From the sequence record PZ379181.1: DNA of 44,789 nucleotides; one strand, given 5' to 3'. Source of the DNA: a phage. The translations under genes were made by a program, and so were the position numbers. Under the pieces are notes generated by a model, which worked only from the letters and a program-made list of their open reading frames with translations, ran no database searches and was not told where the DNA came from. Numbering within the stretch: the stretch's first letter is position 1; each line of letters begins with the position of its first letter. Positions 1 to 44,789 of this stretch are shown here, piece after piece.

Positions 1-83
1 TGTTTAACCGCATAGTTCTGCATGATGGGTTAGGTTTTCGCATTTATCGTGAAACGCTTTCGCGTTTTTCGTGCGCCGCTTCA
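1..83. repeat. Left copy of 83-bp inverted repeat (partner 44677-44759)
   Basis: Reverse complement of 1-83 equals 44677-44759 at 82/83 positions (mismatch 7/44753); verified base by base. Confidence 0.9.
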
Positions 84-265
84 CCGTATAGCATTGATTC
101 CTTTGCGAAGAAGACGGCACGATAGTTGCTATACTGAGATTGACCATCTTTATCCTTGTAACGCTCACTTAAATCAACCGCGTACATCTTCCAACTGCCA
201 TTTGCATTCTGACCTTCTTTAGTGAACGGAGCGCGACGGATAACACCAGTGATTACATGACTCAT
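44..265 (-). CDS. SSB-like OB-fold protein, short (73 aa), possibly truncated
   Basis: ATG start; N-terminal pattern V.ITG...DKDG...YRAVFFAK resembles the first half of bacterial SSB; last 13 codons lie inside the inverted repeat. Confidence 0.4.
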   Translation of the reverse strand: MSHVITGVIRRAPFTKEGQNANGSWKMYAVDLSERYKDKDGQSQYSNYRAVFFAKESMLYGEAAHEKRESVSR

Positions 266-305
266 TTTCTTTCTCTCTTAATGTTGGGGCCGCAGCCCCG
301 TTAAA

Positions 306-956
306 TTAGAATGTGTCGATTTCTTGAGATTGTACTTCAACTTTTTCTTCTTGAACAGACTTTTGTGCAACCTGTTTAGGTTTTGCAGGATTGAAGCCGT
401 TAGTTGCATTAGCCTGAATTTCTGCCTTACGCTCAATGATGTGAGGTTCAATCACCAGCCAACCAGCTGAATCAAGAGACTGCTTGGCTTCTTTGTATAC
501 ATCACGCAGGTCATCAAGAGTGTTGCACTTAGCTAAATCTTTCTTAAATGAGTTGATACCCTTAACTGCAAGCTGACCATCATCATCTGCCTGGCTCAAT
601 CCTAATGCCGCTGTAATTGCATAACGGCGAGCATATGTAAGTGATGAGCCGTAACCTTGAGCATCTTGCTTGCTGATTGGGACGATTGTCAGGAAGCTGA
701 CCCACTCTCCAGATTCTGCATGATAGACAGTTGTTTCAACCTTAATTCTAGTTGTGGCTTCATCATCAATCATGCCTTGAAACATGACCAGGCCGCTATC
801 TGCAAGGCCAGGCTCTACAGCCGCCAGTACGTCTTCCAGGGTGGCGTACCTGTTCTTTAGGTGCGAGTTCTGCTTTGACTTTTCAGCCTTTGCAAACTTT
901 GATTTGGCCTCAAATAAAGCCTTCAATACTTGCTTGTTTTGATCTGAAGTTTTCAT
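306..956 (-). CDS. erf: Erf-family single-strand annealing recombinase
   Basis: 216 aa; NRYATLEDVL and GSSLTYARRYAITAALG motifs typical of the ERF family; sits with exonuclease and SSB-like genes. Confidence 0.7.
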   Translation of the reverse strand: MKTSDQNKQVLKALFEAKSKFAKAEKSKQNSHLKNRYATLEDVLAAVEPGLADSGLVMFQGMIDDEATTRIKVETTVYHAESGEWVSFLTIVPISKQDAQGYGSSLTYARRYAITAALGLSQADDDGQLAVKGINSFKKDLAKCNTLDDLRDVYKEAKQSLDSAGWLVIEPHIIERKAEIQANATNGFNPAKPKQVAQKSVQEEKVEVQSQEIDTF

Positions 957-1014
957 TAACTATCTCTCTTTCGTTTAAGTGGGGCAATCATACCTCACCT
1001 TTTGATTTTGTCTT

Positions 1015-1029
1015 TAGCAATTAGTGCTA
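1015..1029 (-). promoter_or_regulatory. TAGCA-N5-TGCTA operator/promoter module (upstream of erf)
   Basis: TAGCAattagTGCTA; contains the exonuclease stop TAG; TATGAT and AAACGAAAGAGAG leader follow on minus strand. Confidence 0.5.
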
Positions 1030-1998
1030 TTTTAGAAGTTCTTGATACTGCTTACTTACCCACTCAGGAATCATCAAATCTTGCTCTGTAATCCCATTGC
1101 TATACCCAGGCCATACATCAAGCTCCTTGCACTGTTTGTATGTTGCTAGTGCCTCACAATATTGTAAACGACCAATGCGAAGCTGTTCATCTGTAAGCGT
1201 GTAGCTCATTGGTAAGTAAGGCTCCGTTTTTTCCTGCGCCAGAAGTCGAACCACAACCTTACGCTTCTCGTTAAATGCCTTCACGAACAAGTCACGCTGA
1301 AGGCTCATTTTGCACAGGTATCCATGGTCATAAGCTGACTTGCCAAATCCTCTCGGGCTTGCGTCCGCCGTCGTCTTGTAGTCAGTAATGAAAACCACGC
1401 CATCAACAACATCCACGTGATCAAGCCTAACCTTAACACCACACCCAAGAATCTCACCAAAGATTGATAGCTCTTTCTGTGCTGTTGGTGAGTTAATAAT
1501 CGCATCGTAAGCTGGGATATTAGTAAGAACCTCGCGCATTGAGATTACCTTATCGTAATCTTTCGCAGTAACGAGCTCTTTGCCACTAATTAACGCCTCA
1601 GCGCTCTCCTGCTGCTCAATTAACCATTTAACAGGCCAATCCTCACCAGATTTATACATCATCTCCACGAGCTCGCTATATCCCTTCCCTGACGTGCCTG
1701 AAACTCCAACTTTTTTAAGCGCTGCGGATAAAGCCGTTTGGCTAGTAATCAATCCTTCCACTTCGTCAAAGTCAGTAGCTCGCATGTATGTTGAGTCAAA
1801 TACCTCGCGCTCTAGCATCATGCAGTGACTTAGTGTGCCAAATTTAAGTGCTGCGCTAGAGTTATTGCGCTGCTTAAACTTCCATTTAGCTGGTGAGGTA
1901 GCAAGAATCTCAGCCAGTGAAGAGCCAGAGATATGGTCTTGCTCTTCGTGATAGGATTCATTTGTTAGCTCGTCGTTCGTATAAACTTTAAATGTCAT
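1027..1998 (-). CDS. Recombination exonuclease (PD-(D/E)XK-like)
   Basis: 323 aa; D..D...DYK nuclease-like motif (VRLDHVDVVDGVVFITDYKT); directly upstream of erf. Confidence 0.55.
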   Translation of the reverse strand: MTFKVYTNDELTNESYHEEQDHISGSSLAEILATSPAKWKFKQRNNSSAALKFGTLSHCMMLEREVFDSTYMRATDFDEVEGLITSQTALSAALKKVGVSGTSGKGYSELVEMMYKSGEDWPVKWLIEQQESAEALISGKELVTAKDYDKVISMREVLTNIPAYDAIINSPTAQKELSIFGEILGCGVKVRLDHVDVVDGVVFITDYKTTADASPRGFGKSAYDHGYLCKMSLQRDLFVKAFNEKRKVVVRLLAQEKTEPYLPMSYTLTDEQLRIGRLQYCEALATYKQCKELDVWPGYSNGITEQDLMIPEWVSKQYQELLK

Positions 1999-2001
1999 GG
2001 T

Positions 2002-2196
2002 TCAATCCTTAATTTTAACAATCTTAACTGTTTTCAAATCTTCCTCAGTGAAGTACCCGGTCAGCAACTCCTTGGCCTCTTCCTTTGTCTCGAATTGGTC
2101 GGCTTCAGATTTGTTGGTAGTGTATCCAGCTGGGCCACCAAAGTAGCAGTCTCCGAACAGTGGGTTGTTTTTCTCTTTGATAATGTAGTAGGTCAT
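2002..2196 (-). CDS. hypothetical protein (64 aa)
   Basis: ATG start 4 nt upstream of exonuclease start; first gene after the divergent control region. Confidence 0.45.
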   Translation of the reverse strand: MTYYIIKEKNNPLFGDCYFGGPAGYTTNKSEADQFETKEEAKELLTGYFTEEDLKTVKIVKIKD

Positions 2197-2510
2197 TTCT
2201 GTATCTCTCTGTTTGCTTGCTTGCTTGCTTTCGATGGTTTAACTATATATTCAGCGCCGCACCCAGTCCAATTGGTTTCGCCAATCGTTGATTTAAGTTT
2301 ACGCGTGAATTCTTGTAATTCCGTGTGTACATTGGAACTAGTTACGTTTTTTGGTACCTGAGCCAAGCTATAGCTCAATGTAAATAGTGCGTATATCATG
2401 TATATCATTTATTGCTGAGGGTGCATTGGTATAGCTACCGCGCAATACTGTATAAATCCACATGATATTAAAATTATAACCGAAACACTCCATAAGAGCA
2501 GTTACATGAT

Positions 2511-2590
2511 ATACATAGTAATATATATAATAATAATAATAAGAGTAAAAGGTTGATATATATATATATTTTAATGTAACCAATGCGTAA
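2511..2590. repeat. AT-rich block with (ATA)n tract, copy A
   Basis: About 85 percent identical to 30296-30373, same orientation; both lie in divergent intergenic regions. Confidence 0.8.
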
Positions 2591-2666
2591 ATTGGCGTAA
2601 CATTGCGTATATCATTTTTCGCGGATGAGATTGCATACATCGAGTTACATCGGTTACGCGTAAACA

Positions 2667-2681
2667 TAGCACTAATTGCTA
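2667..2681 (+). promoter_or_regulatory. TAGCA-N5-TGCTA operator/promoter module (upstream of methyltransferase gene)
   Basis: TAGCActaatTGCTA followed by TATAGT-like -10 and ACAAACAACGAGAGAG leader. Confidence 0.5.
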
Positions 2682-2740
2682 AAACTGATCCGCAAAACCG
2701 GGTATAGTTAGCAACACAAACAACGAGAGAGAATTTTAAA

Positions 2741-3430
2741 ATGGTTATCTGGTCTTTATTTGATGGTTCTGGTCTGGCGGTAAAGGATTGGGCTGAAGCT
2801 GGCCACACTTGCTACTGTTTCAACTTTGATGAGTCTGACCACGGCAGCTACAGTGACTTAAATGCAAAGGTTGAGCATGAGAACATCACATACGTTAACG
2901 CATGGATAGATGCTGACTTCGATTTTGATGTGAAACCTGATTTTATAATGGCGTTCCCTCCATGCACTGACTTAGCCGTGAGCGGATCAAGACACTTTGA
3001 ACGCAAGTGTATAGCTAACCCTAACTTCCAAATTGAAGCTGCGGAGACGTGCAAGATTGCTTTTAATCTTGCTGAAAAATACGGAGTACCATACATGATC
3101 GAGAACCCAATCAGCGTACTGTCATCACTTTGGCGAAAACCTGATAACACCTTCCACCCATATGAATACGGAGGCTATTTGCCGGAAGATGATTTACACC
3201 CGTTTTTTAGCGACCTAATAAAGCCAAAAGACGCATATCCCAAGAAGACATGCATTTGGTATGGCAATGGGTTTAAATGGCCAGAGGCAATTCCAGTGGA
3301 CGTTAACGGTGGATTCTCTGACCAATACAAGAAGCTAGGCGGGAAGAGCAATAAGACAAAGGTAATTCGCAGCCTAACTCCTCGCGGTTTTGCAAAAGCC
3401 GTCTTCATTGCAAATAGCACCAATTGCTAA
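2741..3430 (+). CDS. DNA methyltransferase (SAM-dependent; class uncertain)
   Basis: 229 aa; FDGSG (FxGxG SAM motif), then FPPC and ENP in the order seen in C5-MTase motifs I/IV/VI; could equally be a T1 Dam-like enzyme. Confidence 0.5.
   Translation: MVIWSLFDGSGLAVKDWAEAGHTCYCFNFDESDHGSYSDLNAKVEHENITYVNAWIDADFDFDVKPDFIMAFPPCTDLAVSGSRHFERKCIANPNFQIEAAETCKIAFNLAEKYGVPYMIENPISVLSSLWRKPDNTFHPYEYGGYLPEDDLHPFFSDLIKPKDAYPKKTCIWYGNGFKWPEAIPVDVNGGFSDQYKKLGGKSNKTKVIRSLTPRGFAKAVFIANSTNC
3415..3429 (+). promoter_or_regulatory. TAGCA-N5-TGCTA operator/promoter module (upstream of lipoprotein gene)
   Basis: TAGCAccaatTGCTA; its TAA is the stop codon of the methyltransferase ORF. Confidence 0.5.
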
Positions 3431-3498
3431 AGACAAATCTCAAGGATGAGATATCATTACTCCATTGAAACGAAACACACCTTCTAAGGAATACGAAA

Positions 3499-3744
3499 AT
3501 GACTAACTTAATCAAACTTTCAATCATCGCAGCAGCAGCAATCATGATGGTGGGTTGTTCTTCTGCTCCGCGTCCTGACGGATGGTGTGCAACGCAAGCA
3601 AACGGCGTGTGCGTGGCTAAATGGGAAAATGGTGTGGTTGTACCGTCTGGTGAAGTTGATGTGCGATACGCTGGTATTGAGAGCAAGGCTGGCGGCGGTT
3701 ACGGTGGCTCTGTTGCTGACCATGGGTCTAAGGAGTGGAAATAA
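3499..3744 (+). CDS. Small lipoprotein, putative superinfection-exclusion (Cor/Llp-like)
   Basis: 81 aa; hydrophobic signal peptide with lipobox-like MVGC; immediately upstream of putative receptor-binding protein gene. Confidence 0.5.
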
Positions 3745-4706
3745 TGCCTCAAGGAATATTGATTGACCTTAATGATGGAAGGCCACCTATGGAAATAACG
3801 GCAGGATTAAGAGCGCCCGCTGTGACTGGCTCAATAAATACCAATGGACTTTCGACGCCAGCATCATCATGGGATTTTGGTTTAACCATGTCCCCAGGCT
3901 CAACAGCATTCTGCCTTCCAACAAAGGCTGTGCACGTTGACGCTTATGATGTTGTACCTGAAGTTTATTATATGAACGGGTTCCAGAAGGTAAATGACGG
4001 AACTGGCAGGATAACGCTTAGTGACTTCAATGGCGCAAGAGGTCGTATAATTGACTTTGCTGGAAATTGCTTTGAAATACTCCCAGCCTCGTCTTCATCA
4101 AGCCCAGGAATACTGGTTGAGAACTCAACTGACTTTTTGGCAATTTCAAGCAATTCGCGGTTAATGTCTGCGGCATGGGTTGGTGGAATACAGGTTAACG
4201 GCGCCGCCTCACTACCAGTCAGTGGGATTCCATTTGGTAAATGGGATAACCCAAACGTTTCTCTGGAGAGCGACGGTAATACAATTTGGTGCCGCAACAT
4301 AAACTACAGCGGCATAGATGACGTTGCAGCAAGTACTTACGTACAGTTAGTGATATTCAGGAATGACCCTCCAGTAGCTGGCCCAGGACTCACAATGTCT
4401 AATAGTTCTGGACAGATTGTTTTTTCAAGCGTCAGGCGACCGTTCGTGCTTGGTGGCTTTATACAAATAACCAATGGTTTCCAGTCAATAAATGGAGGGT
4501 TCTTCCCACTGCTCAGGTGCGGCGCTACAACAAGAGTTACTGGAGGGTATAACAACTTAAGGTACAAGGGAATATGCATGTCTGGTGGTGCCGTAAGGGC
4601 AGTTCCAGGCACTGTGATAGGGAACTACTCAACGCAGACGGGGGCCCAATTCCCATTCGACACAAACATATCAATGGCTCTACCATTCATACCAAACTTC
4701 TACTAA
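3744..4706 (+). CDS. Putative receptor-binding protein
   Basis: ATG at 3744 overlaps lipoprotein stop (TAATG) with AAGGAG RBS; 320 aa; convergent with and adjacent to the J-like gene, the usual position of the dedicated RBP in T1/T5-type siphoviruses. Confidence 0.4.
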   Translation: MPQGILIDLNDGRPPMEITAGLRAPAVTGSINTNGLSTPASSWDFGLTMSPGSTAFCLPTKAVHVDAYDVVPEVYYMNGFQKVNDGTGRITLSDFNGARGRIIDFAGNCFEILPASSSSSPGILVENSTDFLAISSNSRLMSAAWVGGIQVNGAASLPVSGIPFGKWDNPNVSLESDGNTIWCRNINYSGIDDVAASTYVQLVIFRNDPPVAGPGLTMSNSSGQIVFSSVRRPFVLGGFIQITNGFQSINGGFFPLLRCGATTRVTGGYNNLRYKGICMSGGAVRAVPGTVIGNYSTQTGAQFPFDTNISMALPFIPNFY

Positions 4707-4711
4707 AGAAA

Positions 4712-4729
4712 AGGCCCCGAAAGGGGCCT
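4712..4729. terminator. Bidirectional hairpin terminator between convergent RBP and J genes
   Basis: AGGCCCCGAAAGGGGCCT perfect hairpin with flanking A/T runs. Confidence 0.6.
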
Positions 4730-4735
4730 AATCAT

Positions 4736-7700
4736 TTACCACACTCCAACTACAACCCTTCCACCATTCGGTAAATTAACTGTAATTCCATTATTGTTAA
4801 TCTGAACAGTGTTGTTGGTTCCGTTAAACGCAAAGTTGCCGTTACTTGCGTACAGACTACCCCTTACAGTTGCATTGTTAAGTTCCGCACTGCCTGACTT
4901 ATCAATGGCCCAACCCTGAGAACCAGCCACGTAGTTATTAGATTGAATCCGGTTACCAATCTTCGCGTTAGTGATTGAACCATCCTGAATCACTGCGCTT
5001 TGAATGAATACCTGATTACCTTCAACTACGAAAGGCAATGACCACTGACCGGATCCAGAGCTAATGCCGTTACTGATTGCTAACCTGTTAGCATCAAAGA
5101 TGACCTGACTACGAACATTGCCATCAGAACCAGTTAGCTCCATACTCATGCCAGAACTGTACTCAACGCCATTGTATTTGAGGCCAAGTTTAATCCCGTA
5201 CTGAGCACCAATTGAATCGGCAGTAACGTAAGTGTCCAACTTCTCATTTAACGCAGCCTCATTATCACCTAGCCTTGCAGATAAAGCAGTGTCCGCAGTG
5301 GTCCTTGCTTGCGTCTCTTCCGCTAGCGCCGTATCAATCCTTGTCAATGAAGCTACAATCTCATCATCAATCTGCGCCTTAAGCTGCGTCAGAGCCTCTA
5401 CGCGAGCCCTTTCTTCATCGGCGATAAGATTCACAGCCTGAACAAATTCGGCCTTCCTCTTGCCGTTTTCCTTCGTCATTCTACGCACGTCACCATCATT
5501 AGCCAGGGCGTTCTCAATTATTGATTCCGCTTGCGCCTGAATAGCTCCGTTTGACTCAATGGCATTCTGTTGGAGATACTTGAACCCATCTGAGTTTTCT
5601 ATATCAACCTTAATATCACCAATGATTGACGACACATCATCGCTTGCCATACCCCTTACAAAATCAGTCCATGGTGAGACGTTACCAATCTTGTCAATCA
5701 GTCGCGCCCTGTACCAGATGACCTTTCCAGCAGGAAGTGTAGTATGCCAGTACTCGTAACTCGGGTAAGGCACCAGAGTCAGAAGGCTAGCATTCTCTGG
5801 TGTATAAGTACCATCACCATTGTCGGCTACTTGCTGCAATTCAGTGTATGACGTATCGGCTGAGTTTTCAGGAAATCCCCACTTAACCCTAATGCCGAAT
5901 ATTTCATCATCTGAAGCGGTGATTACTGTAGGTGAAGAAGGGGTCCCAATCTTGCCTGTGAGGCTTACTGAAACAATGTCAGACCATGCGGATACGTTTT
6001 CAGTATCAGAAACGGCCCTTACGCGAACCTGGTAAATTCCGGCATAGATACCTTCAATATCAACCTCTGTGCTTGCTGTGCGCGGCACGTTAATCCAGTT
6101 TCCGTTCTCCTTGCGCCACTGTACCGTGTAGGTTTTCGCGTACTGAACCTTGTCCCACGTGATTACCATTGTCTCAACTGATAAACCCTGAACAACCTTA
6201 CTGTAACTGCTAACCTGAACATTCTCGGGTGCCAGTAATGTATCTGGCTCCACGATTGAAGTTGGCCTGTCCTGAATGTTTACGCCGTAATCAATCTCGT
6301 CGTATTTGTTCGGGTCGTACTCAACTGCGGTAATCGTGTAACCAAACGCATCATCTCCATCGCTGTCTGCTTTTTGAATACCGGTCACAACATATTGCTG
6401 AAGAGCAAGATTTTCCTTATCAATCGCAAATACTGTGTCAGGCTGAGGAGTAAAGCTAAACGCTGTATTAAGTTGCAGCGTCATACCATCTTCAGATACA
6501 GATGCAATGGTCCTGTACTCCGGCATTCCATCAGGCTTGTTTATTAGAATCCTGTCGCCAGCAGTAGCATCAATCTTAAATGGCACAAAAACTTGCAACC
6601 CACTTACTGACTCGATACGACCAGAAAGGTTAAGGGTGTAGTTGCTAGACCATGCCTGGTCATTAACTGCAATAACCTCACCAATCATTGGAATCATACC
6701 TTCCAGACCAGTAGTGAAACTAATAGTCTCGCTGCGAATGTTCGTCTTTAATAACCAGCGCCCGCGGCGGTTTGCCTCACTCCTGCGAGTACATCCAATA
6801 GCTGTAAGGTCGACCGGGTTGTAACCAAAACGCCTTGTTGCCTCTAACTCGAATACTGGCTCAACATCCTGTTGGTATGAGTTTTCAACGTCATCAAACT
6901 GAACGTTGGCAACCGTGTAAAGTGACTTATCGCTACCAAATGTACGGTTGAACAATCCATCAACAACGTTGTCATTGGTGAATACGTACGATGGTTGACG
7001 CGGCTTATCGACAACAATCCCTATCTGCTCGCCGTCATAGAATGTCAGCCCACGGAAGATAGAGCAAATATCACGGATTACCTGATATGCTTCAACTTTC
7101 TGCTGAATGACAACATCACACAGGTAGCGCGGCTCAACTCCACCCTTACCATCTGGAACCATCTGGTCACAGAATTGCGCCGCCTCATACAGACCCCACT
7201 TATCAATAGTAATGCCAAGCTCTCGCTGGTCAAGTCCGTAACGCTGATTCGTCACCAAGTCGTAAAGAACCCACGCCGGGTTATTGGAATACGCCATCTT
7301 AAAGGTGCCGTTCCAGGTTCCGCTGTAAGTCCTTGTCTCTGGGTTGTAGTTAGTTGGAACGCGAATCAACTTCCACTTCTTCTTGATTGAAATCGTCGGG
7401 ATTCCGTTAGGGAAGAGGTCAGAACTGAACTCAACGTAAACCAGCGCTGTAAGTGGGTAGCGGAATTTCGCATCAATTACTTCCTGATAGGTCGTAATTT
7501 GCATATTGTTAACCAGCGTCGAACTTTCTGAATCTGCCGTGATCTTACGAACCCTCACCAACGCACTCGAGAACTCAGCAGGAAGGTTAACCCTGATACT
7601 TCTGTCGTACCCGCTAGTTGTCTTGCCATTAGCTACTCCGCGCGTGTACTCAGTGTATGTAGCGCCATCAACGGACAGGTCAATCGCATACTCGCAAGTG

Positions 7701-8161
7701 GTACCGTTAAGATCTCCGTTACTTTCCTGATTAATCAGACGAGGCCAAAACAGCTTAACCCTAATCGCTGATAGCTGGGTGTTATTAACAGCAATGATGT
7801 AAGGAGTTGAGTTTTTAATCTCCCTGTTCACTTGCACTTCCGAGTTAGCACCCTCTAGCCCGGCAATGTAATCCTGACTCTGTGTGCCAGGGCGAAACTC
7901 TGCCGTTACACCCTCGTAGTTGTATGTGCCATTCTGGTTCTGTACAGGAACGTCAGCAAGGTAAAGGTCCTTTAGGGAGAATGAGCTATCAACCTCACCA
8001 TCAGAAACAGCTAGCAAAACCTTAACCTTGTTTACGGATATCAGGTTATCAGGCTGCTCTACAGGTTGGTGCTGCTTTGGCTGTCCGCCCTTACTTCCAT
8101 AAATCTTAATTTCTTCCGCCATATCACATAGCTCCGCATTTGTTTTGACCATTTGTGCCAT
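4736..8161 (-). CDS. Central tail fibre / tail tip protein (lambda J-like)
   Basis: 1141 aa; last gene of tail operator after I/K/L/M; size and position match lambda J. Confidence 0.85.
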   Translation of the reverse strand: MAQMVKTNAELCDMAEEIKIYGSKGGQPKQHQPVEQPDNLISVNKVKVLLAVSDGEVDSSFSLKDLYLADVPVQNQNGTYNYEGVTAEFRPGTQSQDYIAGLEGANSEVQVNREIKNSTPYIIAVNNTQLSAIRVKLFWPRLINQESNGDLNGTTCEYAIDLSVDGATYTEYTRGVANGKTTSGYDRSIRVNLPAEFSSALVRVRKITADSESSTLVNNMQITTYQEVIDAKFRYPLTALVYVEFSSDLFPNGIPTISIKKKWKLIRVPTNYNPETRTYSGTWNGTFKMAYSNNPAWVLYDLVTNQRYGLDQRELGITIDKWGLYEAAQFCDQMVPDGKGGVEPRYLCDVVIQQKVEAYQVIRDICSIFRGLTFYDGEQIGIVVDKPRQPSYVFTNDNVVDGLFNRTFGSDKSLYTVANVQFDDVENSYQQDVEPVFELEATRRFGYNPVDLTAIGCTRRSEANRRGRWLLKTNIRSETISFTTGLEGMIPMIGEVIAVNDQAWSSNYTLNLSGRIESVSGLQVFVPFKIDATAGDRILINKPDGMPEYRTIASVSEDGMTLQLNTAFSFTPQPDTVFAIDKENLALQQYVVTGIQKADSDGDDAFGYTITAVEYDPNKYDEIDYGVNIQDRPTSIVEPDTLLAPENVQVSSYSKVVQGLSVETMVITWDKVQYAKTYTVQWRKENGNWINVPRTASTEVDIEGIYAGIYQVRVRAVSDTENVSAWSDIVSVSLTGKIGTPSSPTVITASDDEIFGIRVKWGFPENSADTSYTELQQVADNGDGTYTPENASLLTLVPYPSYEYWHTTLPAGKVIWYRARLIDKIGNVSPWTDFVRGMASDDVSSIIGDIKVDIENSDGFKYLQQNAIESNGAIQAQAESIIENALANDGDVRRMTKENGKRKAEFVQAVNLIADEERARVEALTQLKAQIDDEIVASLTRIDTALAEETQARTTADTALSARLGDNEAALNEKLDTYVTADSIGAQYGIKLGLKYNGVEYSSGMSMELTGSDGNVRSQVIFDANRLAISNGISSGSGQWSLPFVVEGNQVFIQSAVIQDGSITNAKIGNRIQSNNYVAGSQGWAIDKSGSAELNNATVRGSLYASNGNFAFNGTNNTVQINNNGITVNLPNGGRVVVGVW

Positions 8162-8170
8162 TCTACACTA

Positions 8171-8196
8171 AATAAAAAACCCGCACTAGGCGGGTC
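8171..8196 (-). terminator. Hairpin plus T-run between I-like and J-like genes
   Basis: ACCCGC...GCGGGT stem followed (minus strand) by TTTTTATT. Confidence 0.5.
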
Positions 8197-8201
8197 TTAA
8201 T

Positions 8202-8777
8202 TTAAGCGATATCTTCTGAGTAACTCCCAGCACTAAATACAGAGCCGCCAACACTTCGATAACCGTATGGCAAACATATTGGGTATCCAGCAGCTACAGT
8301 GTTAACAGCCGACCCGAATGCGTATGAAGCCCTGTTTTGCGCAGACTCCTGCGTCTTTAATCCAGTTGCTTGTGGGGAAAGTAACTGAGCTACACCGCCA
8401 GCAGCTAGTGAGATACCAGCACCAAGAACAGCGGTTGCAATACCACCAGTAAGGAAGAAGCTAGCACCAATGAGCGCCGCACCTAGTACTGTCTGGAATA
8501 ACCCTCCGCTTTTTCTTCCTTGAGGTATTGGCATAATACGAATCTCACCAACTGCCTTAAAATCCTTGATACGATGTTCATTAAGGTTCTTCCCGTCAGC
8601 AAATATTGCGAACCTAGTCCTTTGTCCAGCATGGCTTTGCATGAACTCTTTAAATGCTGGAATGTTTACCGATAATGCTCGAAGTGCTTCCGGTACAGAC
8701 TCCACGCACAACTCATGGACTTTCCCGTACCTTCTGCCAAGTGACAAGCCCAGCTTAACCTTAATCAGTCTCTGCAT
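8202..8777 (-). CDS. Tail assembly protein (lambda I-like)
   Basis: Start moved to ATG 8777 with AAGGAG RBS; N-terminus MQRLIKVKLGLSLGRR resembles lambda I; Gly/Ala-rich C-terminus. Confidence 0.65.
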   Translation of the reverse strand: MQRLIKVKLGLSLGRRYGKVHELCVESVPEALRALSVNIPAFKEFMQSHAGQRTRFAIFADGKNLNEHRIKDFKAVGEIRIMPIPQGRKSGGLFQTVLGAALIGASFFLTGGIATAVLGAGISLAAGGVAQLLSPQATGLKTQESAQNRASYAFGSAVNTVAAGYPICLPYGYRSVGGSVFSAGSYSEDIA

Positions 8778-9519
8778 TGTAATTTGCTCCTTCTGGTAAA
8801 TCTTTGTGGCGAACGATTCGAACGGTACGCTCACGCCAGTAATCACTATAGGTATCCACTTTACTCATCTTGCCGTAAAGATGGTGCAAGAACTTATTGT
8901 CTCCAATGTAGATTCCTGCGTGGTTTGTGGCCTCACTTTGAATCTGCATCATAATCATGGAGCCAACTGGAATATCATCAGTTTCGACTAGCTCAAATCC
9001 TTCCTTAATCCAGTTGTCATCATAGATATTTTCTCCATACTCCTTGTTCCACCATGGGTAATTAACGCGGTAGTCAGCCAGTTTGACGCCGTGCTTTGCG
9101 TGGAATGACATTATCAATCCCCAGCAATCGAAGCTACCCAAACCCCACGGTCTTCCTGCTAGCGGCATATCAACTGGTTCAAGGATTCGCAGATCTCCTT
9201 CCGGGTAACTAACGATGACATATGGAATCTCGCACTCATTGCAACTGCATATGTCTGCCGGGCTAGGCCTTGTAGTTGCACCATCTCCAGTGTGTGAGTG
9301 AGCTACGTAAACAATTGACTCGCTGTAGCCAAGATTAAAGACAATATTCATGTACTCACTGGCGTCAAGAATGAACTCATTTTCAGGGTCTTTCGATGCG
9401 TTGGTGATTCTATGGTATTTTTGTGCCATGCCTTTTTGGGTGACTACGCCGCAGCACTCGTTTGGGTAATCCTCTTTTGCGTGGCGCATGATTTCTAGTT
9501 TAACTTTTGGTGTAAGCAT
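8761..9519 (-). CDS. Tail tip assembly protein (lambda K-like; JAMM/MPN plus NlpC/P60)
   Basis: Start at ATG 9519 with AAGGAG RBS; ECCGVV and HSHTGDG metal-site motifs. Confidence 0.7.
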   Translation of the reverse strand: MLTPKVKLEIMRHAKEDYPNECCGVVTQKGMAQKYHRITNASKDPENEFILDASEYMNIVFNLGYSESIVYVAHSHTGDGATTRPSPADICSCNECEIPYVIVSYPEGDLRILEPVDMPLAGRPWGLGSFDCWGLIMSFHAKHGVKLADYRVNYPWWNKEYGENIYDDNWIKEGFELVETDDIPVGSMIMMQIQSEATNHAGIYIGDNKFLHHLYGKMSKVDTYSDYWRERTVRIVRHKDLPEGANYNAETD

Positions 9520-9529
9520 TTTATACTCC

Positions 9530-10285
9530 TTAGTTCTGGTTATTCTTGGCTTGCAAGCTAGCAGAGGCACAACCTCCAAATGATAGCTGGTTGTTTTCAC
9601 CAAACCTTAACTTACATGCATCAACAGTTCCGGCGCAGAAATCCAGGCCAGGGTCATCAACCGGATTATTGTCTTTATCAAAGTATCGATTCCCGGCATA
9701 ATCACAACCGTTACCACTACGATACCAGCCACGGGAAGCGAAGTAGCATACTGACTGGACTAACCTCGCTGGAATATAAATGCCATCCATATCAATTGGG
9801 CTAGATAACTCAAAAGAGGCAGTTTTGTAGTCAACCTGCTTTGGACGCTCAATAAAGTAAACCATCTTACGATAATCACCATCTGCAATGCTGCCGTCCT
9901 CATTGATATTATCCCTGATAGTAACCCAAATTGTCACCTTAGCCTTAACCATGCCATTATACTGACGTATTAGCGCGGAAACAGCCTGGTCTACGTTTGA
10001 TAAAATTAGCGTGAGCTTGTTTGCTTTGCCGTCAGAAGTAAGATTAATGCCGCTAATACCGAAAGGCCTGGCTCCATACTCTTCTCCACGGAAAGTGATT
10101 GTCTTGGATGGTAGTGGCTGGCCGGACGCTTGGGCTTGCATGATTTCTTCAGGCGTGTATGAGATGTTCTCCCCATGAAACCTGTAAACCCTTGCCCCGA
10201 ATTTACTTCCGTCAACCTCAATAAGCGTAACCACTTCACCAGGAAAAAGTGATTGAAGCTGGTTTTCAAACTTTAAACTTGCCAT
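9530..10285 (-). CDS. Minor tail protein (lambda L-like)
   Basis: 251 aa; position between M-like and K-like genes. Confidence 0.7.
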   Translation of the reverse strand: MASLKFENQLQSLFPGEVVTLIEVDGSKFGARVYRFHGENISYTPEEIMQAQASGQPLPSKTITFRGEEYGARPFGISGINLTSDGKANKLTLILSNVDQAVSALIRQYNGMVKAKVTIWVTIRDNINEDGSIADGDYRKMVYFIERPKQVDYKTASFELSSPIDMDGIYIPARLVQSVCYFASRGWYRSGNGCDYAGNRYFDKDNNPVDDPGLDFCAGTVDACKLRFGENNQLSFGGCASASLQAKNNQN

Positions 10286-10294
10286 ATTCTCTCC

Positions 10295-10319
10295 AATAAA
10301 AAAGGCCCTCTATGGGCCT
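10295..10319 (-). terminator. Hairpin plus T-run between M-like and L-like genes
   Basis: AGGCCCTCTATGGGCCT followed on minus strand by TTTTTTATT. Confidence 0.5.
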
Positions 10320-10323
10320 TAGT

Positions 10324-10674
10324 TTAACTCATTGAAGTAAAAACTTCAGTAAATTGCATGCTAACAGTCTGGACTTCTTTTGTGCTAGGAGTGACGCTGA
10401 TACTATCCTGCTGAATAACAAACAGCTTTAATTCACCCTGTGGCGTAGTCCATGCGAAAGGTTTTACAATGTGATCAAAGCAGAAGTTCATTACTGCCTC
10501 CCACTCACGACCAACGTAGCTAACCGTATACGTCCTTTTGTTTGTCCTGTATCCTCCAGTACCCCTTTGTTCAAAGCCGTTGCCAAAGGATACAATTCTA
10601 ACGTTGTTCTTGTTACTAAATAATGATCCACCGTTGAGAACGTTCAAGCACCAGTTAAATGTTTGCAATGCCAT
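10324..10674 (-). CDS. Minor tail protein (lambda M-like)
   Basis: 116 aa directly downstream of tape measure gene. Confidence 0.6.
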   Translation of the reverse strand: MALQTFNWCLNVLNGGSLFSNKNNVRIVSFGNGFEQRGTGGYRTNKRTYTVSYVGREWEAVMNFCFDHIVKPFAWTTPQGELKLFVIQQDSISVTPSTKEVQTVSMQFTEVFTSMS

Positions 10675-10686
10675 TTAAAATCCTTA

Positions 10687-10700
10687 GGGGCCGAAGCCCC
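10687..10700 (-). other. GC hairpin GGGGCCGAAGCCCC just after tape-measure stop
   Basis: Near-identical element at 286-299 after erf stop. Confidence 0.5.
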
Positions 10701-10705
10701 GTTAA

Positions 10706-13687
10706 TTAGTTGTAACCCCTCAGATAAGCAAAGGCTCTTCCGCCCTGCTGGAATGACTTGCTGATTTCCTCAGCAACGATAACCTTGACTCCAGATTCTA
10801 TCGCCTTAGCATCATTTCCGCCACCAATTCCAGAGTTTACGTTAACCGTCACGCCGCCAACACTGACATTCGTGCCACCAACAACTCCACCATTAGCATA
10901 GCCAGAGGGCCCACCAACAGCGCCGCCATTTGCATAACCTCGCATTAGCTTGTACAGGTTCTTAACGCCAATCCTGCTTGTAGCTTCTTTTGTGAATACA
11001 AACTCACCGCGGTGCACAGTTCCAGCAGGTTGATACTTCCCGCCGTCTCCAGTGTAGCCGCCACCAGCAAAGCCAATTGCTGACTTTATTGACTCAAAGG
11101 CACTACCTGCTCCAGTGTCACCACCAAAGCTCTTAATTGTAGATTCAATAGCCTTTACCAAAAGTAGCTGAGTTGCAATTTTCGCAATCATTTTCAGTAT
11201 GTTTGCCGTGAACTCCCTGAAATTAGTCTCTCCAGTGGTTACAAGGTTTGTAATCTGGTCGGTAATTCCATCAAAAGCTGCGACAGTCAAATCCTTAGCA
11301 ATTTGGTTGAAGTCAGTGTACTTCTCAGTTAAGTCAGCAAGCGTTGAAGTTACACCAGCTTGCCAGTCTGACCTTAGGTTATCTTCCTGCCTGTAGTATT
11401 CTTTTCTTGCTTCCAGCAGATTTTGGAAATCAACATCATTTACAGAGCCACCCTTGTTTACCTGATTGGACTCTAGCGCCTGAAGTTCTCCTGCCCTTTG
11501 CCGCTCCCTTTCGGATAGACCCGCAGCAAGTGAAACATTCTTCGCCTCATTGGTAATCTGTATTGTCTTCTTAAGGTTGTCATCAAGTAACTTGTTTGAC
11601 CTCTCCTGAAGCACAATCTGGTCACCAAGTTCAGCCTTCTGTTTAGCCTGTTCAAGAATGATATTCTTCTGCGCAAGTAGCTTAGCCTGTGATTTTGTAA
11701 GCGTACCATCCGCTTGTCTTTGTTCAAGTATTGCAAACTTCGCTTCTTCCTGGAATAACTGCTTTCTTTCATTGCTTATTACATCATTTATCGTTCTGTG
11801 CTCTTGTAAGACCTTTAACTGAGCCTGAAGTGCAAGAACGCCAGATTCATAAGATAAAGTTAAATCACTTTCTTCTTTTACAGCCTTTTTCCTCTCACTC
11901 CTTGCTTTCTTTATCGCATCATACTCATCGGCAAGAGCCTTCTTCCTTGCTGCAAACTCCTTATCGGTTGATGCATTATTGCCGCTAAGGTTGGTGTTAT
12001 TGTTGTTCTCGACATAACCAAGCTCACCCTTCCTGATTCTCGCATCTCGCTCAGCTATGCTTTTTGCTAACTCCTCATTTTGCTTCTTAGCTGCATCAAC
12101 AATCTTTTGCTGCTCAGCGATTGCTTCATTGCCTAAATCGCCAAGTCCAGGTATTGACTGAAGTGTCTTGGTTGCTGCTATTGCAAACTCGCCCAATAGG
12201 ATATCACCGGAGTTTATTAACGACCTTATCTGCTCAATAGTCCCAGCAACAACGTCAGTTATTAAGTTAAGCGCCCCAAGCGTCCTTTTGCTTATATCAT
12301 CCCAAATCTCACTTACAAACTTCCTGAAGCTATTCCATGCGCTCTCAAGAGGGTTAAGGCTTAGTGCTACGTCTGCTAGCCTGTTTTCCATAACGTTAGC
12401 GAATAGCTCAGTAGCTGCGGTTACAGCCTCTGTTTCTCCAGCCGTCTTCCTGATATTCTCAATGTATTTCAATTGCCCAGACTGAAGGAAGTTGAACTGC
12501 TTATCGAGTGCAATCAGACCTTGAATTGGGTCCTTTGTAATCTGATCAAAGTATCCAAGAATAGTTTTCGAGTCTGTTGATGTTACAGTTGCCCATTGTG
12601 CTGTCGCCTTGGTTATCTTATCTATCTGCGTAAGAGTCAGATTACCGTTTGCTACCAGGCTGTTAGCTATCTCCTGGATAAGTCCGCGCGTGGCTAGTGT
12701 TGAACTCTCAATTCCATCAACAACCTGATTTATCTGCGCTGTCGACGTGATAGTTGAGTTGCCAACCAATGTTATCGTTGATGCTAGTCCGCGAGTGTTC
12801 TTGTCAGCCTGATAAGCAGCAACACCAAGAGCGCCGAGGGCCAAGCCCAAAGTCCCAACAACTGCCGTTAATGGGTTAATGGCTGCCAGTGCGAACCTTG
12901 CGGTGTTAGCAATACCACCAAAGCTATCCTTAATCTGCCCACCCTGCTGAATTGCAATTAGCCAGATTGGGATACCACCAGCTAGAGAGGTTCCGATATC
13001 TGTAATCTGCGCTGGAAGCTGTCGAATTGCTTGCTTGTATTGACCGGCACTAAGCCCAGACTTAACAAAAGCGGAGCTTTGCTTCTGCAATTGTACCGCA
13101 GATGCCTCGGCAGCCTTTCCAATCCTGTCGATAATCGGTGCAGCCTGGTCACCAACTCCTAGCTGAGCAGCCTTAAGCTGAAGAAGTTCAGTCCTTGTCA
13201 GGCTTGCTGCATTCGCCTCGTTCTCAAGAGATTGAATGAACTTTTGCGCTGCTGTTGTTGCTTTCTCTTTATCTATTGATGCCTGTAGTGCAGCCCTGCC
13301 TTCTTCGCTAAGAGCGGCTTTAGACCTGTTTAGCTTATTGATTTGAGTTTCAATAACAGAGCCAAGCCTGAAGAATTCATCATCAGGAACTATCCCGGAT
13401 TCAAATGCTTTGTCCAAATCTGTTGCTGCTTTCTGCAACTTCAGGAATTTAGCAGCGGTTGGGTCTATGGCTTGCTGAAGTGATGCGAAAGATTTGCGCT
13501 GCTCCTCAAGCTGCCTTGCAGTGTCCCTTGCTTGAGTCTTGGCTACAAGTTCGGCGTTGACGAAGCTATTAATGCCTGTTGCAGCTTGCTCGTTTGCTTG
13601 CCTGAATTTCTGTAAGGATTGCGTACCCTTATCGACCTGAGCTACGTCGACGGCTAGCGTGATACCAGCAATTTCGTTAGTTGCCAT
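10706..13687 (-). CDS. Tail tape measure protein
   Basis: 993 aa, Ala/Gln-rich coiled-coil composition, Gly-rich C-terminal region; after G/GT chaperone genes. Confidence 0.85.
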   Translation of the reverse strand: MATNEIAGITLAVDVAQVDKGTQSLQKFRQANEQAATGINSFVNAELVAKTQARDTARQLEEQRKSFASLQQAIDPTAAKFLKLQKAATDLDKAFESGIVPDDEFFRLGSVIETQINKLNRSKAALSEEGRAALQASIDKEKATTAAQKFIQSLENEANAASLTRTELLQLKAAQLGVGDQAAPIIDRIGKAAEASAVQLQKQSSAFVKSGLSAGQYKQAIRQLPAQITDIGTSLAGGIPIWLIAIQQGGQIKDSFGGIANTARFALAAINPLTAVVGTLGLALGALGVAAYQADKNTRGLASTITLVGNSTITSTAQINQVVDGIESSTLATRGLIQEIANSLVANGNLTLTQIDKITKATAQWATVTSTDSKTILGYFDQITKDPIQGLIALDKQFNFLQSGQLKYIENIRKTAGETEAVTAATELFANVMENRLADVALSLNPLESAWNSFRKFVSEIWDDISKRTLGALNLITDVVAGTIEQIRSLINSGDILLGEFAIAATKTLQSIPGLGDLGNEAIAEQQKIVDAAKKQNEELAKSIAERDARIRKGELGYVENNNNTNLSGNNASTDKEFAARKKALADEYDAIKKARSERKKAVKEESDLTLSYESGVLALQAQLKVLQEHRTINDVISNERKQLFQEEAKFAILEQRQADGTLTKSQAKLLAQKNIILEQAKQKAELGDQIVLQERSNKLLDDNLKKTIQITNEAKNVSLAAGLSERERQRAGELQALESNQVNKGGSVNDVDFQNLLEARKEYYRQEDNLRSDWQAGVTSTLADLTEKYTDFNQIAKDLTVAAFDGITDQITNLVTTGETNFREFTANILKMIAKIATQLLLVKAIESTIKSFGGDTGAGSAFESIKSAIGFAGGGYTGDGGKYQPAGTVHRGEFVFTKEATSRIGVKNLYKLMRGYANGGAVGGPSGYANGGVVGGTNVSVGGVTVNVNSGIGGGNDAKAIESGVKVIVAEEISKSFQQGGRAFAYLRGYN

Positions 13688-13724
13688 GTTGTCTCCATAA
13701 TAAAAAAGCCACCCCGAAGGATGG

Positions 13725-14353
13725 CTATTTCTTGGCGTTCATCATATCTAAGGCTTTACCCTCAAGTATTCTGATGTCGTTAAGTACCATTTCGTCATCA
13801 TCTATTTTATAGACTTTGAACAAGAATGGAAGGCAATTATAATCAAGGCCTGTGGCACCGCAAGCCCCTACTCGCCATTGAGTTGACATGGCACAGTACA
13901 CATCCCAGCTTTGCATCATTGTTTCATCGAAGTATAACTCTTCAGGCTCATCACCTTCATAATCGGAACGTTTCATTCCGATAGCTTCGAGTTCAGCATC
14001 CGTTGGCGGTGACTGGTATTGTAAGTATACTGCGCGTTTTAGTTTTTTACTCGCTGACCTGCTAGCGCTTTCATGTAGCTATCCATCAGTGATGGAACGG
14101 CACCAGGGAAAAGGTTGGCAAACTCATCTACGTTCTCATCGGTAAATGGTTCTTCTAAATCCCAGTCAGAGCAGATTTCGTTAATCAATTCTTTAGTGCT
14201 GAAGTTTTCACGATTAAGAATCTCCTGAAGTTCAGATGATTTCTTGTGCTTAACTGTTAGTACCACCTCTGCATCTTCACCATTCGCTAACTGAAACTTA
14301 ACCGGAAGTTTAAAGTCAGGCAGCGCCTTAAGTGAAAGTTTAAATTTTGCCAT
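13725..14353 (-). CDS. Tail assembly chaperone G and G-T fusion via -1 frameshift
   Basis: G frame 14039-14353 (104 aa); T frame open from 14048 to stop at 13725; slippery A AAA AAC at 14042-14048 just before G stop. Confidence 0.65.
14042..14048 (-). other. Programmed -1 ribosomal frameshift slippery heptamer A-AAA-AAC
   Basis: Plus strand GTTTTTT; -1 frame verified open by hand translation into the T ORF. Confidence 0.6.
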
Positions 14354-14388
14354 CTCGTTATCTCCTTTGTTTGTGTTGAATGATTATA

Positions 14389-14637
14389 TTACTTTGATTC
14401 GTTTTTTACAATGTTGTGAGCAACTTCGGTGCACACTTCACGACCATAGTGCAGAATCTGGTTTGTCTTATCGCCAGCTACTTTTTCACAATGCGAGTAT
14501 GCACTATTAAATTCATGTTCATACTTTATTGCATCAGAGTTTGCGGTTTCGCCACCAGTTGGGTTAACAATCTGAATTGCCAGGTAGAAAGCACCAAGAG
14601 CAGCAGCAAGTTTGATGATGTTTTTAACGTTGTTCAT
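14389..14637 (-). CDS. Small secreted/membrane protein (82 aa), moron-like
   Basis: N-terminal hydrophobic segment IIKLAAALGAFYLAIQI; own operator module upstream and terminator before it. Confidence 0.5.
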   Translation of the reverse strand: MNNVKNIIKLAAALGAFYLAIQIVNPTGGETANSDAIKYEHEFNSAYSHCEKVAGDKTNQILHYGREVCTEVAHNIVKNESK

Positions 14638-14698
14638 TTCACTAATATCTCATTTCGTTTCGATGAATGAACTATACAGCAATCCGCGATTTGGTCTT

Positions 14699-14713
14699 TA
14701 ACAAAAAGTGCTA
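14699..14713 (-). promoter_or_regulatory. Operator/promoter module (degenerate half TAACA) upstream of 82-aa gene
   Basis: TAACAaaaagTGCTA with downstream TATAGTT...CATCGAAACGA leader. Confidence 0.45.
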
Positions 14714-14718
14714 TCAAT

Positions 14719-14742
14719 AAAAAACCCTCCGAAGAGGGTTTA
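14719..14742 (-). terminator. Rho-independent terminator after major tail protein gene
   Basis: AACCCTCTTCGGAGGGTT hairpin followed by T6 on minus strand. Confidence 0.7.
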
Positions 14743-14745
14743 TAT

Positions 14746-15423
14746 TTATGACAGTTCAGAAGCTACAGAACTCAACCTACCACGGATAGATACCGCGATG
14801 GATACCGTTTCGATTTCGTTAACACCAATGCTTGGGGTGTCGTTGAAAGCGATAGTGCCAGACTGGAGACGCATCTCGCTAGCTCGAGGTACGAACAGAC
14901 GAATAGCAACAACAGTACCAGCTTCGTCATAGTTACGCAGAATCGGATATACCGGGTTGGTGTATTCGTGCGCAAACGTGTAGGTGTTGGTTACCGCAGA
15001 CTTATAAGTTGGAATCTGCTGCTCACGATCATCAGATAAACACTGGAAGTTAACGAACTGCTGTTCGCCGCCATCAGTGGATACGTCCTGAACACAAGGA
15101 ACTTCAAACCAAGTAAGAATCTTAACAACTTCACCAGTTAAGCCAGCTGGTAACTTAGTGGTGTTGGAGGTATCAATACCTTCAACAGTTACGGTTGAAC
15201 CAGATACCTCGGTAACGCGAACTTGCTTATCAGCCAGCAGGGTCGAAGCTGAGCTGGTAAATAGCAGGTAATCACCGCGTGCAATATCGGCAACGCTGGA
15301 CAAAGTTAAAACAGGAGTAACAGCATTGGAAATTGCAGTTACGTCGATAGCAGCTCCCCTAGTGCCTTCTACGAAGACCTGAGTGCCGTTTGATAAATGA
15401 GCAATAATACACCTCCAAATCAA
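14746..15423 (-). CDS. Major tail protein
   Basis: 225 aa between tail-terminator-like gene and G/GT chaperone; no in-frame ATG, apparent TTG start at 15423 (internal GGAGGTG SD-like sequence). Confidence 0.6.
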   Translation of the reverse strand: MIWRCIIAHLSNGTQVFVEGTRGAAIDVTAISNAVTPVLTLSSVADIARGDYLLFTSSASTLLADKQVRVTEVSGSTVTVEGIDTSNTTKLPAGLTGEVVKILTWFEVPCVQDVSTDGGEQQFVNFQCLSDDREQQIPTYKSAVTNTYTFAHEYTNPVYPILRNYDEAGTVVAIRLFVPRASEMRLQSGTIAFNDTPSIGVNEIETVSIAVSIRGRLSSVASELS

Positions 15424-15427
15424 TGAC

Positions 15428-15937
15428 TTAAGATACGTGCCTTTCTCGGCTTGCGTGATTTATGTGATAACCAAGTGATACCTCAGCAACAATTCTTGCT
15501 TCGCATGCGGATATGAAACTCTTATAGTGACCAAGACTAATTTTCTTGCCATTATCTGATATCATCGCATGCCAAAGGTTATCACGATTATTGTAGTTTA
15601 CACCATTAACGCCTGGGAATGAACGTTTTCTAGTGCCTTGATTCCTTCTATTTTCAGTTGCAGTAACACACCTTAAATTCTCAATGCGATTATCACTTCG
15701 ATTTCCGTTTAAGTGATCAATTTGCATGCCTTCAGGAATATCTCCATTATGCATCGTCCAAACAATCCTGTGGATATACATCTTACCAGTCTTTGATACG
15801 TAAGTCTTTACGTATCCGTTACTAGAACCATAACCAGCAGGATTGCCTTTTCCTTTTTTAAAGATTTGACCATCACGATAATCGTAAAGAGAATTCAAGA
15901 ACTCTTTCATTTGCAACCTTTTAGTCAAGACGAACAT
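15428..15937 (-). CDS. HNH homing endonuclease with AP2-type DNA-binding domain
   Basis: IHRIVW...IDHLNGNRSDNRIENLR HNH motif; inserted between tail genes. Confidence 0.8.
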   Translation of the reverse strand: MFVLTKRLQMKEFLNSLYDYRDGQIFKKGKGNPAGYGSSNGYVKTYVSKTGKMYIHRIVWTMHNGDIPEGMQIDHLNGNRSDNRIENLRCVTATENRRNQGTRKRSFPGVNGVNYNNRDNLWHAMISDNGKKISLGHYKSFISACEARIVAEVSLGYHINHASRERHVS

Positions 15938-16319
15938 AGAAACGAACTGGAATAAACCAGCCAGATTTTGACTTCACGACTGGGTGAACTACTCCGCCCT
16001 TATAAATGTAGCCTGTGTCAAGCATTGTACCATCAAGCATTGATTCTGCCAATTGATTCGCTAATCTCCTTGCACTGTCGACACCATCACCTGGTGAGAA
16101 AAAGACGGATACCTGAACCATGCCAACATAGTACTTACACTTGCGACTCAGGCTGTAGGTTACGGTATCTGCCTCTGTGTAATCGTATTTCAGCCACATA
16201 CCACCATTATTGGGAGGAGAGAAGGCTACGTTTTCATAGGAAATTGGATACCTGACTGGAAACGTTTCAACCAAATCAGTCACAAACCTCCTTGCTGCTA
16301 AGGATAGCTCATACTGCAT
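15921..16319 (-). CDS. Putative tail terminator / tail completion protein
   Basis: 132 aa; position immediately before major tail protein gene. Confidence 0.45.
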   Translation of the reverse strand: MQYELSLAARRFVTDLVETFPVRYPISYENVAFSPPNNGGMWLKYDYTEADTVTYSLSRKCKYYVGMVQVSVFFSPGDGVDSARRLANQLAESMLDGTMLDTGYIYKGGVVHPVVKSKSGWFIPVRFYVRLD

Positions 16320-16756
16320 TATCTTTTACTCCTTGCTTCGGCAACTGCCTCTTCGAAGTATCTTCCTAACCTGATATTCACAACGCCAAGGACACCTGCT
16401 GGAGCTTGTCGTGACGCTCCATACTCAAGGTCAGAGGCGTAATCAAGCCTGTTAGTTATGTAGATAACCTTTGTCGCTGGTGAATTAGCCACAGCTCGAG
16501 CTTGCCTTGCCAGATACCTTTTTGTATCTCCACCTGTTTTGTCGTAATCATTCAGAGACTGAGCGGCTGGGGAGTTCGCTGTAATCTGCCAGTTAGCCTT
16601 AAACCTACCAGTATCAACAGGCGATAAATCAACGATGGCGTTAGCAGCCTTAATTACAGTGCCAGAAACAATATCAGAGAAGTTATCATCAGCTCTATCA
16701 ATCCAATCAGCAATACTATTCGTAAATGTAGCCAACCCACCAATATTTCTAGCCAT
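16319..16756 (-). CDS. Neck protein (HK97 gp10-like)
   Basis: Start moved to ATG 16756; GRFKANW motif; position in head-tail joining block. Confidence 0.45.
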   Translation of the reverse strand: MARNIGGLATFTNSIADWIDRADDNFSDIVSGTVIKAANAIVDLSPVDTGRFKANWQITANSPAAQSLNDYDKTGGDTKRYLARQARAVANSPATKVIYITNRLDYASDLEYGASRQAPAGVLGVVNIRLGRYFEEAVAEARSKR

Positions 16757-17120
16757 AGGTAGCAACCCTCCTTAGAATTGGTCTGTAAGCCACTATAGTT
16801 CCTGTTGGTTTGACTGGCCTCGGGTCGACTACAGTGTAAGTTTCATCTTCAACTATAATCCTGTAGCCCTGCAAGATTGGGACTTCAGAAGTGAAAATTC
16901 CACGCTTGTCACCAAACTGGATATATTCGCCATCAATATCTCTGGTTTTAATCTCCCTCACCAGCCCCTTGATTAATGCAGTGCCGCCAGCTACAGGAAC
17001 CTCAACGCCGTCAACAATTTCGACACCACCTTTACCAGTATTCATCGTGAATGTACCATCGCCATCACTAAAGATATTGATGCCCGTGCGCATTAATGAT
17101 TCTACTTGGGAGTAATTCAT
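16749..17120 (-). CDS. Head closure / head-tail adaptor protein
   Basis: Start at ATG 17120 (ATGA overlap with upstream stop); position. Confidence 0.4.
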   Translation of the reverse strand: MNYSQVESLMRTGINIFSDGDGTFTMNTGKGGVEIVDGVEVPVAGGTALIKGLVREIKTRDIDGEYIQFGDKRGIFTSEVPILQGYRIIVEDETYTVVDPRPVKPTGTIVAYRPILRRVATYG

Positions 17121-17512
17121 TGGCAACCGCACTCACGCCCAGCGGACGTAATCAAGCCAAATCCGCCGCCTTTCTTGCGCAGGAGATTCCAGTAAAGTCG
17201 GCCCCACGGCGTAGCTGTCAATGATGATTGAGTTTGCGAGGTGGATTCATAGCTGATAGAAAATTCACCGCTCAGGGAGTAACTTGCCACCTTCTTGCCA
17301 TAATCATCCAGCGACTCATTCTGCTTAAGCGCGCCATCAAGAAAGGCAATGTGCAGAGTGTATAGCGACAGCGCTTTATAAGCATCATCACCAAACTTAC
17401 TGGTGCAGATGTATAGCTTAGCTAACTCAAGCCATACGTCCAGCGTTTCATCTGGAATATTCTTAAGAGCAGGAACCAGCGACTTCATAAAGGCTAATGC
17501 TTGTTCGTTCAT
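17117..17512 (-). CDS. Head-tail connector protein
   Basis: Start at ATG 17512 with GGAGG RBS; position after capsid genes. Confidence 0.4.
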   Translation of the reverse strand: MNEQALAFMKSLVPALKNIPDETLDVWLELAKLYICTSKFGDDAYKALSLYTLHIAFLDGALKQNESLDDYGKKVASYSLSGEFSISYESTSQTQSSLTATPWGRLYWNLLRKKGGGFGLITSAGRECGCQ

Positions 17513-17553
17513 AAAACCTCCATACAAAAACGGACGCCTAAGCGCCCATTTGG

Positions 17554-17799
17554 TTATTTATATTCCTGACCAGTCTGAGCTTCGTCAATGGTCTTCGGTT
17601 CTTTGCGCTTAGATTTTGATTTAACCTCTGCGATAATCTCTTTGGTTGCCTTCGCGTCTCCATCAACCTGCAAGCGACCTTCTGCAATGAGGCTTTTAAG
17701 TCCAGCGTTGATTTCCTCAACCTCAATGAATTCACCTGGCATGTAATTCACTCCACGAAAGGTAATCATGCACGCGCCAGTGTGTTCTAAACGAATCAT
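17554..17799 (-). CDS. hypothetical protein (81 aa)
   Basis: ATG start; TATAAT-like -10 and AAGGAGAG RBS upstream; after the capsid terminator. Confidence 0.45.
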   Translation of the reverse strand: MIRLEHTGACMITFRGVNYMPGEFIEVEEINAGLKSLIAEGRLQVDGDAKATKEIIAEVKSKSKRKEPKTIDEAQTGQEYK

Positions 17800-17863
17800 T
17801 TATTGCTCTCCTTTTATTAATTGATGGTTGATTATAACCCATCATATCATTTTGGTACAGGCG

Positions 17864-17886
17864 AAAAAAACCCTCCGTAGAGGGCG
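17864..17886 (-). terminator. Rho-independent terminator after major capsid gene
   Basis: CCCTCTACGGAGGG hairpin followed by T7 on minus strand. Confidence 0.75.
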
Positions 17887-18037
17887 ATTTATTAGGCGTA
17901 GGTAATGCCCTTCAGTACTGATACAGTTAGCGGCCTATAGATGATCAAGCCCGTCGCTTTAGAGGTTACCGGGTACTTGAAATGCAAATCCTTCGGCTGG
18001 CCAGGTAGCACGTTCGTCACTTCCGGAATCTCAATAC

Positions 18038-18832
18038 TCAGGTTGAGCGGATTTTTTCAAATGCCAGTGCAGCTTTGCCACCAGCACCGTCGTAGTTATC
18101 CAGGAATTGCAGATAACGCAGAGTGATGCCGGAGTTATTGGTTGCAAACAACTGCGCGTAGCTGATAGAGGTGTTCGGCACCAGTTCTTGCATCAGGCGG
18201 CGAGCGGAAGCAGGCAGCAGGATATCAGTCGCGGTGTGAGCACCATTGGTAGCTGTTTCGATAGCATCGATAAGCGCTGTGATATCAGTCATAGCAGCAG
18301 CCGCGGAGTTCCAAGTACCAGCAACAACCTGGTTAACGTTCGGCGCATTGAATACGCCAGGAATGCCGTGCGGTGCAGAGCCAGACCATACCAGTTTATC
18401 GAGCAGGTTGTCATGAGCTTCAAAAGCCAAAGCCTGTTTACGAGCTGACAGTGACTGACCAGTTGCTGCGCCAGCTTTGATTTCGTCGGTGGAAATCAGG
18501 AACGCGTTACCAAAACGGAAAACTTTGCCTTGCTTCTCGGTCATGAACGCATCAACCAGCGGAAGGTCATCAGAGTAATCAGCGATAATCTGTGCGATTG
18601 CCGTTCCGTCAAACTCAGGGTACTCAAAATACTTTGCATGGGCCGGGATTTCGTTAGTTACTGGGAAGATATTAACTACGGAGTTTTCCGGATATTCTGC
18701 TTCGTACGCACGCGCCAGGTTGGCGGTCAACTGCTTGACGGTCCAGATACCAGCAGCATCAGCTTTATCTACACCCATTTGCTCAAGGTGAGCGGTGATT
18801 TTTGCTTGTTCTGCATCAAATTTAATGGCCAT
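18038..18832 (-). CDS. Major capsid protein
   Basis: 264 aa; strong terminator downstream; position after scaffold/protease and decoration-like genes. Confidence 0.65.
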   Translation of the reverse strand: MAIKFDAEQAKITAHLEQMGVDKADAAGIWTVKQLTANLARAYEAEYPENSVVNIFPVTNEIPAHAKYFEYPEFDGTAIAQIIADYSDDLPLVDAFMTEKQGKVFRFGNAFLISTDEIKAGAATGQSLSARKQALAFEAHDNLLDKLVWSGSAPHGIPGVFNAPNVNQVVAGTWNSAAAAMTDITALIDAIETATNGAHTATDILLPASARRLMQELVPNTSISYAQLFATNNSGITLRYLQFLDNYDGAGGKAALAFEKIRST

Positions 18833-18940
18833 TCTTGTTTATTCCTTTTCAGTTAGGTATGTACGAGTCAATTATACACGACTTTGTGGTTGTTACAATA
18901 GCATCATACATGAGGCTTAAATCTGGATGGCAAAAGACAC

Positions 18941-18962
18941 AAAAAACCTCCCGAAGGAGGCT
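18941..18962 (-). terminator. Rho-independent terminator after 176-aa head gene
   Basis: CCTCCTTCGGGAGG hairpin followed by T6 on minus strand. Confidence 0.7.
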
Positions 18963-18983
18963 TATTCATGCATTCAAATATTG

Positions 18984-19514
18984 TTAAGCAGTAGCTAATA
19001 CCGAATCTGCGGATTGAATCAATTGAACTTCAACCAGAGCGCCGTCGTAGCTCTCACCTTGCTTGATATGGTCGCTTCCGGGAGCGTAACCAGAAAGGAA
19101 ACCACCAGCGAACTTGTAACCAGTTTCCCAAGTTTTAGTAGCTGCTTTAGCTGTCACAACACCAGAAGCATTTACGTAAACTTTATCGCCAAATGCCGGA
19201 GCCGCAGACAGAGTGGTGCGAACCCAAATACGGCCAGAGGTCATGATGTTAACTGCTTCAAGGCCGCGAGCCTGACCATCCGGAGTCTCGTAGTGAGAAC
19301 GAACAACAACACCGTAAGGTTTAATTGCAGTCCCTGATACGGCTGGAAGGGCGACAACCTTGTGACCATCTACAGGCTGAGCGGTGCTAACACCCACGAA
19401 TGTGCCAACAGGGATACGTGTGGCGGCAGTACCGTCAACTACACAAGCGCCATCGATATTGTACAGGGAAGTATCAGCCACCATACCTGCCAGTGCTACA
19501 GAACGAATTGCCAT
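18984..19514 (-). CDS. Putative capsid decoration / head protein
   Basis: 176 aa between scaffold/protease and major capsid genes; own terminator. Confidence 0.4.
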   Translation of the reverse strand: MAIRSVALAGMVADTSLYNIDGACVVDGTAATRIPVGTFVGVSTAQPVDGHKVVALPAVSGTAIKPYGVVVRSHYETPDGQARGLEAVNIMTSGRIWVRTTLSAAPAFGDKVYVNASGVVTAKAATKTWETGYKFAGGFLSGYAPGSDHIKQGESYDGALVEVQLIQSADSVLATA

Positions 19515-19525
19515 TATCTATCTCC

Positions 19526-20632
19526 TTACTTTTTAATTTTTGCTAAACGAGCGCGCGGGTCTAATTTCTTAGGTGCGTCGGCAGCATCAGATTTGTCGGA
19601 AGCTGCGGTTGCCTTGCGAACTTCAGCCATTTTATCAGAATCTTTGGCAATGTCGAACGCTGCATCGATGTATGCGTCGGACTTCTCGGAAACATCAAGG
19701 CCGGAAACTTCTTTAACGTATAATACCTTAATGCCTTTAGCATCCAGGCCATCAGTCTTAACACCAGCTTCAGTGGCTACAGTAACCAGAGCGGCAAGTG
19801 CTTCAGCGTCAGCTTTGGCAGCTTTGACTGCTTTCTCGATTTCAGCGGGCATTGCGTCTACTTTGGCTTTCAGTGCGTCACGCTCAGCTTCGATGGAATC
19901 AACCTTAGCTTTCTGTGCTTCAACAGCGGAGTTAATTTTGGAGATGTGGTCTGCAACCTCTTTAGACACCTCAACTTCAACAGAGTCAATCTTAATCTTA
20001 ACTGTCATTTTGTTTTCCTTAGTATTTAAATCAACGTTGTCAGTATACGGGTTTTCTTGCTGCCCGTCCATATTTAGCTTAGCAATTCCAGCCCTACCCC
20101 TGAAGACCATAGCTAAATGGTTTACCTTAATGTCTCTCTGGATTGCGTCGAACTCTTGCCAGTCAGGGGGTATATCCAAACCCTGCGTGTTGTCAGTCCT
20201 AAGAATGTACTTACCAGTTGCCGGGTCGCCCCAACCTGGAGTTTCATCAAGAACTGCCGAGTAACCTACAGATAATTCCTTAGCGTTACCTGAGCGAGCC
20301 TCGTCAATAGCTTCTTGAGAGTATACGACAATTGGCGCAATTACCGTACTTCCTAGAGCCTCAGCTTTACCAGTTACCGAGCCGACCACTACGTCTTTAG
20401 CGTTATCGGAGTTTACAAAGACGTGGTCAAGAGTCATTGGCTTACCCTGGTAACTGGCTAGCGACTCCTCTTTGAAGACTTCTTCTGCTGGCCTGAACTC
20501 TCGAACAGTCGAACCATCCTCTGTGAAATAAACCTGCACACCAACCCTTGCTACTACTGGCGTATCGACGAGAAAACCATTCTCGTCAATGGTGGCTTTG
20601 AATGTTGCTGTATCAAAGCGATTCTTATACAT
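19526..20632 (-). CDS. Putative prohead protease / scaffolding protein
   Basis: Start at ATG 20632 with GAGGAG RBS; C-terminal half is coiled-coil-like (KAKVDSIEAERDALKAKVDAMPAEIEKAVKAAKADAEALAAL). Confidence 0.45.
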   Translation of the reverse strand: MYKNRFDTATFKATIDENGFLVDTPVVARVGVQVYFTEDGSTVREFRPAEEVFKEESLASYQGKPMTLDHVFVNSDNAKDVVVGSVTGKAEALGSTVIAPIVVYSQEAIDEARSGNAKELSVGYSAVLDETPGWGDPATGKYILRTDNTQGLDIPPDWQEFDAIQRDIKVNHLAMVFRGRAGIAKLNMDGQQENPYTDNVDLNTKENKMTVKIKIDSVEVEVSKEVADHISKINSAVEAQKAKVDSIEAERDALKAKVDAMPAEIEKAVKAAKADAEALAALVTVATEAGVKTDGLDAKGIKVLYVKEVSGLDVSEKSDAYIDAAFDIAKDSDKMAEVRKATAASDKSDAADAPKKLDPRARLAKIKK

Positions 20633-20680
20633 CCCAATTCTCCTCACTAAAATCCATCGAATTCATCTTTCATCCTCATG

Positions 20681-21409
20681 TTATGACTCCCAATCCGGCA
20701 CAGCCCAACAACGACAGCCGTATTCCTGACCAGGGAAGAGATCGTTACCGCCCAACCTGAAGCTTAGGCCCTCTTTCTTGAAATGGGTCATTCGCTCCCT
20801 TTCATCAAGCATGCCGTGCCAAATGTAATGTGTAACACCAGCATCCTCTAGCCTCCTGCGCATGAACGTAGAGTTAATACTGGACGTGATGCCTGAGGCT
20901 ATATTAGCAGTTCTCTTGCGGTAAATCTTGTACCTTTCGTTAATCTTAAGGTAGTCACCACTCTGTATGATTGATGCAGACTGAATAAAGTCGTCCTTGA
21001 TATTGTTGAGTAACTTTTCAACGGACTTATTTGATGTGTAAAGCCACTGGTTTAAATCCGGCTGATACCAATCTTCATCTCCATTTATACCGTTAAGTCT
21101 CAAGTCCATAACTGACTGGACCGAGCCGCCACCAGTCTTGATTGCCAGCACAAGAAACTGCGATGAATTATACCTGTATATTGACGCTCCAATTGCCGGA
21201 AGTGTAGCTACAACAGAAGCTATAAGCGCTGCTATGATTGCGTCGAGATAATTATCTTCCTGCTCTAGCTCCTCGGCAGTGTCAATCTTAAGCCGCGTAG
21301 CTGATTCTTTCATTGCAGATATTAGCTCAGTTACCGCAACGCTAAGGTTGCGGTTTACCTGATTCTCAATTGTCTGCGGGTACTTCCAGCGGGTCTTCAC
21401 TGGTTTCAT
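20681..21409 (-). CDS. Head morphogenesis protein (Mu F / SPP1 gp7-like)
   Basis: 242 aa; C-terminal GCRCW motif; immediately after portal gene. Confidence 0.6.
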   Translation of the reverse strand: MKPVKTRWKYPQTIENQVNRNLSVAVTELISAMKESATRLKIDTAEELEQEDNYLDAIIAALIASVVATLPAIGASIYRYNSSQFLVLAIKTGGGSVQSVMDLRLNGINGDEDWYQPDLNQWLYTSNKSVEKLLNNIKDDFIQSASIIQSGDYLKINERYKIYRKRTANIASGITSSINSTFMRRRLEDAGVTHYIWHGMLDERERMTHFKKEGLSFRLGGNDLFPGQEYGCRCWAVPDWES

Positions 21410-22643
21410 TGATTGTTACCTCTGTCTCAATTGAACCTTCACCAATCTTAACCTCAGGGGCTAATGCGCGCAAGGTATCTCGTGCTTCGTCTGCATCCAT
21501 CACGCCGTTAGTGATAAGAGCAGTAATTGAATCAACGTTATTCTTCAGTACTTCAGCGCGGTCTTTCTTCGATTCCTGAGCTAGAGGGTTAAACTCAACT
21601 GACCATTCTTGCTCGGTTGTGACGAACGGGATTAAGAACCCAAGAACTGGAAGTAGCTCTTCGTTACGCTTGCGGTCAATCAACTTATGGAATGTCTCTA
21701 GCGCTGTGTTTTGGCTAGATGATAACCCGCCAACGTTACGACCTTTGAGAATGATTTCATGGATACCGCTCAGAGCAACAATTCTGTCGAACTTCTTATC
21801 GAGGAATCCATCAATCCCACCAATATCCGAGTTAAGAACGCTGTACTCTTCAGCTTCAGCGTCGATACCAATCGCGCGACCAACGCCAGAGTTATCATCA
21901 ACCTGGGCAAGCCTCAACCTGGCCGCACCAAAACCTTCCGCGTCGTCACACAGTTCAGCAAGGCCTTTAGCCTTCCACACCGCCTGCTGCTTGCGGCGCA
22001 ATAACTGAGTTGCCAGTTTCTCACACGTCTGATAATCCTTGATTGATTCAAGCAGGTCAGGAACCAGAACGCTAGCACCCCACCCGTCATTACCGCGACG
22101 CAATGAACTAGGAATCTTCTCGCCATCCATAATGTGAACTCGCGAGTAGTGCACATCATAAAACATGGCGCCACCTTCTGGCGTGATGCGGTACGTTAAT
22201 GGCTTACCGAATCGCACATTGCGAGGGTTTTCCTCCTTAGTCTGAACTCTTACCTGGCTACGCTCATAAACGCGAAGTGATTCAAGTTCCGCGCCTTCAC
22301 GTACCGGGCTAGTTAGCGCACGATTGTCCTTAGCGATAGCCACAATTGCAGAGCCGCCAAATAACCTCGCCCATGACCATGCGTCAGAGATTGACTCGTT
22401 AACCTTCAGGTAATCCCACCTGGACCAGAATTCACCTTCGTCATCAATACCATCGATATGGAAACCTGCGGCGATTGCTGTCTCCGGTATGGTGTCGACG
22501 ATGCGGCGTACAATTGAGTTTGATGCGTACAGTGAATCAGCGAAAGGAGGTGTAAGATACGTGTTGCCAAAGTGCCCGTAAATCTCGCTACCATCACTGG
22601 AGCCACCAAGAAATTGCGTGGCGTATGAATCTGCTTTTACCAT
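21366..22643 (-). CDS. Portal protein
   Basis: Start moved to ATG 22643 (TGGAG RBS) because the longer ORF runs into the upstream terminator; about 425 aa; position after terminase. Confidence 0.8.
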   Translation of the reverse strand: MVKADSYATQFLGGSSDGSEIYGHFGNTYLTPPFADSLYASNSIVRRIVDTIPETAIAAGFHIDGIDDEGEFWSRWDYLKVNESISDAWSWARLFGGSAIVAIAKDNRALTSPVREGAELESLRVYERSQVRVQTKEENPRNVRFGKPLTYRITPEGGAMFYDVHYSRVHIMDGEKIPSSLRRGNDGWGASVLVPDLLESIKDYQTCEKLATQLLRRKQQAVWKAKGLAELCDDAEGFGAARLRLAQVDDNSGVGRAIGIDAEAEEYSVLNSDIGGIDGFLDKKFDRIVALSGIHEIILKGRNVGGLSSSQNTALETFHKLIDRKRNEELLPVLGFLIPFVTTEQEWSVEFNPLAQESKKDRAEVLKNNVDSITALITNGVMDADEARDTLRALAPEVKIGEGSIETEVTINETSEDPLEVPADN

Positions 22644-22656
22644 TTTATTTGCTCCA

Positions 22657-22680
22657 ATAAAAAGCCCCATTTAGGGGCTT
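22657..22680 (-). terminator. Hairpin plus T-run between 117-aa gene and portal gene
   Basis: AGCCCCTAAATGGGGCT followed by TTTTTATT on minus strand. Confidence 0.55.
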
Positions 22681-22701
22681 AGTTTAGCATAGCTTTTATG
22701 G

Positions 22702-23055
22702 TTACTCGAATTTTACTTCGAACTTGATTGATGATGTTTTCACTCCATTAAGTGTTAACTGGCGAACCTCCCTTCTGACTTCATAAAATGCCTCTTTAGT
22801 TACTATGTCTTTGTTGATGAAGTATTTAATCCCAGCCTTTTCAACTTTAAAATTATCACCTTTAACGACAAAATCGGTAGGCTCTATAACTTCGAAATCA
22901 TAAACACTAAGATTAATTACGCCCACATAGCCTTTATCATCCTTAACTTTGACGTATTCATTATTACTTTCAGACGTTCTTGATAAGTCATAAATCTTAC
23001 CAACGGTAAATTCAAAATAACCATATTTTTTATACCCTTTAAATACTGCTTTCAT
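22702..23055 (-). CDS. hypothetical protein (117 aa)
   Basis: ATG start; own operator module upstream; between terminase and portal genes. Confidence 0.5.
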   Translation of the reverse strand: MKAVFKGYKKYGYFEFTVGKIYDLSRTSESNNEYVKVKDDKGYVGVINLSVYDFEVIEPTDFVVKGDNFKVEKAGIKYFINKDIVTKEAFYEVRREVRQLTLNGVKTSSIKFEVKFE

Positions 23056-23112
23056 TTTTTACTCCTCTCGTTTGCGTGAAGTAACTATAAGCCATCCTTG
23101 GCGGCACGTCTT

Positions 23113-23127
23113 TAGCAAAACGTGCTA
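23113..23127 (-). promoter_or_regulatory. TAGCA-N5-TGCTA operator/promoter module (upstream of 117-aa gene)
   Basis: TAGCAaaacgTGCTA; its TAG is the terminase large-subunit stop codon. Confidence 0.5.
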
Positions 23128-24696
23128 TTTGATGCCAGCGAGGCGCATCATCCTCGATTTAGGGTCTTCTGCAATGTTCAGTACCAGGTTTACGGCCATT
23201 GTCAAACAGTCTATCTGGTCATCGTGAACATGTGAATCATCTGCCGTGAATGCCGCAATCTCCGTTAGCAAGCCATTAAGCCAAGTAGCAGACTCCGGAA
23301 GGATTACGTTACCAGCTTTAATCTGCGGCAATGCACTCATTACGCGAGTCAGCTTATCGTTATCCGGAACGTACGGCTCGATAGGCGTTCGCATAACCCT
23401 TCCGGCTGATTGAATCAGGCCAATACCAGAGGCTTTCTTCTCGATGATGATTTTACGAAGGATGCCATCTATCTGATTGGATGCCCTAGCCATCTTCTCG
23501 AAATCCAATAACTCAGCCTCGAGCTCAGGAGCTTCAAATTTACCGCGCCGCTGGTCAAGCAGATAAATCTTCCCATCCTTATAACCCCATAGCTGCATGA
23601 CGCTAAAGTCGCTGTAACTTTTGGTTGTCATCGCAGTATCAAGGACCATAAACCTGTAATCGTACTTAGCTGGCGGTCGCAGAGTGTCGCTAATGCGTTG
23701 AAGCCAGTCTACGTTAATCAGGTTGCCGCCAAGTGCTACTGGTTCTTGCTGATACTGGCTAAGGAATGTATAGCTATCAGAATCCCACATTGCAACTAGG
23801 TCGTGAACAGATTCCTTGCCAGGGAAATAGCTATAGTACCTAACACCATCACGCTCAATATATTCGCTTGATAGAACGTCATCAATGAATTGCCGCTTAA
23901 TCCAGTCAGGAAGCGTGTCGACGTAATCCTCAGTTACGAGCGCCGGTATCTTAATCAAGTCGAAGCTAATACCCATACCGCCATTCATCATGAACCACGT
24001 ACTATCATTCACATGAAGGCGCTGTTGGATAGAGATAATCGGCGTCGCCTTTCCTTTTACGGAGCTCGCCCTACGAGAGCGTATTGTATTCTTTAGCATC
24101 ACGTGATTGTTAGCGCGAAAAACAGCAGAAAGCATGTCGGCTGGTTTGTCAAAATCATCTAACAGAACCGCTCCGCTATATGAATCCGTTATATATCCAC
24201 CCCTTGCGCCGGTTATTTGGCCTCCAGCAGCCTTAGATATTGACTCAAACCGAACCTTACCAGACTCATCCAGAACTTGAAGCTCATCATCCTTGCACGT
24301 ACCGAACTTGCATGGGAATAACTCCTGGAACTCAACAGACTTAATCAGGTCCCGAACTCGCTTGGAGTTACGCTTAACAAGTGAGTCGGCAAACGAGATG
24401 TTCAGGTTCCTGACCTTCTTTAGCTTAACCATCGAGTAGGCCGGGAAGTGAATTGAAGCTATCTCTGTTTTTCCACTTCCTGGAGCGATGTTAATGATTG
24501 TGTCCTTGCGCTCACCAGCGATAATCTCGTCAATGATTCGACACAGGTATTTGTGATGCCAGTTAGGGATGTATCGCTCGCCCTGGGTAAGTTGGAACCA
24601 CACCCGCAAGAATCCCTCGAAACTATGAGTGGATATAGCCTTAACTGCCATCTTTTCTGCTGGCGTCATTTCTTCCCATACTAATGTTTCACTCAT
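23125..24696 (-). CDS. Terminase large subunit
   Basis: Start at ATG 24696 with GGAGAG RBS; Walker A NIAPGSGKTE; about 523 aa. Confidence 0.9.
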   Translation of the reverse strand: MSETLVWEEMTPAEKMAVKAISTHSFEGFLRVWFQLTQGERYIPNWHHKYLCRIIDEIIAGERKDTIINIAPGSGKTEIASIHFPAYSMVKLKKVRNLNISFADSLVKRNSKRVRDLIKSVEFQELFPCKFGTCKDDELQVLDESGKVRFESISKAAGGQITGARGGYITDSYSGAVLLDDFDKPADMLSAVFRANNHVMLKNTIRSRRASSVKGKATPIISIQQRLHVNDSTWFMMNGGMGISFDLIKIPALVTEDYVDTLPDWIKRQFIDDVLSSEYIERDGVRYYSYFPGKESVHDLVAMWDSDSYTFLSQYQQEPVALGGNLINVDWLQRISDTLRPPAKYDYRFMVLDTAMTTKSYSDFSVMQLWGYKDGKIYLLDQRRGKFEAPELEAELLDFEKMARASNQIDGILRKIIIEKKASGIGLIQSAGRVMRTPIEPYVPDNDKLTRVMSALPQIKAGNVILPESATWLNGLLTEIAAFTADDSHVHDDQIDCLTMAVNLVLNIAEDPKSRMMRLAGIK

Positions 24697-24712
24697 CCTA
24701 CTCTCCAAACTA

Positions 24713-25237
24713 TTACAGCTTACTAATCACAGACTCCAGCGCTTCCTTCATCGTATCGACGTCGTTAGCTGAAGAGTTGTTGCTGATGGTAATCTCCTGC
24801 GGCTTGTCGATTCCAAGCTCTTTGGAAATCATGCCAGGGTTAATGATGCCAGATGCTGCAAGCTGGTATTTCTGCTCGCGAATCACGGAATCAATGAACG
24901 CAATCACCTCATCATAACCAGCCGACTTCCTCCATTTCTCGATGGCGCTATGGGTGACACCGCAGTAAAGGCAGAATCCGGTTAGCGTGAAGACTCGTGG
25001 TTTGTGCACCAGGCTCTCTTTTACCACACCCTGGAAGCTGGCTGTCTCGATTGCCTTGATTGCCTGGTTCTCAGCCCATGAGAAGTATTTCACGGCGAAT
25101 TCAAATAGCTGTTCGGGTGTCATGCTTCGGTTTTTGGCTAGCGTTGTAATGTCTGAGTACTTTTTATTGTACATGGCTTTAAAGTTGCCAGAGCGGACCT
25201 TTTCTTGCGCCTGACTGGTGAAGTTTTCGTCTTTCAT
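24713..25237 (-). CDS. Terminase small subunit
   Basis: 174 aa immediately upstream of large subunit; AGGAGG RBS. Confidence 0.6.
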   Translation of the reverse strand: MKDENFTSQAQEKVRSGNFKAMYNKKYSDITTLAKNRSMTPEQLFEFAVKYFSWAENQAIKAIETASFQGVVKESLVHKPRVFTLTGFCLYCGVTHSAIEKWRKSAGYDEVIAFIDSVIREQKYQLAASGIINPGMISKELGIDKPQEITISNNSSANDVDTMKEALESVISKL

Positions 25238-25284
25238 TTTGTTACCTCCTTTGTTTAGAGATGCATTATATCATATAGCAAACG

Positions 25285-25308
25285 AAAAAAAGCCCTCAAG
25301 AAGAGGGC
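25285..25308 (-). terminator. Rho-independent terminator upstream of terminase operon
   Basis: GCCCTCTTCTTGAGGGC hairpin followed by T7 on minus strand. Confidence 0.7.
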
Positions 25309-25361
25309 GAAGTATCGAACAACAACGAGAGATATGAAACAAACAGAGAGTAGAACTTCTT

Positions 25362-25550
25362 TTACTTTCGCTCACGAACGTAAGCTACTAGGAATTTGTG
25401 GTAATCCGGGTCGGCACCAGACATTACCTTAACTTTCGCTACTGCTTCCTCTGAGGACTTAGCAGTAACCGACGCGATAAATTCTTGAGTGCAACTTTTG
25501 CAACTACGACCCATTAATCGGATTGAAAGCTTAACATCCCAGAGCTGCAT
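25362..25550 (-). CDS. hypothetical protein (62 aa)
   Basis: ATG start; terminator downstream. Confidence 0.4.
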   Translation of the reverse strand: MQLWDVKLSIRLMGRSCKSCTQEFIASVTAKSSEEAVAKVKVMSGADPDYHKFLVAYVRERK

Positions 25551-25743
25551 TTTTTATCTTCCCGCTCTGATTGCTATAGTTTTGAGTTTCTCTTTCAAGC
25601 TCGAGATAGCCTTTAATATCCGCGCTAACTGAAACCCCGCCAATCACACCCTTTAAGCATTTATGTTCACGGTCAAGTGTTGCGTTGAATTTTTGGGAAG
25701 TGCCGCTTTCAATATCTTTTACGATGATTGTTACTTTTTTCAT
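25531..25743 (-). CDS. hypothetical protein (70 aa)
   Basis: ATG start. Confidence 0.4.
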   Translation of the reverse strand: MKKVTIIVKDIESGTSQKFNATLDREHKCLKGVIGGVSVSADIKGYLELERETQNYSNQSGKIKNAALGC

Positions 25744-25774
25744 TTAATCCCCCAGGATTATTGGTTTCTTAATT

Positions 25775-25850
25775 TGGTGTTCCGCACTGGACTCGAACCA
25801 GTAACTAAGACTTAGGAGGTCTTTGCGTTATCCTGTTACGCCAGCAGAAC
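25775..25850 (-). tRNA. tRNA-Arg (anticodon CCU)
   Basis: 76 nt folded by hand: 7-bp acceptor stem GTTCTGC/GCGGAAC, D arm GCGT/ACGC, anticodon loop CTCCTAA, T arm ACTGG-TTCGAGT-CCAGT, discriminator A, encoded CCA. Confidence 0.85.
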
Positions 25851-26038
25851 AAATCCTTGAGTAGCGATTGCGCTATTGAAGGATTGCTGGTTACGCTTCC
25901 AGCGTCGAGTTTCTCGACCGATTTCGCCATATACGCTGCTTAGTGAGCTATGGACTTTGTGTTGCGCTCCGTGCGCCGTTGCCACTTGGTGGCCTCGTCT
26001 GTCTACAGTTGTTAATGTACCAGTCAGGGTTAGATGTG

Positions 26039-26236
26039 TCAACTTACTCTTTCGAATTTCCCATAATTCTGGTCATACGGGTAGTCAATGCTCACCAATT
26101 CGCCATTATCGCTGTAGCAGAATACGTGGCCAGTCTTCGATACCTTTTCGACCTGGTAATCGCATCCATCCATGAAGTCATCAGATACCGCCTTTGTGCA
26201 CTTGATAGCATCGCCTTTCTTAATAATTTTATTCAT
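26039..26236 (-). CDS. hypothetical protein (65 aa)
   Basis: Start at ATG 26236 (track start was TTG). Confidence 0.4.
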   Translation of the reverse strand: MNKIIKKGDAIKCTKAVSDDFMDGCDYQVEKVSKTGHVFCYSDNGELVSIDYPYDQNYGKFERVS

Positions 26237-26451
26237 CAAAACTCCTCAGTTATAAGCATCTTGCCACAATCTTTGCACTCGTAGAATGAACAGCTTTCAC
26301 CAACAAATAGACTTTGTTTTGTTGACTCATGGTACTTGTCGTTTAGCGCTTTAATGTCAAAATCGTTAATATTTGATGTGAACACGTAAACGTAGCGATG
26401 CTTGTGATTGATTTCTTTATTATTCATAAAGGCTATTCCCATTCTGATCAT
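26236..26451 (-). CDS. hypothetical protein (71 aa), Cys-rich
   Basis: ATG start; contains C..C...C..C pattern (possible zinc ribbon). Confidence 0.4.
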   Translation of the reverse strand: MIRMGIAFMNNKEINHKHRYVYVFTSNINDFDIKALNDKYHESTKQSLFVGESCSFYECKDCGKMLITEEF

Positions 26452-26656
26452 GGCCTACGCGACATTTTCTATAACCAGCAATCCACACAAATTTGTCTCG
26501 AGCAATTAGTGTCGAAACCGGCCCCCACACTTGAGTAATCAGCGCTGCCACTACCTTATCATCTTTCTTCTTTGCGCCAAGTTTGCCGTACTCTTCATTC
26601 AGCTTATCAGCCTGGCGCTTGACTGCGTTAAAGTATGCGTCGTTTAATCCGAACAT
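26420..26656 (-). CDS. hypothetical protein (78 aa)
   Basis: ATG start. Confidence 0.4.
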   Translation of the reverse strand: MFGLNDAYFNAVKRQADKLNEEYGKLGAKKKDDKVVAALITQVWGPVSTLIARDKFVWIAGYRKCRVGHDQNGNSLYE

Positions 26657-26793
26657 TATTCATCATCCTCCTGCATCCATGAGACTTCGCGATTATCACC
26701 ATCGCAAATGAATTCGGTACCTTGTTTTTCGTGGAAGTAAATCAAGTCATCAATGAATTCAAATTCGTAAGGGAACCATCTCATTCGTTTCAT
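26656..26793 (-). CDS. hypothetical small protein (45 aa)
   Basis: Hand-translated; below ORF-track size cutoff; TAATG overlap with downstream gene. Confidence 0.3.
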   Translation of the reverse strand: MKRMRWFPYEFEFIDDLIYFHEKQGTEFICDGDNREVSWMQEDDE

Positions 26794-26852
26794 ATCTCTA
26801 TCTCTCTTCGTTGTTTGATGGGTTAATTATATGGCATCCATGCCTGTCATGT

Positions 26853-26993
26853 TTAGCAATTCGTGCTATCCATTTTATCTTCACGCTCTTTCCATAGATT
26901 CATTAGCTCGAAGTACATCATGGCAACCTCGCCAGTCTTAGCCTCATCCATCATCCGTTTAGCCCACTGGCTTGGTGTTTCGTAGTTATCCAT
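26853..26993 (-). CDS. hypothetical small protein (46 aa)
   Basis: Hand-translated; stop codon lies inside operator module. Confidence 0.3.
   Translation of the reverse strand: MDNYETPSQWAKRMMDEAKTGEVAMMYFELMNLWKEREDKMDSTNC
26854..26868 (-). promoter_or_regulatory. TAGCA-N5-TGCTA operator/promoter module
   Basis: TAGCAattcgTGCTA with hairpin, TATAATTA and CCCATCAAACAACGAAGAGAG leader before ATG 26793. Confidence 0.5.
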
Positions 26994-27154
26994 TAGTAAA
27001 CAAGAGCCTCGTGGTTTGCTATGTAAAGCTCCTCATCGTGCTTGTTTTTAATGAAGTACCCATTGCCATCTTCGCTAGGCTCTGCATAGAATACGTCACC
27101 ATGCTTCAAACAAGCCATATAATCATCCTCACCAATGAATACGATCTTAATCAT
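26993..27154 (-). CDS. hypothetical small protein (53 aa)
   Basis: Hand-translated; below ORF-track cutoff. Confidence 0.3.
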   Translation of the reverse strand: MIKIVFIGEDDYMACLKHGDVFYAEPSEDGNGYFIKNKHDEELYIANHEALVY

Positions 27155-27317
27155 GTAATCACCTCTTTTAAATTATTGTTCGTTAGGATCGCTTTTAGCG
27201 TCATCTACGGCTGCTGAAATCATGTAAATAATCATGAAGCCCAATGACCAGAGTAACCATGGCAATGCTTCAACCAGAACTTCACCCATCACTAACCCAG
27301 TATGCATTTCTCTATCC

Positions 27318-27740
27318 TCAGATTTTGTTAATTTGCTCAAACTTCTCAAACCAGAAAACAACTGGATCCTCAACTATGGAGATGAGGCCGAACCGCTCTG
27401 CCGTGCGAAAATTCATGCTGCTCTTACGCCCGCGAGCGACTTGAAGAGACACCTGTTCCCTGAACATTTCAAGGGAATAGCAAGTTTTCATGAGGTTGCA
27501 TGGAGCACATGCAGGGTAAAGGTTTTCCATTCGATCAGCTTGTGGTCGATTAAACTCACCTGTCGCCTTCAGCTTGAAAGTTCCTTTCTCCGCTGACTTC
27601 ATGCATACCTCAGATTTACGTAGCACCGGTTCAACATGGTCAGCATGCCAGCCTTTCTCAGGTAGTTCACACCCACAATAAGCGCAGCGACCACCGAACT
27701 TGCCCTTCAACTCTTCCCTTTGAGATTTGCTTAATTTCAT
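27318..27740 (-). CDS. HNH endonuclease (zinc-finger type)
   Basis: 140 aa; CAYCGC...HADHV...CAPCN motif. Confidence 0.7.
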   Translation of the reverse strand: MKLSKSQREELKGKFGGRCAYCGCELPEKGWHADHVEPVLRKSEVCMKSAEKGTFKLKATGEFNRPQADRMENLYPACAPCNLMKTCYSLEMFREQVSLQVARGRKSSMNFRTAERFGLISIVEDPVVFWFEKFEQINKI

Positions 27741-27750
27741 TTTATAAACC

Positions 27751-27930
27751 TTAAATTTTATTCAATTGATCAAGAATCTCGAAAGCCAGTTCTCGAGCTT
27801 GCTCTTCATTTAAGTGGATAGTATGAACCTTAGGTTCATCATGCAAACCGAAAGCCTGGGCGATGATAAATGTTGTGTAACCATCGAAGTTGTTAGCCTG
27901 GAGCTTAGGGTTACTTTGCTGTAATTTCAT
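27751..27930 (-). CDS. hypothetical small protein (59 aa)
   Basis: Hand-translated; ATGA overlap with upstream gene. Confidence 0.3.
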   Translation of the reverse strand: MKLQQSNPKLQANNFDGYTTFIIAQAFGLHDEPKVHTIHLNEEQARELAFEILDQLNKI

Positions 27931-28139
27931 TCTTCGACCACCTTGTACTCGCCTTCTTCAAAACTAACCATCTGTCCTATTGATACTAACTCAGTATCAC
28001 GAATCGCTCGAGCTGATAAGCTACCACACCCGAACCGACCGGTTACTTCTAATACGTCACCAACCTTAAACCCGCATTCTTCAAGTGTCAGAACGCCTTC
28101 TTCTGGTATGTAGTTCACGTCGATAATTTTAATTTTCAT
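27927..28139 (-). CDS. hypothetical protein (70 aa)
   Basis: Start moved to ATG 28139 downstream of the operator module (track start 28193 is TTG inside the module). Confidence 0.45.
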   Translation of the reverse strand: MKIKIIDVNYIPEEGVLTLEECGFKVGDVLEVTGRFGCGSLSARAIRDTELVSIGQMVSFEEGEYKVVEE

Positions 28140-28198
28140 ATCTATACTCCATCTCGTTGTCGATGTGGTAATTATGCCGGATTTCTCCGGCAATTGTT

Positions 28199-28213
28199 TA
28201 GCAATTCATGCTA
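28199..28213 (-). promoter_or_regulatory. TAGCA-N5-TGCTA operator/promoter module (exemplar)
   Basis: In gene orientation: ATAGCATGAATTGCTAAAC, hairpin GCCGGAGAAATCCGGC, ATAATTA, CCACATCGACAACGAG, GGAG, ATG 28139. Confidence 0.55.
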
Positions 28214-28363
28214 TTCACCGATTTCATCACGAAGAACATAACACTCAACACCCCCTCCAAGAACGTCCAGCTGAGATTTTGCATCTTCGTAACACTCATA
28301 AGCCCGAATATGCTTAACGCTGTTGAATTTTCCCGTATAGTATGTGTGAACGTAATAAATCAT
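28211..28363 (-). CDS. hypothetical small protein (50 aa)
   Basis: Hand-translated; stop TAG inside operator; ATGA overlap upstream. Confidence 0.3.
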   Translation of the reverse strand: MIYYVHTYYTGKFNSVKHIRAYECYEDAKSQLDVLGGGVECYVLRDEIGE

Positions 28364-28593
28364 TTCTTTGTCGCCTTATCCCAGTTAGTGAGGTAGCCAG
28401 CATTCTGGATGCTTAGAGCTTCGTACTGGCGAGATGACTCGAAGTCTGATACGTCGAACTGCTGATTGTTGATTTGCGCGCTAGTCTCTTTTACGACACG
28501 CATCTGCTCAAAGGTGAGCGTAGAGTACATCGGCTTCATTATGATCGATTTAAGGATTGCTGCATCTTTCTCTGACAGGTTAATTGTAATCAT
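28360..28593 (-). CDS. hypothetical protein (77 aa)
   Basis: ATG start. Confidence 0.4.
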   Translation of the reverse strand: MITINLSEKDAAILKSIIMKPMYSTLTFEQMRVVKETSAQINNQQFDVSDFESSRQYEALSIQNAGYLTNWDKATKK

Positions 28594-28820
28594 TTCGTTT
28601 GTTCCAGGTAAGTTTTCATCTTGTTCAGTGAGTCTATTGCGTCATCAAGGTCAGTAATTACGTCCTTGTGGCCTCGCAAACCCATGCATAGAAGCTTTTT
28701 AATTGCATGCTGACACGCCGGGTCTGTAACGTTGAACGCTGATAGCGTGCGATACACATCAACAATAGCACGCTCGCCATTAAGCCCGATAATCTCTCTT
28801 TCATATTTGCTCCTTTCCAT
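28590..28820 (-). CDS. hypothetical protein (76 aa)
   Basis: Start at ATG 28820; operator module upstream. Confidence 0.4.
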   Translation of the reverse strand: MERSKYEREIIGLNGERAIVDVYRTLSAFNVTDPACQHAIKKLLCMGLRGHKDVITDLDDAIDSLNKMKTYLEQTK

Positions 28821-28880
28821 CACATCCTCTTTTGCTTTGCTTCAATAAGGCCACTATATCAAATGGCCTTGCGGAAGGTT

Positions 28881-28895
28881 TAGCAATTCGTGCTA
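28881..28895 (-). promoter_or_regulatory. TAGCA-N5-TGCTA operator/promoter module
   Basis: TAGCAattcgTGCTA; downstream GATATAGT -10-like and AAAGAGGATGTG leader. Confidence 0.5.
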
Positions 28896-28896
28896 T

Positions 28897-29082
28897 TCAA
28901 AACTTAACATCAATTATGACTTCAACCATCTCCTGCCCAAGCCGGTAGGAGTCGCCCCAAAGAAGTAGTCCCATAAACTCATCCTTACTAAAAGTGTTGG
29001 CATTTACAGTTCTAAGATAGCCACGATGGATAACAGTATCGCCAATCTTAACTTCGCTCTTATGTACCATTTTAGTTTTCAT
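28897..29082 (-). CDS. hypothetical protein (61 aa)
   Basis: ATG start. Confidence 0.4.
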   Translation of the reverse strand: MKTKMVHKSEVKIGDTVIHRGYLRTVNANTFSKDEFMGLLLWGDSYRLGQEMVEVIIDVKF

Positions 29083-29137
29083 GCTGTTTCTCCAGTTGTC
29101 TTATTGAGGCACCCCGCGAGATGCCTTGTAAGATAAC

Positions 29138-29326
29138 TCAGTAGCAGGTAGCCAGGAAGTCGGCGATACCTTTTGAGGTTGCTTCCGGCATACTACGTAC
29201 TGCAACATCGTAACCAGCCTCAACCTTTGCAATCGCTGACTCTTCGTTGTATCCGAACATTGTCAGGATGGTGATTACGTTTTCTTTATTCAGGACTTTA
29301 AGTTCTTTAGTGATGCGCTTAGCCAT
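29138..29326 (-). CDS. hypothetical protein (62 aa)
   Basis: Start moved to ATG 29326 after AAGGAAAACGAAA; longer track ORF begins inside the promoter hairpin. Confidence 0.4.
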   Translation of the reverse strand: MAKRITKELKVLNKENVITILTMFGYNEESAIAKVEAGYDVAVRSMPEATSKGIADFLATCY

Positions 29327-29391
29327 TTTCGTTTTCCTTTGTGCCTCTCGTTTCGATGAGATAATTATGCCATCCATGGCATTATTGCGTT

Positions 29392-29406
29392 AGGCAAAAA
29401 GTGCTA
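29392..29406 (-). promoter_or_regulatory. Operator/promoter module (degenerate half AGGCA)
   Basis: AGGCAaaaagTGCTA followed by hairpin ATGCCATGGATGGCAT, ATAATTAT, CTCATCGAAACGAGAGG. Confidence 0.45.
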
Positions 29407-29514
29407 TTTCCATTCAGTAGTAATTTAGCTTTCCGATATAAATCCATAGCCACCCCAACCTCATCCTCATCCTCACTGTACCGCGGATGGTATGGTAGTA
29501 GACTACCATACCCA

Positions 29515-30036
29515 CTATTTAGTCTCCTTAATCATTTCTTGGTATGCGTTAATCATTGATACTGCACCCTTAAGTTCATCACCTTCAAGACCAGCGACGC
29601 TTGGTGATAGTTTCAACAATCGAGCCTTGAACCTTTCAATGGTAGCCCCCTCCTTCTCTTGCTCTGCTTTGCTTCTTGAGCCGGATTTTACAGCGCCAGG
29701 AACCAGGCTAAGTGATGCGCAGTATGTCTCACTCTCGCCCTCAAAGTCGGTAAAACTAAGTGAGAACCTTGAGCGCACGTCAGCCGCCTTAATCTCAGGC
29801 ATTCGGCTTACGGTGTTTGAAACGTATGACGCTTTTAGTTTTGGCATGTGGTATTCACCACCAGGTAGAAACTCCTCACCACTTAGCGATACGAACGTCT
29901 CACGACTCATGCCGAAGTATTGACGAGCAATCATGGTCACAGGGACTGTGCACACTTTGTCTTCTGACTTGAGCGCCTGACTCGCCATGTATCGAATGAT
30001 TTCACCCAAACTTACTGCTTCTTTATGTTCTGACAT
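29515..30036 (-). CDS. hypothetical protein (173 aa), first gene of early minus-strand operon
   Basis: ATG start; TATATTCATGA...CATCTTAACGAAGAG leader upstream. Confidence 0.5.
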   Translation of the reverse strand: MSEHKEAVSLGEIIRYMASQALKSEDKVCTVPVTMIARQYFGMSRETFVSLSGEEFLPGGEYHMPKLKASYVSNTVSRMPEIKAADVRSRFSLSFTDFEGESETYCASLSLVPGAVKSGSRSKAEQEKEGATIERFKARLLKLSPSVAGLEGDELKGAVSMINAYQEMIKETK

Positions 30037-30295
30037 ATTCGTTACTCCTGATTGGTTGCTCTTCGTTAAGATGAAACCATGGTATCATGAATATACGCGT
30101 TATCAAGTGTTATGTTGTGTTTATATCTGCATTGGTTACGCTTTTTGACCTCTCAGCCCAGCTATAGCTGGTGTAATTACCCTGTGTAAGATTTTACGCG
30201 GATTCGCCGGGGGTATGCATATGTATCTATATAGATAAAATTAGTAGTTTTCATAGAAAAACTATCGACCCATCCATACGACCAATCTACACCAT

Positions 30296-30373
30296 ATACA
30301 TACATATATATAATAATAATAATAATATAGTAAAAGGTTGATATATATAGATATTATTATGTAACCATTGCGT
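30296..30373. repeat. AT-rich block with (ATA)n tract, copy B
   Basis: About 85 percent identical to 2511-2590. Confidence 0.8.
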
Positions 30374-30521
30374 AATCTAGCGTGGTAGGCGTGTATGATT
30401 CTTCGGAAGCGCACCTCATATACACACCATAACTTCGATAACGTGTATATCCAAATTGGCTCAGCAAGAATCAAAATCAACTTGTATGGTAGTCCATCCA
30501 CCATTCATTCACCCCACATCG

Positions 30522-30622
30522 ATCATTGCAAATTCTGCAACAATCAAAAACATCATTGCATTCGATGCAATATTGCTATATGTGCAATAATGAGATGAAT
30601 CATTGCAATAGCTGCAACAATC
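30522..30622. repeat. Iteron-like cluster of seven TGCAA/CATTGCA sites
   Basis: ATCATTGCA x3 and TGCAA(C/T)AAT(C/G) x4 within 100 bp, both orientations. Confidence 0.6.
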
Positions 30623-30637
30623 TATAAATCCAACGAA

Positions 30638-30652
30638 TAGCACTTTTTGCTA
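30638..30652 (+). promoter_or_regulatory. TAGCA-N5-TGCTA operator/promoter module (plus-strand operon)
   Basis: TAGCActtttTGCTA followed by TATGTATTCATCGAAACGG. Confidence 0.5.
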
Positions 30653-30883
30653 ATGCACAATCATTAGTAAGTTGCTACTATGTATTCATCGAAACGGTGC
30701 TGGACTCTGAGTCACTTCCGAAAGGAACCAAAAGAGTGAACGACACCGCGCAATGTGAGGAAGCGTTACCTTACCCACCAAAGCGCCTTGCGGGTCCTTT
30801 TGATAGGATGCCGGGCCGGGTTTAAAATCCCGAGTTGTAGTGAGTACGTTGAAGAGATTTCGATAACAAGAAAACATAGAGAG

Positions 30884-31054
30884 ATGACAGTGATGACAGA
30901 AAAAACAGTTGGTTACAGTTACAGTAATGGTCATTGGGTTGTTGAGTTAAAAGGGTTTCACAAGTACCCAAAATTAAGTTTCTTCATGACAGAAGATGAT
31001 GCAAAGTCTTGGGTTCAGGTTCTTAAAGAAAGGTGGTTTAAAAATGAAACTTAA
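30884..31054 (+). CDS. hypothetical protein (56 aa); start uncertain
   Basis: Frame is open from 30755 but first ATG with upstream GAGAG is 30884/30893. Confidence 0.35.
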   Translation: MTVMTEKTVGYSYSNGHWVVELKGFHKYPKLSFFMTEDDAKSWVQVLKERWFKNET

Positions 31055-31229
31055 AGACGAAGCATTTGAGCAATTAAAGCAGGAATGTGCGCTGACTGGA
31101 TTGAACAGTGACTATACTGATATGGTTTTACGCGGACGCATCGATATCGACCTTGCTAAGCAATTCCAGTCAGATGATGAATATCTGTGCTGCGATGGCC
31201 TTGGCTGCGACGAATGTTTACCCTGGTAA
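31044..31229 (+). CDS. hypothetical protein (61 aa), Cys-rich C-terminus
   Basis: ATG 31044; CCDGLGCDEC motif. Confidence 0.4.
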   Translation: MKLKDEAFEQLKQECALTGLNSDYTDMVLRGRIDIDLAKQFQSDDEYLCCDGLGCDECLPW

Positions 31230-31240
31230 GGAGCCGAATA

Positions 31241-31432
31241 ATGAAAGTTAAGTGCTTAAATAATCTTAATGATGGAACCTGGGAATTCAGTAGTGGAAAG
31301 CATTACAGTTATGATGAAATTTATGGTTACGTAGTTGGTGATAACTTCAAGCCAGTTTACTGCTACATTGAAAATGGCCTTGTTATTGCCGCTGTTAAGC
31401 GTCGATTGATTTTTGAAATTTTAGAGGATTAA
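31241..31432 (+). CDS. hypothetical protein (63 aa)
   Basis: ATG 31241 with GGAG RBS. Confidence 0.4.
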   Translation: MKVKCLNNLNDGTWEFSSGKHYSYDEIYGYVVGDNFKPVYCYIENGLVIAAVKRRLIFEILED

Positions 31433-31433
31433 C

Positions 31434-31637
31434 ATGAAACTTCTTTGCACTAACATAATTAAAGACTTTAACGACGCCTTCAATAAGGGCTCTGAATACA
31501 ACGCTACCGAGTTTAAAGATGATATGTGCCTTGTTACCGGCGAACGTCCACACAAGCATCACGACACGTTCCAGGCGCTTAAATGCCTTGATTACGTAAT
31601 CATCCACGGCATCGCAACTTTTAAGGTGATTGAATAA
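31434..31637 (+). CDS. hypothetical protein (67 aa)
   Basis: ATG start, compact spacing. Confidence 0.4.
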   Translation: MKLLCTNIIKDFNDAFNKGSEYNATEFKDDMCLVTGERPHKHHDTFQALKCLDYVIIHGIATFKVIE

Positions 31638-31801
31638 TGCTTTTACCATCTGATATAAACTATTTCGATCTGGAAATAATTAGTGCTTACAGCGGAAAGG
31701 GTTGGCCTTGCGGGGACTGGTTTAACGAGGACCTGCTTGAGTCTCACGAGATTATGTTGAAGGCAATTGAGAAGGCCAGAAAAAATAGCACTAATTGCTA
31801 A
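31637..31801 (+). CDS. hypothetical small protein (54 aa)
   Basis: Hand-translated; TAATG overlap upstream; stop TAA inside operator motif. Confidence 0.3.
   Translation: MLLPSDINYFDLEIISAYSGKGWPCGDWFNEDLLESHEIMLKAIEKARKNSTNC
31786..31800 (+). promoter_or_regulatory. TAGCA-N5-TGCTA operator/promoter module
   Basis: TAGCActaatTGCTA followed by GTATATTTACTCCATCGAAACGAAAGAGAG and ATG 31861. Confidence 0.5.
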
Positions 31802-31860
31802 AACTCACCGCCACGGATGGCGTATATTTACTCCATCGAAACGAAAGAGAGCAAGAGATC

Positions 31861-31980
31861 ATGTTCGACAACTTTTATGACGAGATGGAAGAGGCGGTTT
31901 TCATGGCGTCGCTAGATGGTAAGATTTACGGTTTAGTTCAGAAGTTTGATAAGATTGTTGTGCGTATTGTGCGCAAATAA
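31861..31980 (+). CDS. hypothetical small protein (39 aa)
   Basis: First ATG after module. Confidence 0.3.
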   Translation: MFDNFYDEMEEAVFMASLDGKIYGLVQKFDKIVVRIVRK

Positions 31981-32021
31981 GTACCAAACAAATTCATGTG
32001 GAAAACTAAGAGATTAAAATA

Positions 32022-32411
32022 ATGACTACTACGATAACCAAAAATTTCATTAGCAACGACAACAAGCTATTTAAAGCTCGCGTTAAAAAGATTCACCAGT
32101 GGGTTAACGGTGTCGCTGAGGAAGTTGAATTTGAGCAAATCAAAAAAGACGGCAAATGGATCAACCTGGAAGAACGTGGAAAATACATTAAAACCAAAAC
32201 TCTTTACTGCACAAAGGTTAACCATAAGTCTGGCGTTAAGAAAGACTTCAAAGAAGGTAAGCGATACCAGGTCAACATGCATAGCGGACTTGGTCAGTCA
32301 GCTGGATACATTTACGATGAAGATGGCAACGCCTGGCAGCTATATCGCAGCGAAGATGTTGGCTTTTATACGTTGTGTGAAACTTACCACTTTGAGGCTC
32401 AATACAAATGA
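32022..32411 (+). CDS. hypothetical protein (129 aa)
   Basis: ATG start. Confidence 0.45.
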   Translation: MTTTITKNFISNDNKLFKARVKKIHQWVNGVAEEVEFEQIKKDGKWINLEERGKYIKTKTLYCTKVNHKSGVKKDFKEGKRYQVNMHSGLGQSAGYIYDEDGNAWQLYRSEDVGFYTLCETYHFEAQYK

Positions 32412-32578
32412 AATTATACATTGTAAGTGGTTGCACACACTATGATGGAAGCGAAGTGATTGCCGCTTTCGATGAAGAATTCAAAGCACAGGAGTTTAAA
32501 TATAACAAAGAAATATCTTCAGAAAATCACTTTGACTACTACAAGATAGATTGCATCTTACTAAATAGCACTAATTGA
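32408..32578 (+). CDS. hypothetical small protein (56 aa)
   Basis: ATGA overlap upstream; stop inside operator motif. Confidence 0.3.
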   Translation: MKLYIVSGCTHYDGSEVIAAFDEEFKAQEFKYNKEISSENHFDYYKIDCILLNSTN

Positions 32579-32580
32579 TA
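32566..32580 (+). promoter_or_regulatory. Operator/promoter module (degenerate right half TGATA)
   Basis: TAGCActaatTGATA, then TATAAT at +23 and GCGGAGAGAAG before ATG 32639. Confidence 0.45.
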
Positions 32581-32638
32581 ATGCATTATAAGCGGCTATT
32601 GATATAATGGCCGCTCAGAAACAATGCGGAGAGAAGTA

Positions 32639-34222
32639 ATGTTTGATTTCAATGAAGATAAACTATCTGTTGAGCAAGTTATGGCGATCGCTGCCAATGA
32701 CAACCTACCACCGCTTCGCGTGGCTATTAATGCCAATGGCTATCGACAGTCTCAATCGTTCTGGAAAGCACCTGTCGAGATTGATACAGGTAATGATAAG
32801 TATCCAGTAATCTCACTCGGTAATGATATTGATGTTGTTGGTAAGCTATCGGCTAATATCGCTCGCTCGGTTCAGTTCCCTGAGTCGTCAGCTTACATGC
32901 ACTTTCTTGGTTGTGTTTCTGCTGCAATGCTTGGGCGTTTTACTGTCGAGTATCATGGAACCCAACAGCCAACATCTTTGTACGTGGTAACAAGTCAGCC
33001 GCCTTCAACTGGTAAATCAGCCATTAACTCGCTATCAATTGCGCCGATGATTGCTGAGACTGAGCGGTTGAATGAAGTACGTAAACGTGATCGAAAAAAG
33101 ATTATGGCTAAACTGTCCGCTCTGGCTAAAGAGATGAAGCAGGAGAAATCACCTTCTGAAATGGCTTCACTTTTTGAGGAGAAGGAGGATTTAGAGGAGA
33201 AGCTCGAGAAGCTATGCGATATAGTATTCCCTGTCTCCGATACTACTCCGGAAGGTCTTGCGCGAATCAACAATCGCCAGGGTAATTTTGCGGTAATCTC
33301 TGATGAGGCTACTAGCGTCAACTCACTGTTAGGCATGACTTACGGTGATGGCTCGAAGAAAACGAACAGCGAGCTCGTGCTGAAAGCATGGGATGCAGGT
33401 AATGTGTCAATTGCCCGTGCGAACGCAGAAAATAACATGAGCTTTGTGGCTATGGGATGCATCTCCGTAATTGCTCAGGATGAAACAATCAATGCCATTA
33501 TGAATGCTGGTGCGCGTGGTATTGGTGTATCTGAGCGTTTCCTTCTGGTGCGTGAAAAATCATTTCTTGGCGACCGTGTATTTGTTGATGAAAATGGTGA
33601 TTCAACCTATGAGGCTATTGATGGCGGCCTGAAAGCAGACTATTTCCGTCTTGTTCATGAGATTATGAATGAAGTTGAAGTGAAACTTACTGTAAGCGCG
33701 TCATCAATGCGTTACCTTAACCGCGCTCGTCAAGAGATGGAGCCTCATCTTGGTGATGGTGGCAAGTATTCTCACACAATGTTGCGCGGTGCTCTTGGTA
33801 AGTTTGATAAGCAAGCAATCCGCATCGCTTCTGTTCTGCACGTAATTCGTAACTGGTTCTCACCAGCCGGATCCAGCCCTCAAAAGTCAAGAGAGATTGA
33901 ACTGGATACAATGCAGGAAGCGGTTATGATTTTCAACGAACTAAGCAAGACTTATTTATCATCCGCTAGTGCTGCTGGTCATGCTGGTGACAATGCCGAG
34001 ATGAACAAGCTGGTTGATATCCTGATTAAGCAGGGCAAGAATGGTAAAGGTGTTGTTGGTGTTCGCTCGTTGTATGAGGCTGCACGCAAGGTTAAACCTT
34101 TTGAAGCTCAGGCTGGAATTATGACTCGCATTAAGGACCACTTGATTCCTATGCTTGATGAGAAAAACTACACATGCCTGATTGGTGATAAAATTTACAT
34201 TAATCCACGATTGCTGGGGTAA
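32639..34222 (+). CDS. Putative replication-associated P-loop protein
   Basis: Start at ATG 32639; 527 aa; Walker-A-like SQPPSTGKS; sits in replication region. Confidence 0.4.
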   Translation: MFDFNEDKLSVEQVMAIAANDNLPPLRVAINANGYRQSQSFWKAPVEIDTGNDKYPVISLGNDIDVVGKLSANIARSVQFPESSAYMHFLGCVSAAMLGRFTVEYHGTQQPTSLYVVTSQPPSTGKSAINSLSIAPMIAETERLNEVRKRDRKKIMAKLSALAKEMKQEKSPSEMASLFEEKEDLEEKLEKLCDIVFPVSDTTPEGLARINNRQGNFAVISDEATSVNSLLGMTYGDGSKKTNSELVLKAWDAGNVSIARANAENNMSFVAMGCISVIAQDETINAIMNAGARGIGVSERFLLVREKSFLGDRVFVDENGDSTYEAIDGGLKADYFRLVHEIMNEVEVKLTVSASSMRYLNRARQEMEPHLGDGGKYSHTMLRGALGKFDKQAIRIASVLHVIRNWFSPAGSSPQKSREIELDTMQEAVMIFNELSKTYLSSASAAGHAGDNAEMNKLVDILIKQGKNGKGVVGVRSLYEAARKVKPFEAQAGIMTRIKDHLIPMLDEKNYTCLIGDKIYINPRLLG

Positions 34223-34225
34223 TTT

Positions 34226-34561
34226 ATGTACCTGCTCGACCTGTATAATTTCTGCGAAGGATACAAGAACTTCAACCGCCAGCACCTGGCAAGATTCATC
34301 TATAAGCACAAGGATTGCGCAAGGATGGCCAAGGCTGCCGGGGTTGATGAAAGGTATTTTGCCTCAAGTTGCTCGAAGGAGTTTATGGCGAGAATGCTTA
34401 CGGCTGGGTATCTTGATGGAGTTAATGGAGTGTACTGGTGTAAGGGTTCAATTAAGCGACCATTTCAGTTTGAATTCATGAGCCTTGAAGGTAGGTCCAG
34501 TGATTACGTCAGTGAGATGATGAACATAGCCAACATGAGTGATGACGAATTGTTTGCATAA
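34226..34561 (+). CDS. hypothetical protein (111 aa)
   Basis: ATG start; terminator downstream. Confidence 0.45.
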   Translation: MYLLDLYNFCEGYKNFNRQHLARFIYKHKDCARMAKAAGVDERYFASSCSKEFMARMLTAGYLDGVNGVYWCKGSIKRPFQFEFMSLEGRSSDYVSEMMNIANMSDDELFA

Positions 34562-34564
34562 AAA

Positions 34565-34590
34565 TAGCCCCATTACGGGGCTTTTTTGTT
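34565..34590. terminator. Bidirectional rho-independent terminator
   Basis: AGCCCCATTACGGGGCT hairpin with T6 on plus strand and A/T run on the other side; overlaps last spanin codons. Confidence 0.7.
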
Positions 34591-34959
34591 TTTCCTGAAT
34601 ATCATTAAGAGCAGAATGATGATGACGCAAAACATGATTCCACTCCCAATCCACGGGATTGCAGACGAATCATTGTTGGTGATTTCAATCTTCTCAGCCG
34701 TGATTGTTGATGCCTTGATTGAGTTATCAGAAGTCTTTTTACCGCTTGAACTATCAAGAGTGTCAACCTTAGAGTTCTTCACTTCAGCCTTTGCGCTGGA
34801 ACTTGAATCAACCTTATTAGTTATCCCCACTCCAACCTTGTTATTCTCCGCACCTGCTTGAGCGCTAATCTCTGGCCTACTACCAATCAACCCGGTCAGC
34901 GCAGATGTTGCCGAGCAACCAGAAAGTATAATTACCGCAGCAATTAACGCAGCCTTCAT
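34573..34959 (-). CDS. Unimolecular spanin (outer-membrane lipoprotein with C-terminal TMD)
   Basis: 128 aa; lipobox LSGC near N-terminus, C-terminal hydrophobic IPWIGSGIMFCVIIILLLMIF then RKNKK; same architecture as T1 gp11. Confidence 0.7.
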   Translation of the reverse strand: MKAALIAAVIILSGCSATSALTGLIGSRPEISAQAGAENNKVGVGITNKVDSSSSAKAEVKNSKVDTLDSSSGKKTSDNSIKASTITAEKIEITNNDSSAIPWIGSGIMFCVIIILLLMIFRKNKKAP

Positions 34960-35441
34960 TTACCCACCCCACTTAAGCATAATTTAATCTCCTCGTTGCG
35001 CCTGTTGACGAGGCCTTTAACAACTTTTAGCTTGCCATTTACTCGAGCTTTATTCCAGGAGGCGAGAGCATTACAACCCTCTTCAATCTTGCCCTGATTA
35101 ATCAGCCTTACTGCCGTTGACTTCCTCATTGCAGCGCCACCAACGTTGTAGCTAAAGCTGATTAACGCCGCCCTTGTCTGTGGAGAGATTGGGTAAGTTA
35201 CTGCATCCTGCACATACTTTCCATGAATCTGGATGTGTTTCTCCAGTAAGTTCCTGCACTCCCTTGCACTGTACTTTTTACCCCACACCACATCAGGACC
35301 AGTGATACCTGAACAAACCGTAGGAATGCCTGCAATGTCCATGTAAGGCTTGTATTCCACACCTTCTACTAGCTCAATAATCGGCGCTGCGATGTATATT
35401 GCCACAGCCGTCGCTGCACTAATTACCAGCTTCTGCTTCAT
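34956..35441 (-). CDS. Endolysin (GH24 lysozyme, possible SAR signal-anchor)
   Basis: 161 aa; E-x8-D-x5-T catalytic spacing (ELVEG...YMDIAG...PTVCSGIT) like T4 lysozyme; N-terminal Ala-rich hydrophobic segment. Confidence 0.75.
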   Translation of the reverse strand: MKQKLVISAATAVAIYIAAPIIELVEGVEYKPYMDIAGIPTVCSGITGPDVVWGKKYSARECRNLLEKHIQIHGKYVQDAVTYPISPQTRAALISFSYNVGGAAMRKSTAVRLINQGKIEEGCNALASWNKARVNGKLKVVKGLVNRRNEEIKLCLSGVGK

Positions 35442-35656
35442 TACTTACTCCTAATATTGATAGCTGTCTTTAAATCACCCGACTCTAGAGCCTTCCTGAT
35501 TGCCTGACTGTCCTTAAACTTCCAATATGCTCCCCACAGCCCGAAAACAACAAGAGCCACAAGGCTGATTATTGCTATAGTCATTTGACCAGTTGCGGCA
35601 CCAGTTACAGCGGCTCCGCCGGTTGATGCCGTGGCGGCGTTAATTACTTCCCTCAT
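35441..35656 (-). CDS. Holin
   Basis: Start at ATG 35656 with AAAGGTG RBS (longer form from 35704 possible); single TMD MTIAIISLVALVVFGLWGAYW; immediately upstream of endolysin. Confidence 0.6.
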   Translation of the reverse strand: MREVINAATASTGGAAVTGAATGQMTIAIISLVALVVFGLWGAYWKFKDSQAIRKALESGDLKTAINIRSK

Positions 35657-35730
35657 GTGATCACCTTTAAATCCTAATTTGTCAATACATAGTGCAAATA
35701 TCATACATTAGGCGGTGGCAAATTATAAGC

Positions 35731-35758
35731 AAAAAAGGGGAGCCAAAAGGCCCCCCGC
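35731..35758 (-). terminator. Hairpin plus T-run upstream of lysis cassette
   Basis: GGGGGGCCTTTTGGCTCCCC then TTTTTT on minus strand. Confidence 0.55.
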
Positions 35759-35782
35759 ATGCAAATCTATGTTTTTGATGTG

Positions 35783-35956
35783 TTAATCTGCGATAATAAA
35801 TTCCACCAAAGAGCCATCAATCGGCGCAAGGATGTGAGTCATATCGTCACCGTAAACTTTGTAGTAACCGTCACCTAGAGACTCTGCGCTGTACGGCTGG
35901 TTTTCGGTGAACGGCAGTGTCTTTGAGTTGTTTTTAACGCAGTATAATTTAGTCAT
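35783..35956 (-). CDS. hypothetical small protein (57 aa)
   Basis: Hand-translated; operator module and GAGGA RBS upstream. Confidence 0.35.
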   Translation of the reverse strand: MTKLYCVKNNSKTLPFTENQPYSAESLGDGYYKVYGDDMTHILAPIDGSLVEFIIAD

Positions 35957-36014
35957 TTTTGAATCCTCTGTTGTTTTCGATGTAGTAATTATGCCGGATT
36001 ACTCCGGCGATTGT

Positions 36015-36568
36015 TTAGCAATTCGTGCTATTTATTACGTGCATTACCAAAGCAGAGGTTCCATCAATATCACCATCTACAACATGAACGTCAATTTCTC
36101 TTGCGCAGACACCGCGAATGTAGGAGCGGCTATCTCCATCAAAAGTATAGCCAGGCCTAAAAAGTCTAATCAAAGTAACTTCAACCCCTGAATCAATGAG
36201 AGTATTAATCTCGCTAGCGAAGCCACCATCAGCACAGATATAGCAACCATCACCAAGTGATTGCGCTAGCCTTTTACCGAAAACATCATCACCAAAGACT
36301 GGCTTCATAACTGACTCACTAATCCAAATCATAAATTCACGAACCGTCATTCCACCAAGAAATTCATGTGGTGATTCTTTGTACTCTCGGTCATCGTAAT
36401 TCTTAATAAATTCATCAAACTCATCGCTTGATAGTATTCCTTTTGCAACATTAAACATTGGTGACTTGAATGAAACCTTATCCTTGCAAATTCCAAGATT
36501 AACAATGATATCTGCAACTGTATCTTTTCCAGCACCAGGGGTGCATTAAGGATGATTAACTTTTTCAT
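36015..36568 (-). CDS. dNMP kinase-like P-loop kinase, frameshifted
   Basis: N-terminus MKKLIILNAP; P-loop PGAGKDT and the rest of the protein are in the -1 frame after a 4-nt run (plus-strand GGGG 36538-36541); resembles T4 gp1 dNMP kinase. Confidence 0.55.
36016..36030 (-). promoter_or_regulatory. TAGCA-N5-TGCTA operator/promoter module
   Basis: TAGCAattcgTGCTA; contains the kinase stop codon; hairpin GCCGGAGTAATCCGGC and CATAAT at +23. Confidence 0.55.
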
Positions 36569-36569
36569 T

Positions 36570-37043
36570 TTATTCTCCGTGAGATTCGCAGTCTTTTGGT
36601 AATTCTTTATATTCACAAACTGACATTACAGTATATCCGCAATTCCTTAGGTGACTGATAACATTAGGATTATCCTCAAAGATTATCACACTTGCTTTGT
36701 CACCATTACACAAATCATTTAGCCACATCTCTTTAATGATATAGTCATTTCTGTTATCCAATCTACTCCTCATATATATTCCATCATAATTAATATTATT
36801 ATACTGAAGCCATTCAAGCGTCATACATTCGACTTCGTCACTTCTTGAAGTCATGATGTAAACTGGCGATAACTCAGCTAACGCATTCATCATGTTTATC
36901 ATTGGAATTATCGGTGAATCTCCAGAACAGGCTCTATTGTAATCACTCCAACTTGAAGTCAAGTGAAGGTCACTAGATGGTAAGAGGTGGCTTCTATGTT
37001 CATTGTTAGCAATAGTTCCATCAATATCAAACACGTAAATCAT
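36570..37043 (-). CDS. HAD-family phosphatase
   Basis: 157 aa; N-terminal FDIDGT motif (DxDGT); ends 1 nt before kinase start. Confidence 0.65.
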   Translation of the reverse strand: MIYVFDIDGTIANNEHRSHLLPSSDLHLTSSWSDYNRACSGDSPIIPMINMMNALAELSPVYIMTSRSDEVECMTLEWLQYNNINYDGIYMRSRLDNRNDYIIKEMWLNDLCNGDKASVIIFEDNPNVISHLRNCGYTVMSVCEYKELPKDCESHGE

Positions 37044-37101
37044 TACAACTCCTCATCTCGTTATCGTTTATTCATTTTGCCTCAATCCTTTGAGGCTTTA
37101 T

Positions 37102-37116
37102 TAACAAAAAATGCTA
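37102..37116 (-). promoter_or_regulatory. Operator/promoter module (TAACA variant)
   Basis: TAACAaaaaaTGCTA; hairpin GCCTCAAAGGATTGAGGC; RBS GAGGAG before ATG 37043. Confidence 0.45.
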
Positions 37117-38250
37117 TTACTTAAACATTTCAGGTCGGCAAGTGAATCGACCAACTTCACCGTACTCTGAGCTATAGATAATTACTGAGGCCTGACGATA
37201 AGAGCGATACCCTCCGTTTGCGCTGTACGCATCTTTAGCACCCAACTGACCGTGTGACTCATCAATTCCAAGATTACCCTCAGTAACCGTCTGATGATGA
37301 TAATGGCCACTATGTGTATAAACGTATTCAGCATTACCAAATGCTTTGCGATGGTCGCGCGCAAGAGTTGAAAGACGAGTGTCAGGCTTTCGCAATTCAT
37401 GACCATGGCAGTAACCCAACAATGTTTTACCAAACTCCGTCACGTGAAGAGCGGCTGGTGAGGCATCAACATTTACACGAGGCTCATCCATGTAGAAGGC
37501 AGCCATTGCAGCTCGAAGCCAAATCATCCCAGAAAGGTCGTGGTTGCCTGGTATAATCTGAACCTCAACCTCTTTATGCTTGTCAAGCATCTTACTGACG
37601 GCGCGGCGAGTTGCACGAACAGCTACGTAGACAAGTTTATGATAACGGCTATCTTGATCAAGTACGTGCTTGCTGGTTGGAGTTACAGCTTCCATTCCAT
37701 CCGAGTGAAGGAAGTCTCCACCAATCAGTAATACGGCTTTTGATGAATTCGGGGCCTTAGCAACTGCATAATCAAAGTATTGGTTAAGCACTCGCTCTGC
37801 AATTTCTGTACTGTAGTTCTCCCCACACTCTGCATGGTGAGCCATTGCGCCAATATGCATATCAAACACGGGGTAGAGGCTCAAGGTGTCCTCATAGCTT
37901 GATTCACTGAGTGGTTTCGGAGTCTCTCGAGGGAGCTCATCTGTAAGCGCCTGAACAATCTGCTGAAGCATCTCTTCTTGTTTCTGTTCGTCGATGGAAG
38001 TTTTAACCCAGCGAAGCTTCTCATTACCATCCGCATCAATCATTGTTGAAGTGCCTTTAACAAGATAGCCATCAGGAACTAGCTTCTTGATGCCTTCATT
38101 ACCATGCCCAACCCCACTCTTAGCCAACTTGCTACGACGAAGCTCAACGTTTCGAATGTTCATTCCGTACTTCTCTGCAATCGCCTTGTTAGTCAGGCCG
38201 TTTTTCAGTTCTTCGATCAACTGCTCGGTGGTAATTTTTGCTGCTGCCAT
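37117..38250 (-). CDS. Metallophosphoesterase with N-terminal HTH domain
   Basis: 377 aa; DMH, GDFLHSDG, GNHD, GHEL, HSGHYHH motifs (calcineurin-like); N-terminal TNKAIAEKYGMNIRNVELRR is HTH-like. Confidence 0.65.
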   Translation of the reverse strand: MAAAKITTEQLIEELKNGLTNKAIAEKYGMNIRNVELRRSKLAKSGVGHGNEGIKKLVPDGYLVKGTSTMIDADGNEKLRWVKTSIDEQKQEEMLQQIVQALTDELPRETPKPLSESSYEDTLSLYPVFDMHIGAMAHHAECGENYSTEIAERVLNQYFDYAVAKAPNSSKAVLLIGGDFLHSDGMEAVTPTSKHVLDQDSRYHKLVYVAVRATRRAVSKMLDKHKEVEVQIIPGNHDLSGMIWLRAAMAAFYMDEPRVNVDASPAALHVTEFGKTLLGYCHGHELRKPDTRLSTLARDHRKAFGNAEYVYTHSGHYHHQTVTEGNLGIDESHGQLGAKDAYSANGGYRSYRQASVIIYSSEYGEVGRFTCRPEMFK

Positions 38251-38331
38251 TTTTAAGTCCTTAGTTCATCACGATAAAATATAAGATAGTAAAGCTAACC
38301 AGTGGTGCTAATGCTACTAGGGCTACATATT

Positions 38332-38583
38332 TCATTCAACCTCTTTCAACCAAAAGTCCAACAAAGTAGCACAAATTGCTAATTTCTTGTCCAGGTCAGT
38401 CATGCACAGGTTTCCACATGATGGTGAATAATAAATCTGTACCCACTTGCCATCTTTAGTCTTCGCATTAACATCTACGTAGTCAGGAGGAAACCAGTCA
38501 GAAATAGGGATTGCTCTAAACTTATTCCCACTACTACCATGTACTAAGTCATAATGCCCAGGCTGAAAATCTAATCCCAACAT
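38332..38583 (-). CDS. hypothetical protein (83 aa)
   Basis: ATG start. Confidence 0.4.
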   Translation of the reverse strand: MLGLDFQPGHYDLVHGSSGNKFRAIPISDWFPPDYVDVNAKTKDGKWVQIYYSPSCGNLCMTDLDKKLAICATLLDFWLKEVE

Positions 38584-38585
38584 AA

Positions 38586-38828
38586 CTAAACCTTCGTTAT
38601 CTTAAATTTGAATCCCTGTTCTTTCAGGAACTCATTCGTGTTTATCGTGACGCCAGGTTTAACACTGACATACTTGCGCGGCCTTTCATCCATGTACGTA
38701 AACTTACCGTTGAAGATGACACTGATATCTTTTATATCGAAGTACTTAGATATCATCTTAATGTCGTCCTGAATGCCAGCCTCTGCGCAGTGGGCCCAGA
38801 CTGCGGCCCGTCCTGTTTCAACTATCAT
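38586..38828 (-). CDS. hypothetical protein (80 aa)
   Basis: ATG start. Confidence 0.4.
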   Translation of the reverse strand: MIVETGRAAVWAHCAEAGIQDDIKMISKYFDIKDISVIFNGKFTYMDERPRKYVSVKPGVTINTNEFLKEQGFKFKITKV

Positions 38829-38950
38829 AAGCCGTATGCCAATTTCAGGTATTCACGCGCACACATCCAATGCTCTTCTGATTGAAACTCAACTGCAAAC
38901 TCAGTAAAATGTTGGGCAATCCTAAACATCTCCTTATCTACGATTTTCAT
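38825..38950 (-). CDS. hypothetical small protein (41 aa)
   Basis: Hand-translated; overlaps both neighbours by 1-4 nt. Confidence 0.3.
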   Translation of the reverse strand: MKIVDKEMFRIAQHFTEFAVEFQSEEHWMCAREYLKLAYGL

Positions 38951-39171
38951 TATTCAAAATCCTCCGGGCAATCTTTTTTCATTTCCGCAATGTCTGCAAC
39001 CATGCGTTCGCGCCATGTTTCGATGTCCGTTCGCAAGTAATCTTCTTCAAAGCTGTAATCAAGGCATCCTGCTAAAAACCATGAGTCACCTTTATAACCA
39101 GCATTGTGTAGCTCCTGAACCCCCATTGCCTGAAATAGTTCCCATTGTTTGTCAAATGTTAAAATTGCCAT
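38950..39171 (-). CDS. hypothetical protein (73 aa)
   Basis: ATG start. Confidence 0.4.
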   Translation of the reverse strand: MAILTFDKQWELFQAMGVQELHNAGYKGDSWFLAGCLDYSFEEDYLRTDIETWRERMVADIAEMKKDCPEDFE

Positions 39172-39176
39172 TACTC

Positions 39177-39371
39177 TTATACCTCATCAAATTTTTCGCC
39201 GAATTCGTTTTTAACAGTTTCCAGATCATATCTGTAAGTTGGGCTAACTTCGAATGCATATGTGCAGTCTTCAATGTCAACCAAAACATAACCATCTTCA
39301 GTTACTTGCATCTCGTAGATGTAGCCAGTCTTGCGTGATTCGTAGAATTTACCAGTATAGATAGTAGCCAT
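39177..39371 (-). CDS. hypothetical protein (64 aa)
   Basis: ATG start; operator module upstream. Confidence 0.4.
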   Translation of the reverse strand: MATIYTGKFYESRKTGYIYEMQVTEDGYVLVDIEDCTYAFEVSPTYRYDLETVKNEFGEKFDEV

Positions 39372-39437
39372 TTTCTTTCTCTCTTTGTGTGTTTCGTTTC
39401 GATGAGTTGATAATACACCAACTCACCAATTCGTCTT

Positions 39438-39452
39438 TAGCAATTCGTGCTA
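39438..39452 (-). promoter_or_regulatory. TAGCA-N5-TGCTA operator/promoter module
   Basis: TAGCAattcgTGCTA; contains the VRR-NUC gene stop codon. Confidence 0.5.
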
Positions 39453-39869
39453 TTTTCTTATCATCTCTGCGAATGCCGCAAGAAAACCCTCTCTTCCATA
39501 AGCCACCGCTGCGAAACCGCCTGATTCCCTTACGCTTTTTAGGAATGACTTTTGCTCATTGCTAACTGGGCTTGCTTGCGTTTTACCAGCCCTCTTTAAC
39601 TCTATGGCGCCAAATGGATAACCGCCACGCAATGACTCAGGTATCAGAAATAAGCAGTCTGACACACCTTTGAGAAGCCCCTTGGCTTGGTCTTTTCTTG
39701 CTTGACCAATGCTCTTTTTATTTTCGTTAATCGTGTGCCAGTAAACAATCTGCGGATAGTTGTATTTCACCCAATCAGAGCAGAAGATTTGTTCATCGTC
39801 TTCCTTTGGGCATGACTTCACCGGTCCGCCATAGAACTCGAGGTAATCACCTTTGTCTGTGATTTTCAT
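39450..39869 (-). CDS. VRR-NUC domain nuclease
   Basis: 139 aa; GVSDCLFLIP...GAIELKRAG matches the PD-(D/E)XK VRR-NUC pattern; directly downstream of helicase. Confidence 0.6.
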   Translation of the reverse strand: MKITDKGDYLEFYGGPVKSCPKEDDEQIFCSDWVKYNYPQIVYWHTINENKKSIGQARKDQAKGLLKGVSDCLFLIPESLRGGYPFGAIELKRAGKTQASPVSNEQKSFLKSVRESGGFAAVAYGREGFLAAFAEMIRK

Positions 39870-39870
39870 A

Positions 39871-41865
39871 TCAATCCTCCATCGTAAATGATTTGTTGGC
39901 GATAATATCTTGCGACTTCTGATTCTTGCGGTGCGTAATCCTTAGCGGCGCACGGAAAAGATGTGCATTTGTCATAATCATTTTAGCATTACGCAATCTG
40001 CCAATCCTAAAAGCCTCAGTCCTGTTCTCGATGTGAGTTGAGCAAAACGCCTTCCATTTGACAGAACAAACACGATGGTCTGACTCCGGGAAGAATGTTT
40101 CATAAGCTCGGAACTTATCTCCACTATGAGCCATTACCTCATATGAAGCAACGATCCCTGACTGGTTCTTTGTTAACCCAATCTTGAAGTCATAAACTCG
40201 CAACCAGTCCCCCTTACGATACATTTTTCCTGATAACTTAGCATTCGGGTCTATGAGCATCTCACCACAGCATCTGCAATTCTTAGCTGCAATATCATTC
40301 TTCTCACCGCATCCTTTCTTAATGATAGCTTTGGTCTGTGGGTCCGCTATATCTTCACACAGTCTAAACTGAAAGAAGTGCTCACAGCGCTTCCAGTCAA
40401 TTACGTTATTGCAGCGCCTGGCTAATTGAGAGTTCACATAAGAGCATGCCGGACAGATTCTTGGCTTATCACCACGCTTTCTTGCTGACCTAAATTTCTG
40501 GTCTTGTACCTCTTCTATAATTGGGTCGAAGTAAAGTTCAGCCATATCATCAAGCGTTCCAGCAAAATCAAGAACAACATGGTCATCTTTTACCATTCCA
40601 GCTTCTTTGTGCTTCTTCTTAAGGATACGCATACCACGACCAAGCAACTGAATGAGTAGAGTAATGCTACCAACCTTCCTCAGGATAATGCTTGTATCCC
40701 ACGGGGGGCAGTTTACGCCAGTTGTGAGGCAACCAATCTGAAATATGAACTTATATTCTCCGTTGGCTGCCTTCTCAAGTATCTCTCTACGCTTCTTCTC
40801 ACCAGTGGAGTTGGTAACTATCGCCCAAGTAACACCTTCTGGAAGTGCGGCTGCCGCCTCCTCGCAATGCTGTTTGCCAGCGCAAGTTACCAATGCAGCA
40901 TTCCTTGTTTCCATAAACTTAGCAGCAAATCCCATTATCTTTTGTGTCATCGTTTGGTTTTCGTGAATCTTTGCAGCCATCGCATCCATTTCTTTCTTGC
41001 TGAAGTCCTTAACCCCATCACTTCCATCAGGAGTGAACTCACTAAGGTCGTAGCCCAAATCACCAACTTCACCGTAGACAGTAGGAACAACGAACCCCAA
41101 GTCAACAAGGTAGCTGGTTGGCACTTGCATTACAGTTTTGCGCCAGAATCCACGGACATTTGGGTTACTAACTACAATGTGGTCGTTGTTACGGTACGGG
41201 CTGCCAGTCAAACCGAAGATGCGTAGTTCGCGACCATACTTCTCTTTGCAGCGTCTCTTCATCTCAGTAATGATTAGCGTGTACTGCGCACGACCAGTTC
41301 CGAGCAATCCGGTATTCACTCCATCCTTGAAAACCATCTCACCCTTCTTCGTGCTCATCTGCTCGAATGTTTCCTCGTTCTCTTCAGCTTCTACGATATC
41401 CATATGGTCAACCATATGACATTCATCTATCGCAATAACGGCAGGAACATAGTCACCAAGGCCCTTAAACAAGCCGTTAGCAGCCGTGCCCTCACTAGCC
41501 ACTATGGTTGGGTAGTAAACTGATTTAACGTTAAGGCCAGCGCAATAGACGCTATTACGGATGCCGAAGTTACGAAGCTCTTCAGCGTTCTGGCTGATAA
41601 TTTCTGACTGGCGAGAAAGCACCATGTAAGGAAGCCCAAGCTGTTCCATGCGCTTTCCAATCATGGCAAGAATAATTGTCTTACCAGCAGATACAGACAG
41701 GTCTGCGATGAATGGGGCCTCGTACTTTCCAATAGCCTTCCCAATTGCATCAAATGTCACACACTGGAATGGGTAAGGAGTGATTTCTCCAAACTGGTAA
41801 TCTCTCTGAATCTGCTTAATCTTCTCTTGATCGAAGTTGGCTACTAAGCGCTCTACTGGAAGCAT
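39871..41865 (-). CDS. Superfamily 2 ATP-dependent DNA helicase
   Basis: 664 aa; Walker A SAGKT, DECH box (AIDECHMV); Cys-rich C-terminal region. Confidence 0.8.
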   Translation of the reverse strand: MLPVERLVANFDQEKIKQIQRDYQFGEITPYPFQCVTFDAIGKAIGKYEAPFIADLSVSAGKTIILAMIGKRMEQLGLPYMVLSRQSEIISQNAEELRNFGIRNSVYCAGLNVKSVYYPTIVASEGTAANGLFKGLGDYVPAVIAIDECHMVDHMDIVEAEENEETFEQMSTKKGEMVFKDGVNTGLLGTGRAQYTLIITEMKRRCKEKYGRELRIFGLTGSPYRNNDHIVVSNPNVRGFWRKTVMQVPTSYLVDLGFVVPTVYGEVGDLGYDLSEFTPDGSDGVKDFSKKEMDAMAAKIHENQTMTQKIMGFAAKFMETRNAALVTCAGKQHCEEAAAALPEGVTWAIVTNSTGEKKRREILEKAANGEYKFIFQIGCLTTGVNCPPWDTSIILRKVGSITLLIQLLGRGMRILKKKHKEAGMVKDDHVVLDFAGTLDDMAELYFDPIIEEVQDQKFRSARKRGDKPRICPACSYVNSQLARRCNNVIDWKRCEHFFQFRLCEDIADPQTKAIIKKGCGEKNDIAAKNCRCCGEMLIDPNAKLSGKMYRKGDWLRVYDFKIGLTKNQSGIVASYEVMAHSGDKFRAYETFFPESDHRVCSVKWKAFCSTHIENRTEAFRIGRLRNAKMIMTNAHLFRAPLRITHRKNQKSQDIIANKSFTMED

Positions 41866-41933
41866 TTTAAATATCCCGACATTTTGTTAGTTCGTTGCAT
41901 TGCTGTATAATAACAACTATCGACCCTATTGTT

Positions 41934-41948
41934 TAACAAAAAATGCTA
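41934..41948 (-). promoter_or_regulatory. Operator/promoter module (TAACA variant) between divergent helicase and HTH genes
   Basis: TAACAaaaaaTGCTA, 14 nt upstream of the HTH gene ATG and upstream of helicase gene. Confidence 0.45.
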
Positions 41949-41961
41949 TTGAGGTAATGAG

Positions 41962-42435
41962 ATGTGTGAAATTGACAAGCGAACTATCAACGGCAATAAC
42001 GGAACCATCCGCACGCAAGACAAGAAACAGCGCAAACGACCGTCAGGCTACTACGTATTGAAAGATGAAGTAAAGGCTGGGCTAAGAGCTCGTCTGGAGA
42101 TGGTTCTTGACTTCTACGGCACGAAGGCCAATATCGCCAAGCAGTTAAATGTATCTCACCAGACTGTAGAACAATGGTTTGATCGCGGTATGATTTCGGC
42201 TCGAGGCGCCCAGCGAGCACATAATGCGTACAAGAGAAATAAGGGAGGGTTCCGAGCTACTTTCTGCCGACCAGACCTGCAATTTGACGGTAACGGTAAG
42301 CCTCTGACGCTTAGATGCAAGAAGCGCCACATGCTACGCGTGGTTACTGAGGCTGAACTAGCAACAAAGCCACCTTGTCGACCGTGGCGCAAGAATAAGA
42401 TTGCCAACGAAGCCGCACGAAAAGCTAAAGAGTAA
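41962..42435 (+). CDS. HTH DNA-binding protein (Cro/YdaS-like), candidate regulator
   Basis: 157 aa; TKANIAKQLNVSHQTVEQWFDRG helix-turn-helix; basic C-terminus. Confidence 0.55.
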   Translation: MCEIDKRTINGNNGTIRTQDKKQRKRPSGYYVLKDEVKAGLRARLEMVLDFYGTKANIAKQLNVSHQTVEQWFDRGMISARGAQRAHNAYKRNKGGFRATFCRPDLQFDGNGKPLTLRCKKRHMLRVVTEAELATKPPCRPWRKNKIANEAARKAKE

Positions 42436-42486
42436 ATAATTGGATGTGCCATAATCGGTACATCCTTTTTTATTGGAGAGAAGAAA

Positions 42487-42966
42487 ATGAACTGGCATGA
42501 TTATTTTTACTATGTAGATGGCAAATTGCATTGGAAGATTAGCACTGCAAGACGTGTTAAGGTTGGCGATGAGTGCAACTCACTATCTACATCTGGCTAT
42601 TACAAAGTGTCTGTTAATGGCTTTAGGACTTATGTACATAGAGTTGTGTGGGAGATGTTTAATGGAGAACTTCAAAATGGCGACTACATTGATCATATAA
42701 ACCATAACAAATTAGATAACAGAATAGAAAACCTAAGAGTAACAACAAATCAAGGTAACTCAAGAAATTGCAAGCTTAGCGTTTTATCAACAACTGGTTA
42801 TTGTGGAGTGGCAAAGCTAAATCACGGAAAATTTAAGGCTCACATCAAGGTTGACGGCAAGCAGCTACACCTTGGGAACTTCGATACTCCAGAGCGGGCG
42901 TATAAAGTAAGAATTGAAGCAGAGGGAAAATACAACTTTCACGAAAATCACGGGTTAAGCAAATGA
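42487..42966 (+). CDS. HNH homing endonuclease with AP2-type domain
   Basis: YVHRVVW...IDHINHNKLDNRIENLR; GGAGAG RBS; ATGA overlap with primase start. Confidence 0.8.
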   Translation: MNWHDYFYYVDGKLHWKISTARRVKVGDECNSLSTSGYYKVSVNGFRTYVHRVVWEMFNGELQNGDYIDHINHNKLDNRIENLRVTTNQGNSRNCKLSVLSTTGYCGVAKLNHGKFKAHIKVDGKQLHLGNFDTPERAYKVRIEAEGKYNFHENHGLSK

Positions 42967-43886
42967 ATTACGATAAGAATGAAGTTATACCTAAGATGGC
43001 CGGATTGTGGAAATCATTTTATGCAAAGGAACTTGGTTGGAATGATAGACACCTAAGTAAGAAGCACGGACCATGCCCATACTGCTTTGGCACTGACAGA
43101 TTCAGATTTACCGACGAAATAGGCAGTGAAAAAGGAAATGGCGCGGCAGTTTGTTCGAAATGCGGAAGTGACTCCGGTATAGGATGGGTCATGAAGTGCA
43201 CTGGATTGTCCTTCGCTGATTCAGTAAATTTGCTTGGTGACTGGCTGAACTTAATACCAATTGAGGTTATAGTTAAAGCAAACAAGCAAGCATCAAGAAC
43301 GCAGCGTTATAAAATTTGCGCTCAAGTAGACCACAAGAAAGTTCTTGAGGTCATGGAGAGGACTCAGCGAGTTGAATCTAGTCCACTCACGACATACGAG
43401 GGTATTTATGACGAGTTTGGTTTTGATGTTGGTATAGCTAAAAATTGTTCAATGATTCACGCAATCCCTTGTTCGATGGTTTATGAAGATGGGCTTAGTG
43501 ATGAGTTCTGTAACGTAATGTTTATTGATGAGGATTCAAATGTTAAGTTCCTTGCTGGTGATTACACTCGTGATTCTGTTTCCGTTATTGGTTCTAAGCT
43601 GGATGATAGTTATACTTATGTTGTTGACAATTATATTGATGGCATACGTGTTCACCTTGCTACTGGTGGGCGCGAAGTGTTTGTTGCTTTCTCCTGTTAC
43701 AATATGGAGATGGTTATCCACCGCGACAAGTCAAGGAAGTTCAGAATTGCTTGCCGTGATTCTGATAGCGATATACTCGCTGTTGCTGACGATAGGGGTG
43801 TTGATGTTGTAGTTCCTAATGACGGTGAGTCATTTAAAACAGGCATACGAAAGAAAGTGTACAAAGCAAACGACTTGCTAAACTAA
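42963..43886 (+). CDS. DNA primase (zinc-ribbon type)
   Basis: 307 aa; CPYCFGTDRFRF...CSKCG zinc-binding motif near N-terminus; next to helicase region. Confidence 0.6.
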   Translation: MNYDKNEVIPKMAGLWKSFYAKELGWNDRHLSKKHGPCPYCFGTDRFRFTDEIGSEKGNGAAVCSKCGSDSGIGWVMKCTGLSFADSVNLLGDWLNLIPIEVIVKANKQASRTQRYKICAQVDHKKVLEVMERTQRVESSPLTTYEGIYDEFGFDVGIAKNCSMIHAIPCSMVYEDGLSDEFCNVMFIDEDSNVKFLAGDYTRDSVSVIGSKLDDSYTYVVDNYIDGIRVHLATGGREVFVAFSCYNMEMVIHRDKSRKFRIACRDSDSDILAVADDRGVDVVVPNDGESFKTGIRKKVYKANDLLN

Positions 43887-43908
43887 CCTCCTTCGGGAGG
43901 TTTTTTAT
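43887..43908 (+). terminator. Rho-independent terminator after primase gene
   Basis: CCTCCTTCGGGAGG hairpin followed by T6. Confidence 0.75.
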
Positions 43909-43934
43909 TGCCTGAAAGATGGTAGAATGAATTT

Positions 43935-43949
43935 TGGCAATTAGTGCTA
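43935..43949 (+). promoter_or_regulatory. Operator-like palindrome upstream of tail fibre gene
   Basis: TGGCAattagTGCTA, 22 nt before ATG 43972. Confidence 0.4.
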
Positions 43950-43971
43950 CTTTACAAATGGAGACTTTACA

Positions 43972-44679
43972 ATGGCAATTTATGACTTAGGAACAGCATC
44001 ACTAGCCTCAAATGGCGAGGTTACTGGCGTAGGTACTACATGGAAAGCACCTCTTACACTGATTCGTGTAGGTGCTACTATCATTTTCAAAACCAGCCCT
44101 CTGAAAATTTACACCATCTCTGAAATCATCAGCGATACTCAGGTTAATGTTTATAATCCAAGTTCTGAAACTGTTCCCGCTGGTACTGGTTACGCAATTC
44201 TTGCTCATGATGGAATTACTGTTCAGGGGTTGGCGCAGGATGTTGCGGAAACATTGCGTTACTACCAGTCAAAAGAGACTTCTATTGAAAGTCTACTGCA
44301 ATTTATCGGGCAAGATACTTTCGATTGGCCTCGCTTCGAGCAGCTTGCAACCCAATCAACCACTGGGGCTGCTGAGGCGCTAGCTAGTCAGATCGCTGCC
44401 GCTGAAAGTGCGAGTGCAGCCGCCTCAGCAAGAGACGCTACGACAGAGGCACGCGATGCTACTATTAGCGCAATTAATAATGCTGGTGACGCCGGAACAT
44501 TAGCAACGCTTGCATCTTACAATATAGCAAACTCAGTAGCAATTAGAGCTACCTCATTTGATTGGCAAACTTACGCATTTAAAAACGGCTCAAAAGTTTT
44601 AGTGTCAAAGTCAGCAATGGTAAACACTCCTTCTAGTGTAAATGACCTTATATCAAGTGCCGGTGCTAGTAAAAGCTGA
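43972..44679 (+). CDS. Tail fibre protein, N-terminal part only (235 aa)
   Basis: Ala/Ser-rich fibre-like N-terminal region; stop codon TGA 44677-44679 is the first 3 nt of the inverted repeat. Confidence 0.5.
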   Translation: MAIYDLGTASLASNGEVTGVGTTWKAPLTLIRVGATIIFKTSPLKIYTISEIISDTQVNVYNPSSETVPAGTGYAILAHDGITVQGLAQDVAETLRYYQSKETSIESLLQFIGQDTFDWPRFEQLATQSTTGAAEALASQIAAAESASAAASARDATTEARDATISAINNAGDAGTLATLASYNIANSVAIRATSFDWQTYAFKNGSKVLVSKSAMVNTPSSVNDLISSAGASKS

Positions 44680-44759
44680 AGCGGCGCACGAAAAACGCGA
44701 AAGCGTTTCACGATAAATGCGAAAACCTAACCCATCATGCAGAACTATGCGGCTAAACA
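44677..44759. repeat. Right copy of 83-bp inverted repeat (partner 1-83)
   Basis: See left copy; 30 nt of unique sequence (44760-44789) follows. Confidence 0.9.
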
Positions 44760-44789
44760 CCATCGAAATTATCTCATAACTGAACGAAG

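What the first reader, a model, noticed from the sequence alone, without database searches (positions are those of the whole stretch)
1..83. 83-bp inverted repeat links both window ends and cuts the two terminal ORFs
Positions 1-83 are the exact reverse complement of 44677-44759 apart from one mismatch (7/44753). The right copy begins exactly at the stop codon of a tail-fibre-like ORF that is only 235 aa. The left copy holds the last 13 codons and stop of a 73-aa SSB-like ORF. If the genome is circular or permuted with the window ends adjacent, the copies are only 30 bp apart, forming a ~196-bp near-perfect palindrome between convergent genes. This could be a real inverted duplication that truncated the fibre and/or SSB gene, a cruciform-forming recombination or packaging element, or an assembly foldback artefact. 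No invertase or protelomerase gene is present to explain it.
Basis: seen in the sequence. Interest (0 to 1): 0.65.

Follow-up and report, generated by a model that had tools for sequence, protein, structure and literature searches.

The report
Untrimmed nanopore adapters on contig ends
The inverted repeat at the two ends of this phage contig is leftover Oxford Nanopore rapid-barcoding adapter (barcode 24 plus the Mu transposase end), not phage DNA, so it is a sequencing artefact that should be trimmed.

Summary
In detail: 1-83 is the reverse complement of 44677-44759 with one mismatch. The repeat is not phage sequence. Reading inward from each contig end it consists of the tail of the Oxford Nanopore (ONT) 'barcode flanking sequence' (…TGTTTAACC), the 24-nt ONT barcode BC24 (exact), and the terminal 50 bp of the phage Mu right end (exact). 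That Mu end is the MuA-transposase cargo end used in ONT rapid-barcoding kits. The right end runs 30 nt further, into the noisy linker and the ONT sequencing adapter (CTTCGTTCAGTTA). The same three-part unit, with other barcodes or none, sits at the ends of unrelated public assemblies, and this contamination is already described in the literature. Genuine phage DNA is 84-44676. It is collinear with a circular permutation of Drexlerviridae phage AN_ECEAS. About 2.1 kb is missing between the ends: the 3' part of the SSB-like gene (145 aa in the relative) and about 600 codons of the lateral tail-fibre gene (844 aa in the relative). Both 'short ORFs' are contig-end truncations that read into adapter; the fibre's 'stop codon' is the TGA that begins the Mu end. 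There is no palindrome, duplication, transposon insertion or telomere. This is not a real feature and is of low interest.

The parts
1..9 (+). Last 9 nt (TGTTTAACC) of the ONT rapid-kit barcode flanking sequence GCTTGGGTGTTTAACC
   Evidence: Exact match in the alignment. [quoted passage not shown]
10..33 (+). ONT barcode BC24, GCATAGTTCTGCATGATGGGTTAG
   Evidence: Exact. The barcode table in PMC9229804 lists BC24 with this sequence. It occurs only at the two window ends.
34..83 (+). 50-nt phage Mu right-end segment (MuA transposase binding end; the 3' flank of the ONT rapid-barcoding cargo), ending ...CGCTTCA-3' where it is joined to phage DNA
   Evidence: 100% identical to the last 50 bp of Mu NC_000929 (36668-36717), and the identity stops at 50 bp. 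Exact in the window at 34-83 (-) and 44677-44726 (+).
84..265 (-). Genuine 5' part (about 60 codons) of the phage SSB-like gene, cut by the contig end
   Evidence: Residues 1-59 are about 93% identical (55 of 59) to the 145-aa AN_ECEAS protein, and similarity is lost where the adapter begins. Orthologues are annotated as SSB in ACG-M12 and OzMSK.
43972..44676 (+). Genuine 5' part (235 codons) of the lateral tail-fibre/tailspike gene, cut by the contig end
   Evidence: Aligns to residues 1-227 of the 844-aa AN_ECEAS fibre, nearly identical (1 difference) to residue 147 and then divergent. The homologues in ACG-M12 and OzMSK are 939 and 816 aa.
44677..44726 (-). Second copy of the 50-nt Mu R-end cargo flank (reverse complement); its first triplet TGA supplies the apparent fibre stop codon
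44727..44750 (-). Second copy of ONT barcode BC24 (reverse complement)
   Evidence: Exact.
44751..44789 (-).
   Evidence: Alignment to the expected read start. The same noisy string ...CTTCGTTCAGTTA-TCGGA-TTTGGGTGTTTAACC is seen at the ends of unrelated assemblies. The adapter sequence is quoted in PMC9965538.

Best explanation
Both arms are untrimmed Oxford Nanopore rapid-barcoding adapter. In that kit, a MuA transpososome carries a synthetic cargo: a 16-nt flanking sequence, a 24-nt barcode and the 50-nt Mu right end, 90 bp in all. The transpososome cuts the sample DNA and joins the 3' CA of the Mu end to the 5' end of each target strand, so every read starts with this cargo. The contig's left end was built from a plus-strand read that starts at window 84. 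The right end was built from a minus-strand read that starts at 44676. Because the cargo was not trimmed from reads or contig, it appears at the two ends in opposite orientation, which makes an 'inverted repeat'. The phage DNA between the arms (84-44676) is an incomplete linear contig, about 95% of a Braunvirinae/Drexlerviridae genome. Its two terminal genes are simply cut off. Shown here: the identity of every segment, its position and orientation, recurrence of the same unit in unrelated assemblies, and the missing ~2.1 kb. Inferred: that the two ends come from outermost reads of opposite strands, and why the assembler did not close the gap.
For: (1) 34-83 and 44677-44726 are 100% identical to the terminal 50 bp of the phage Mu right end, and identity stops at exactly 50 bp. 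(2) 10-33 and 44727-44750 are exactly ONT barcode BC24, as tabulated in PMC9229804. [quoted passage not shown] 44775-44789 is the ONT adapter string CTTCGTTCAGTTA. (4) The same architecture occurs at the ends of unrelated records. Streptomyces plasmid NZ_CP109216 carries the Mu end, BC10 and the flanking sequence at nt 26-135. Many other Streptomyces NBC plasmid termini have it too. Nine IMG/VR contigs of one metagenome carry the flanking sequence plus the Mu end 33-42 nt from a contig end. By contrast, eight genuine Mu-like prophage right ends lie further from any contig or locus end (at least 104 nt) and continue with native Mu sequence ...GCGCGAAAGCTAAA. (5) PMC13293122 describes exactly this 90-bp rapid-barcoding contamination in public assemblies, including barcode overhangs at opposite contig ends and the Streptomyces set. 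(6) There is no 5-bp target duplication: 44672-44676 is AAAGC and 84-88 is CCGTA. (7) The window is collinear with a circular permutation of AN_ECEAS. Only AN_ECEAS 21546-23932, which holds the rest of the SSB-like gene and the rest of the fibre gene, has no counterpart.
Against: No reads are available, so I cannot show directly that the ends are read starts, and I cannot say why ~2.1 kb was left unassembled. The outermost 28 nt on the right (44762-44789) match the expected adapter only in part. The same degraded string is seen in other contaminated assemblies. It is plausibly the click-chemistry junction between adapter and cargo, but that is an inference.
Confidence: 0.97

Rival explanations
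1. A genuine Mu or mini-Mu transposon lies between the fibre and SSB genes, either inserted in vivo or as an engineered in-vitro MuA insertion mutant with two R ends. The assembler broke in its inverted ends.
For: The 50-nt arms are authentic Mu R-end sequence in the orientation expected for a transposon flanked by phage DNA. Artificial mini-Mu elements do carry two R ends (my own knowledge).
Against: The Mu end is followed by an ONT barcode, the ONT flanking sequence and the ONT sequencing adapter, not by Mu sequence or a marker gene. There is no 5-bp target duplication. The two junctions lie ~2.1 kb apart in relatives rather than at one site. No Mu L end or Mu genes are present: nothing in the window except the two arms matches Mu (the Mu end occurs only twice), and no stretch lacking an AN_ECEAS match exceeds 780 bp.
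Confidence: 0.01
2. An assembly foldback or chimeric-read artefact copied real phage sequence in inverted orientation onto the other end.
For: Inverted terminal copies are a known signature of foldback chimeras.
Against: None of the repeated 83 nt is phage DNA. Homology to relatives ends a few bases from the adapter junction on the left (window 90, adapter ends at 83). On the right it already fades from 44411, inside the divergent part of the fibre gene, and protein similarity can be followed to about residue 227, 9 codons before the adapter. Every base of the arms is accounted for by adapter parts.
Confidence: 0.01
3. A real biological inverted repeat: terminal inverted repeats of a protein-primed or hairpin-ended linear genome, an invertible fibre segment, or a cruciform or bidirectional terminator between convergent genes.
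For: The repeat lies between convergent genes, one of them a tail-fibre gene. Inversion systems such as Mu G / P1 C act on fibre genes (my own knowledge).
Against: The sequence is synthetic adapter. The right arm is 30 nt from the end. Relatives are ordinary terminase-packaged Drexlerviridae whose fibre and SSB genes are separated by about 30 bp (35 bp in OzMSK, with an extra endonuclease gene between them in ACG-M12) and no such repeat.
Confidence: 0.005

Closest known systems
ONT rapid-barcoding adapter/barcode contamination of assemblies (Barbell paper, PMC13293122)
   Same: The same 90-bp unit (16-nt flanking sequence + 24-nt barcode + 50-nt Mu flank) is left at contig ends. The paper reports barcode overhangs at opposite ends of a contig and contamination of phage, plasmid and Streptomyces records. 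I saw the same unit in NZ_CP109216, PQ065999 and IMG/VR contigs.
   Different: Nothing essential. Here the same barcode (BC24) is on both ends, the left copy is clipped to 83 nt, and the right copy runs on into the sequencing adapter.
Right end (attR, R1-R2 sites) of bacteriophage Mu
   Same: The inner 50 nt of each arm are identical to Mu 36668-36717.
   Different: Native Mu continues inward with ...GCGCGAAAGCTAAA and has a different left end. Here the 50 nt are followed by an ONT barcode, and there are no Mu genes.
Artificial mini-Mu transposons with two R ends for in-vitro MuA mutagenesis (my own knowledge; MuA tagmentation oligos in PMC5517011)
   Same: Two inverted 50-bp Mu R ends flank other DNA, and MuA joins the end's 3' CA to the target.
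   Different: A real insertion gives a 5-bp target duplication at a single site and carries a marker. Here there is no duplication, the junctions are ~2.1 kb apart, and the 'cargo' is barcode plus adapter.

Membership tests
ONT rapid-barcoding (MuA cargo) adapter remnant | 50-nt Mu R-end flank GTTTTCGC...CCGCTTCA directly abutting the insert through its 3' CA | tested here: met
   Exact at 34-83 (+) and 44677-44726 (as reverse complement).
ONT rapid-barcoding (MuA cargo) adapter remnant | A 24-nt ONT barcode immediately 5' of the Mu flank | tested here: met
   BC24 is exact at 10-33 and 44727-44750.
ONT rapid-barcoding (MuA cargo) adapter remnant | Barcode flanking sequence GCTTGGGTGTTTAACC 5' of the barcode, preceded by the ONT sequencing adapter | tested here: met
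   The left end holds the last 9 nt, exact. The right end holds GGTGTTTAGCC (1 error), preceded by CTTCGTTCAGTTA. The 15 or so nt between them are degraded, as in other contaminated records.
ONT rapid-barcoding (MuA cargo) adapter remnant | Located at contig termini, at the 5' end of each strand, so inverted relative to each other | tested here: met
   Positions 1-83 and 44677-44789, with no internal copies. Adapter-bearing IMG/VR contigs and Streptomyces plasmids show the same placement.
Genuine Mu / mini-Mu transposon insertion | 5-bp direct target-site duplication flanking the element at one insertion site | tested here: not met
   AAAGC (44672-44676) against CCGTA (84-88). The flanks map ~2.1-2.4 kb apart in AN_ECEAS.
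Genuine Mu / mini-Mu transposon insertion | Mu or marker sequence inside the 50-nt ends (R3 region, L end, A/B genes) | tested here: not met
   The match to Mu stops at 50 nt. What follows is ONT barcode, whereas true Mu ends continue with GCGCGAAAGCTAAA.
Terminal inverted repeats of linear protein-primed or hairpin-telomere phage genomes | Repeat at both exact physical ends, made of genome-specific sequence and conserved in relatives | tested here: not met
   The right arm is 30 nt from the end. The sequence is synthetic. Relatives lack it, and the ends lie inside genes.
Invertase-driven tail-fibre switching segment (Gin/Cin type) | Short inverted crossover sites inside the fibre gene, alternative fibre 3' ends and a serine invertase gene | tested here: not met
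   The arms are adapter. The locus in relatives is fibre -> <- SSB, with no invertase or alternative exons annotated. I ran no domain search of the window's own ORFs for an invertase.

The most novel reading that the evidence does not exclude
The adapters are certainly artefacts, but the assembly may have stopped just here for a real reason. The missing ~2.1 kb starts in the hypervariable receptor-binding part of the lateral tail-fibre/tailspike gene. From residue ~148 onward, the window's fibre is at most 54% identical in protein to any GenBank phage. The phage stock might therefore hold two or more variants with different fibre modules, and the assembler could not resolve them.
Probability: 0.07. 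Interest if true: 0.2.

Novelty: not a real feature. Interest (0 to 1): 0.03.

Why it matters
This matters only as quality control. (1) Bases 1-83 and 44677-44789 should be trimmed before annotation or deposition. (2) The '73-aa SSB' carries 12-13 adapter-encoded residues plus an adapter-encoded stop, and the '235-aa tail fibre' owes its stop codon to the adapter's TGA. Both should be annotated as partial. (3) The contig is not a complete genome: about 2.1 kb, covering most of the receptor-binding fibre and the C-terminal half of the SSB-like protein, is missing. Host-range or completeness statements based on it would be wrong. (4) Left in place, the Mu end produces spurious 'Mu-like' or transposon hits and false links to other contaminated records, as documented in PMC13293122.

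Tried and rejected
I searched IMG/VR for exact copies of the phage DNA next to each junction (52-mer from 44625-44676; 55-mer from 91-145), hoping to recover a contig spanning the gap. Neither gave a match, so the missing sequence of this particular phage could not be recovered.

A tblastn search with the divergent fibre segment (residues 147-235) found only distant matches of 40-54% identity, all inside long fibre genes. That supports truncation but does not identify the missing C-terminus.

I searched the literature for the Mu-end string. The full 50-mer exceeds the tool's word limit. A 31-mer found MuA tagmentation oligos but no ONT document. The ONT link was instead established through the barcode table, the flanking sequence and the Barbell paper.

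A loose scan for internal adapter pieces (up to 3 errors) gave only chance-level hits for the short patterns and none for BC24 or the Mu end.

I considered and rejected a Mu insertion, a foldback, terminal inverted repeats or telomeres, and an invertible segment (see rivals and membership tests). I did not use the large protein-database searches or structure prediction, because the answer did not depend on them.

Full report
OBSERVATION. The repeat is real as sequence. Window 1-83 is the reverse complement of 44677-44759 with a single mismatch at 7/44753. The repeat finder lists it as the only long inverted pair (I1). Its 50-nt core occurs exactly twice, against zero in 100 shuffles. The ORF details also hold. 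ORF 43972-44679 (235 aa) stops at the TGA that opens the right arm. ORF 265-44 on the minus strand (73 aa) takes its last 12-13 codons and its stop from the left arm.

WHAT THE REPEAT IS MADE OF. A search of 50,697 phage records with the right end showed that 44677-44726 is 100% identical to the last 50 bp of bacteriophage Mu (NC_000929 36668-36717). The match ends abruptly at 50 bp.

The next 24 nt (10-33 on the left; 44727-44750 as reverse complement) are GCATAGTTCTGCATGATGGGTTAG. A nanopore paper's barcode table lists this as Oxford Nanopore (ONT) barcode BC24 (PMC9229804).

The outermost 9 nt on the left (TGTTTAACC) are the end of GCTTGGGTGTTTAACC. [quoted passage not shown] The same preprint states that ONT rapid barcoding uses a MuA transposase to fragment DNA and attach these oligonucleotides, with the sequencing adapter then added by click chemistry.

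On the right, the window continues 30 nt further. That last string belongs to the ONT sequencing adapter.

The parts add up as 16 + 24 + 50 = 90 bp. This is the length the Barbell paper gives for the rapid-barcoding region (PMC13293122).

INDEPENDENT CONTROLS. The same 50-mer was found in 26 plasmid records. Most of these are Streptomyces 'NBC' plasmids, where it sits within the first or last ~100 nt of the record. In NZ_CP109216 the Mu end is followed by the reverse complement of AAGCGTTGAAACCTTTGTCCTCTC, which is ONT BC10 in the same table, and then by GGTTAAACACCCAAATCCGATAACTGAACGAAGTACA.

In IMG/VR the 50-mer occurs in 17 contigs that fall into two clean classes. Nine contigs from one metagenome have ...CTTCGTTCAG...GGGTGTTTAACC directly upstream and lie 33-42 nt from a contig end; these are unbarcoded rapid adapters. 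The other eight have native Mu sequence ...GAAGCGCGAAAGCTAAA upstream and lie further from any contig or locus end (at least 104 nt); these are real Mu-like prophage ends. The window belongs to the first class.

The degraded string between adapter and flanking sequence looks similar in all of these assemblies. That fits a non-nucleotide click junction that basecalls poorly (an inference).

The Barbell paper reports this contamination across NCBI records. Its examples include the Streptomyces set, phages, and a plasmid with barcode overhangs at opposite contig ends. It also notes that Mu flank plus ONT barcode together make an endogenous Mu origin implausible. A phage-genome paper likewise describes trimming residual nanopore adapter from the termini of a Flye assembly (PMC9965538).

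WHY IT LOOKS LIKE AN INVERTED REPEAT. From established Mu transposition chemistry, MuA joins the 3' CA of its cargo end to the 5' end of each target strand. Every read therefore begins adapter - flanking sequence - barcode - Mu end - insert. A contig whose left edge comes from a plus-strand read and whose right edge comes from a minus-strand read carries the cargo at both ends in opposite orientation. The orientation seen here fits: ...CCGCTTCA-3' abuts phage DNA at 83/84, and its complement abuts at 44676/44677. That the ends are outermost read starts is an inference, because no reads were available.

WHAT THE PHAGE DNA IS. Bases 84-44676 belong to a Drexlerviridae (Braunvirinae) phage. Depending on the region, it is about 78-98% identical to Escherichia phages AN_ECEAS and ES.

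Whole-genome BLAST shows the window is collinear with a reverse-complemented circular permutation of AN_ECEAS. Window 90 corresponds to AN 21545; the alignment runs down through AN 1/48081 and on to AN 23933 at window 44411. The only AN_ECEAS segment with no counterpart is 21546-23932 (2387 bp). It holds the 3' part of a 145-aa SSB-like gene, a 30-bp spacer and most of an 844-aa tail-fibre gene.

The window's 235-aa ORF aligns to fibre residues 1-227. Its 73-aa ORF matches SSB residues 1-59, then diverges where the adapter starts.

The order helicase / regulator / primase / fibre -> <- SSB / Erf / exonuclease VIII is conserved in ACG-M12 and OzMSK. Their fibres are 939 and 816 aa, and their SSBs are 153 and 144 aa.

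After allowing for the 265 nt of divergent fibre sequence present at 44412-44676, about 2.1 kb is missing. The contig is therefore about 95% of the genome.

RIVALS. A real Mu or mini-Mu insertion is excluded. There is barcode and adapter inside the Mu ends, there is no 5-bp target duplication (AAAGC against CCGTA), and the two junctions are ~2 kb apart. A foldback of phage DNA is excluded because no base of the arms is phage DNA. Terminal inverted repeats, hairpin telomeres, an invertible fibre segment and a cruciform are excluded by the synthetic identity of the sequence and by its absence from all relatives.

WHAT REMAINS UNKNOWN. I cannot say why the assembler left ~2.1 kb unassembled. Low coverage, read filtering, or heterogeneity in the variable fibre module are all possible and cannot be told apart without reads. 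Exact-match searches of IMG/VR for the junction-proximal phage DNA found nothing.

VERDICT. This is not a biological feature. It is a known kind of library-preparation contamination on an incomplete contig. Trim 1-83 and 44677-44789, mark both terminal genes as partial, and re-assemble. Interest 0.03.

SEEN IN PASSING. The most interesting passing observation is a strongly over-represented promoter-like module. It has a TAGCA-N5-TGCTA palindrome (12 exact copies against 0.11 expected), then a fixed gap of about 22 nt, a -10-like hexamer and a conserved CATCGAAACGAAA leader. It lies in front of at least 11 genes or operons, and the palindrome is also enriched in AN_ECEAS (11 copies).

Noticed in passing
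window 1012-1031(-), 2665-2684(+), 3413-3432(+), 14696-14715(-), 23110-23129(-), 26851-26870(-), 28196-28215(-), 28878-28897(-), 30636-30655(+), 31784-31803(+), 32564-32583(+), 36013-36032(-), 39435-39454(-): A repeated, oriented promoter-like module: AATAGCACnAATTGCTAAAG (core palindrome TAGCA-N5-TGCTA, 12 exact copies against 0.11 expected), a fixed gap of 21-23 nt that often holds a small GC hairpin, a -10-like hexamer (TATAGT, TATGAT or CATAAT), a conserved CATCGAAACGAAA leader, an RBS and an ATG. A recognisable start codon follows at least 11 of the 13 sites. The TTGCTA-to--10 spacing is too long for a normal sigma-70 -35 element. The palindrome would centre near -42, a geometry like a class II activator site, and the phage's own HTH regulator (41962-42966 region) is a candidate binder. 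The palindrome is also enriched in AN_ECEAS (11 copies).
   Followed up: partly
window 44412-44676 (fibre residues ~148-235): The fibre gene switches from near-identity with AN_ECEAS (residues 1-147) to a divergent module. By tblastn the best protein identity to any GenBank phage is 40-54%. This fits a new receptor-binding variant whose C-terminal ~600 residues are missing from the contig.
   Followed up: partly
window 84-89: The six phage bases next to the left adapter (reverse complement ATACGG) differ from AN_ECEAS by an in-frame 6-nt gap (M-L-Y-G against M-L-A-W-Y-D). This is either a real two-codon difference or poor consensus at a read start.
   Followed up: no
window 25775-25850 (-): A tRNA-Arg (anticodon CCT) gene lies just upstream of the small terminase gene region.
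   Followed up: no
window 2503-2598 and 30288-30383: A 96-nt AT-rich direct repeat (76% identical, full of ATATATA and TAATAATAA runs) occurs in two regions with little or no strong coding signal, each a short way upstream of a copy of the promoter-like module. It may be regulatory or origin-like. It remains unexplained.
   Followed up: no
L001 = PQ065999.1 (Proteus phage vB_PmiA_PM1), record ~41944-42059: This public 'complete genome' contains an internal ONT rapid-barcoding unit (Mu end, 24-nt barcode-like segment, flanking sequence, adapter remnant) 129 nt from the record end. A 'hypothetical protein' CDS (41832-42065) is annotated across it. It is the same artefact, trapped inside the record.
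   Followed up: partly
L002 = NZ_CP109216.1 nt 26-135; other Streptomyces NBC plasmid records; IMG/VR contigs of metagenome 3300045125 (L005, L006, L008, L010, L012, L014, L017, L019, L020): ONT rapid adapter remnants (BC10 in NZ_CP109216; unbarcoded in the metagenome contigs) sit at the termini of many unrelated public sequences. Any search with a Mu R-end will cross-link these records.
   Followed up: yes
L023 = PP944860.1 (AN_ECEAS) record ends; window 21582-21655: Window 21582-21655 aligns to both the first ~75 nt and the last ~75 nt of the AN_ECEAS record. That record therefore seems to carry a ~74-bp direct terminal overlap, probably an assembler k-mer overlap left on a circularly permuted genome.
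   Followed up: no

What the first reader, a model, noticed from the sequence alone, without database searches (positions are those of the whole stretch)
1015..1029. Genome-wide palindromic operator TAGCA-N5-TGCTA embedded in a conserved promoter module
A 15-bp palindrome (consensus aTAGCAcgaatTGCTAaac) occurs at least 17 times, always in the orientation of the downstream gene and on both strands: 1015, 2667, 3415, 14699, 23113, 26854, 28199, 28881, 29392, 30638, 31786, 32566, 36016, 37102, 39438, 41934, 43935 (start coordinates). In most copies it is followed by a GC-rich hairpin, a TATAAT-like hexamer starting 23 nt after the palindrome, a conserved CCAtCGAAACgAgAGG leader and the ATG. There is no recognisable -35 hexamer, and the palindrome centre falls near -42 relative to the -10. 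That is the position used by dimeric class II activators, so these look like promoters dependent on a phage-encoded HTH regulator. A further copy (TAGCAattagAGCTA, 44537) lies inside the tail fibre ORF.
Basis: partly seen in the sequence, partly recalled or inferred. Interest (0 to 1): 0.75.

Follow-up and report, generated by a model that had tools for sequence, protein, structure and literature searches.

The report
Phage promoters built on host marbox
The repeated "palindrome" in this T1-like coliphage is a near-perfect copy of the E. coli marbox (the binding site of the stress and antibiotic-resistance activators MarA, SoxS and Rob), placed exactly as in the host micF promoter, so most of the phage's promoters probably depend on those host activators rather than on a phage-encoded dimeric regulator.

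Summary
TAGCA-N5-TGCTA occurs 12 times exactly (0.11 expected) and 18 times with up to one mismatch. Sixteen copies head a fixed module: box, 18-nt spacer, -10 hexamer, conserved leader, start codon.

The window is a T1-like (Drexlerviridae) E. coli phage. The repeat is already published as the unexplained "21-nt direct repeat" of phage TLS (2024), where its function is listed as an open question.

The element is asymmetric and matches the published marbox descriptors GCAnnWWnTGnnAAA and GCAHWWWWTGYYAAA. Its orientation is forward, and its gap to the -10 is the same 18 nt I measured at E. coli micF, the textbook class II MarA/SoxS/Rob promoter. There is no -35.

One reversed copy sits at about -71.5 from a promoter that has a -35 (a class I position). 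Other reversed copies overlap the start site or fill the spacer of canonical sigma-70 late promoters.

The phage has no MarA-family gene. Its Cro-like HTH protein has a variable recognition helix, while the box is invariant across six phages of four genera.

Most likely the host MarA/SoxS/Rob (RamA in Klebsiella) reads the box. This is inferred from sequence and has not been tested experimentally.

The parts
956..1030 (-). Module 1. Box 1011-1030 ATAGCACTAATTGCTAAAGA, 18-nt spacer, -10 TATGAT 987-992, predicted TSS ~980, ATG 956 (Erf-like ssDNA-annealing gene 306-956).
   Evidence: Pfam ERF
2666..2743 (+). Module 2. Box 2666-2685 ATAGCACTAATTGCTAAAAC, 17-nt spacer, -10 TATAGT 2703-2708, TSS ~2715, ATG 2741 (DNA methyltransferase 2741-3430).
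3414..3501 (+). Module 3. Box 3414-3433, 18-nt spacer, -10 TATCAT 3452-3457, TSS ~3464, ATG 3499 (81-aa ORF, then membrane protein 3735-4706).
14635..14714 (-). Module 4, in the late region after the major tail gene terminator. Box 14695-14714 ATAGCACTTTTTGTTAAAGA, 18-nt spacer, -10 TATAGT 14671-14676, TSS ~14664, ATG 14637.
23053..23128 (-). Module 5. Box 23109-23128 ATAGCACGTTTTGCTAAAGA (16 of 20 identical to the E. coli marRAB marbox), 19-nt spacer, -10 TATAGT 23084-23089, TSS ~23077, ATG 23055 (117-aa ORF, then portal).
26791..26869 (-). Module 6. Box 26850-26869, 18-nt spacer, -10 TATAAT 26826-26831, TSS ~26819, ATG 26793.
28137..28214 (-). Module 7. Box 28195-28214 ATAGCATGAATTGCTAAACA, spacer hairpin GCCGGA-GAAA-TCCGGC, -10 CATAAT 28171-28176, TSS ~28164, ATG 28139.
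28821..28896 (-). Module 8. Box 28877-28896, 18-nt spacer, -10 TATAGT 28853-28858 lying in the loop of AAGGCCA/TGGCCTT, TSS ~28846, GTG 28823.
29324..29407 (-). Module 9. Degenerate box 29388-29407 ATAGCACTTTTTGCCTAACG, 18-nt spacer, -10 CATAAT 29364-29369, TSS ~29357, ATG 29326.
30637..30700 (+). Module 10. Box 30637-30656, 19-nt spacer, -10 TACTAT 30676-30681, TSS ~30688. It heads the rightward early operon (ORF 30755-31054 and following).
31785..31863 (+). Module 11. Box 31785-31804, 18-nt spacer, -10 TATATT 31823-31828, TSS ~31835, ATG 31861 (39-aa ORF, then 32022-32411).
32565..32641 (+). Module 12. Box 32565-32584 ATAGCACTAATTGATAATGC, 18-nt spacer, -10 TATAAT 32603-32608 between the arms GCGGC/GCCGC, TSS ~32615, DNA helicase gene (probable start ATG 32639; ORF 32624-34222).
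35954..36031 (-). Module 13. Box 36012-36031, spacer hairpin GCCGGA-GTAA-TCCGGC, -10 CATAAT 35988-35993, TSS ~35981, ATG 35956 (57-aa ORF, then holin, endolysin and spanin).
37041..37117 (-). Module 14. Box 37098-37117 ATAGCATTTTTTGTTAATAA, spacer hairpin CCTCAA-AGGA-TTGAGG, -10 CAAAAT 37074-37079, TSS ~37067, ATG 37043 (polynucleotide kinase/phosphatase-like gene).
39369..39453 (-). Module 15. Box 39434-39453, 18-nt spacer, -10 TATTAT 39410-39415 in the loop of GGTGAGTTGGTG/CAACTCATC, TSS ~39403, ATG 39371.
41863..41949 (-). Module 16. Box 41930-41949 ATAGCATTTTTTGTTAAACA, 17-nt spacer, -10 TATTAT 41907-41912, TSS ~41900, ATG 41865 (ATP-dependent helicase 39871-41865). The same box lies at about +12 to +31 of the divergent regulator-gene transcript.
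38304..38385 (-). Reversed box 38366-38385 (reads GTAGCACAAATTGCTAATTT on the + strand). It lies 26 nt upstream of a minus-strand promoter, TTGAAT 38334-38339, 17-nt spacer, TAGCAT 38311-38316, predicted TSS ~38304, which serves the exonuclease gene 37117-38250. Box centre about -71.5: class I-type geometry.
   Evidence: same geometry in IME542
43920..43974 (+). Tail-fibre promoter with extended -10 TGgTAGAAT 43920-43928 and predicted TSS ~43935. The reversed box 43931-43950 covers -4 to +16. ATG 43972. This is a repressing or occluding placement, conserved in IME542 and T1.
42412..42455 (+). Weak box GCCGCACGAAAAGCTAAAGA 42412-42431 inside the 3' end of the regulator gene, 18 nt from CATAAT 42450-42455. 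That hexamer lies in the loop of terminator 42442-42465. Upstream of the HNH/primase genes. Uncertain.
41884..42435 (+). Cro-like HTH gene 41962-42435 with its own canonical sigma-70 promoter, TTGTTA 41884-41889, 16-nt spacer, TATAAT 41906-41911. I do not think it reads the box.

Best explanation
The repeat is a 20-bp marbox, A-T-A-GCAC-nnW-T-TG-Y-T-AAA-n. That is the asymmetric site bound by one molecule of a MarA/SoxS/Rob-type (AraC family, two-HTH) activator. It heads class II activator-dependent sigma-70 promoters.

Shown from sequence:
- The box matches the published marbox descriptors.
- It points forward.
- It ends 18 nt before a good -10 hexamer (often TGn-extended), and it replaces the -35.
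- These are the same orientation and gap as at the E. coli micF promoter.

Inferred:
- A host activator already present at infection docks on the box. This would be Rob, MarA or SoxS in E. coli, or RamA in Klebsiella.
- It contacts sigma-70 region 4 and the alpha C-terminal domain and recruits host RNA polymerase.
- Transcripts then start about 7 nt after the -10, at the conserved A of AUCGAAACGA.

The same box in other positions should work as it does in the host. Reversed at about -71.5 from a promoter with a -35, it should act as a class I site (exonuclease gene). Overlapping the start site (tail-fibre gene) or, in relatives, filling the spacer of canonical sigma-70 promoters (capsid gene in T1, Alina and Vc1), it should modulate and probably occlude those late promoters.

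The GC-rich hairpins in the sequence-free spacer are probably 3' stem-loops or leaky terminators of the upstream transcription unit.
For: 1. Sequence identity with the marbox.
- GCAHWWWWTGYYAAA (descriptor from PMC6900184) with up to 1 mismatch gives 18 hits against 1.47 expected. Seventeen of them are the repeat copies, each on the strand of its module.
- GCANNWWNTGNNAAA (PMC12052159) matches exactly 13, 11, 20, 12 and 6 times in the window, IME542, T1, Vc1 and AAM37, against about 1 expected.
- Window box 23109-23128 is 16 of 20 identical to the E. coli marRAB marbox, with 14 contiguous bases CACGTTTTGCTAAA.
- The common window box form ATAGCACTAATTGCTAAAAC (2666-2685, 31785-31804) is 15 of 20 identical to the micF box.

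2. Asymmetry. Conserved non-dyad positions (A1, C7, T11, A17, A18) and the C/T choice at position 14 are predicted by the marbox and not by a palindrome.

3. Geometry, calibrated on real host promoters.
- micF has a forward box, an 18-nt gap to TAGAAT and a centre at -41.5. The literature gives -41/-41.5 for class II.
- The phage gap is 18 nt in 76 of 90 modules from six genomes, and 17 or 19 nt in the rest.
- Class II marbox promoters lack a -35 and keep a canonical -10, as these do.

4. The reversed copy at 38366-38385 lies 26 nt from a -35. That is one helical turn more than the 16 nt at marRAB, putting the centre at -71.5. This is the reverse-orientation position reported for fpr and acrA. 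The geometry is conserved in IME542.

5. No phage reader is evident. No MarA-family protein was found by Pfam, tblastn or a family HMM run with --max (best E = 1). The Cro-like protein's recognition helix varies while the box does not.

6. The boxes head early-region operons, which must fire before any phage protein exists.
Against: - Nothing here shows binding or dependence; all of it is inferred from sequence.
- MarA and SoxS are scarce and Rob is largely sequestered in unstressed cells. Activation at natural class II sites is modest, 2- to 4-fold. That seems weak for a phage with a 13-minute latent period (the latent period is from memory).
- Classical T1-resistant mutants map to fhuA and tonB, not rob, marA or soxS (from memory). 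Redundancy among the three could hide this.
- The same box occurs in a phage recorded as infecting Vibrio cholerae. I did not establish that this host has a MarA/Rob homologue.
- Positions T2, A3 and T11 are more conserved than the host consensus requires. Twelve window copies are perfect dyads. Both facts would also suit another reader.
- Transcription start sites are predicted, not mapped.
Confidence: 0.6

Rival explanations
1. The 15-bp dyad is an operator for a dimer of the phage Cro-like HTH protein (41962-42435). The protein activates from -42 as a class II activator and represses where the site overlaps a promoter, including its own.
For: - Twelve perfect dyads with 10-bp half-site spacing.
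- The gene is present in 831 phage records and has a Cro-like fold.
- A box lies in its own 5' UTR, divergent from the helicase module, which suits autoregulation.
- AAM37, which has the same boxes, has a short homologue in the same position.
Against: - The asymmetry of conserved positions is not explained. Most copies in T1, Vc1, AAM37 and Alina are not dyads.
- The recognition helix differs strongly between phages with an identical box, and AAM37 lacks the conserved N-terminal arm.
- Early operons would have no activator at time zero.
- A separate cluster of true dyads, TTGCA-N5-TGCAA, in the early control region is a more natural operator set for a Cro-like dimer.
Confidence: 0.15
2. The box is read by some other protein. 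This could be an unrecognised phage-encoded monomer that converged on (or mimics) marbox recognition, or a different host factor.
For: - Many small early ORFs have no assignable function.
- T2, A3 and T11 are conserved beyond the host consensus.
- AAM37 carries a true AraC-family MarA-like gene, gp49 (Pfam HTH_18 E 1.8e-14; 29% identity to MarA). So phages can bring their own.
Against: - gp49 has relatives only in three near-identical contigs. Its helix-3 residues differ from the MarA/SoxS DNA-contact residues.
- Nothing similar is found in the window, T1, IME542 or Vc1.
- Apart from the Cro-like protein, the only uncharacterised protein shared by the window and AAM37 is an 80-aa ORF. Its structural model is unusable (pLDDT 54).
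Confidence: 0.12
3. The element acts in RNA or on elongating polymerase. Either the dyad forms a small hairpin that, together with the following GC-rich stem-loop, makes a terminator, processing or stabilising signal, or it works like an L5-type stoperator.
For: - It is always co-oriented with transcription.
- TGCTA to TGTTA keeps a G.U pair.
- The neighbouring hairpins are more stable in the sense RNA than in the antisense RNA (mean -9.7 against -8.3 kcal/mol, Wilcoxon p = 0.001) and carry GNRA or UUCG loops.
Against: - The conserved unpaired flanks (A1, C7, T11, AAA) are not explained.
- The rigid 18-nt distance to a -10 hexamer has no meaning in RNA.
- No Rfam family matches.
- The phages are virulent and have no stoperator-type repressor.
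Confidence: 0.05
4. The element is contacted directly by RNA polymerase, either as an UP-like element or with TTGCTA as a -35 hexamer working over a 22-nt spacer.
For: - TTGnTA resembles TTGACA.
- A-tracts flank the box.
- The TLS authors raised the UP-element idea.
Against: - A 21-23 nt spacer is outside the sigma-70 range.
- The invariant GCAC is not UP-like.
- The reversed copies at start sites and inside spacers make no sense as polymerase-contact elements.
Confidence: 0.05

Closest known systems
E. coli micF promoter (class II MarA/SoxS/Rob/RamA-dependent marbox promoter)
   Same: Forward 20-bp box (ACAGCACTGAATGTCAAAAC, against phage ATAGCACTAATTGCTAAAAC). Exactly 18 nt to the -10 hexamer. 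Centre about -41. No functional -35 (literature).
   Different: The phage boxes are closer to the idealised consensus than micF. They occur 16-20 times per 45-50 kb genome. They carry a conserved transcribed leader and a structured spacer. Binding and activation are untested.
E. coli marRAB marbox (class I, reverse, -61.5)
   Same: ATGCCACGTTTTGCTAAATC is 16 of 20 identical to window box 23109-23128. The window's reversed box at 38366-38385 uses the same orientation upstream of a promoter that has a -35.
   Different: The phage reversed box is one helical turn further out (26-nt gap against 16 nt, centre -71.5). That is the position reported for fpr and acrA.
The 21-nt direct repeat of phage TLS, aaATAGCACnnnTTGnTAAAA (PMC11447400, 2024; also noted for T1, Rtp and Rogue1)
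   Same: It is the same element, with the same orientation rule and the same distance of about 76 nt to start codons.
   Different: That paper leaves the function open (stoperator, enhancer-binding site or UP element) and found almost no promoters. It does not report the fixed -10 partner, the marbox identity or the reversed and occluding copies.
Class II promoters of dimeric activators (FNR or CRP at -41.5; lambda cI at OR2)
   Same: Site centred near -42, overlapping the -35 position, with activation expected through sigma region 4 and alpha contacts.
   Different: Those sites are true dyads read by dimers. Here the conservation is asymmetric and fits a monomer with two HTH motifs.
T4 middle promoters (MotA box at -30 with AsiA sigma appropriation)
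   Same: A phage-wide activator box (tTGCTaAA resembles the MotA box TGCTTtA) replaces the -35 and works with a host -10.
   Different: The box is 10 bp further upstream. No MotA or AsiA homologues were seen in the family scans. The resemblance is recalled from memory and was not tested further.

Membership tests
Class II marbox (MarA/SoxS/Rob/RamA) promoter | A site matching the marbox consensus (GCAnnWWnTGnnAAA or GCAHWWWWTGYYAAA; A-site GCAC, B-site YAAA) | tested here: met
   Seventeen of 18 window copies have 0-1 mismatch to GCAHWWWWTGYYAAA. The window has 18 hits against 1.47 expected. The pattern is enriched in all six genomes examined.
Class II marbox (MarA/SoxS/Rob/RamA) promoter | Forward orientation, overlapping the -35 position, centred about -41 | tested here: met
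   All 16 modules are forward. The gap to the -10 is 18 nt (17-19), equal to micF as measured. The centre is -40.5/-41.5 relative to the predicted TSS.
Class II marbox (MarA/SoxS/Rob/RamA) promoter | No recognisable -35, canonical sigma-70 -10 | tested here: met
   -35 matches average 2.7 of 6 even when three spacings are tried. Every -10 has A2 and T6. TGn is present in 35 of 90 modules.
Class II marbox (MarA/SoxS/Rob/RamA) promoter | Bound by MarA, SoxS or Rob as a monomer, with transcription dependent on them | not testable with these tools
   This needs EMSA or footprinting, reporter assays in a marA soxS rob triple mutant, or ChIP during infection.
Class II marbox (MarA/SoxS/Rob/RamA) promoter | Transcription starts about 7-8 nt after the -10 hexamer | not testable with these tools
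   No 5'-end mapping for a T1-like phage was found in the literature searches. A conserved A at the 7th nucleotide is only suggestive.
Class I (reverse) marbox promoter | Reverse box at about -62 or -72 upstream of a promoter that has a -35 | tested here: met
   Box 38366-38385 is reversed, 26 nt from TTGAAT-17-TAGCAT, with its centre at -71.5. The geometry is conserved in IME542. Calibration: marRAB has a 16-nt gap and centre -61.5. This is a single site and the TSS is predicted.
Palindromic operator for a dimeric HTH class II activator | Two-fold symmetry of the conserved positions | tested here: not met
   Pairs 1-17 and 7-11 are complementary in 5 of 108 sites. Position 4 is G in 100 of 108 sites, while its partner, position 14, is C in 58 and T in 36. 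The flanks and N1/N5 are conserved asymmetrically in palindrome-selected sites.
Palindromic operator for a dimeric HTH class II activator | A cognate regulator whose recognition helix is conserved together with the site | tested here: not met
   The recognition helix of the Cro-like protein varies, whereas the box is invariant from E. coli to Vibrio and Pantoea phages.
Sigma-54 promoter (TGGCAC-N5-TTGCW) | GG and GC elements spaced so that TGGCAC and TTGC are 5 nt apart | tested here: not met
   The sequence is TAGCAC-N3-TTGC: the spacing is 2 bp short and GG is replaced by AG (read directly). A sigma-70 -10 follows at a fixed distance.
Drexlerviridae 21-nt direct repeat (TLS DR) | Consensus aaATAGCACnnnTTGnTAAAA, intergenic, in the direction of transcription, about 76 nt before start codons | tested here: met
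   From the first base of the box to the start codon is about 72-88 nt.

The most novel reading that the evidence does not exclude
A whole family of virulent phages (Drexlerviridae, including the classic T1 and the Klebsiella therapy phages of genus Webervirus, plus the Pantoea myovirus genus Dibbivirus) runs most of its transcription on the host's antibiotic- and stress-resistance activators, using idealised class II marboxes. The same box placed over or inside canonical sigma-70 late promoters (tail fibre here; capsid and small terminase in relatives) would then give an early-to-late switch with no phage regulator. A fixed pool of host activator would be titrated as box-bearing phage DNA replicates. 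If so, phage growth would be coupled to the mar/sox/rob/ram state of the cell.
Probability: 0.4. Interest if true: 0.85.

Novelty: new member of a known kind. Interest (0 to 1): 0.66.

Why it matters
[quoted passage not shown] Reading the repeat as a class II marbox supplies the missing promoters. It also turns the question into simple experiments: Rob, MarA or SoxS gel shifts, a triple-mutant host, and inducers such as salicylate, paraquat or bile salts.

If the reading is right, phage gene expression is tied to the regulators that drive multidrug resistance in enteric bacteria (MarA, SoxS, Rob, RamA). That predicts resistant, regulator-overexpressing isolates are better hosts for these phages. 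This is relevant to phage-antibiotic combinations with Klebsiella Webervirus phages, and to the notorious vigour of T1 as a laboratory contaminant.

It would also give a compact, portable set of near-consensus marbox promoters.

Tried and rejected
- TTGCTA as a -35 hexamer. The spacer to the -10 is 21-23 nt, outside the sigma-70 range.
- Sigma-54 promoter. The resemblance TAGCAC-N3-TTGC fails on spacing and on GG.
- MerR-type long-spacer promoter. The dyad is upstream of the spacer, not inside it.
- T4 MotA box and UP element. The position or the composition is wrong.
- The Cro-like protein as a hidden MarA fold. Rejected by the AlphaFold model (pLDDT 87.6) and Foldseek, whose best matches are Cro proteins of Xfaso1, N15 and P22.
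- A search for a phage MarA homologue. Pfam on all 73 ORFs of at least 85 aa (only the top 25 of 53 families are displayed), tblastn with MarA and AAM37 gp49, and a MarA/SoxS/Rob/gp49 HMM with filters off all found nothing in the T1-like genomes.
It is a true AraC-family protein, but it is confined to three near-identical contigs and its helix-3 contact residues are not conserved.
- The 80-aa ORF 38586-38828, shared with AAM37. The structural model was unusable (pLDDT 54).
- Rfam scan. It found only a tRNA.
- Literature searches for a marbox link to T1-like phages, or for transcription-start mapping, found nothing relevant.
- An attempt to settle whether Vibrio cholerae has MarA/Rob homologues from the literature was uninformative.
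My marR and micF sequences were confirmed at 100% identity against E. coli genomes.
Full report
**What the window is.** The window is a T1-like siphophage of E. coli (Drexlerviridae). It is about 91% identical over its right third to Escherichia phages ES and AN_ECEAS, and 80-86% identical to phiA2-1, TR1 and IME542. Gene order follows IME542 and T1.

**The observation.**
- TAGCA-N5-TGCTA occurs 12 times exactly against 0.11 expected, and 18 times with up to one mismatch against 2.25 expected.
An exact copy at 38367 was missed. The intragenic copy at 44537 is probably chance or decayed.
- When each copy is oriented with its downstream gene, 16 copies head the same module. The module is: the element, a spacer, a -10 hexamer with A2 and T6 starting 22 +/- 1 nt after the palindrome, tacc.C, then AUCGAAACGA and a purine-rich Shine-Dalgarno region, and a start codon.
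- Two copies (38367 and 43935) are reversed relative to the local genes and have no -10 at the module distance. "Always in the orientation of the downstream gene" is therefore not quite right.

**Prior description.** The element is already in the literature. [quoted passage not shown] The paper notes it is also present in T1, Rtp and Rogue1. It offers stoperators, enhancer-binding sites or UP elements as possible explanations and lists the repeat's function among the open questions about T1-like phages. I found no transcription-start mapping for this family.

**The element is asymmetric.**
- In copies selected only by the palindrome, five further positions are as conserved as the half-sites and break the two-fold symmetry. 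These are the base before the palindrome (A in 16 of 16), the first and last spacer bases (C in 13 of 16, T in 16 of 16) and the two bases after it (A in 16 of 16, A in 13 of 16).
- The left half never varies. The right half does (TGCTA, TGTTA, TGATA, TGCCA).
- A weight-matrix scan finds the same 20-mer 18 times in IME542, 24 in T1, 16 in the Vibrio phage Vc1 and 11 in the Pantoea myovirus AAM37, which is not a member of Drexlerviridae.
- In those genomes most copies are not palindromes.

**It matches the marbox.**
- The 20-mer A-T-A-GCAC-nnW-T-TG-Y-T-AAA fits the published descriptors of the E. coli marbox at every specified position. These are GCAnnWWnTGnnAAA (PMC12052159), GCAHWWWWTGYYAAA (PMC6900184), and A-site GCAC plus B-site (C/Y)AAA (PMC9638938).
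- GCAHWWWWTGYYAAA with up to one mismatch gives 18 hits in the window against 1.47 expected. Seventeen of them are the repeat copies, each on the strand of its module.
- The looser descriptor matches exactly 13, 11, 20, 12 and 6 times in the five genomes against about 1 expected.
- The marbox is bound by a monomer of MarA, SoxS or Rob through two helix-turn-helix motifs, which is why it is asymmetric and has an orientation.

**Geometry, calibrated on real host promoters.**
- I fetched E. coli micF, the standard class II promoter. Its box ACAGCACTGAATGTCAAAAC points forward and ends exactly 18 nt before the -10 TAGAAT. Its centre is at -41.5 from the known 5' end of MicF.
- In 90 modules from six phage genomes the gap is 18 nt in 76, and 17 or 19 nt in the rest.
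- Class II marbox promoters are reported to lack a -35 and keep a canonical -10. The phage modules match TTGACA at a mean of 2.7 of 6 positions even when three spacings are tried. They have TGn-extended -10 elements in 35 of 90 cases.
- I also fetched marRAB. Its reverse box (reverse complement ATGCCACGTTTTGCTAAATC) is 16 of 20 identical to window box 23109-23128. It lies 16 nt from the -35, centred at -61.5.

**The reversed and orphan copies.**
- The window's reversed copy at 38366-38385 lies 26 nt from a minus-strand TTGAAT-17-TAGCAT promoter upstream of the exonuclease gene. That is one helical turn more than at marRAB. The centre is at -71.5, which is the reverse-orientation position reported for fpr and acrA. 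The hexamers and the 26-nt gap are conserved in IME542 although the spacer sequence differs. The start site is predicted, and the region overlaps the end of an ORF.
- The copy at 43931-43950 covers -4 to +16 of the extended -10 tail-fibre promoter (TGgTAGAAT). The same arrangement is found in IME542 and T1.
- In T1, Alina and Vc1 a reversed box exactly fills the 16-nt spacer of a strong sigma-70 promoter in front of the major capsid gene: TTGACG, TTGACC or TTGAAC, then TATTAT, TATTCT or TATATT. In T1 a box also covers the small-terminase start site.
- In E. coli, marboxes overlapping core promoter elements are associated with repression (recalled from memory for rob, purA and hdeA). A spacer-located marbox can also activate (flgBP2; PMC12781870). 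The sign of the effect at these late promoters is therefore open.

**Who reads the box.**
- The T1-like genomes encode no recognisable MarA-family protein. This was checked with Pfam on all 73 ORFs of at least 85 aa, tblastn, and a family HMM with filters off (best E = 1).
It models confidently (pLDDT 87.6) as an all-alpha Cro-type single HTH with an N-terminal basic arm and a C-terminal extension. The best structural matches are the Cro proteins of Xfaso1, N15 and P22.
- Its presumed recognition helix is SHQTVEQW here, CVRLTNAY in Vc1 and PFSGVRSW in AAM37. The AAM37 protein also lacks the N-terminal arm. The box is the same in all three.
- Its gene has its own canonical promoter (TTGTTA-16-TATAAT).
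- A cluster of true dyads, TTGCA-N5-TGCAA, lies in the early control region: four copies at 30526-30617, with equivalents in IME542, at the left end of T1, and in Alina. This is a more natural target for such a protein, but I did not test it.
- AAM37 does carry a genuine MarA-like gene. It has relatives in only three near-identical contigs, and its helix-3 contact residues are not those of MarA or SoxS.
- A host activator that is already present at infection also explains how box-headed early operons can fire before any phage protein exists.

**Spacer hairpins.**
- 43 of 72 modules fold with z < -2, against 20 of 200 random 38-mers.
- The sense RNA is more stable than the antisense RNA (mean -9.7 against -8.3 kcal/mol, Wilcoxon p = 0.001). 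Fifty-two of 420 base pairs are G.U.
- Loops are often GNRA or UUCG. In Vc1 some hairpins are complete terminators whose U-tract is the -10 region.
- Because class II promoters leave the spacer free of sequence constraint, I read these as 3' stem-loops or leaky terminators of the upstream unit packed into the next promoter. Where the arms flank the -10, another role cannot be excluded.

**Verdict.** The "palindromic operator for a phage HTH dimer" does not. The element is a consensus marbox used mainly in class II configuration. The most likely reader is the host MarA/SoxS/Rob family (RamA in Klebsiella). I found no paper linking marboxes to T1-like phages. The identification rests on sequence and geometry only. 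Binding, activator dependence and start sites all remain to be shown.

Noticed in passing
window 30526-30617 (30526, 30556, 30573, 30603); also L001 13306-13367, L002 2-46, L007 42969-43013: A cluster of true dyads, TTGCA-N5-TGCAA, spaced 17-30 bp apart in the divergent early control region, just upstream of the box at 30637. It is conserved in IME542, at the left end of T1, and (as TTTCA-N5-TGCAA) in Alina. Possibly the operator set of the Cro-like HTH protein, or part of an origin or pac region.
   Followed up: partly
window 2503-2598 and 30288-30383: A 96-nt AT-rich direct repeat (76% identity) containing (ATA/TAA)n and GTAAAAGGTTGATATATATA. One copy lies in each of the two large divergent intergenic regions. 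Function unknown (origin, or early promoter/UP region).
   Followed up: no
window 1-90 and 44670-44759: The two ends of the window form a 90-nt inverted repeat, 96% complementary. This is either an assembly or linearisation artefact or two related gene ends in opposite orientation.
   Followed up: no
window, predicted +1 to about +15 of each module (e.g. 35981-35967, 39403-39389, 31835-31849): A conserved leader starts exactly at the predicted start site: AUCGAAACGA(r)AGAG in about 10 of 16 window modules. It is also present in IME542, T1, Alina and Vc1 (AACGAAAC) but not in AAM37. It could affect promoter escape, translation or mRNA stability. Unexplained.
   Followed up: partly
window spacers, e.g. 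28177-28192, 35994-36009, 37080-37097, 39396-39430: GC-rich stem-loops lie inside the 18-nt spacer or bracket the -10, with GNRA-type loops and G.U pairs. They are more stable as sense RNA than as antisense RNA (p = 0.001).
   Followed up: partly
window 41906-41912: The helicase module -10 (TATTAT, minus strand) and the regulator-gene -10 (TATAAT, plus strand) are the two strands of the same seven base pairs. These are overlapping divergent promoters sharing one box.
   Followed up: partly
window 25778-25850 (-): A tRNA gene (Rfam RF00005, 58.9 bits) lies among the small early genes.
   Followed up: no
L004 36758-37168 (Pantoea phage AAM37 gp49): A myovirus outside Drexlerviridae carries the same box/-10 modules. 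It also carries a MarA-sized AraC-family gene (HTH_18 E 1.8e-14; 29% identity to MarA) whose helix-3 DNA-contact residues differ from those of MarA and SoxS. A box lies directly at its 3' end.
   Followed up: partly
L002 15049-15074, L007 5997-6025, L003 5700-5730: In T1, Alina and Vc1 a reversed box exactly fills the 16-nt spacer of a near-consensus sigma-70 promoter in front of the major capsid gene. The window's capsid promoter (TTGTAA-16-TATAAT, about 18880-18850 on the minus strand) has no box.
   Followed up: partly

What the first reader, a model, noticed from the sequence alone, without database searches (positions are those of the whole stretch)
2511..2590. Duplicated AT-rich block in both divergent control regions
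An 80-bp block containing an (ATA)n tract and GTAAAAGGTTGATATATAT is present at 2511-2590 and, about 85 percent identical, at 30296-30373. Both sit in the only two large divergent intergenic regions (2197-2740 and 30037-30883), which also share a CAGCTATAGCT palindrome. They are candidate DNA-unwinding elements of replication origins or early promoter/enhancer regions.
Basis: seen in the sequence. Interest (0 to 1): 0.45.

Follow-up and report, generated by a model that had tools for sequence, protein, structure and literature searches.

The report
Paired candidate replication origins, T1-like phage
The duplicated AT-rich block is real and conserved across T1-like phages, and it most likely marks two replication origins, which would give a testable location for the still-unmapped origin of this phage family.

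Summary
Window 2511-2590 and 30296-30373 are 85.4% identical. The similarity extends over 2489-2621 / 30273-30405, plus a second collinear segment.

The window is an Rtp-like Drexlerviridae phage. The two blocks are the two least stable duplex stretches of its genome (z about 5.4). The same holds at the same two syntenic loci in Rtp, T145P1, ES, T1 and TLS.

The copies group by locus, not by genome, so the duplication is old and both copies are kept by selection. Each AT core is flanked by short repeats at about 10-nt spacing, such as GCGT[A/G] x3 and a GTTACAT/ATGTAAC inverted pair. T1 and TLS carry their own lineage-specific equivalents, largely confined to the two loci.

The phage's DUF3987 "helicase" models as an MCM-like AAA+ ATPase with a C-terminal winged helix, the architecture of the self-loading SaPI/SCCmec initiator helicases. 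Four distant phages with this helicase carry a microsatellite-like AT-rich tract within about 0.6 kb of the gene; three have significantly enriched flanking repeats, the fourth was judged by eye.

Best reading: two iteron-plus-unwinding-element origins, or an origin plus a partner site. No σ70 promoter, coding, RNA or pac signal explains the block. Function is inferred, not shown.

The parts
2489..2621 (.). Copy 1 of the shared block (paralogous to 30273-30405).
   Evidence: 80% identity over 136 columns, E 7e-26. Nearly invariant in 21 distinct relatives.
30273..30405 (.). Copy 2 of the shared block.
   Evidence: The core 30290-30365 is conserved in 16 distinct relatives while its flanks vary.
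2500..2579 (.). AT-rich core of copy 1: (TA)n, (ATA)5, the AAAGGTT box, then (AT)7. Candidate DNA-unwinding element.
   Evidence: About 90% AT. 80-nt nearest-neighbour dG is -77.3 kcal/mol against a genome mean of -107.8, z 5.4. It ranks in the top two of the genome.
30284..30363 (.). AT-rich core of copy 2. Candidate DNA-unwinding element.
   Evidence: dG -77.2, z 5.4, least stable window of the genome.
2546..2558 (-). TATCAACCTTTTA, a match to the IHF core consensus WATCAANNNNTTR, lying inside the invariant 'AAAGGTTGATA' box.
   Evidence: Most substitutions among relatives fall in the NNNN positions. The consensus is degenerate in P818 and absent from the T1 and TLS blocks.
30331..30343 (-). 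The same 13-mer in copy 2.
2585..2609 (+). Three GCGTA repeats starting at 2585, 2595 and 2605 (10-nt spacing). Iteron-like.
   Evidence: GCGTAA is enriched in the two regions (8 of 31 copies, p 3e-6). The triple is retained in P818 and in divergent copy-2 flanks.
30370..30393 (+). Three GCGT[A/G] repeats starting at 30370, 30380 and 30389.
2501..2507 (.). GTTACAT, the left arm of a 7-nt inverted pair bracketing the AT core. The right arm is ATGTAAC at 2574-2580.
   Evidence: All 4 ATGTAAC/GTTACAT copies in the window lie in the two intergenic regions (p 9e-7).
2574..2580 (.). ATGTAAC, the right arm of the inverted pair. Copy 2 has the equivalent at 30359-30365.
2420..2683 (.). Full extent of the strongly conserved non-coding module at locus 1.
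   Evidence: Per-column conservation across 21 sequences. This region is 85-89% identical in relatives whose left 20 kb is about 75-76% identical.
2300..2375 (.). Second, weaker collinear paralogous segment (matches 30094-30169). Ends in the palindrome AGCTATAGCT (2366-2375).
30094..30169 (.). Partner of the second segment, with the palindrome at 30160-30169.
32624..34222 (+). DUF3987 'helicase' gene, the candidate initiator helicase: MCM-like AAA+ domain plus C-terminal winged helix (about aa 456-531).
42963..43886 (+). Primase with a zinc ribbon. Part of the phage replication machinery (context).
30520..30622 (.). TGCAA/TTGCA repeat cluster, found only at locus 2. It lies where the Rtp and T1 records start (the T1 pac end). 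It is context, not part of the duplicated block.
2666..2682 (+). Known 21-nt family repeat (ATAGCAC-N5-TGCTAA) of the rightward promoter region. It marks the right limit of module 1. Locus 2 has one at 30637-30653.

Best explanation
The two blocks are cis-acting replication origins, or an origin plus a partner site, of a T1-like phage.

Each has a central, very easily melted AT tract: (TA)n, (ATA)n, an AAAGGTT box, then (TA)n. Short repeats spaced about one helical turn apart flank it.

Proposed mechanism, in inferred steps:
1. The phage's MCM-like DUF3987 helicase recognises the flanking repeats through its C-terminal winged helix.
2. It assembles on both sides of the AT tract, melts it and loads itself.
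3. The phage primase and the host polymerase take over.
4. A host bending protein such as IHF may assist in the Rtp-like phages.

Shown here: the duplication, the extreme duplex instability, the family-wide conservation at two syntenic loci, the repeat enrichment, the helicase fold, and the association of similar AT-rich tracts with this helicase in distant phages.

Inferred: binding, melting and origin firing, and whether both copies fire.
For: 1. Duplex stability. The blocks are the two least stable 80-nt windows of the genome (z 5.4; the next is 3.9). The same two syntenic loci hold the top two windows in Rtp, T145P1, ES, T1 (z 6.3 and 5.5) and TLS (5.2 and 5.1), even where the primary sequence has diverged.

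2. Sequence conservation.
- The core is essentially invariant in more than 30 distinct copies from Braunvirinae, Rogunavirinae (Sd1) and metagenomes. A recognisable but more diverged version is present in Nouzillyvirus P818.
- Locus 1 is more conserved than the neighbouring coding DNA.

3. Age of the duplication. Copies cluster by locus: copy1-copy1 identity is 92.5%, while copy1-copy2 is 70.3% within a genome and 70.0% between genomes. This indicates old paralogues kept by selection rather than by gene conversion.

4. Iteron-like repeats.
- GCGT[A/G] x3 at 10-nt spacing sits beside the AT core in both copies.
- A GTTACAT/ATGTAAC inverted pair brackets the core of copy 1; copy 2 keeps only the right arm.
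- ATGTAAC is 4 of 4 in the two regions. T1 TGTAACA is 6 of 6 (p 2e-10). TLS GTGAACA is 4 of 8, oriented away from the AT tract at both loci.

5. Candidate initiator. The DUF3987 protein models as an MCM-like AAA+ domain plus a C-terminal winged helix. That is the architecture of SaPI and SCCmec self-loading initiator helicases. Their origins are an AT-rich centre with 5-6-nt iterons on each side in opposite orientation (PMC9371898).

6. Distant relatives. In four phages with 36-39% identical helicases, the least stable window of the locus lies within about 0.6 kb of the helicase gene and is a microsatellite-like AT tract.
- L081: flanked by CGCCCACG, 7 of 7 copies in that region, p 1e-11.
- L080: flanked by CTTACA, 10 of 21, p 3e-11.
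- L083: the tract lies directly downstream of the gene, as in SaPIs, flanked by ACCCCAG-type repeats judged by eye.
- L084: an (ATA)n tract with CTTACA-type repeats, judged by eye and cut by the locus end.

7. Precedent. SPP1 has two similar origins, each made of direct repeats plus an AT-rich unwinding element (PMC6316719).
Against: - No experimental datum on origin activity exists for any T1-like phage. Two papers report that no origin was found, but they searched mainly for oriC-like or lambda-like signatures.
- The blocks are not adjacent to the helicase gene in this family. Copy 2 lies about 2.2 kb upstream and copy 1 about 14.7 kb away around the circular genome.
- The repeats are short and heterogeneous (GCGTA, TGTAAC, TATACA), so no single clean iteron can be defined. 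In copy 2 the left arm of the inverted pair is degenerate.
- AT-rich islands also mark transcriptional control regions in phages; the SPP1 genome paper notes this. Both blocks lie between promoters.
- The winged helix is more divergent than the AAA+ core (0.54 vs 0.68 mean column identity), but co-variation with the repeat type could not be shown.
- GC skew follows gene orientation and is uninformative.
Confidence: 0.5

Rival explanations
1. Architectural upstream element of the early promoters. The curved, AT-rich block with an IHF site binds host nucleoid proteins (IHF, Fis, H-NS) and tunes the promoters on either side. Phage Mu has this arrangement between Pe and Pc, and lambda has it upstream of pL (both from established knowledge).
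For: - Both copies lie between outward-facing promoters.
- An exact WATCAANNNNTTR match with an AT-rich 5' arm occurs in both copies.
- Most substitutions in the 13-mer fall in the four N positions.
- The leftward genes next to both regions lack the 21-nt family repeat and have σ70-like promoters, so they are plausibly early.
Against: - The block lies roughly 150-330 nt from the candidate promoters, too far for an UP element.
- The IHF consensus is degenerate in P818 (TAATAACCATTTA), altered in Rtp and IME253 copy 2, and absent from the T1 and TLS blocks.
- The TLS locus-1 block and the L083 block are not in divergent regions.
- This reading does not explain the phased repeats or the association with the helicase gene in distant phages.
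Confidence: 0.2
2. Paired operator regions. The repeats are binding sites for a phage regulator, for example the Cro/MerR-like HTH protein encoded at 41962-42435. That protein would switch off the two early transcription units, as lambda OL/OR do for Cro and CI.
For: - There are two paralogous control regions carrying repeated short motifs found almost only there.
- The phage encodes an HTH regulator (PHROG 'transcriptional regulator', weak P22_Cro match).
Against: - The repeats do not overlap convincing -35/-10 hexamers.
- An operator needs no extreme AT tract, yet the instability itself is what is conserved from T1 to TLS.
- Distant phages place the equivalent tract next to the helicase gene, once downstream of it.
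Confidence: 0.12
3. Packaging or recombination accessory site, for example a bend site that helps terminase at pac, as IHF does at lambda cos and P1 pac (established knowledge).
For: - Copy 2 lies about 200 nt from the TGCAA repeat cluster where the T1 record starts. That start is the beginning of the annotated 2.8-kb terminal repeat.
- The Rtp record starts at the same place.
Against: - Copy 1 has no TGCAA cluster (ATTGCA: 1 copy against 6) and no known packaging role.
- The terminase genes are far from both copies.
- The distant phages associate the tract with replication genes, not with terminase.
Confidence: 0.08
4. No specific function: low-complexity AT-rich spacer DNA kept at module junctions by recombination between mosaic phages.
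For: - The flanks of copy 2 fall into at least two unrelated types joined at the conserved core.
- The gene to the right of locus 1 differs between phages.
Against: - About 45 nt are nearly invariant in more than 30 distinct copies, while neighbouring coding DNA is about 75% identical.
- The two paralogues are conserved independently.
- The architecture persists across subfamilies.
Confidence: 0.03

Closest known systems
SaPI / SCCmec replication origins with self-loading Rep helicases (SaPIbov1 Rep/Rep2 and Cch are MCM-like, SF6)
   Same: - AT-rich centre flanked by 5-6-nt repeats on both sides in opposite orientation (PMC9371898).
- Initiator helicase with an AAA+ motor and a C-terminal winged helix.
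- A separate primase.
   Different: - This is a virulent phage, not a satellite or island.
- The element is present twice and is not adjacent to the helicase gene.
- The repeats are heterogeneous.
- No sequence-level relationship to SaPI Rep was found.
- Binding has not been tested.
Bacillus phage SPP1 oriL / oriR
   Same: - Also a pac-type siphovirus.
- Two similar origins kilobases apart, each made of direct repeats plus an AT-rich unwinding element. One of them lies in a long intergenic region (PMC6316719).
   Different: - The SPP1 initiator is gp38, working with a DnaB-type helicase and a loader. No such proteins are recognised here.
- oriL lies inside a gene.
- There is no sequence similarity.
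Satellite phage P4 ori / crr with the alpha primase-helicase (from established knowledge, not tested here)
   Same: - Two distant cis sites sharing the same iterons.
- The initiator is a helicase with a C-terminal winged-helix origin-binding domain.
- The T1 primase is annotated as similar to P4-family alpha proteins.
   Different: - P4 alpha is a single SF3 polypeptide. Here the primase and an MCM-like helicase are separate genes.
- Whether both sites are required is unknown.
IHF-binding sites within origins and control regions (oriC, pSC101, Mu Pe/Pc; established knowledge)
   Same: Exact WATCAANNNNTTR match with an AT-rich 5' arm in both copies.
   Different: The consensus is not kept across the family. 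Distant phages keep an 'RGGTT' box that does not fit the IHF consensus.

Membership tests
Iteron-plus-DUE origin of a self-loading initiator helicase (SaPI type) | Central AT-rich, easily melted region. | tested here: met
   About 90% AT. The blocks are the two least stable 80-nt windows of the genome (z 5.4). The same holds in five other family genomes.
Iteron-plus-DUE origin of a self-loading initiator helicase (SaPI type) | [quoted passage not shown] | tested here: inconclusive
   Right side: three phased GCGT[A/G] repeats plus TGTAAC. Left side: GTTACAT, inverted relative to ATGTAAC, plus TATACA. Copy 2's left arm is degenerate, and no single motif accounts for all repeats. In TLS, GTGAAC points outward on both sides at both loci.
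Iteron-plus-DUE origin of a self-loading initiator helicase (SaPI type) | Element encodes a helicase with a sequence-reading C-terminal winged helix. | tested here: met
Iteron-plus-DUE origin of a self-loading initiator helicase (SaPI type) | Origin lies immediately next to the rep gene. | tested here: not met
   In the window, copy 2 ends about 2.2 kb upstream of the helicase gene and copy 1 is about 14.7 kb away on the circle. The feature is met in distant relatives L080, L081, L083 and L084, where the tract is within about 0.6 kb.
Iteron-plus-DUE origin of a self-loading initiator helicase (SaPI type) | Specific binding, melting and initiator-dependent replication. | not testable with these tools
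   Needs EMSA or footprinting, KMnO4 probing and plasmid replication assays.
Dual origins of SPP1 type | Two similarly organised copies (direct repeats plus an AT-rich DUE) in one genome. | tested here: met
Dual origins of SPP1 type | Bound by a gp38-like origin-binding protein that recruits a loader and a DnaB-type helicase. | tested here: not met
   No such families were found among the replication-module proteins scanned.
IHF-binding site | Match to WATCAANNNNTTR with an AT-rich 5' arm. | tested here: met
   2546-2558 and 30331-30343 on the minus strand. There are 5 matches genome-wide against 2.9 expected, so the count alone is not significant.
IHF-binding site | Consensus positions conserved in homologous elements. 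| tested here: inconclusive
   Within close relatives, changes fall mostly in NNNN. The consensus is broken in P818, Rtp copy 2 and IME253 copy 2, and is absent from the T1 and TLS blocks.
Sigma-70 promoter | -35 and -10 hexamers at a fixed 16-18-nt spacing, conserved in both copies. | tested here: not met
   Promoter-like hits do not exceed shuffles (4 vs 3.1 and 4 vs 4.5). The in-block candidates differ between copies, and their spacer is the length-variable (ATA)n tract.
pac site | Coincides with the packaging-initiation end and terminase-binding repeats. | tested here: not met
   The T1 and Rtp record starts fall in the TGCAA cluster about 200 nt away. Copy 1 has no such cluster.
Protein-coding or RNA gene | Conserved reading frame, or a match to or structure of a known RNA. 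| tested here: not met
   Only junk ORFs cross the block. Indels of 1, 2 and 5 nt occur in (ATA)n between relatives. No Rfam match was found, even at E<=1.

The most novel reading that the evidence does not exclude
Drexlerviridae, together with a wider and largely unstudied set of phages that encode the DUF3987 protein, share one replicon type.

In this type an MCM-like, winged-helix-bearing helicase loads itself at an origin. The origin's unwinding element is a trinucleotide or dinucleotide microsatellite, such as (ATA)n, (AAC)n, (TAG)n or (TA)n, carrying a conserved RGGTT box and flanked by lineage-specific iterons.

In T1-like phages this origin has been duplicated, and both copies have been kept since before the subfamilies split. 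That would imply a two-site mechanism: either two firing origins, or an origin plus an enhancer or fork-arrest site that controls the switch to concatemer synthesis.
Probability: 0.35. Interest if true: 0.6.

Novelty: new member of a known kind. Interest (0 to 1): 0.5.

Why it matters
T1 is one of the original T-phages. T1-like phages are common laboratory and fermentation contaminants and are candidates for phage therapy. Their origin of replication has never been located, and recent genome papers state that none was found.

This analysis gives two precise candidate sites of about 130-265 bp, plus a candidate initiator, the MCM-like DUF3987 helicase. Simple experiments can test both. If confirmed:
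- The replication mechanism of a whole phage family would be assigned.
- The SaPI-type self-loading-helicase origin would be extended to virulent Gram-negative phages.
- A recognisable signature for annotating origins in many metagenomic phages would become available.

Tried and rejected
- **Coding.** The only ORFs across the block translate to low-complexity junk, and (ATA)n length changes by 1, 2 and 5 nt among relatives.
- **The 71-aa ORF at 2193-2408.** It has no ribosome-binding site, and its paralogous segment in the second region is non-coding. It was not pursued further.
- **RNA gene.** Nothing at Rfam gathering thresholds. At E<=1 there was only an insignificant sRNA hit outside the block.
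- **σ70 promoters inside the block.** Not above the shuffle expectation and not conserved between copies.
- **DnaA boxes.** By eye, the best candidate (AAATCCACA near 2456) is 7 of 9 and varies in relatives.
- **GATC clustering.** One site per region.
- **GC skew.** It tracks gene orientation and gives no independent origin signal.
- **Gene conversion between copies.** Rejected.
- **pac function for the block itself.** Rejected, because the pac-end repeats are a separate cluster found only at locus 2.
- **Co-variation of the helicase winged helix with repeat type.** Inconclusive.
- **Literature.** The Rtp genome paper could not be read. Searches for T1-family origin or TSS data found nothing relevant.
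- **IMG/VR.** Only the same isolates were found.

Full report
**Identity of the window**

The window is essentially a whole genome of an Rtp-like coliphage (Drexlerviridae, Braunvirinae). Its closest records are Escherichia phages ES and AN_ECEAS. Rtp, Veterinaerplatzvirus and many others match at about 75-90%.

From the ORF layout and family scans, the two regions have these neighbours:
- 2197-2740 lies between the leftward exonuclease VIII / Erf operon and a rightward methyltransferase-like gene.
- 30037-30883 lies between the two outward-facing arms of small early genes.

The only other divergent gap is 96 nt long (41866-41961).

**Observation**

- The similarity is broader than reported. 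It runs over 2489-2621 vs 30273-30405 (80% of 136 columns, E 7e-26). A second collinear segment, 2300-2375 vs 30094-30169 (68%), sits at almost the same spacing.
- The local alignment score is 84, against 14.6 +/- 2.4 when composition is shuffled within 40-nt blocks. AT-richness alone does not produce the match.
- The 19-mer AGTAAAAGGTTGATATATA occurs only at these two places.
- The shared palindrome is AGCTATAGCT, exact only at 2366 and 30160. It is poorly conserved in relatives.

**Physical property**

The blocks are the two most AT-rich 60-nt windows, at 90% against 80% or less elsewhere. They are also the two least stable 80-nt duplex windows by nearest-neighbour energy: -77 kcal/mol against a mean of -107.8, z 5.4, with the third-ranked window at z 3.9.

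**Conservation**

| Genome | z of the two least stable windows | Where they lie |
|---|---|---|
| Window | 5.4, 5.4 | upstream of the exonuclease VIII operon; early-gene region |
| Rtp, T145P1, ES | 4.6-5.7 | same two syntenic loci |
| T1 (Tunavirinae) | 6.3, 5.5 | same two syntenic loci |
| TLS (Tempevirinae) | 5.2, 5.1 | same two syntenic loci |

One locus is upstream of the exonuclease VIII operon. The other is about 200 nt from the conventional genome start, in the region between the early-gene arms. In T1 this second block lies inside the annotated 2.8-kb terminal repeat.

At the sequence level:
- A core of about 45 nt, (ATA)n-N-AGTAAAAGGTTGATATATATAGATATT, is nearly invariant. It appears in more than 30 distinct copies from isolates and metagenomes, including Rogunavirinae (Sd1). 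Nouzillyvirus (P818) carries a recognisable but more diverged version.
- At locus 1 the conserved non-coding module spans 2420-2683. It is 85-89% identical in phages whose left 20 kb is about 75-76% identical.
- At locus 2 only the core (30290-30365) and a separate TGCAA-repeat cluster (about 30475-30625) are conserved. The flanks come in at least two unrelated versions.
- Copies group by locus, not by genome. Copy1-copy1 identity is 92.5%. Copy1-copy2 identity is 70.3% within a genome and 70.0% between genomes. The duplication therefore predates these phages, and each copy is maintained by selection rather than by gene conversion.

**Fine structure**

- To the right of the AT core, both copies carry ATGTAAC followed by three GCGT[A/G] repeats spaced 10 nt apart (2585, 2595, 2605; 30370, 30380, 30389).
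- To the left, copy 1 carries GTTACAT, inverted relative to ATGTAAC, and TATACA.
- Further TTACA and TTACGCGTAA motifs follow at about 10-nt spacing.

Enrichment in the two regions:

| Genome | Motif | Copies in the two regions / genome total | p |
|---|---|---|---|
| Window | ATGTAAC | 4 / 4 | 9e-7 |
| Window | GCGTAA | 8 / 31 | 3e-6 |
| T1 | TGTAACA | 6 / 6 | 2e-10 |
| TLS | GTGAACA | 4 / 8 | 2e-5 |

T1 also has two tandem GGCGTAATTT units abutting the AT tract. In TLS the GTGAACA copies point away from the AT tract on both sides at both loci, with tandem CGTGAACA units.

The layout is therefore an AT centre with short, phased, lineage-specific repeats on both sides. That is the layout of an iteron-type origin.

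**IHF**

TATCAACCTTTTA, on the minus strand in both copies, fits WATCAANNNNTTR and has an AT-rich 5' arm. Among close relatives most substitutions fall in the four N positions.

Against a general role: the genome-wide count (5 vs 2.9 expected) is not significant. The consensus is broken in P818 and in Rtp and IME253 copy 2. It is absent from the T1 and TLS blocks. IHF help is therefore plausible for Rtp-like phages, but it is not the defining feature.

**Readings that do not fit**

- *σ70 promoter inside the block.* Promoter-like hits do not exceed shuffles. They differ between copies. The only in-block candidates use the length-variable (ATA)n tract as spacer.
- *Coding sequence.* Only junk ORFs cross the block, and relatives carry frame-breaking indels.
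- *Known RNA.* No match was found.
- *pac site.* The Rtp and T1 record starts fall in the TGCAA cluster about 200 nt away, which copy 1 lacks.
- *GC skew as evidence.* It simply follows gene orientation.

The real promoters appear to sit at the edges of the regions:
- Leftward σ70-like sites lie at 2270-2242 and 30106-30079.
- Rightward promoters are associated with the known 21-nt family repeat, at 2666-2682 and 30637-30653.
- A further rightward σ70-like site lies at 30800-30828.

**Candidate trans-acting factor**

The phage encodes a zinc-ribbon primase, a DEAD/SNF2-type helicase, a Cro/MerR-like HTH protein and a 532-aa DUF3987 'helicase'.

SaPI Rep proteins, one class of which is MCM-like, are self-loading initiator helicases. 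Their C-terminal winged helix reads 5-6-nt iterons placed on both sides of an AT-rich centre in opposite orientation (PMC9371898).

The winged helix is the most divergent part of the family: 0.54 mean column identity, against 0.68 for the AAA+ core. That is compatible with changing specificity, but co-variation with repeat type could not be established.

**Independent comparative test**

Four phage contigs encode helicases only 36-39% identical to the window's. In each one, the least stable window of the fetched locus lies within about 0.6 kb of the helicase gene and is a microsatellite-like AT tract.

| Locus | Position relative to the helicase gene | AT tract | Flanking repeats |
|---|---|---|---|
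| L081 | divergent region upstream of the operon | (TA)n + (AAT)n, z 4.9 | CGCCCACG in both orientations, 7 of 7 in the locus, p 1e-11 |
| L080 | region directly upstream of the DUF3987-primase-helicase-exonuclease operon | (AAC)n, z 3.0 | CTTACA/TGTAAG, 10 of 21, p 3e-11 |
| L083 | region immediately downstream of the gene, as in SaPIs; not divergent | (TAG)n + (TA)n, z 4.9 | ACCCCAG/CTGGGGT-type repeats, judged by eye |
| L084 | about 600 nt upstream, cut by the locus end | (TAA)n, z 3.7 | CTTACA-type repeats, judged by eye |

Three of the four also have an RGGTT box next to the TA tract: AAGGGTT in L080 and L081, and GATGGTT in L084. This recalls the window's AAAGGTTGATA.

The association is therefore with the helicase, not with divergent transcription. 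The TLS locus-1 block is also in a non-divergent region.

**Interpretation**

The best-supported reading is that the two blocks are replication origins of the iteron-plus-unwinding-element type, or one origin and a partner site, served by the MCM-like helicase.

Precedents for two similar sites are:
- P4 ori/crr (from established knowledge, not tested here)

Confidence is about 0.5. All functional steps are inferred, the repeats are heterogeneous, and AT-rich islands between promoters can also be transcriptional architecture. The rivals are:
- an IHF/nucleoid-protein upstream element (0.2)
- operators for the phage HTH regulator (0.12)
- a packaging or recombination accessory site (0.08)
- functionless junction DNA (0.03)

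**Novelty**

Two recent papers on T1-like genomes state that no origin could be found. They discuss only the 21-nt repeats (PMC11447400, PMC7718038). I found no description of these paired blocks in the searchable literature. The original T1 and Rtp genome papers could not be read, so an earlier mention cannot be excluded.

The kind of element is known. This would be a new, unannotated member in a classical phage family.

Noticed in passing
window 1-83 and 44677-44759: The two ends of the window are inverted copies of each other (98.8%). Bases 34-83 are 100% identical to the last 50 bp of phage Mu (right end). Both ends are therefore mini-Mu transposon ends abutting phage DNA. They sit between the SSB side and a truncated tail-fibre gene, and about 2.4 kb present in phage ES is missing. 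This looks like an artificial transposon insertion or an assembly artefact, not phage biology.
   Followed up: partly
about 15 sites, e.g. window 1013-1033(-), 2666-2682, 3412-3431, 28188-28216(-), 30637-30653, 31783-31802, 36005-36033(-), 39427-39455(-): This is the known 21-nt T1-family repeat (aaATAGCAC-N5-TGCTAAaa, itself a TAGCA/TGCTA palindrome). It is followed about 22 nt later by a -10-like hexamer and a conserved leader, CCATCGAAACGAAAGAGAG. The intervening spacer often forms a hairpin whose sequence differs between sites. The spacing is too long for the repeat's TTGCTA to serve as a -35, which suggests activator-dependent promoters. The TLS paper lists the function as an open question.
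   Followed up: partly
window 30520-30622: A dense cluster of TGCAA/TTGCA-type repeats (ATCATTGCAA, CTGCAACAATC and similar) is strongly conserved in relatives. It coincides with where the Rtp and T1 GenBank records begin; for T1 that is the start of the terminal repeat. It is a candidate pac / small-terminase recognition region.
   Followed up: partly
window 30683-30883: About 200 nt lie between the repeat-type promoter (-10-like TACTAT at 30676-30681) and the first rightward start codon (30884). The stretch contains GC-rich inverted repeats and a second σ70-like promoter (30800-30828). It may be a structured leader or a small unannotated gene. There is no Rfam match.
   Followed up: no
window 2741-3430: The gene to the right of locus 1 is a 229-aa DNA methyltransferase-like protein (PHROG 757). 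In Rtp, ES and T1 this position holds a Cor-like lipoprotein gene. Many relatives stop aligning at about 2663-2683, so the conserved module ends at a mosaic junction.
   Followed up: partly
window 42487-42966: An HNH endonuclease gene sits between the HTH regulator gene and the primase gene. Rtp has no gene at this position.
   Followed up: no
window 25775-25850 (-): tRNA-Arg (anticodon CCT), as reported for related phages.
   Followed up: no
L018 (phage ES, OR466728.1): Product names in this record look shifted or misassigned. For example, the exonuclease VIII homologue is labelled 'capsid maturation protease' and small early genes are labelled 'DNA helicase'. The names should not be used for annotation transfer.
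   Followed up: no
L080 9390-9425; L083 11375-11390; L084 1-30: Distant DUF3987-helicase phages carry perfect trinucleotide microsatellites, (AAC)12, (TAG)4 and (TAA)9, inside their AT-rich tracts beside the helicase gene. This parallels the (ATA)5 of the window, and length-variable microsatellites may be a feature of this replicon type.
   Followed up: partly

Follow-up and report, generated by a model that had tools for sequence, protein, structure and literature searches.

The lipoprotein and receptor-binding protein (RBP) genes that occupy positions 3499-4706 of the phage sequence PZ379181.1 very probably constitute a terminal module for host recognition, carried by a Braunvirinae-like (Rtp/T1-family) siphovirus with LptD as its receptor. 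Coordinates below refer to the window, i.e. the whole 44,789-nucleotide stretch of DNA that was analyzed. The first cassette gene (ORF at 3499-3744, plus strand) encodes an 81-aa lipoprotein, and the second (3744-4706, plus strand) encodes a 320-aa protein that was assigned by homology to the DUF6453 / Rtp44 / RBP-Oekolampad family. Opposed to both is the gene of a 1141-aa lambda-J-like tail-tip protein (4736-8161, minus strand), and a Dcm-like methylase gene (2741-3430, plus strand) is located directly 5' of the cassette on the same strand. A preliminary description of this DNA had reported an 81-aa lipoprotein gene and an overlapping 320-aa gene running against J, which agrees with these coordinates, and its suggestion that the two genes encode an RBP paired with an exclusion lipoprotein is supported by their homologues, for which genetic data and structures of complexes exist.

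Inspection of the gene boundaries revealed that the two cassette genes share a single base within the sequence TAATG, as the A of the ATG at 3744 is also the last base of the lipoprotein stop codon. Through this overlap, the two genes are translationally coupled. Likely ribosome-binding sites precede the lipoprotein gene (AAGGA, 3486-3490) and the 320-aa gene (AAGGAG, 3730-3735). The ORF list placed the start of the 320-aa gene at GTG 3735, which was rejected in favor of ATG 3744 because all of the homologues begin with M-P/A/G-x-G-I. Similarly, the longer lipoprotein N-terminus annotated in phage ES (97 aa) is ruled out here by an in-frame TGA at 3466-3468. At the distal end of the cassette, the stop codons of the 320-aa gene and J face each other across a gap of 29 nt, and between these convergent stops lies a G+C-rich hairpin (AGGCCCC-GAAA-GGGGCCT, 4712-4729; -16.6 kcal/mol, z = -4.7), which is terminator-like for the J transcript with a T-rich tail on the minus strand, while its plus-strand U-tract is weak.

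The order of lipoprotein, RBP, and convergent J is common to six reference phages (Rtp, OzMSK, ES, Oekolampad, Bas01, and Bas02). The layout in Rtp (Drexlerviridae, Braunvirinae) is identical, including the 1-nt overlap and the RBP gene converging upon the J homologue, except that Rtp has no methylase gene ahead of its cassette and its RBP, Rtp44, is only 41% identical to the 320-aa protein. This divergence is also apparent in the DNA, where the identity to Rtp is 85-90% in the lipoprotein gene and ~50% from roughly position 3780 onward. Phage OzMSK (vB_EcoS_OzMSK, PQ659294), whose gp038 is annotated as a putative LptD receptor-binding protein, has the same gene order and orientation as well as a methylase gene at the equivalent upstream position, although the methylase found there is unrelated, with no significant protein similarity and no DNA match. 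Oekolampad (bas18_0026 / bas18_0025; 9RPT, 9RPW, 9RQI) belongs to a different phage genus, Dhillonvirus, yet it encodes the same two families in the same order converging upon J, with its two genes separated by 2 nt instead of overlapping.

The 320-aa protein was found to match DUF6453 (PF20051) with 459.1 bits (cut-off 25; E = 8e-138) over residues 4-297 and profile positions 1-291 of 291, phrog_1265 with E = 1.7e-129, and the Oekolampad RBP structure 9RPT_C with E = 6e-67 over residues 2-320. It is 99.7% identical to its counterpart in phage ES, 93.1% to OzMSK gp038 (22 substitutions), 45.7% to the Oekolampad RBP, 41.3% to Rtp44, and, end to end, 41% and 42% to the RBPs of Bas01 and Bas02, respectively. 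The exact sequence is absent from a collection of 15 billion proteins, and NCBIfam contains no model for the 320-aa protein, the lipoprotein, or the upstream methylase. A single-sequence AlphaFold2 prediction yielded an unusable model (pLDDT 30.6, pTM 0.19); a double lectin-like beta-sandwich with a loop-bearing tip is implied for the protein only by its 46% full-length identity to 9RPT_C. Database labels point elsewhere, since phrog_1265 carries the names "membrane protein" and "moron, auxiliary metabolic gene and host takeover" and RefSeq and several GenBank records likewise use the former name. Together with the location of the gene, which is not part of the structural operon and is read from the other strand, these labels would be consistent with a non-virion protein, leaving J as the sole adhesin. 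We consider this extremely improbable, as the 320-aa protein has neither a signal peptide nor a transmembrane-grade segment (maximum Kyte-Doolittle value of 1.11), due to which the "membrane protein" annotation was rejected, and in Oekolampad the homologue, which is soluble, inserts into open LptDE from the extracellular side with an interface of ~1,700 A2 (9RPT).

The J protein itself provides a further argument against that reading. It matches Pfam FNIII-A_GpJ, Phage-tail_3, and Phage_Tail_Tip as well as PHROG 31, and it is 85% identical to the J protein of OzMSK. Alignment comparison revealed that its C-terminal tip tracks the class of the RBP rather than phage phylogeny: the last 60 residues are 59% identical to those of Oekolampad J (38% for the whole protein), whereas they are only 33% identical to those of T1 J (61% for the whole protein). 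The last ~60 residues of J (encoded at 4739-4918) belong to the type that accompanies LptD-class RBPs and presumably serve as the docking site of the 320-aa protein, a predicted virion component. A second, NupG-type receptor function of J was also considered and rejected. In Bas01, a divergent J segment with a 33-aa insertion is taken to be the NupG-specific region of bioRxiv 10.64898/2026.04.02.716166; this segment is absent here, and at the corresponding site J aligns instead with its homologues in ES, OzMSK, Rtp, and Bas02.

According to the preliminary description, the receptor could not be inferred from the sequence. This no longer applies, because the 320-aa protein belongs to the one RBP family of this locus with a specific link to LptD and is 93% identical to the OzMSK RBP, while its partner lipoprotein shares 86% identity with the LptDE binder Rtp45. 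From sequence comparison, the most likely receptor of the phage is LptD, the essential outer-membrane LPS exporter, with LptD dependence being taken from the homologues. LptD use has been established by genetics for Bas01 and Bas02 and by both genetics and cryo-EM for Bas18, and it has been predicted for Rtp. OzMSK fails to infect strains carrying lptD delta(Y658-Y678)::H or delta(L394-V396)::Y. Within the BASEL collection, the type of locus matches the receptor "without exception". Among 255 screened phages, the RBP family of the 320-aa protein was tied only to LptD (bioRxiv 10.64898/2026.04.02.716166). In the same study, the specific association with LptD applies to proteins with >30% identity and >99% coverage to members whose LptD use was assigned by experiment, and the 320-aa protein exceeds both values in comparison with Bas18, Bas01, Bas02, and OzMSK. 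The locus also has the gene arrangement of the LptD class, with 29 nt to the J stop codon and a lipoprotein gene that overlaps the RBP start. For the OzMSK subtype of RBP, the evidence comes from whole-phage genetics, and binding at the protein level has been documented only for the 46%-identical Oekolampad protein.

An RBP of this family might nevertheless have been retargeted to a receptor other than LptD through divergence of its tip loops, as has occurred in other phage adhesins. Identity is only 41-46% to the subtypes for which experiments have established LptD use (Bas01, Bas02, and Bas18), Black et al. placed the invariant residues at the base rather than at the predicted binding end and distinguished three loop groups, and six of the substitutions that separate the 320-aa protein from OzMSK gp038 are clustered at residues 179-194. 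Even so, retargeting appears very improbable given the 93% identity to the RBP of a phage that requires intact LptD loops and the exclusive link between this family and LptD across the screened phages. Moreover, an accompanying lipoprotein so similar to an LptDE binder would make no sense with another receptor.

The lipoprotein is the more conserved partner in the comparison with Rtp. Bacterial lipoproteins are recognized by a lipobox, and the residue at position +2 governs their sorting: Asp at this position is the sorting determinant, and its absence results in sorting to the outer membrane. The 81-aa protein has a signal region consisting of Lys6, a hydrophobic core (Kyte-Doolittle maximum of 2.4), and the lipobox M-V-G-C with Cys20 followed by Ser at +2; the outer-membrane pattern of signal peptide, lipobox Cys, and no Asp at +2 is accordingly present in full. 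It matches PF24052 (Phage_lipoprotein) with 136.6 bits (cut-off 27; E = 3e-40) over all positions 1-80 of the 80-position profile, and a PDB search returned Rtp45 (9RPS_D) with E = 7.7e-38. Identity is 86% to Rtp45, 85.2% to OzMSK gp039, and 36% to the Oekolampad lipoprotein. The protein has exactly the signal peptide of Rtp45 as well as its lipobox, and the Cys30 and Cys38 pair that is also found in Rtp45 is invariant in five lipoprotein sequences. The strand at residues 30-35 is likewise kept (CATQAN here vs. CATQAS in Rtp45). Relative to Rtp45, there is a 5-residue glycine-rich insertion near the C-terminus. The exact sequence is already on record in the 15-billion-protein collection as an E. 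coli "hypothetical protein".

Based upon these similarities, the 81-aa protein is predicted to be an outer-membrane lipoprotein of the Rtp45 type and a superinfection-exclusion factor acting on the periplasmic side of LptDE, its binding to LptDE and its exclusion mechanism being taken from the homologues. As described in the available passages of PMC12685063, Rtp45 sits in the LptD lumen between LptE and LptM, where the cryo-EM structure 9RPS shows that it displaces the LptD loop EL4 and blocks the phage protein; its residues 30-35 form a beta-sheet with LptD 318-323, and Cys30 and Cys38 form a disulfide. The exclusion role of Rtp45 is based upon structure and analogy, and these passages report no exclusion assay. 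It is worth considering that the lipoprotein binds LptDE primarily for some other benefit, such as protecting released progeny from adsorbing to cell debris or modulating LPS export during infection. Its coupling to a virion protein under a shared promoter would point to expression alongside structural components, and debris protection is named among the purposes of exclusion proteins both in PMC12685063 and in the T5 work. The position of Rtp45 in the LptD lumen between two other components makes an effect upon transport conceivable as well, although the available passages report no effect of Rtp45 on LptDE function. We regard a principal benefit other than exclusion as unlikely. As the molecular action, making the receptor unavailable, is identical in every version, this alternative differs in emphasis and not in mechanism.

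Upstream of the lipoprotein gene is a promoter-like module, which alignment showed to be conserved in four phages. It begins with an 18-bp box, ATAGCACCAATTGCTAAA (3414-3431, plus strand), that contains the palindrome TAGCA-N5-TGCTA and is a putative regulator site of the cassette promoter. The box is also conserved ahead of the lipoprotein genes that ES, OzMSK, and Rtp carry. It is followed by a spacer palindrome, TCTCAaggaTGAGA (3438-3451, plus strand), that precedes the -10-like hexamer TATCAT (3452-3457, plus strand; putative, from the promoter scan match AAGACA-16-TATCAT), and by a leader, ACTCCATTGAAACGA (3459-3473, plus strand), whose conservation was evident from alignment of the box modules and of the four phages. 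Both box and leader are conserved upstream of Rtp45. The preliminary description had assigned the cassette its own operator module. The conserved upstream element is real, but it is not private to the cassette, as the box is one of 15 copies in the window (vs. 0.33 expected); the same layout of spacer palindrome and TATCAT occurs at other copies, and the leader is common to most of them. Furthermore, the box overlaps the stop codon of the same-strand methylase gene (3428-3430), so the cassette is not set apart as a unit of its own. The module, 45-85 nt upstream, probably drives transcription of both cassette genes, with its promoter function and the timing of expression both being inferred. 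Searching the literature for the box sequence yielded nothing of relevance. A candidate binder of the 18-bp boxes, including that of the cassette, is the helix-turn-helix protein encoded at 41962-42435 (plus strand), an Rtp52 homologue (85% identical) whose HTH matches extend over residues 42-80 with scores below the Pfam gathering thresholds. The Rtp genome paper reportedly links Rtp52 to inverted repeats.

The cassette was initially likened to those of T5/T1-type siphoviruses, a comparison that holds only as a functional analogy, since the genes are arranged as in Rtp, OzMSK, and Dhillonvirus and not as in T1. T5 similarly combines a monomeric RBP at the tip of the central fibre (pb5, encoded by oad) with an adjacent gene for a lipoprotein acting at the periplasmic face (Llp), and the receptor is likewise made unavailable. 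However, the T5 receptor is FhuA, a TonB-dependent transporter, and its lipoprotein gene is downstream of the RBP gene; Llp is also described as being made early, unlike a lipoprotein that shares one promoter with a virion protein. The mode of action differs as well, with Llp acting by reverse allostery and Rtp45 by steric displacement of EL4, according to PMC12685063. T1 (ST32 / ST31 with Cor, ST30) resembles the present phage in that the site is between the J homologue and the exonuclease / Erf recombination genes and includes a small exclusion lipoprotein, but the two genes after J run with J, cor is on the opposite strand, and RBPs of the FhuA class form a family with no relation to those of the LptD class (bioRxiv 10.64898/2026.04.02.716166). 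Homology to pb5 and Cor/Llp had been proposed as a check. Profile searches of the PDB (E <= 10) instead yielded 9RPT and 9RPS and no chain named pb5 or Llp. For the 320-aa protein, searches of all PDB chains with the single sequence (E <= 1) and a five-sequence profile (E <= 10) returned only 9RPT_C, the FhuA-pb5 complex being deposited as 8A8C. For the lipoprotein, the PDB yielded Rtp45 and otherwise only chance-level matches, whether searched at E <= 1 or at E <= 10. The similarity to Cor consisted of a match to phrog_1119 (E = 0.0071) over residues 6-34 only, which is the signal-peptide region, and alignment with T1 Cor showed little in common beyond the lipobox. Membership in the pb5 and Llp/Cor families was rejected on the basis of these PDB and PHROG searches.

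From the homologous systems, the cassette would be expected to function as follows. The 320-aa protein would be a monomer anchored to the C-terminus of J by non-covalent contacts of its conserved N-terminal base, with its loop-bearing tip entering the extracellular mouth of the LptDE lipopolysaccharide translocon to bring about irreversible adsorption. The 81-aa protein would undergo export and lipidation at Cys20 and reach the inner leaflet of the outer membrane, where it would lodge against the rim of LptD on the periplasmic side, between LptE and LptM, and drive a hairpin up the lumen. The hairpin would displace EL4, and as a consequence the RBP could no longer bind, such that infected cells would be shielded from superinfection and progeny would not be wasted on cell debris. 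It is also conceivable, though we consider it doubtful, that RBPs of the OzMSK/Rogue1 type engage LptDE differently, through other loops or another conformational state, and that the lipoprotein provides pan-exclusion of every phage that uses LptD, irrespective of RBP subtype. The basis for this reading is the identity of only 41-46% between the RBP and the Rtp/Bas01 and Oekolampad subtypes, and the contrast in identity to Rtp of the RBP (41%) and the lipoprotein (86%).

Overall, the cassette is of a known kind, having been described before as the host-recognition cassette of Rtp-like (T1-family) coliphages; publications from 2021 to 2026 cover its family, its structure, its mechanism, and the logic of the locus, near-identical genes are present in GenBank, and nothing about it is conceptually new. 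As LptD use is predictable from the sequence, the phage would be expected to be unaffected by the fhuA/tonA "T1-resistant" genotype found in laboratory strains, while the published LptD loop-11 deletion should block it and lipoproteins of the Rtp45 type should cross-exclude it. If the lipoprotein were indeed a pan-exclusion factor, then the pair would constitute a natural experiment on the independent evolution of the outside vs. the inside of one essential receptor.

The cassette consists of two plus-strand genes whose coordinates were given correctly in the preliminary description. The lipoprotein gene (3499-3744, 81 aa) has AAGGA, a likely ribosome binding site, 8 nt 5' of its ATG and encodes a textbook lipoprotein N-terminus, with the predicted lipidation site Cys20 followed by SS; a longer start is excluded by an in-frame TGA at 3466-3468. 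The 320-aa gene, encoding the receptor-binding protein (RBP), occupies 3744-4706, with AAGGAG at 3730-3735 as its likely ribosome binding site. The GTG at 3735 listed by the ORF finder was rejected in favor of ATG 3744, because the homologues all start with M-x-x-G-I. Since the A of this ATG also completes the lipoprotein stop codon (TAATG), the two genes are translationally coupled. Convergence with the J-like tail-tip gene (4736-8161, minus strand; 1141 aa, with matches to Pfam FNIII-A_GpJ, Phage-tail_3, and Phage_Tail_Tip and to PHROG 31) was also confirmed, as the stops at 4706 and on the opposite strand face each other across 29 bases. This gap contains the hairpin AGGCCCC-GAAA-GGGGCCT (4712-4729; -16.6 kcal/mol, z = -4.7), with its T-rich tail lying toward J, which makes it better suited to terminate J transcripts than those of the cassette.

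The lipoprotein belongs to the Pfam "Phage lipoprotein family" PF24052 (136.6 bits vs. a cut-off of 27), and its single significant relative among all PDB chains is 9RPS chain D (E = 8e-38), which Dunbar et al. (PNAS 2025, PMC12685063) identify as Rtp45, the lipoprotein of phage Rtp. As described there, Rtp45 sits at the periplasmic rim of the essential LPS exporter LptD, between LptE and LptM, has a Cys30-Cys38 disulfide, and pairs a strand (residues 30-35) with LptD 318-323; its hairpin extends up the LptD lumen and displaces the extracellular loop EL4 by up to 20 A, so that RBP binding is blocked. The window lipoprotein is 86% identical to Rtp45, 85% to OzMSK gp039, 93% to its counterpart in phage ES, and 36% to the Oekolampad lipoprotein, with that of IMM-001 being the closest (96%). 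Cys20, Cys30, and Cys38 are all kept, and residues 30-35 read CATQAN here vs. CATQAS in Rtp45. The proposal that this is an exclusion lipoprotein is thus borne out by homology, namely by PF24052 and the identity to Rtp45, and a corresponding exclusion phenotype would be expected of the window phage.

Its 320-aa partner is a DUF6453 protein (459 bits vs. a Pfam cut-off of 25). The single significant relative among all PDB chains, matched over the full length, is 9RPT chain C (E = 6e-67), the RBP of phage Oekolampad (Bas18) according to the same paper (PMC12685063). The database label "membrane protein" for this family was discarded, as the top 19-residue hydrophobicity window is only 1.11 and the homologue is soluble. 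Identity is 99.7% to the RBP of phage ES, 93.1% to OzMSK gp038, 45.7% to the Oekolampad RBP, 41.3% to Rtp44, and 41% and 42% to the Bas01 and Bas02 RBPs, respectively. OzMSK is the informative neighbor for assigning the receptor. It infects K-12 and not the lptD loop mutants delta(Y658-Y678)::H or delta(L394-V396)::Y (Black et al. 2025, PMC13035648), and its GenBank record lists gp038 as a putative LptD RBP. Across small siphoviruses, the allele at the RBP locus matches the receptor "without exception", and seven LptD users have the LptD-type module in common (Maffei et al. 2021). A 2026 preprint covering 255 phages (bioRxiv 10.64898/2026.04.02.716166) places four mutually unrelated RBP families at the locus, and ties each of them to a single receptor (FhuA, BtuB, LptD, or YncD). 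By its within-family criterion (>30% identity at >99% coverage), the window RBP falls into the LptD family. Given the homology to the RBP of LptD-dependent OzMSK, the locus-receptor match, and this family assignment, the earlier statement that sequence does not allow the receptor to be inferred is outdated; LptD is strongly favored as the receptor, and binding to LptDE, its complex with LptE, would be expected. The functional reading of the cassette as receptor binding plus exclusion was correct, by homology to characterized proteins, and both the literature and GenBank already contain the whole arrangement.

The cassette had also been considered to be of T5/T1 type, which holds as a functional analogy only, but not in sequence or in gene layout. 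When the PDB was searched with single sequences (E <= 1) and five-sequence profiles (E <= 10), no chain named pb5 or Llp was returned; the RBP found 9RPT, and the lipoprotein found 9RPS plus chance-level matches. The Cor PHROG matched the lipoprotein in the signal-peptide region only (E = 0.007). The two genes after J in T1 share its strand, with cor on the opposite strand, whereas in T5, llp is downstream of the pb5 gene. The mechanisms differ as well, with T5 Llp acting on FhuA by reverse allostery and Rtp45 by steric displacement (PMC12685063). The order of lipoprotein followed by RBP, converging on J, is also present in Rtp, OzMSK, ES, Oekolampad, Bas01, and Bas02, with a one-base overlap in all except Oekolampad, in which the genes are 2 nt apart (five of the six). 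This is the standard LptD module layout in three phage lineages.

From the sequence comparisons, variation at the C-terminal tip of J follows the class of the RBP and not phylogeny or the rest of J. The last 60 residues (4739-4918, minus strand) are 59% identical to Oekolampad J vs. 38% over the whole protein, and 33% identical to T1 J vs. 61% over the whole protein. Non-covalent docking of the RBP on the end of J has been proposed (Maffei et al. 2021), and the 2026 preprint reports LptD-specific k-mers at the J C-terminus. The co-variation of the J tip is consistent with an RBP docking site at this end, and we infer both docking and virion incorporation of the window RBP. The RBP N-terminus lies in the tail-facing base of the protein (Black et al., PMC13035648), and its stretch G-I-x-I-D-x-N-D-G-R-x-x-M-x-I-T-x-G-x-R is invariant in the five RBPs compared. 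Window J lacks the divergent segment, with its 33-aa insertion, that distinguishes Bas01 J. By our own reading, this segment is the region linked by the 2026 preprint to the second receptor NupG, and there is therefore no sign of a dual receptor here.

The preliminary description placed the cassette behind its own operator module. There is indeed a conserved element in front of the lipoprotein gene, but it is one of 15 genome-wide boxes and not private to the cassette. It comprises the box ATAGCACCAATTGCTAAA (3414-3431, plus strand; palindrome TAGCA-N5-TGCTA), the palindrome TCTCAaggaTGAGA (3438-3451), a -10-like TATCAT (3452-3457), and the leader ACTCCATTGAAACGA (3459-3473), all of which are kept in ES, OzMSK, and Rtp. 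In total, 15 copies of the 18-bp palindromic box ATAGCACNAATTGCTAAA were counted in the window vs. 0.33 expected, at 1013-1030(-), 2666-2683(+), 3414-3431(+), 14697(-), 23111(-), 26852(-), 28197(-), 28879(-), 30637(+), 31785(+), 32565(+), 36014(-), 38366(+), 39436(-), and 43933(-). Boxes with a gene start in the next 100 nt or so are all oriented toward it. In 13 of the 15, a TATAAT-like hexamer comes 20-21 nt after the box; a gene start follows, usually preceded by the conserved leader aCTCCATCGAAACGA. The box modules look like a phage-wide promoter class, and for the window phage we infer both the promoter and its expression timing. Rtp52, a helix-turn-helix protein from the Rtp genome, has reportedly been proposed to bind about ten such inverted repeats. 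The box is probably the binding site of an Rtp52-like HTH protein, and the regulator candidate in the window is a homologue 85% identical to Rtp52 (41962-42435, plus strand). An HNH endonuclease gene (42487-42966, plus strand; PF13392, E = 4e-18) lies between this regulator gene and the primase gene, which are adjacent in Rtp without it, and probably represents the insertion of a homing endonuclease. Eight of the 13 modules also have a perfect palindrome (4 bp or longer) in the spacer that separates box and -10-like hexamer, including 3438-3451 and those beside boxes 23111(-), 26852(-), 28197(-), 31785(+), and 36014(-), at the same position with differing sequence (e.g., GCCGGAgaaaTCCGGC, GGCATggATGCC, CGCCAcggaTGGCG). 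Shuffled spacers yielded 1.8 +/- 1.2, and 0 of 5000 shuffles reached eight. Promoter-spacer symmetry is conserved without its sequence.

A Dcm-like C5 methylase gene (2741-3430, plus strand; 229 aa, 92-93% identical to the Bas01 and Bas02 methylases) with its own box copy at 2666-2683 is situated between a divergent intergenic region and the cassette, and thus the cassette is not alone behind that region. Rtp and ES lack window 2684-3412, an insertion that separates sequences contiguous in those phages and is flanked by two box copies, the second of which forms the last methylase codons and stop. The slot holds the same methylase in Bas01 and Bas02 and an unrelated one in OzMSK, and methylase genes appear to be exchanged at this site. 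On one side of the ~540-bp intergenic region (2197-2740) are recombination genes, on the minus strand, and on the other are the methylase gene and the cassette, on the plus strand. Within the region, GCGTATATCAT / TGCGTA motifs recur, and a stretch with (TA)n around 2510-2575 consists of A+T only. The region may have a regulatory or origin-like function.

Distant homologues of both cassette proteins also occur, at separate loci, in phiEco32-like podoviruses (Gordonclarkvirinae; ES17 NC_070984 18966-19913 and 65237-65425, phiEco32 EU330206 20499-21446, Bas91 PQ850614 63062-63250), with about 25% identity over 94% of the query for the DUF6453 RBP (E 1e-6 to 1e-8) and 42-50% for the Rtp45-type lipoprotein (E about 1e-9). 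Host recognition by these podoviruses was modeled on O-antigen and LPS core in the BASEL-2 paper, and LptD is invisible to transposon screens because it is essential (2026 preprint). It may be that LptD is engaged or blocked by these phages, too. The coliphage module likewise has homologues in records with non-enterobacterial host labels, which may be contaminants or mislabeled: PP134917 (Pseudomonas phage PsgS01F; RBP 94% identical), MG065669 and relatives (Campylobacter phages; RBP and lipoprotein about 40%), and OQ221563 (Acinetobacter phage NJ01; lipoprotein 35%).

Comparison of window 3400-4760 with Rtp DNA gave 85-90% identity through the lipoprotein gene and ~50% from roughly 3780 on. 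Against ES DNA, the RBP gene was essentially 100% identical over 3820-4700, except for one 60-nt bin at 88% (4420-4479), and the lipoprotein gene and RBP-gene flanks were 83-97% identical. The mosaic boundary is sharp and lies close to where the RBP gene begins. For 4736-29000 (24 kb compared), the phage collection held no identical deposit, the best matches being ES (91% identity over 76% of the query) and IMM-001 (87% over 81%). This pattern represents horizontal RBP-allele exchange, as reported previously for the locus (Maffei et al. 2021; 2026 preprint). Conservation is far higher in the periplasm-facing partner than in the surface-facing one.

What the first reader, a model, noticed from the sequence alone, without database searches (positions are those of the whole stretch)
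30522..30622. Iteron-like cluster of seven TGCAA sites next to the AT-rich block
ATCATTGCA (x3) and TGCAA(C/T)AAT (x4) repeat in both orientations within 100 bp, between the AT-rich block and the first plus-strand operator. Iterons plus an AT-rich tract are the classic layout of a replication origin or a regulator-binding array.
Basis: partly seen in the sequence, partly recalled or inferred. Interest (0 to 1): 0.5.

Follow-up and report, generated by a model that had tools for sequence, protein, structure and literature searches.

The report
Four palindromic sites beside phage pac
The repeats are real: four conserved 17-base palindromic protein-binding sites in a T1-like phage, sitting right next to where relatives start packaging their DNA and just upstream of an early promoter, so they more likely help start packaging or control that promoter than serve as a replication origin.

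Summary
The "seven TGCAA sites" are eight half-sites forming four 17-bp palindromes, ATTGCW-N5-TGCAAY, at 30525, 30555, 30572 and 30602 (spacing 30/17/30). The exact pattern occurs nowhere else in the 44.8-kb window.

The window is a T1-like (Drexlerviridae) phage genome. The array lies in the 850-bp divergent intergenic region. In 21 distinct relatives the TTGC/GCAA cores are 92-100% conserved and the spacing is unchanged. Arm substitutions break pairing (51) rather than compensate (2). The overlapping ORFs carry stops in half the relatives. So this is a protein-binding DNA element, not RNA or coding sequence.

Published or deposited termini of five relatives (TR1, Rao1, MSK, UDF157lw, SU57) map to window 30471-30497, 28-55 bp left of site 1. 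Packaging runs leftwards from there. The T1, Rtp and Rogue1 records start inside the array. Site 4 ends 18 bp before the first rightward early-promoter element.

My favoured reading (about 0.4) is a nucleoprotein platform for packaging initiation. The rivals are an upstream operator array for the early promoter (about 0.3) and origin sites (about 0.15). The binding protein is not identified. This is a new member of a known kind, of moderate interest.

The parts
30525..30541 (.). Site 1, ATTGCAAATTCTGCAAC (extended form ATCATTGCA-N5-TGCAACAAT, 30522-30544). Centre about -155 from the inferred start of the rightward early transcript.
   Evidence: The right half is invariant in 21 relatives; the left half is TTTC or TTGA in some.
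30542..30554 (+). 13-nt spacer AATCAAAAACATC between sites 1 and 2. It is itself highly conserved and carries the strand-specific AATCA motif.
   Evidence: Alignments; ATCA strand asymmetry of 6 versus 0.
30555..30571 (.). Site 2, ATTGCATTCGATGCAAT. This is the only perfect palindrome of the four, matching on both strands with 0 mismatches.
   Evidence: In relatives the central N7 varies while TTGC and GCAA are kept.
30572..30588 (.). Site 3, ATTGCTATATGTGCAAT, abutting site 2. The 30571/30572 junction is the symmetry centre of the array. It corresponds to position 1 of the T1 and Rogue1 GenBank records.
30589..30601 (+). 13-nt spacer AATGAGATGAATC between sites 3 and 4.
30602..30618 (.). Site 4, ATTGCAATAGCTGCAAC. 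Its centre is about -78 from the inferred transcript start, and it ends 18 bp before the DR element.
30469..30510 (-). Conserved block AATCAAAATCAACTTGTATGGTAGTCCATCCACCATTCATTC. It holds the positions equivalent to the packaging-series start of relatives: SU57 about 30471, MSK about 30489, UDF157lw about 30493, TR1 30497, Rao1 30497. Packaging proceeds towards lower coordinates.
   Evidence: MSK: PMC8421802, mapped through L001. TR1: PMC10450929 plus the GenBank note. Rao1: record end. UDF157lw: PMC10838988 and L107. SU57: PMC7718038 and L127/L128.
30637..30681 (+). First rightward early promoter. It comprises the T1-type 'DR' element ATAGCACTTTTTGCTAA (30637-53, itself a palindrome TAGCA-N5-TGCTA), a -35-like ATGCAC (30653-58), a 17-nt spacer and a -10 TACTAT (30676-81). 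The inferred transcript start is near 30688.
   Evidence: The DR has 18 copies in the window against 1.65 expected. The promoter layout is read from the alignment. The DR is described in PMC11447400 with function unknown.

Best explanation
The array is a single-copy platform of four dyad-symmetric sites, each read by a dimer-like pair of DNA-binding domains. It forms the non-packaged arm of the pac (packaging initiation) region of this T1-like phage.

Proposed mechanism: late in infection a phage protein occupies the four sites on the replicated concatemer. That protein could be the small terminase itself or an accessory sequence-specific dimer. Occupancy builds a roughly 100-bp nucleoprotein complex. 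The complex positions the large terminase to make the first cut 28-55 bp to the left (window about 30471-30497). Headful packaging then runs leftwards through the early genes, terS/terL and the structural genes.

Shown here: the sites exist, are unique in the genome, are conserved in sequence and spacing, are non-coding and not an RNA structure, and lie next to the termini reported for relatives.

Inferred: that a protein binds, which protein it is, and that binding directs the cut.
For: 1. The array is single-copy in the genome, as a pac site should be.
2. Five independent terminus assignments in relatives from two subfamilies fall at window 30471-30497, all reading leftwards. These are TR1 at 30497, Rao1 at 30497, UDF157lw at about 30493, MSK at about 30489 and SU57 at about 30471.
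3. In UDF157lw (Rogunavirinae) the sequence at the cut differs from that of Braunvirinae, yet the distance to site 1 is kept at 31-32 nt against 28 nt.
4. The T1 record, which annotates a 2.8-kb terminal repeat from position 1, starts exactly at a site (GTTGCATGGTGTGCAAC). Rtp and Rogue1 start inside the array.
5. The TLS pac, mapped by restriction digests, lies in the homologous place.
6. The pair of 17-mers 30 bp apart is the most widely kept noncoding feature of this region. It occurs in Braunvirinae, Rogunavirinae, Nouzillyvirus, T1-like and Webervirus-like contigs.
7. Across the family the same slot holds different repeat clusters. This is the pattern expected of a fast-evolving recognition specificity.
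8. There is precedent. SPP1 uses multiple contact points flanking the cut (PMC9611059). P1 pac has short repeats flanking a central cut (my own knowledge).
Against: 1. The small terminase is a P22 gp3 homologue (Pfam PF16677; PDB 3p9a, E 1.4e-13). That is a ring oligomer whose P22 target is a single asymmetric 22-bp sequence. Rings are expected to read direct repeats, not palindromes.
2. Phages sharing the same array have small terminases only 61-69% identical to this one. The T1 and TLS terminases are equally distant (54% and 52%) although only T1 has such sites.
3. All terminus data come from relatives, mostly from PhageTerm, and are spread over 26 bp. How position 1 was chosen in T1, Rtp and Rao1 is unknown to me.
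4. One paper (TR2) gives a coordinate that does not map here.
5. Adjacency to the early promoter, and resemblance to its DR palindrome, fit a transcriptional role equally well.
Confidence: 0.4

Rival explanations
1. The array is an upstream operator array for the first rightward early promoter. A dimeric helix-turn-helix protein binds the four sites at about -78, -108, -125 and -155 and modulates transcription from the DR promoter at 30637-30681. The binder could be the phage's Cro-like regulator (41962-42435) or the unknown factor that reads the DR element. On this reading the nearness to pac is incidental.
For: - The sites are classical 17-bp dyad operators with half-sites 11 bp apart.
- Site 4 ends 18 bp before the DR.
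- The DR is itself a palindrome, TAGCA-N5-TGCTA. It has the same geometry as the sites and differs from TTGCA-N5-TGCAA by one base per half-site. It is centred near -43, a class-II-activator-like position.
- The only annotated regulator of T1-like phages has a Cro/YdaS-like helix-turn-helix. Its recognition helix changes between lineages that carry different repeat clusters in this slot.
Against: - The sites do not overlap the core promoter, so simple repression is unlikely.
- The 17 other DR promoters work without any such array.
- There is no such site at the regulator's own promoter.
- Helix and cluster type do not track cleanly. L045 has nearly the same helix as the A2 group but no TTGC sites, and TLS and L032 share the AGACC palindrome but have different helices.
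- All Pfam matches of the regulator are below the curated cut-offs.
Confidence: 0.3
2. The array is the replication origin. The four sites bind an initiator, perhaps the Cro-like protein encoded just upstream of the primase. The initiator melts the nearby AT-rich block and loads the phage helicase and primase.
For: - There are four repeated sites of about 17 bp and an AT-rich block in one large intergenic region.
- Lambda's origin also has four sites of about 18 bp (annotated), each dyad-symmetric (my own knowledge).
- The candidate binder sits in the primase operon.
- The origin of T1-like phages is unknown, and the TLS authors found no iterons elsewhere.
Against: - The AT-rich block is 165 bp from site 1, separated from it by a conserved block and the packaging cut.
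- The spacing is irregular (30/17/30).
- No initiator gene adjoins or encloses the sites. The neighbouring DUF7174 protein has no T1 homologue although T1 has two sites.
- GC skew gives no signal independent of the coding strand.
Confidence: 0.15
3. The sites bind a host transcription factor or nucleoid protein that the phage exploits. From memory, the half-site WWTGCAAY resembles the CytR octamer AATGCAAC.
For: The only support is the resemblance of the half-site to the CytR octamer, which is my recollection and was not tested. The phage is virulent and has few regulators of its own.
Against: - No E. coli genome holds anything similar to the array.
- T1-like phages of the same host carry quite different repeat clusters in this slot (TLS, L032, L035). 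That argues for a phage-encoded, co-evolving reader.
Confidence: 0.05
4. The array is a relic tandem duplication with no present function.
For: The array is formally a 47-bp tandem duplication at 72% identity.
Against: The cores and the exact spacing are conserved across three or more subfamilies whose flanks have diverged. The pattern is far above chance.
Confidence: 0.03

Closest known systems
SPP1 pac region (pacL-pacC-pacR)
   Same: A multi-site protein-binding region flanks the first terminase cut and includes an arm on the side that is not packaged. It occurs once per genome and starts a unidirectional headful series (PMC9611059, plus my own knowledge).
   Different: The SPP1 contacts are short direct repeats and bent DNA read by a different family of small terminase. 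Here the sites are four 17-bp palindromes, and the terminase is a P22 gp3 homologue.
P22 pac site and gp3 small terminase
   Same: The small terminase is homologous (PF16677; PDB 3p9a, E 1.4e-13). Both are headful packagers whose cuts are imprecise and lie near the recognition site.
   Different: The P22 pac is one asymmetric 22-bp sequence inside the terS gene. Here the candidate element is palindromic, occurs four times, is intergenic and lies 5.3 kb from terS.
P1 pac site
   Same: Clusters of a short repeated motif lie on both sides of the cleavage region; this is my own knowledge. The T1 record start falls at the centre of the array.
   Different: The P1 motifs are GATC-containing hexamers controlled by Dam methylation and read by PacA/PacB. 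The sites here have no conserved GATC, and the termini of close relatives lie to one side of the array, not in its centre.
Lambda OR/OL operators
   Same: Both are tandem 17-bp dyad-symmetric sites beside an early promoter in a divergent control region, and the phage encodes a Cro-like protein (operators annotated; regulator).
   Different: The lambda operators overlap their promoters and serve a lysis-lysogeny switch. Here the sites lie 78-155 bp upstream of the start, there are four of them, and the phage is virulent.
Lambda ori iterons and plasmid iteron origins
   Same: Both have four repeats of about 17-18 bp with an AT-rich tract nearby (lambda iterons annotated).
   Different: The lambda iterons are evenly spaced (20-24 bp), lie inside the initiator gene and directly adjoin the AT-rich tract. 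None of these holds here.
The 21-nt intergenic repeat ('DR') of T1-like phages
   Same: The palindrome geometry is the same and the core is nearly the same: TAGCA-N5-TGCTA against TTGCA-N5-TGCAA. The array sits directly upstream of one DR.
   Different: The DR is present 18 times, always co-oriented with genes and at a fixed distance from a -10 box. It is the same in all subfamilies. The array is single-copy and specific to certain lineages.

Membership tests
pac site of a headful-packaging phage | Occurs once in the genome | tested here: met
   The exact 17-mer pattern gives 4 hits, all in the array. Half-site density is 9 per 100 bp here, with a next-best of 4.
pac site of a headful-packaging phage | Coincides with the start of the packaging series (the preferred terminus) | tested here: inconclusive
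   Termini reported for five relatives map 28-55 bp to the left of site 1. No read data exist for this phage itself, and the sites are adjacent to the cuts, not at them.
pac site of a headful-packaging phage | Specifically bound by the small terminase | not testable with these tools
   Homology to ring-forming P22 gp3 argues against reading of palindromes. Terminase identity does not track presence of the array.
pac site of a headful-packaging phage | Sufficient to direct packaging of foreign DNA | not testable with these tools
   This needs a plasmid transduction assay. The lambda pseudo-site test was inconclusive.
Operator array of a dimeric helix-turn-helix regulator | Dyad symmetry with half-sites about one helical turn apart | tested here: met
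   TTGC and GCAA centres are 11 bp apart in all four sites.
Operator array of a dimeric helix-turn-helix regulator | Half-sites conserved while the central spacer is free to vary, without compensatory change | tested here: met
   The TTGC core is 92-100% conserved over 168 half-sites. The centres of sites 1 and 2 vary. Arm changes: 51 break pairing, 2 are compensatory.
Operator array of a dimeric helix-turn-helix regulator | Overlaps or closely flanks the regulated promoter | tested here: inconclusive
   Site centres are near -78 to -155, and nothing overlaps the -35/-10 region.
Operator array of a dimeric helix-turn-helix regulator | A cognate regulator is encoded and its specificity co-varies with the sites | tested here: inconclusive
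   A Cro-like protein is present. Its recognition helix varies by lineage, but not cleanly with cluster type.
Iteron-type replication origin | Three or more direct repeats in one orientation with regular spacing | tested here: not met
   The sites are palindromes, and their spacing is 30/17/30.
Iteron-type replication origin | AT-rich unwinding element directly adjacent | tested here: not met
   The AT-rich block at 30220-30360 is 165 bp from site 1. The conserved block and the packaging cut region lie between them.
Iteron-type replication origin | Initiator gene adjoining or enclosing the repeats | tested here: not met
   The neighbours are a DUF7174 protein and small ORFs of unknown function. 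The helicase is 2 kb away and the primase 12 kb away.
Iteron-type replication origin | Replication initiates here | not testable with these tools
   GC skew only mirrors the coding strand.

The most novel reading that the evidence does not exclude
The array and the 18 'DR' promoter elements are read by one still unidentified factor of T1-like phages that recognises WTWGCA-N5-TGCWAW. At promoters it would act as a class-II-type activator centred at -43. At the four-site array it would build a complex that couples the switch in early transcription to the choice of the packaging start. This would answer the open question of what the T1-type intergenic repeat does.
Probability: 0.1. Interest if true: 0.65.

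Novelty: new member of a known kind. Interest (0 to 1): 0.42.

Why it matters
T1-like phages are a large family. They are notorious laboratory and fermentation contaminants and are used as transducing and therapeutic phages. Their pac recognition sequence, replication origin and transcriptional control are still undefined. One paper states that the pac site 'was not identified' (PMC7718038). Another asks what the intergenic repeats do and reports finding no iterons (PMC11447400).

This array is the best-conserved single-copy noncoding element next to the mapped packaging start. It therefore gives a concrete, testable candidate for the packaging or regulatory signal. It also gives a sensible, biology-based point at which to open and compare Drexlerviridae genome records. 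It is not a new kind of mechanism.

Tried and rejected
**RNA or cruciform structure: rejected.** Across 21 arrays, 51 arm changes break pairing and 2 compensate. There was no meaningful Rfam match (one hit, 19.9 bits against a gathering score of 37).

**Coding sequence: rejected.** Both ORFs over the array have stop codons in 11 of 21 relatives. Some relatives nevertheless annotate small CDSs there.

**DUF7174 neighbour as the binding protein: unlikely.** T1 has two sites but no homologue of it.

**Host mimicry: no support.** No E. coli genome matched.

**Co-variation of site type with the small terminase or the Cro-like regulator: not decisive.** I used 100 IMG/VR loci. Everything is confounded with phylogeny. 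The one discordant relative (L032) differs in array and regulator helix, and its terminase was not retrieved by either terminase search.

**Lambda pseudo-pac test: inconclusive.** Lambda has two near-matches to T1 site A against 0.03 expected, and one lies between P and Q. From memory, a T1 packaging start was mapped in that interval. However, the similarity lies mostly in the spacer, and the place is not a cluster of half-sites. The original paper is not held.

**GC skew for an origin: uninformative**.

**Strand-biased ATCA/AATCA motif as the terminase signal: only moderate.** The count is 6 against a mean of 1.7, and it is not the top window in the genome.

**Papers that could not be used.** The Rtp paper is not held. 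The TR2 PhageTerm coordinate cannot be mapped to its GenBank record.

Full report
**What the window is.** The region matches T1-like siphophages (Drexlerviridae): 42 records by megablast and 130 by blastn for the 261 bp around the finding. The ORF layout is that of phage T1 read backwards.
- On the minus strand, small early genes (30036 down to about 25300) lead into terS (24713-25237), terL, portal, head and tail genes.
- On the plus strand from about 30890, small genes lead to a DUF3987 helicase at 32624-34222.
- The finding lies in the 850-bp intergenic region between these two divergent units.

**The observation.** The sequence is as described, but it has a cleaner structure than 'seven TGCAA sites'.
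- It consists of four 17-bp palindromes, ATTGCW-N5-TGCAAY, at 30525, 30555, 30572 and 30602. The start-to-start spacing is 30, 17 and 30.
- Sites 2 and 3 abut, and the whole is a 47-bp tandem duplication.
- The exact pattern occurs only here.
- With one mismatch allowed there are 13 matches against 2 expected, and no shuffle reaches 13.
- The half-site density of 9 per 100 bp is more than twice the next-highest place in the genome.

**Conservation.** I collected 21 distinct versions of the array from Braunvirinae, Rogunavirinae, Nouzillyvirus and others.
- From site 1 to the promoter the alignment has no gaps, so the 30/17/30 spacing is invariant.
- The half-site logo over 168 half-sites is A-T-Y-R-T-T-G-C-W. 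TTGC is 92-100% conserved, while the centres of sites 1 and 2 vary freely.
- Where an arm changes, the change breaks the palindrome (51 cases) rather than being compensated (2 cases). In Rogunavirus, single half-sites have decayed independently.
- The two ORFs that overlap the array have stop codons in about half of the relatives.
- There is no Rfam family here and no similar sequence in E. coli genomes.

Together these show a DNA element read by a sequence-specific protein with two-fold symmetry. The half-site centres are 11 bp apart, which is one helical turn.

**Surroundings.**
- Eighteen bp to the right of site 4 is the T1-type 'DR' element ATAGCACTTTTTGCTAA. It occurs 18 times in the window against 1.65 expected, always co-oriented with the genes. 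The TLS paper describes it and lists its function as an open question.
- From the alignment, a -35-like hexamer, a 17-nt spacer and a -10 box (TACTAT, 30676-81) follow. This puts the DR centre near -43 and the four site centres near -78, -108, -125 and -155 (the transcript start is inferred).
- The DR is itself a palindrome, TAGCA-N5-TGCTA. That is the same geometry as the array sites, with one base different per half-site.
- To the left lie a conserved block (30469-30510), then a 37-bp long-range inverted repeat (30088-30124 and 30418-30453) that brackets the AT-rich block.

**The packaging start.** Several records of relatives begin in or beside the array, so I mapped published termini onto the window.

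| Phage | Source of the terminus | Window equivalent |
|---|---|---|
| TR1 | PhageTerm site at record position 3615 | 30497 |
| Rao1 | record start | 30497 |
| UDF157lw (a Rogunavirus) | record re-opened by PhageTerm; starts 31-32 nt left of site 1 | about 30493 |
| MSK | PhageTerm position 36,862 | about 30489 |
| SU57 | record start | about 30471 |

- All five read leftwards, towards terS and the structural genes.
- The T1 record annotates a 2.8-kb terminal repeat from position 1. It starts exactly with a site (GTTGCATGGTGTGCAAC), with a second site 30 bp on. Its position 1 corresponds to the site 2/site 3 junction.
- Rtp and Rogue1 start within 6 bp of that junction.
- The TLS pac, mapped by restriction fragments, is in the homologous region.
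- The array therefore lies on the non-packaged side of the first cut, 28-55 bp away.
- One report (TR2) gives a coordinate I could not map to this region.

**Who binds?** This is not resolved.
- *Small terminase.* It is a P22 gp3 homologue, a ring-forming protein whose P22 target is asymmetric. That fits palindromes poorly. Phages with the same array have terminases only 61-69% identical to this one. T1 and TLS terminases are equally distant although only T1 has such sites.
- *Cro-like regulator.* The one annotated regulator of T1-like phages is ST23 in T1, at 41962-42435 here. It has a Cro/YdaS-like helix-turn-helix, though below Pfam cut-offs. Its recognition helix differs between lineages.
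- *Variation of this slot across the family.* Across about 100 IMG/VR loci, the slot upstream of the first rightward DR carries lineage-specific repeat clusters:
  - four TTGC-N7-GCAA sites;
  - two such sites plus a TTGTC-N5-GACAA site;
  - two such sites plus TATTCC/GGAATA repeats (T1-like and Webervirus-like contigs);
  - AGACC-N4-GGTCT twice (TLS);
  - direct ATTGCGTGC repeats;
  - and other forms.

  This is the behaviour of a co-evolving recognition module, but helix type and cluster type do not match cleanly, and phylogeny confounds the comparison.

**Weighing the models.**
- *Packaging platform (about 0.4).* It explains the single copy, the fixed relation to the termini in two subfamilies whose sequence at the cut differs, and the start points of classical records. 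Its weakness is the palindrome-versus-ring mismatch and the indirect terminus data.
- *Operator model (about 0.3).* It explains the dyad symmetry, the promoter adjacency and the likeness to the DR. It does not explain why only one of 18 DR promoters has such an array, or why the sites sit so far upstream.
- *Origin model (about 0.15).* It rests only on 'four repeats plus an AT-rich tract'. Three of its four defining features were tested and not met.
- *Host-factor and relic readings.* Both are unlikely.

**Comparison and novelty.** The nearest analogues are the multi-contact pac regions of SPP1 and P1, and the tandem 17-bp operators of lambda. The small terminase itself belongs to the P22 gp3 family. 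I found no paper that describes this array: the TLS paper reports no iterons, and the SU57 paper says the pac site was not identified. It is thus a newly delineated member of a known kind of element. Its interest is moderate and comes mainly from making the pac signal and early control of a large phage family testable.

Noticed in passing
window 30637-30653 and 17 other places (one search list): The T1-type 'DR' element occurs 18 times against 1.65 expected, co-oriented with genes. It is a palindrome, TAGCA-N5-TGCTA, centred about 43 bp upstream of the inferred transcript start. That position is typical of class-II activator sites. Its function is an open question in the literature (PMC11447400).
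   Followed up: partly
window 30088-30124 and 30418-30453: A 37-bp long-range inverted repeat (88% in two segments) brackets the AT-rich block. The right arm contains a motif ACGYGTATA that is conserved in all aligned relatives. The left arm overlaps a leftward promoter-like site (TTGATA-16-TACCAT, 30106-30079).
   Followed up: no
loci L024-L066 and L070-L106, about 200 nt upstream of the first rightward DR: This slot carries different repeat clusters in different Drexlerviridae lineages. Examples are TTGC-N7-GCAA, TTGTC-N5-GACAA, TATTCC/GGAATA, AGACC-N4-GGTCT, GTGTC-N5-GACAC and direct ATTGCGTGC repeats. It looks like a fast-evolving recognition module.
   Followed up: partly
window 41962-42435 (+), with its promoter at 41884-41912: A Cro/YdaS-like helix-turn-helix protein (the T1 ST23 homologue) has its own good sigma-70 promoter (TTGTTA-16-TATAAT). 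It lies just upstream of an HNH endonuclease gene (42487-42966) and the primase (42963-43886). Its recognition helix is lineage-specific.
   Followed up: partly
window 30688-30892: The first rightward gene is preceded by a leader of about 200 nt. The leader is shared with Veterinaerplatzvirus T145P1 but absent from most relatives, where the first gene follows the promoter directly. It shows no Rfam match and no excess folding energy (z -0.2).
   Followed up: yes
window 25775-25850 (-): There is a tRNA-Arg (anticodon CCT) among the small early genes upstream of terS.
   Followed up: no
L129 (lambda) 27164, 33458, 39898, 42838: Lambda carries TTGCATGGTG three times. It also has two 17-mers within 3 mismatches of T1 site A, against 0.03 expected. 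One of them lies in ninG, between P and Q, where (from memory) a T1 packaging start on lambda was mapped.
   Followed up: partly
relatives: TR1 CDS 3595-3744, TR2 CDS 3393-3521, Sadiya_63: Small 'hypothetical protein' CDSs are annotated across or beside the array in several GenBank records. The frames are not conserved, so they are probably spurious.
   Followed up: yes
window 30469-30480, 30542, 30598: The motif AATCA/ATCA occurs 6 times on the plus strand between 30440 and 30660 and never on the minus strand. AATCA-rich runs also flank the start of the TLS record and the T1 sites. This may be a family-wide signal, but here it is only about 3 sd above the genome mean.
   Followed up: partly
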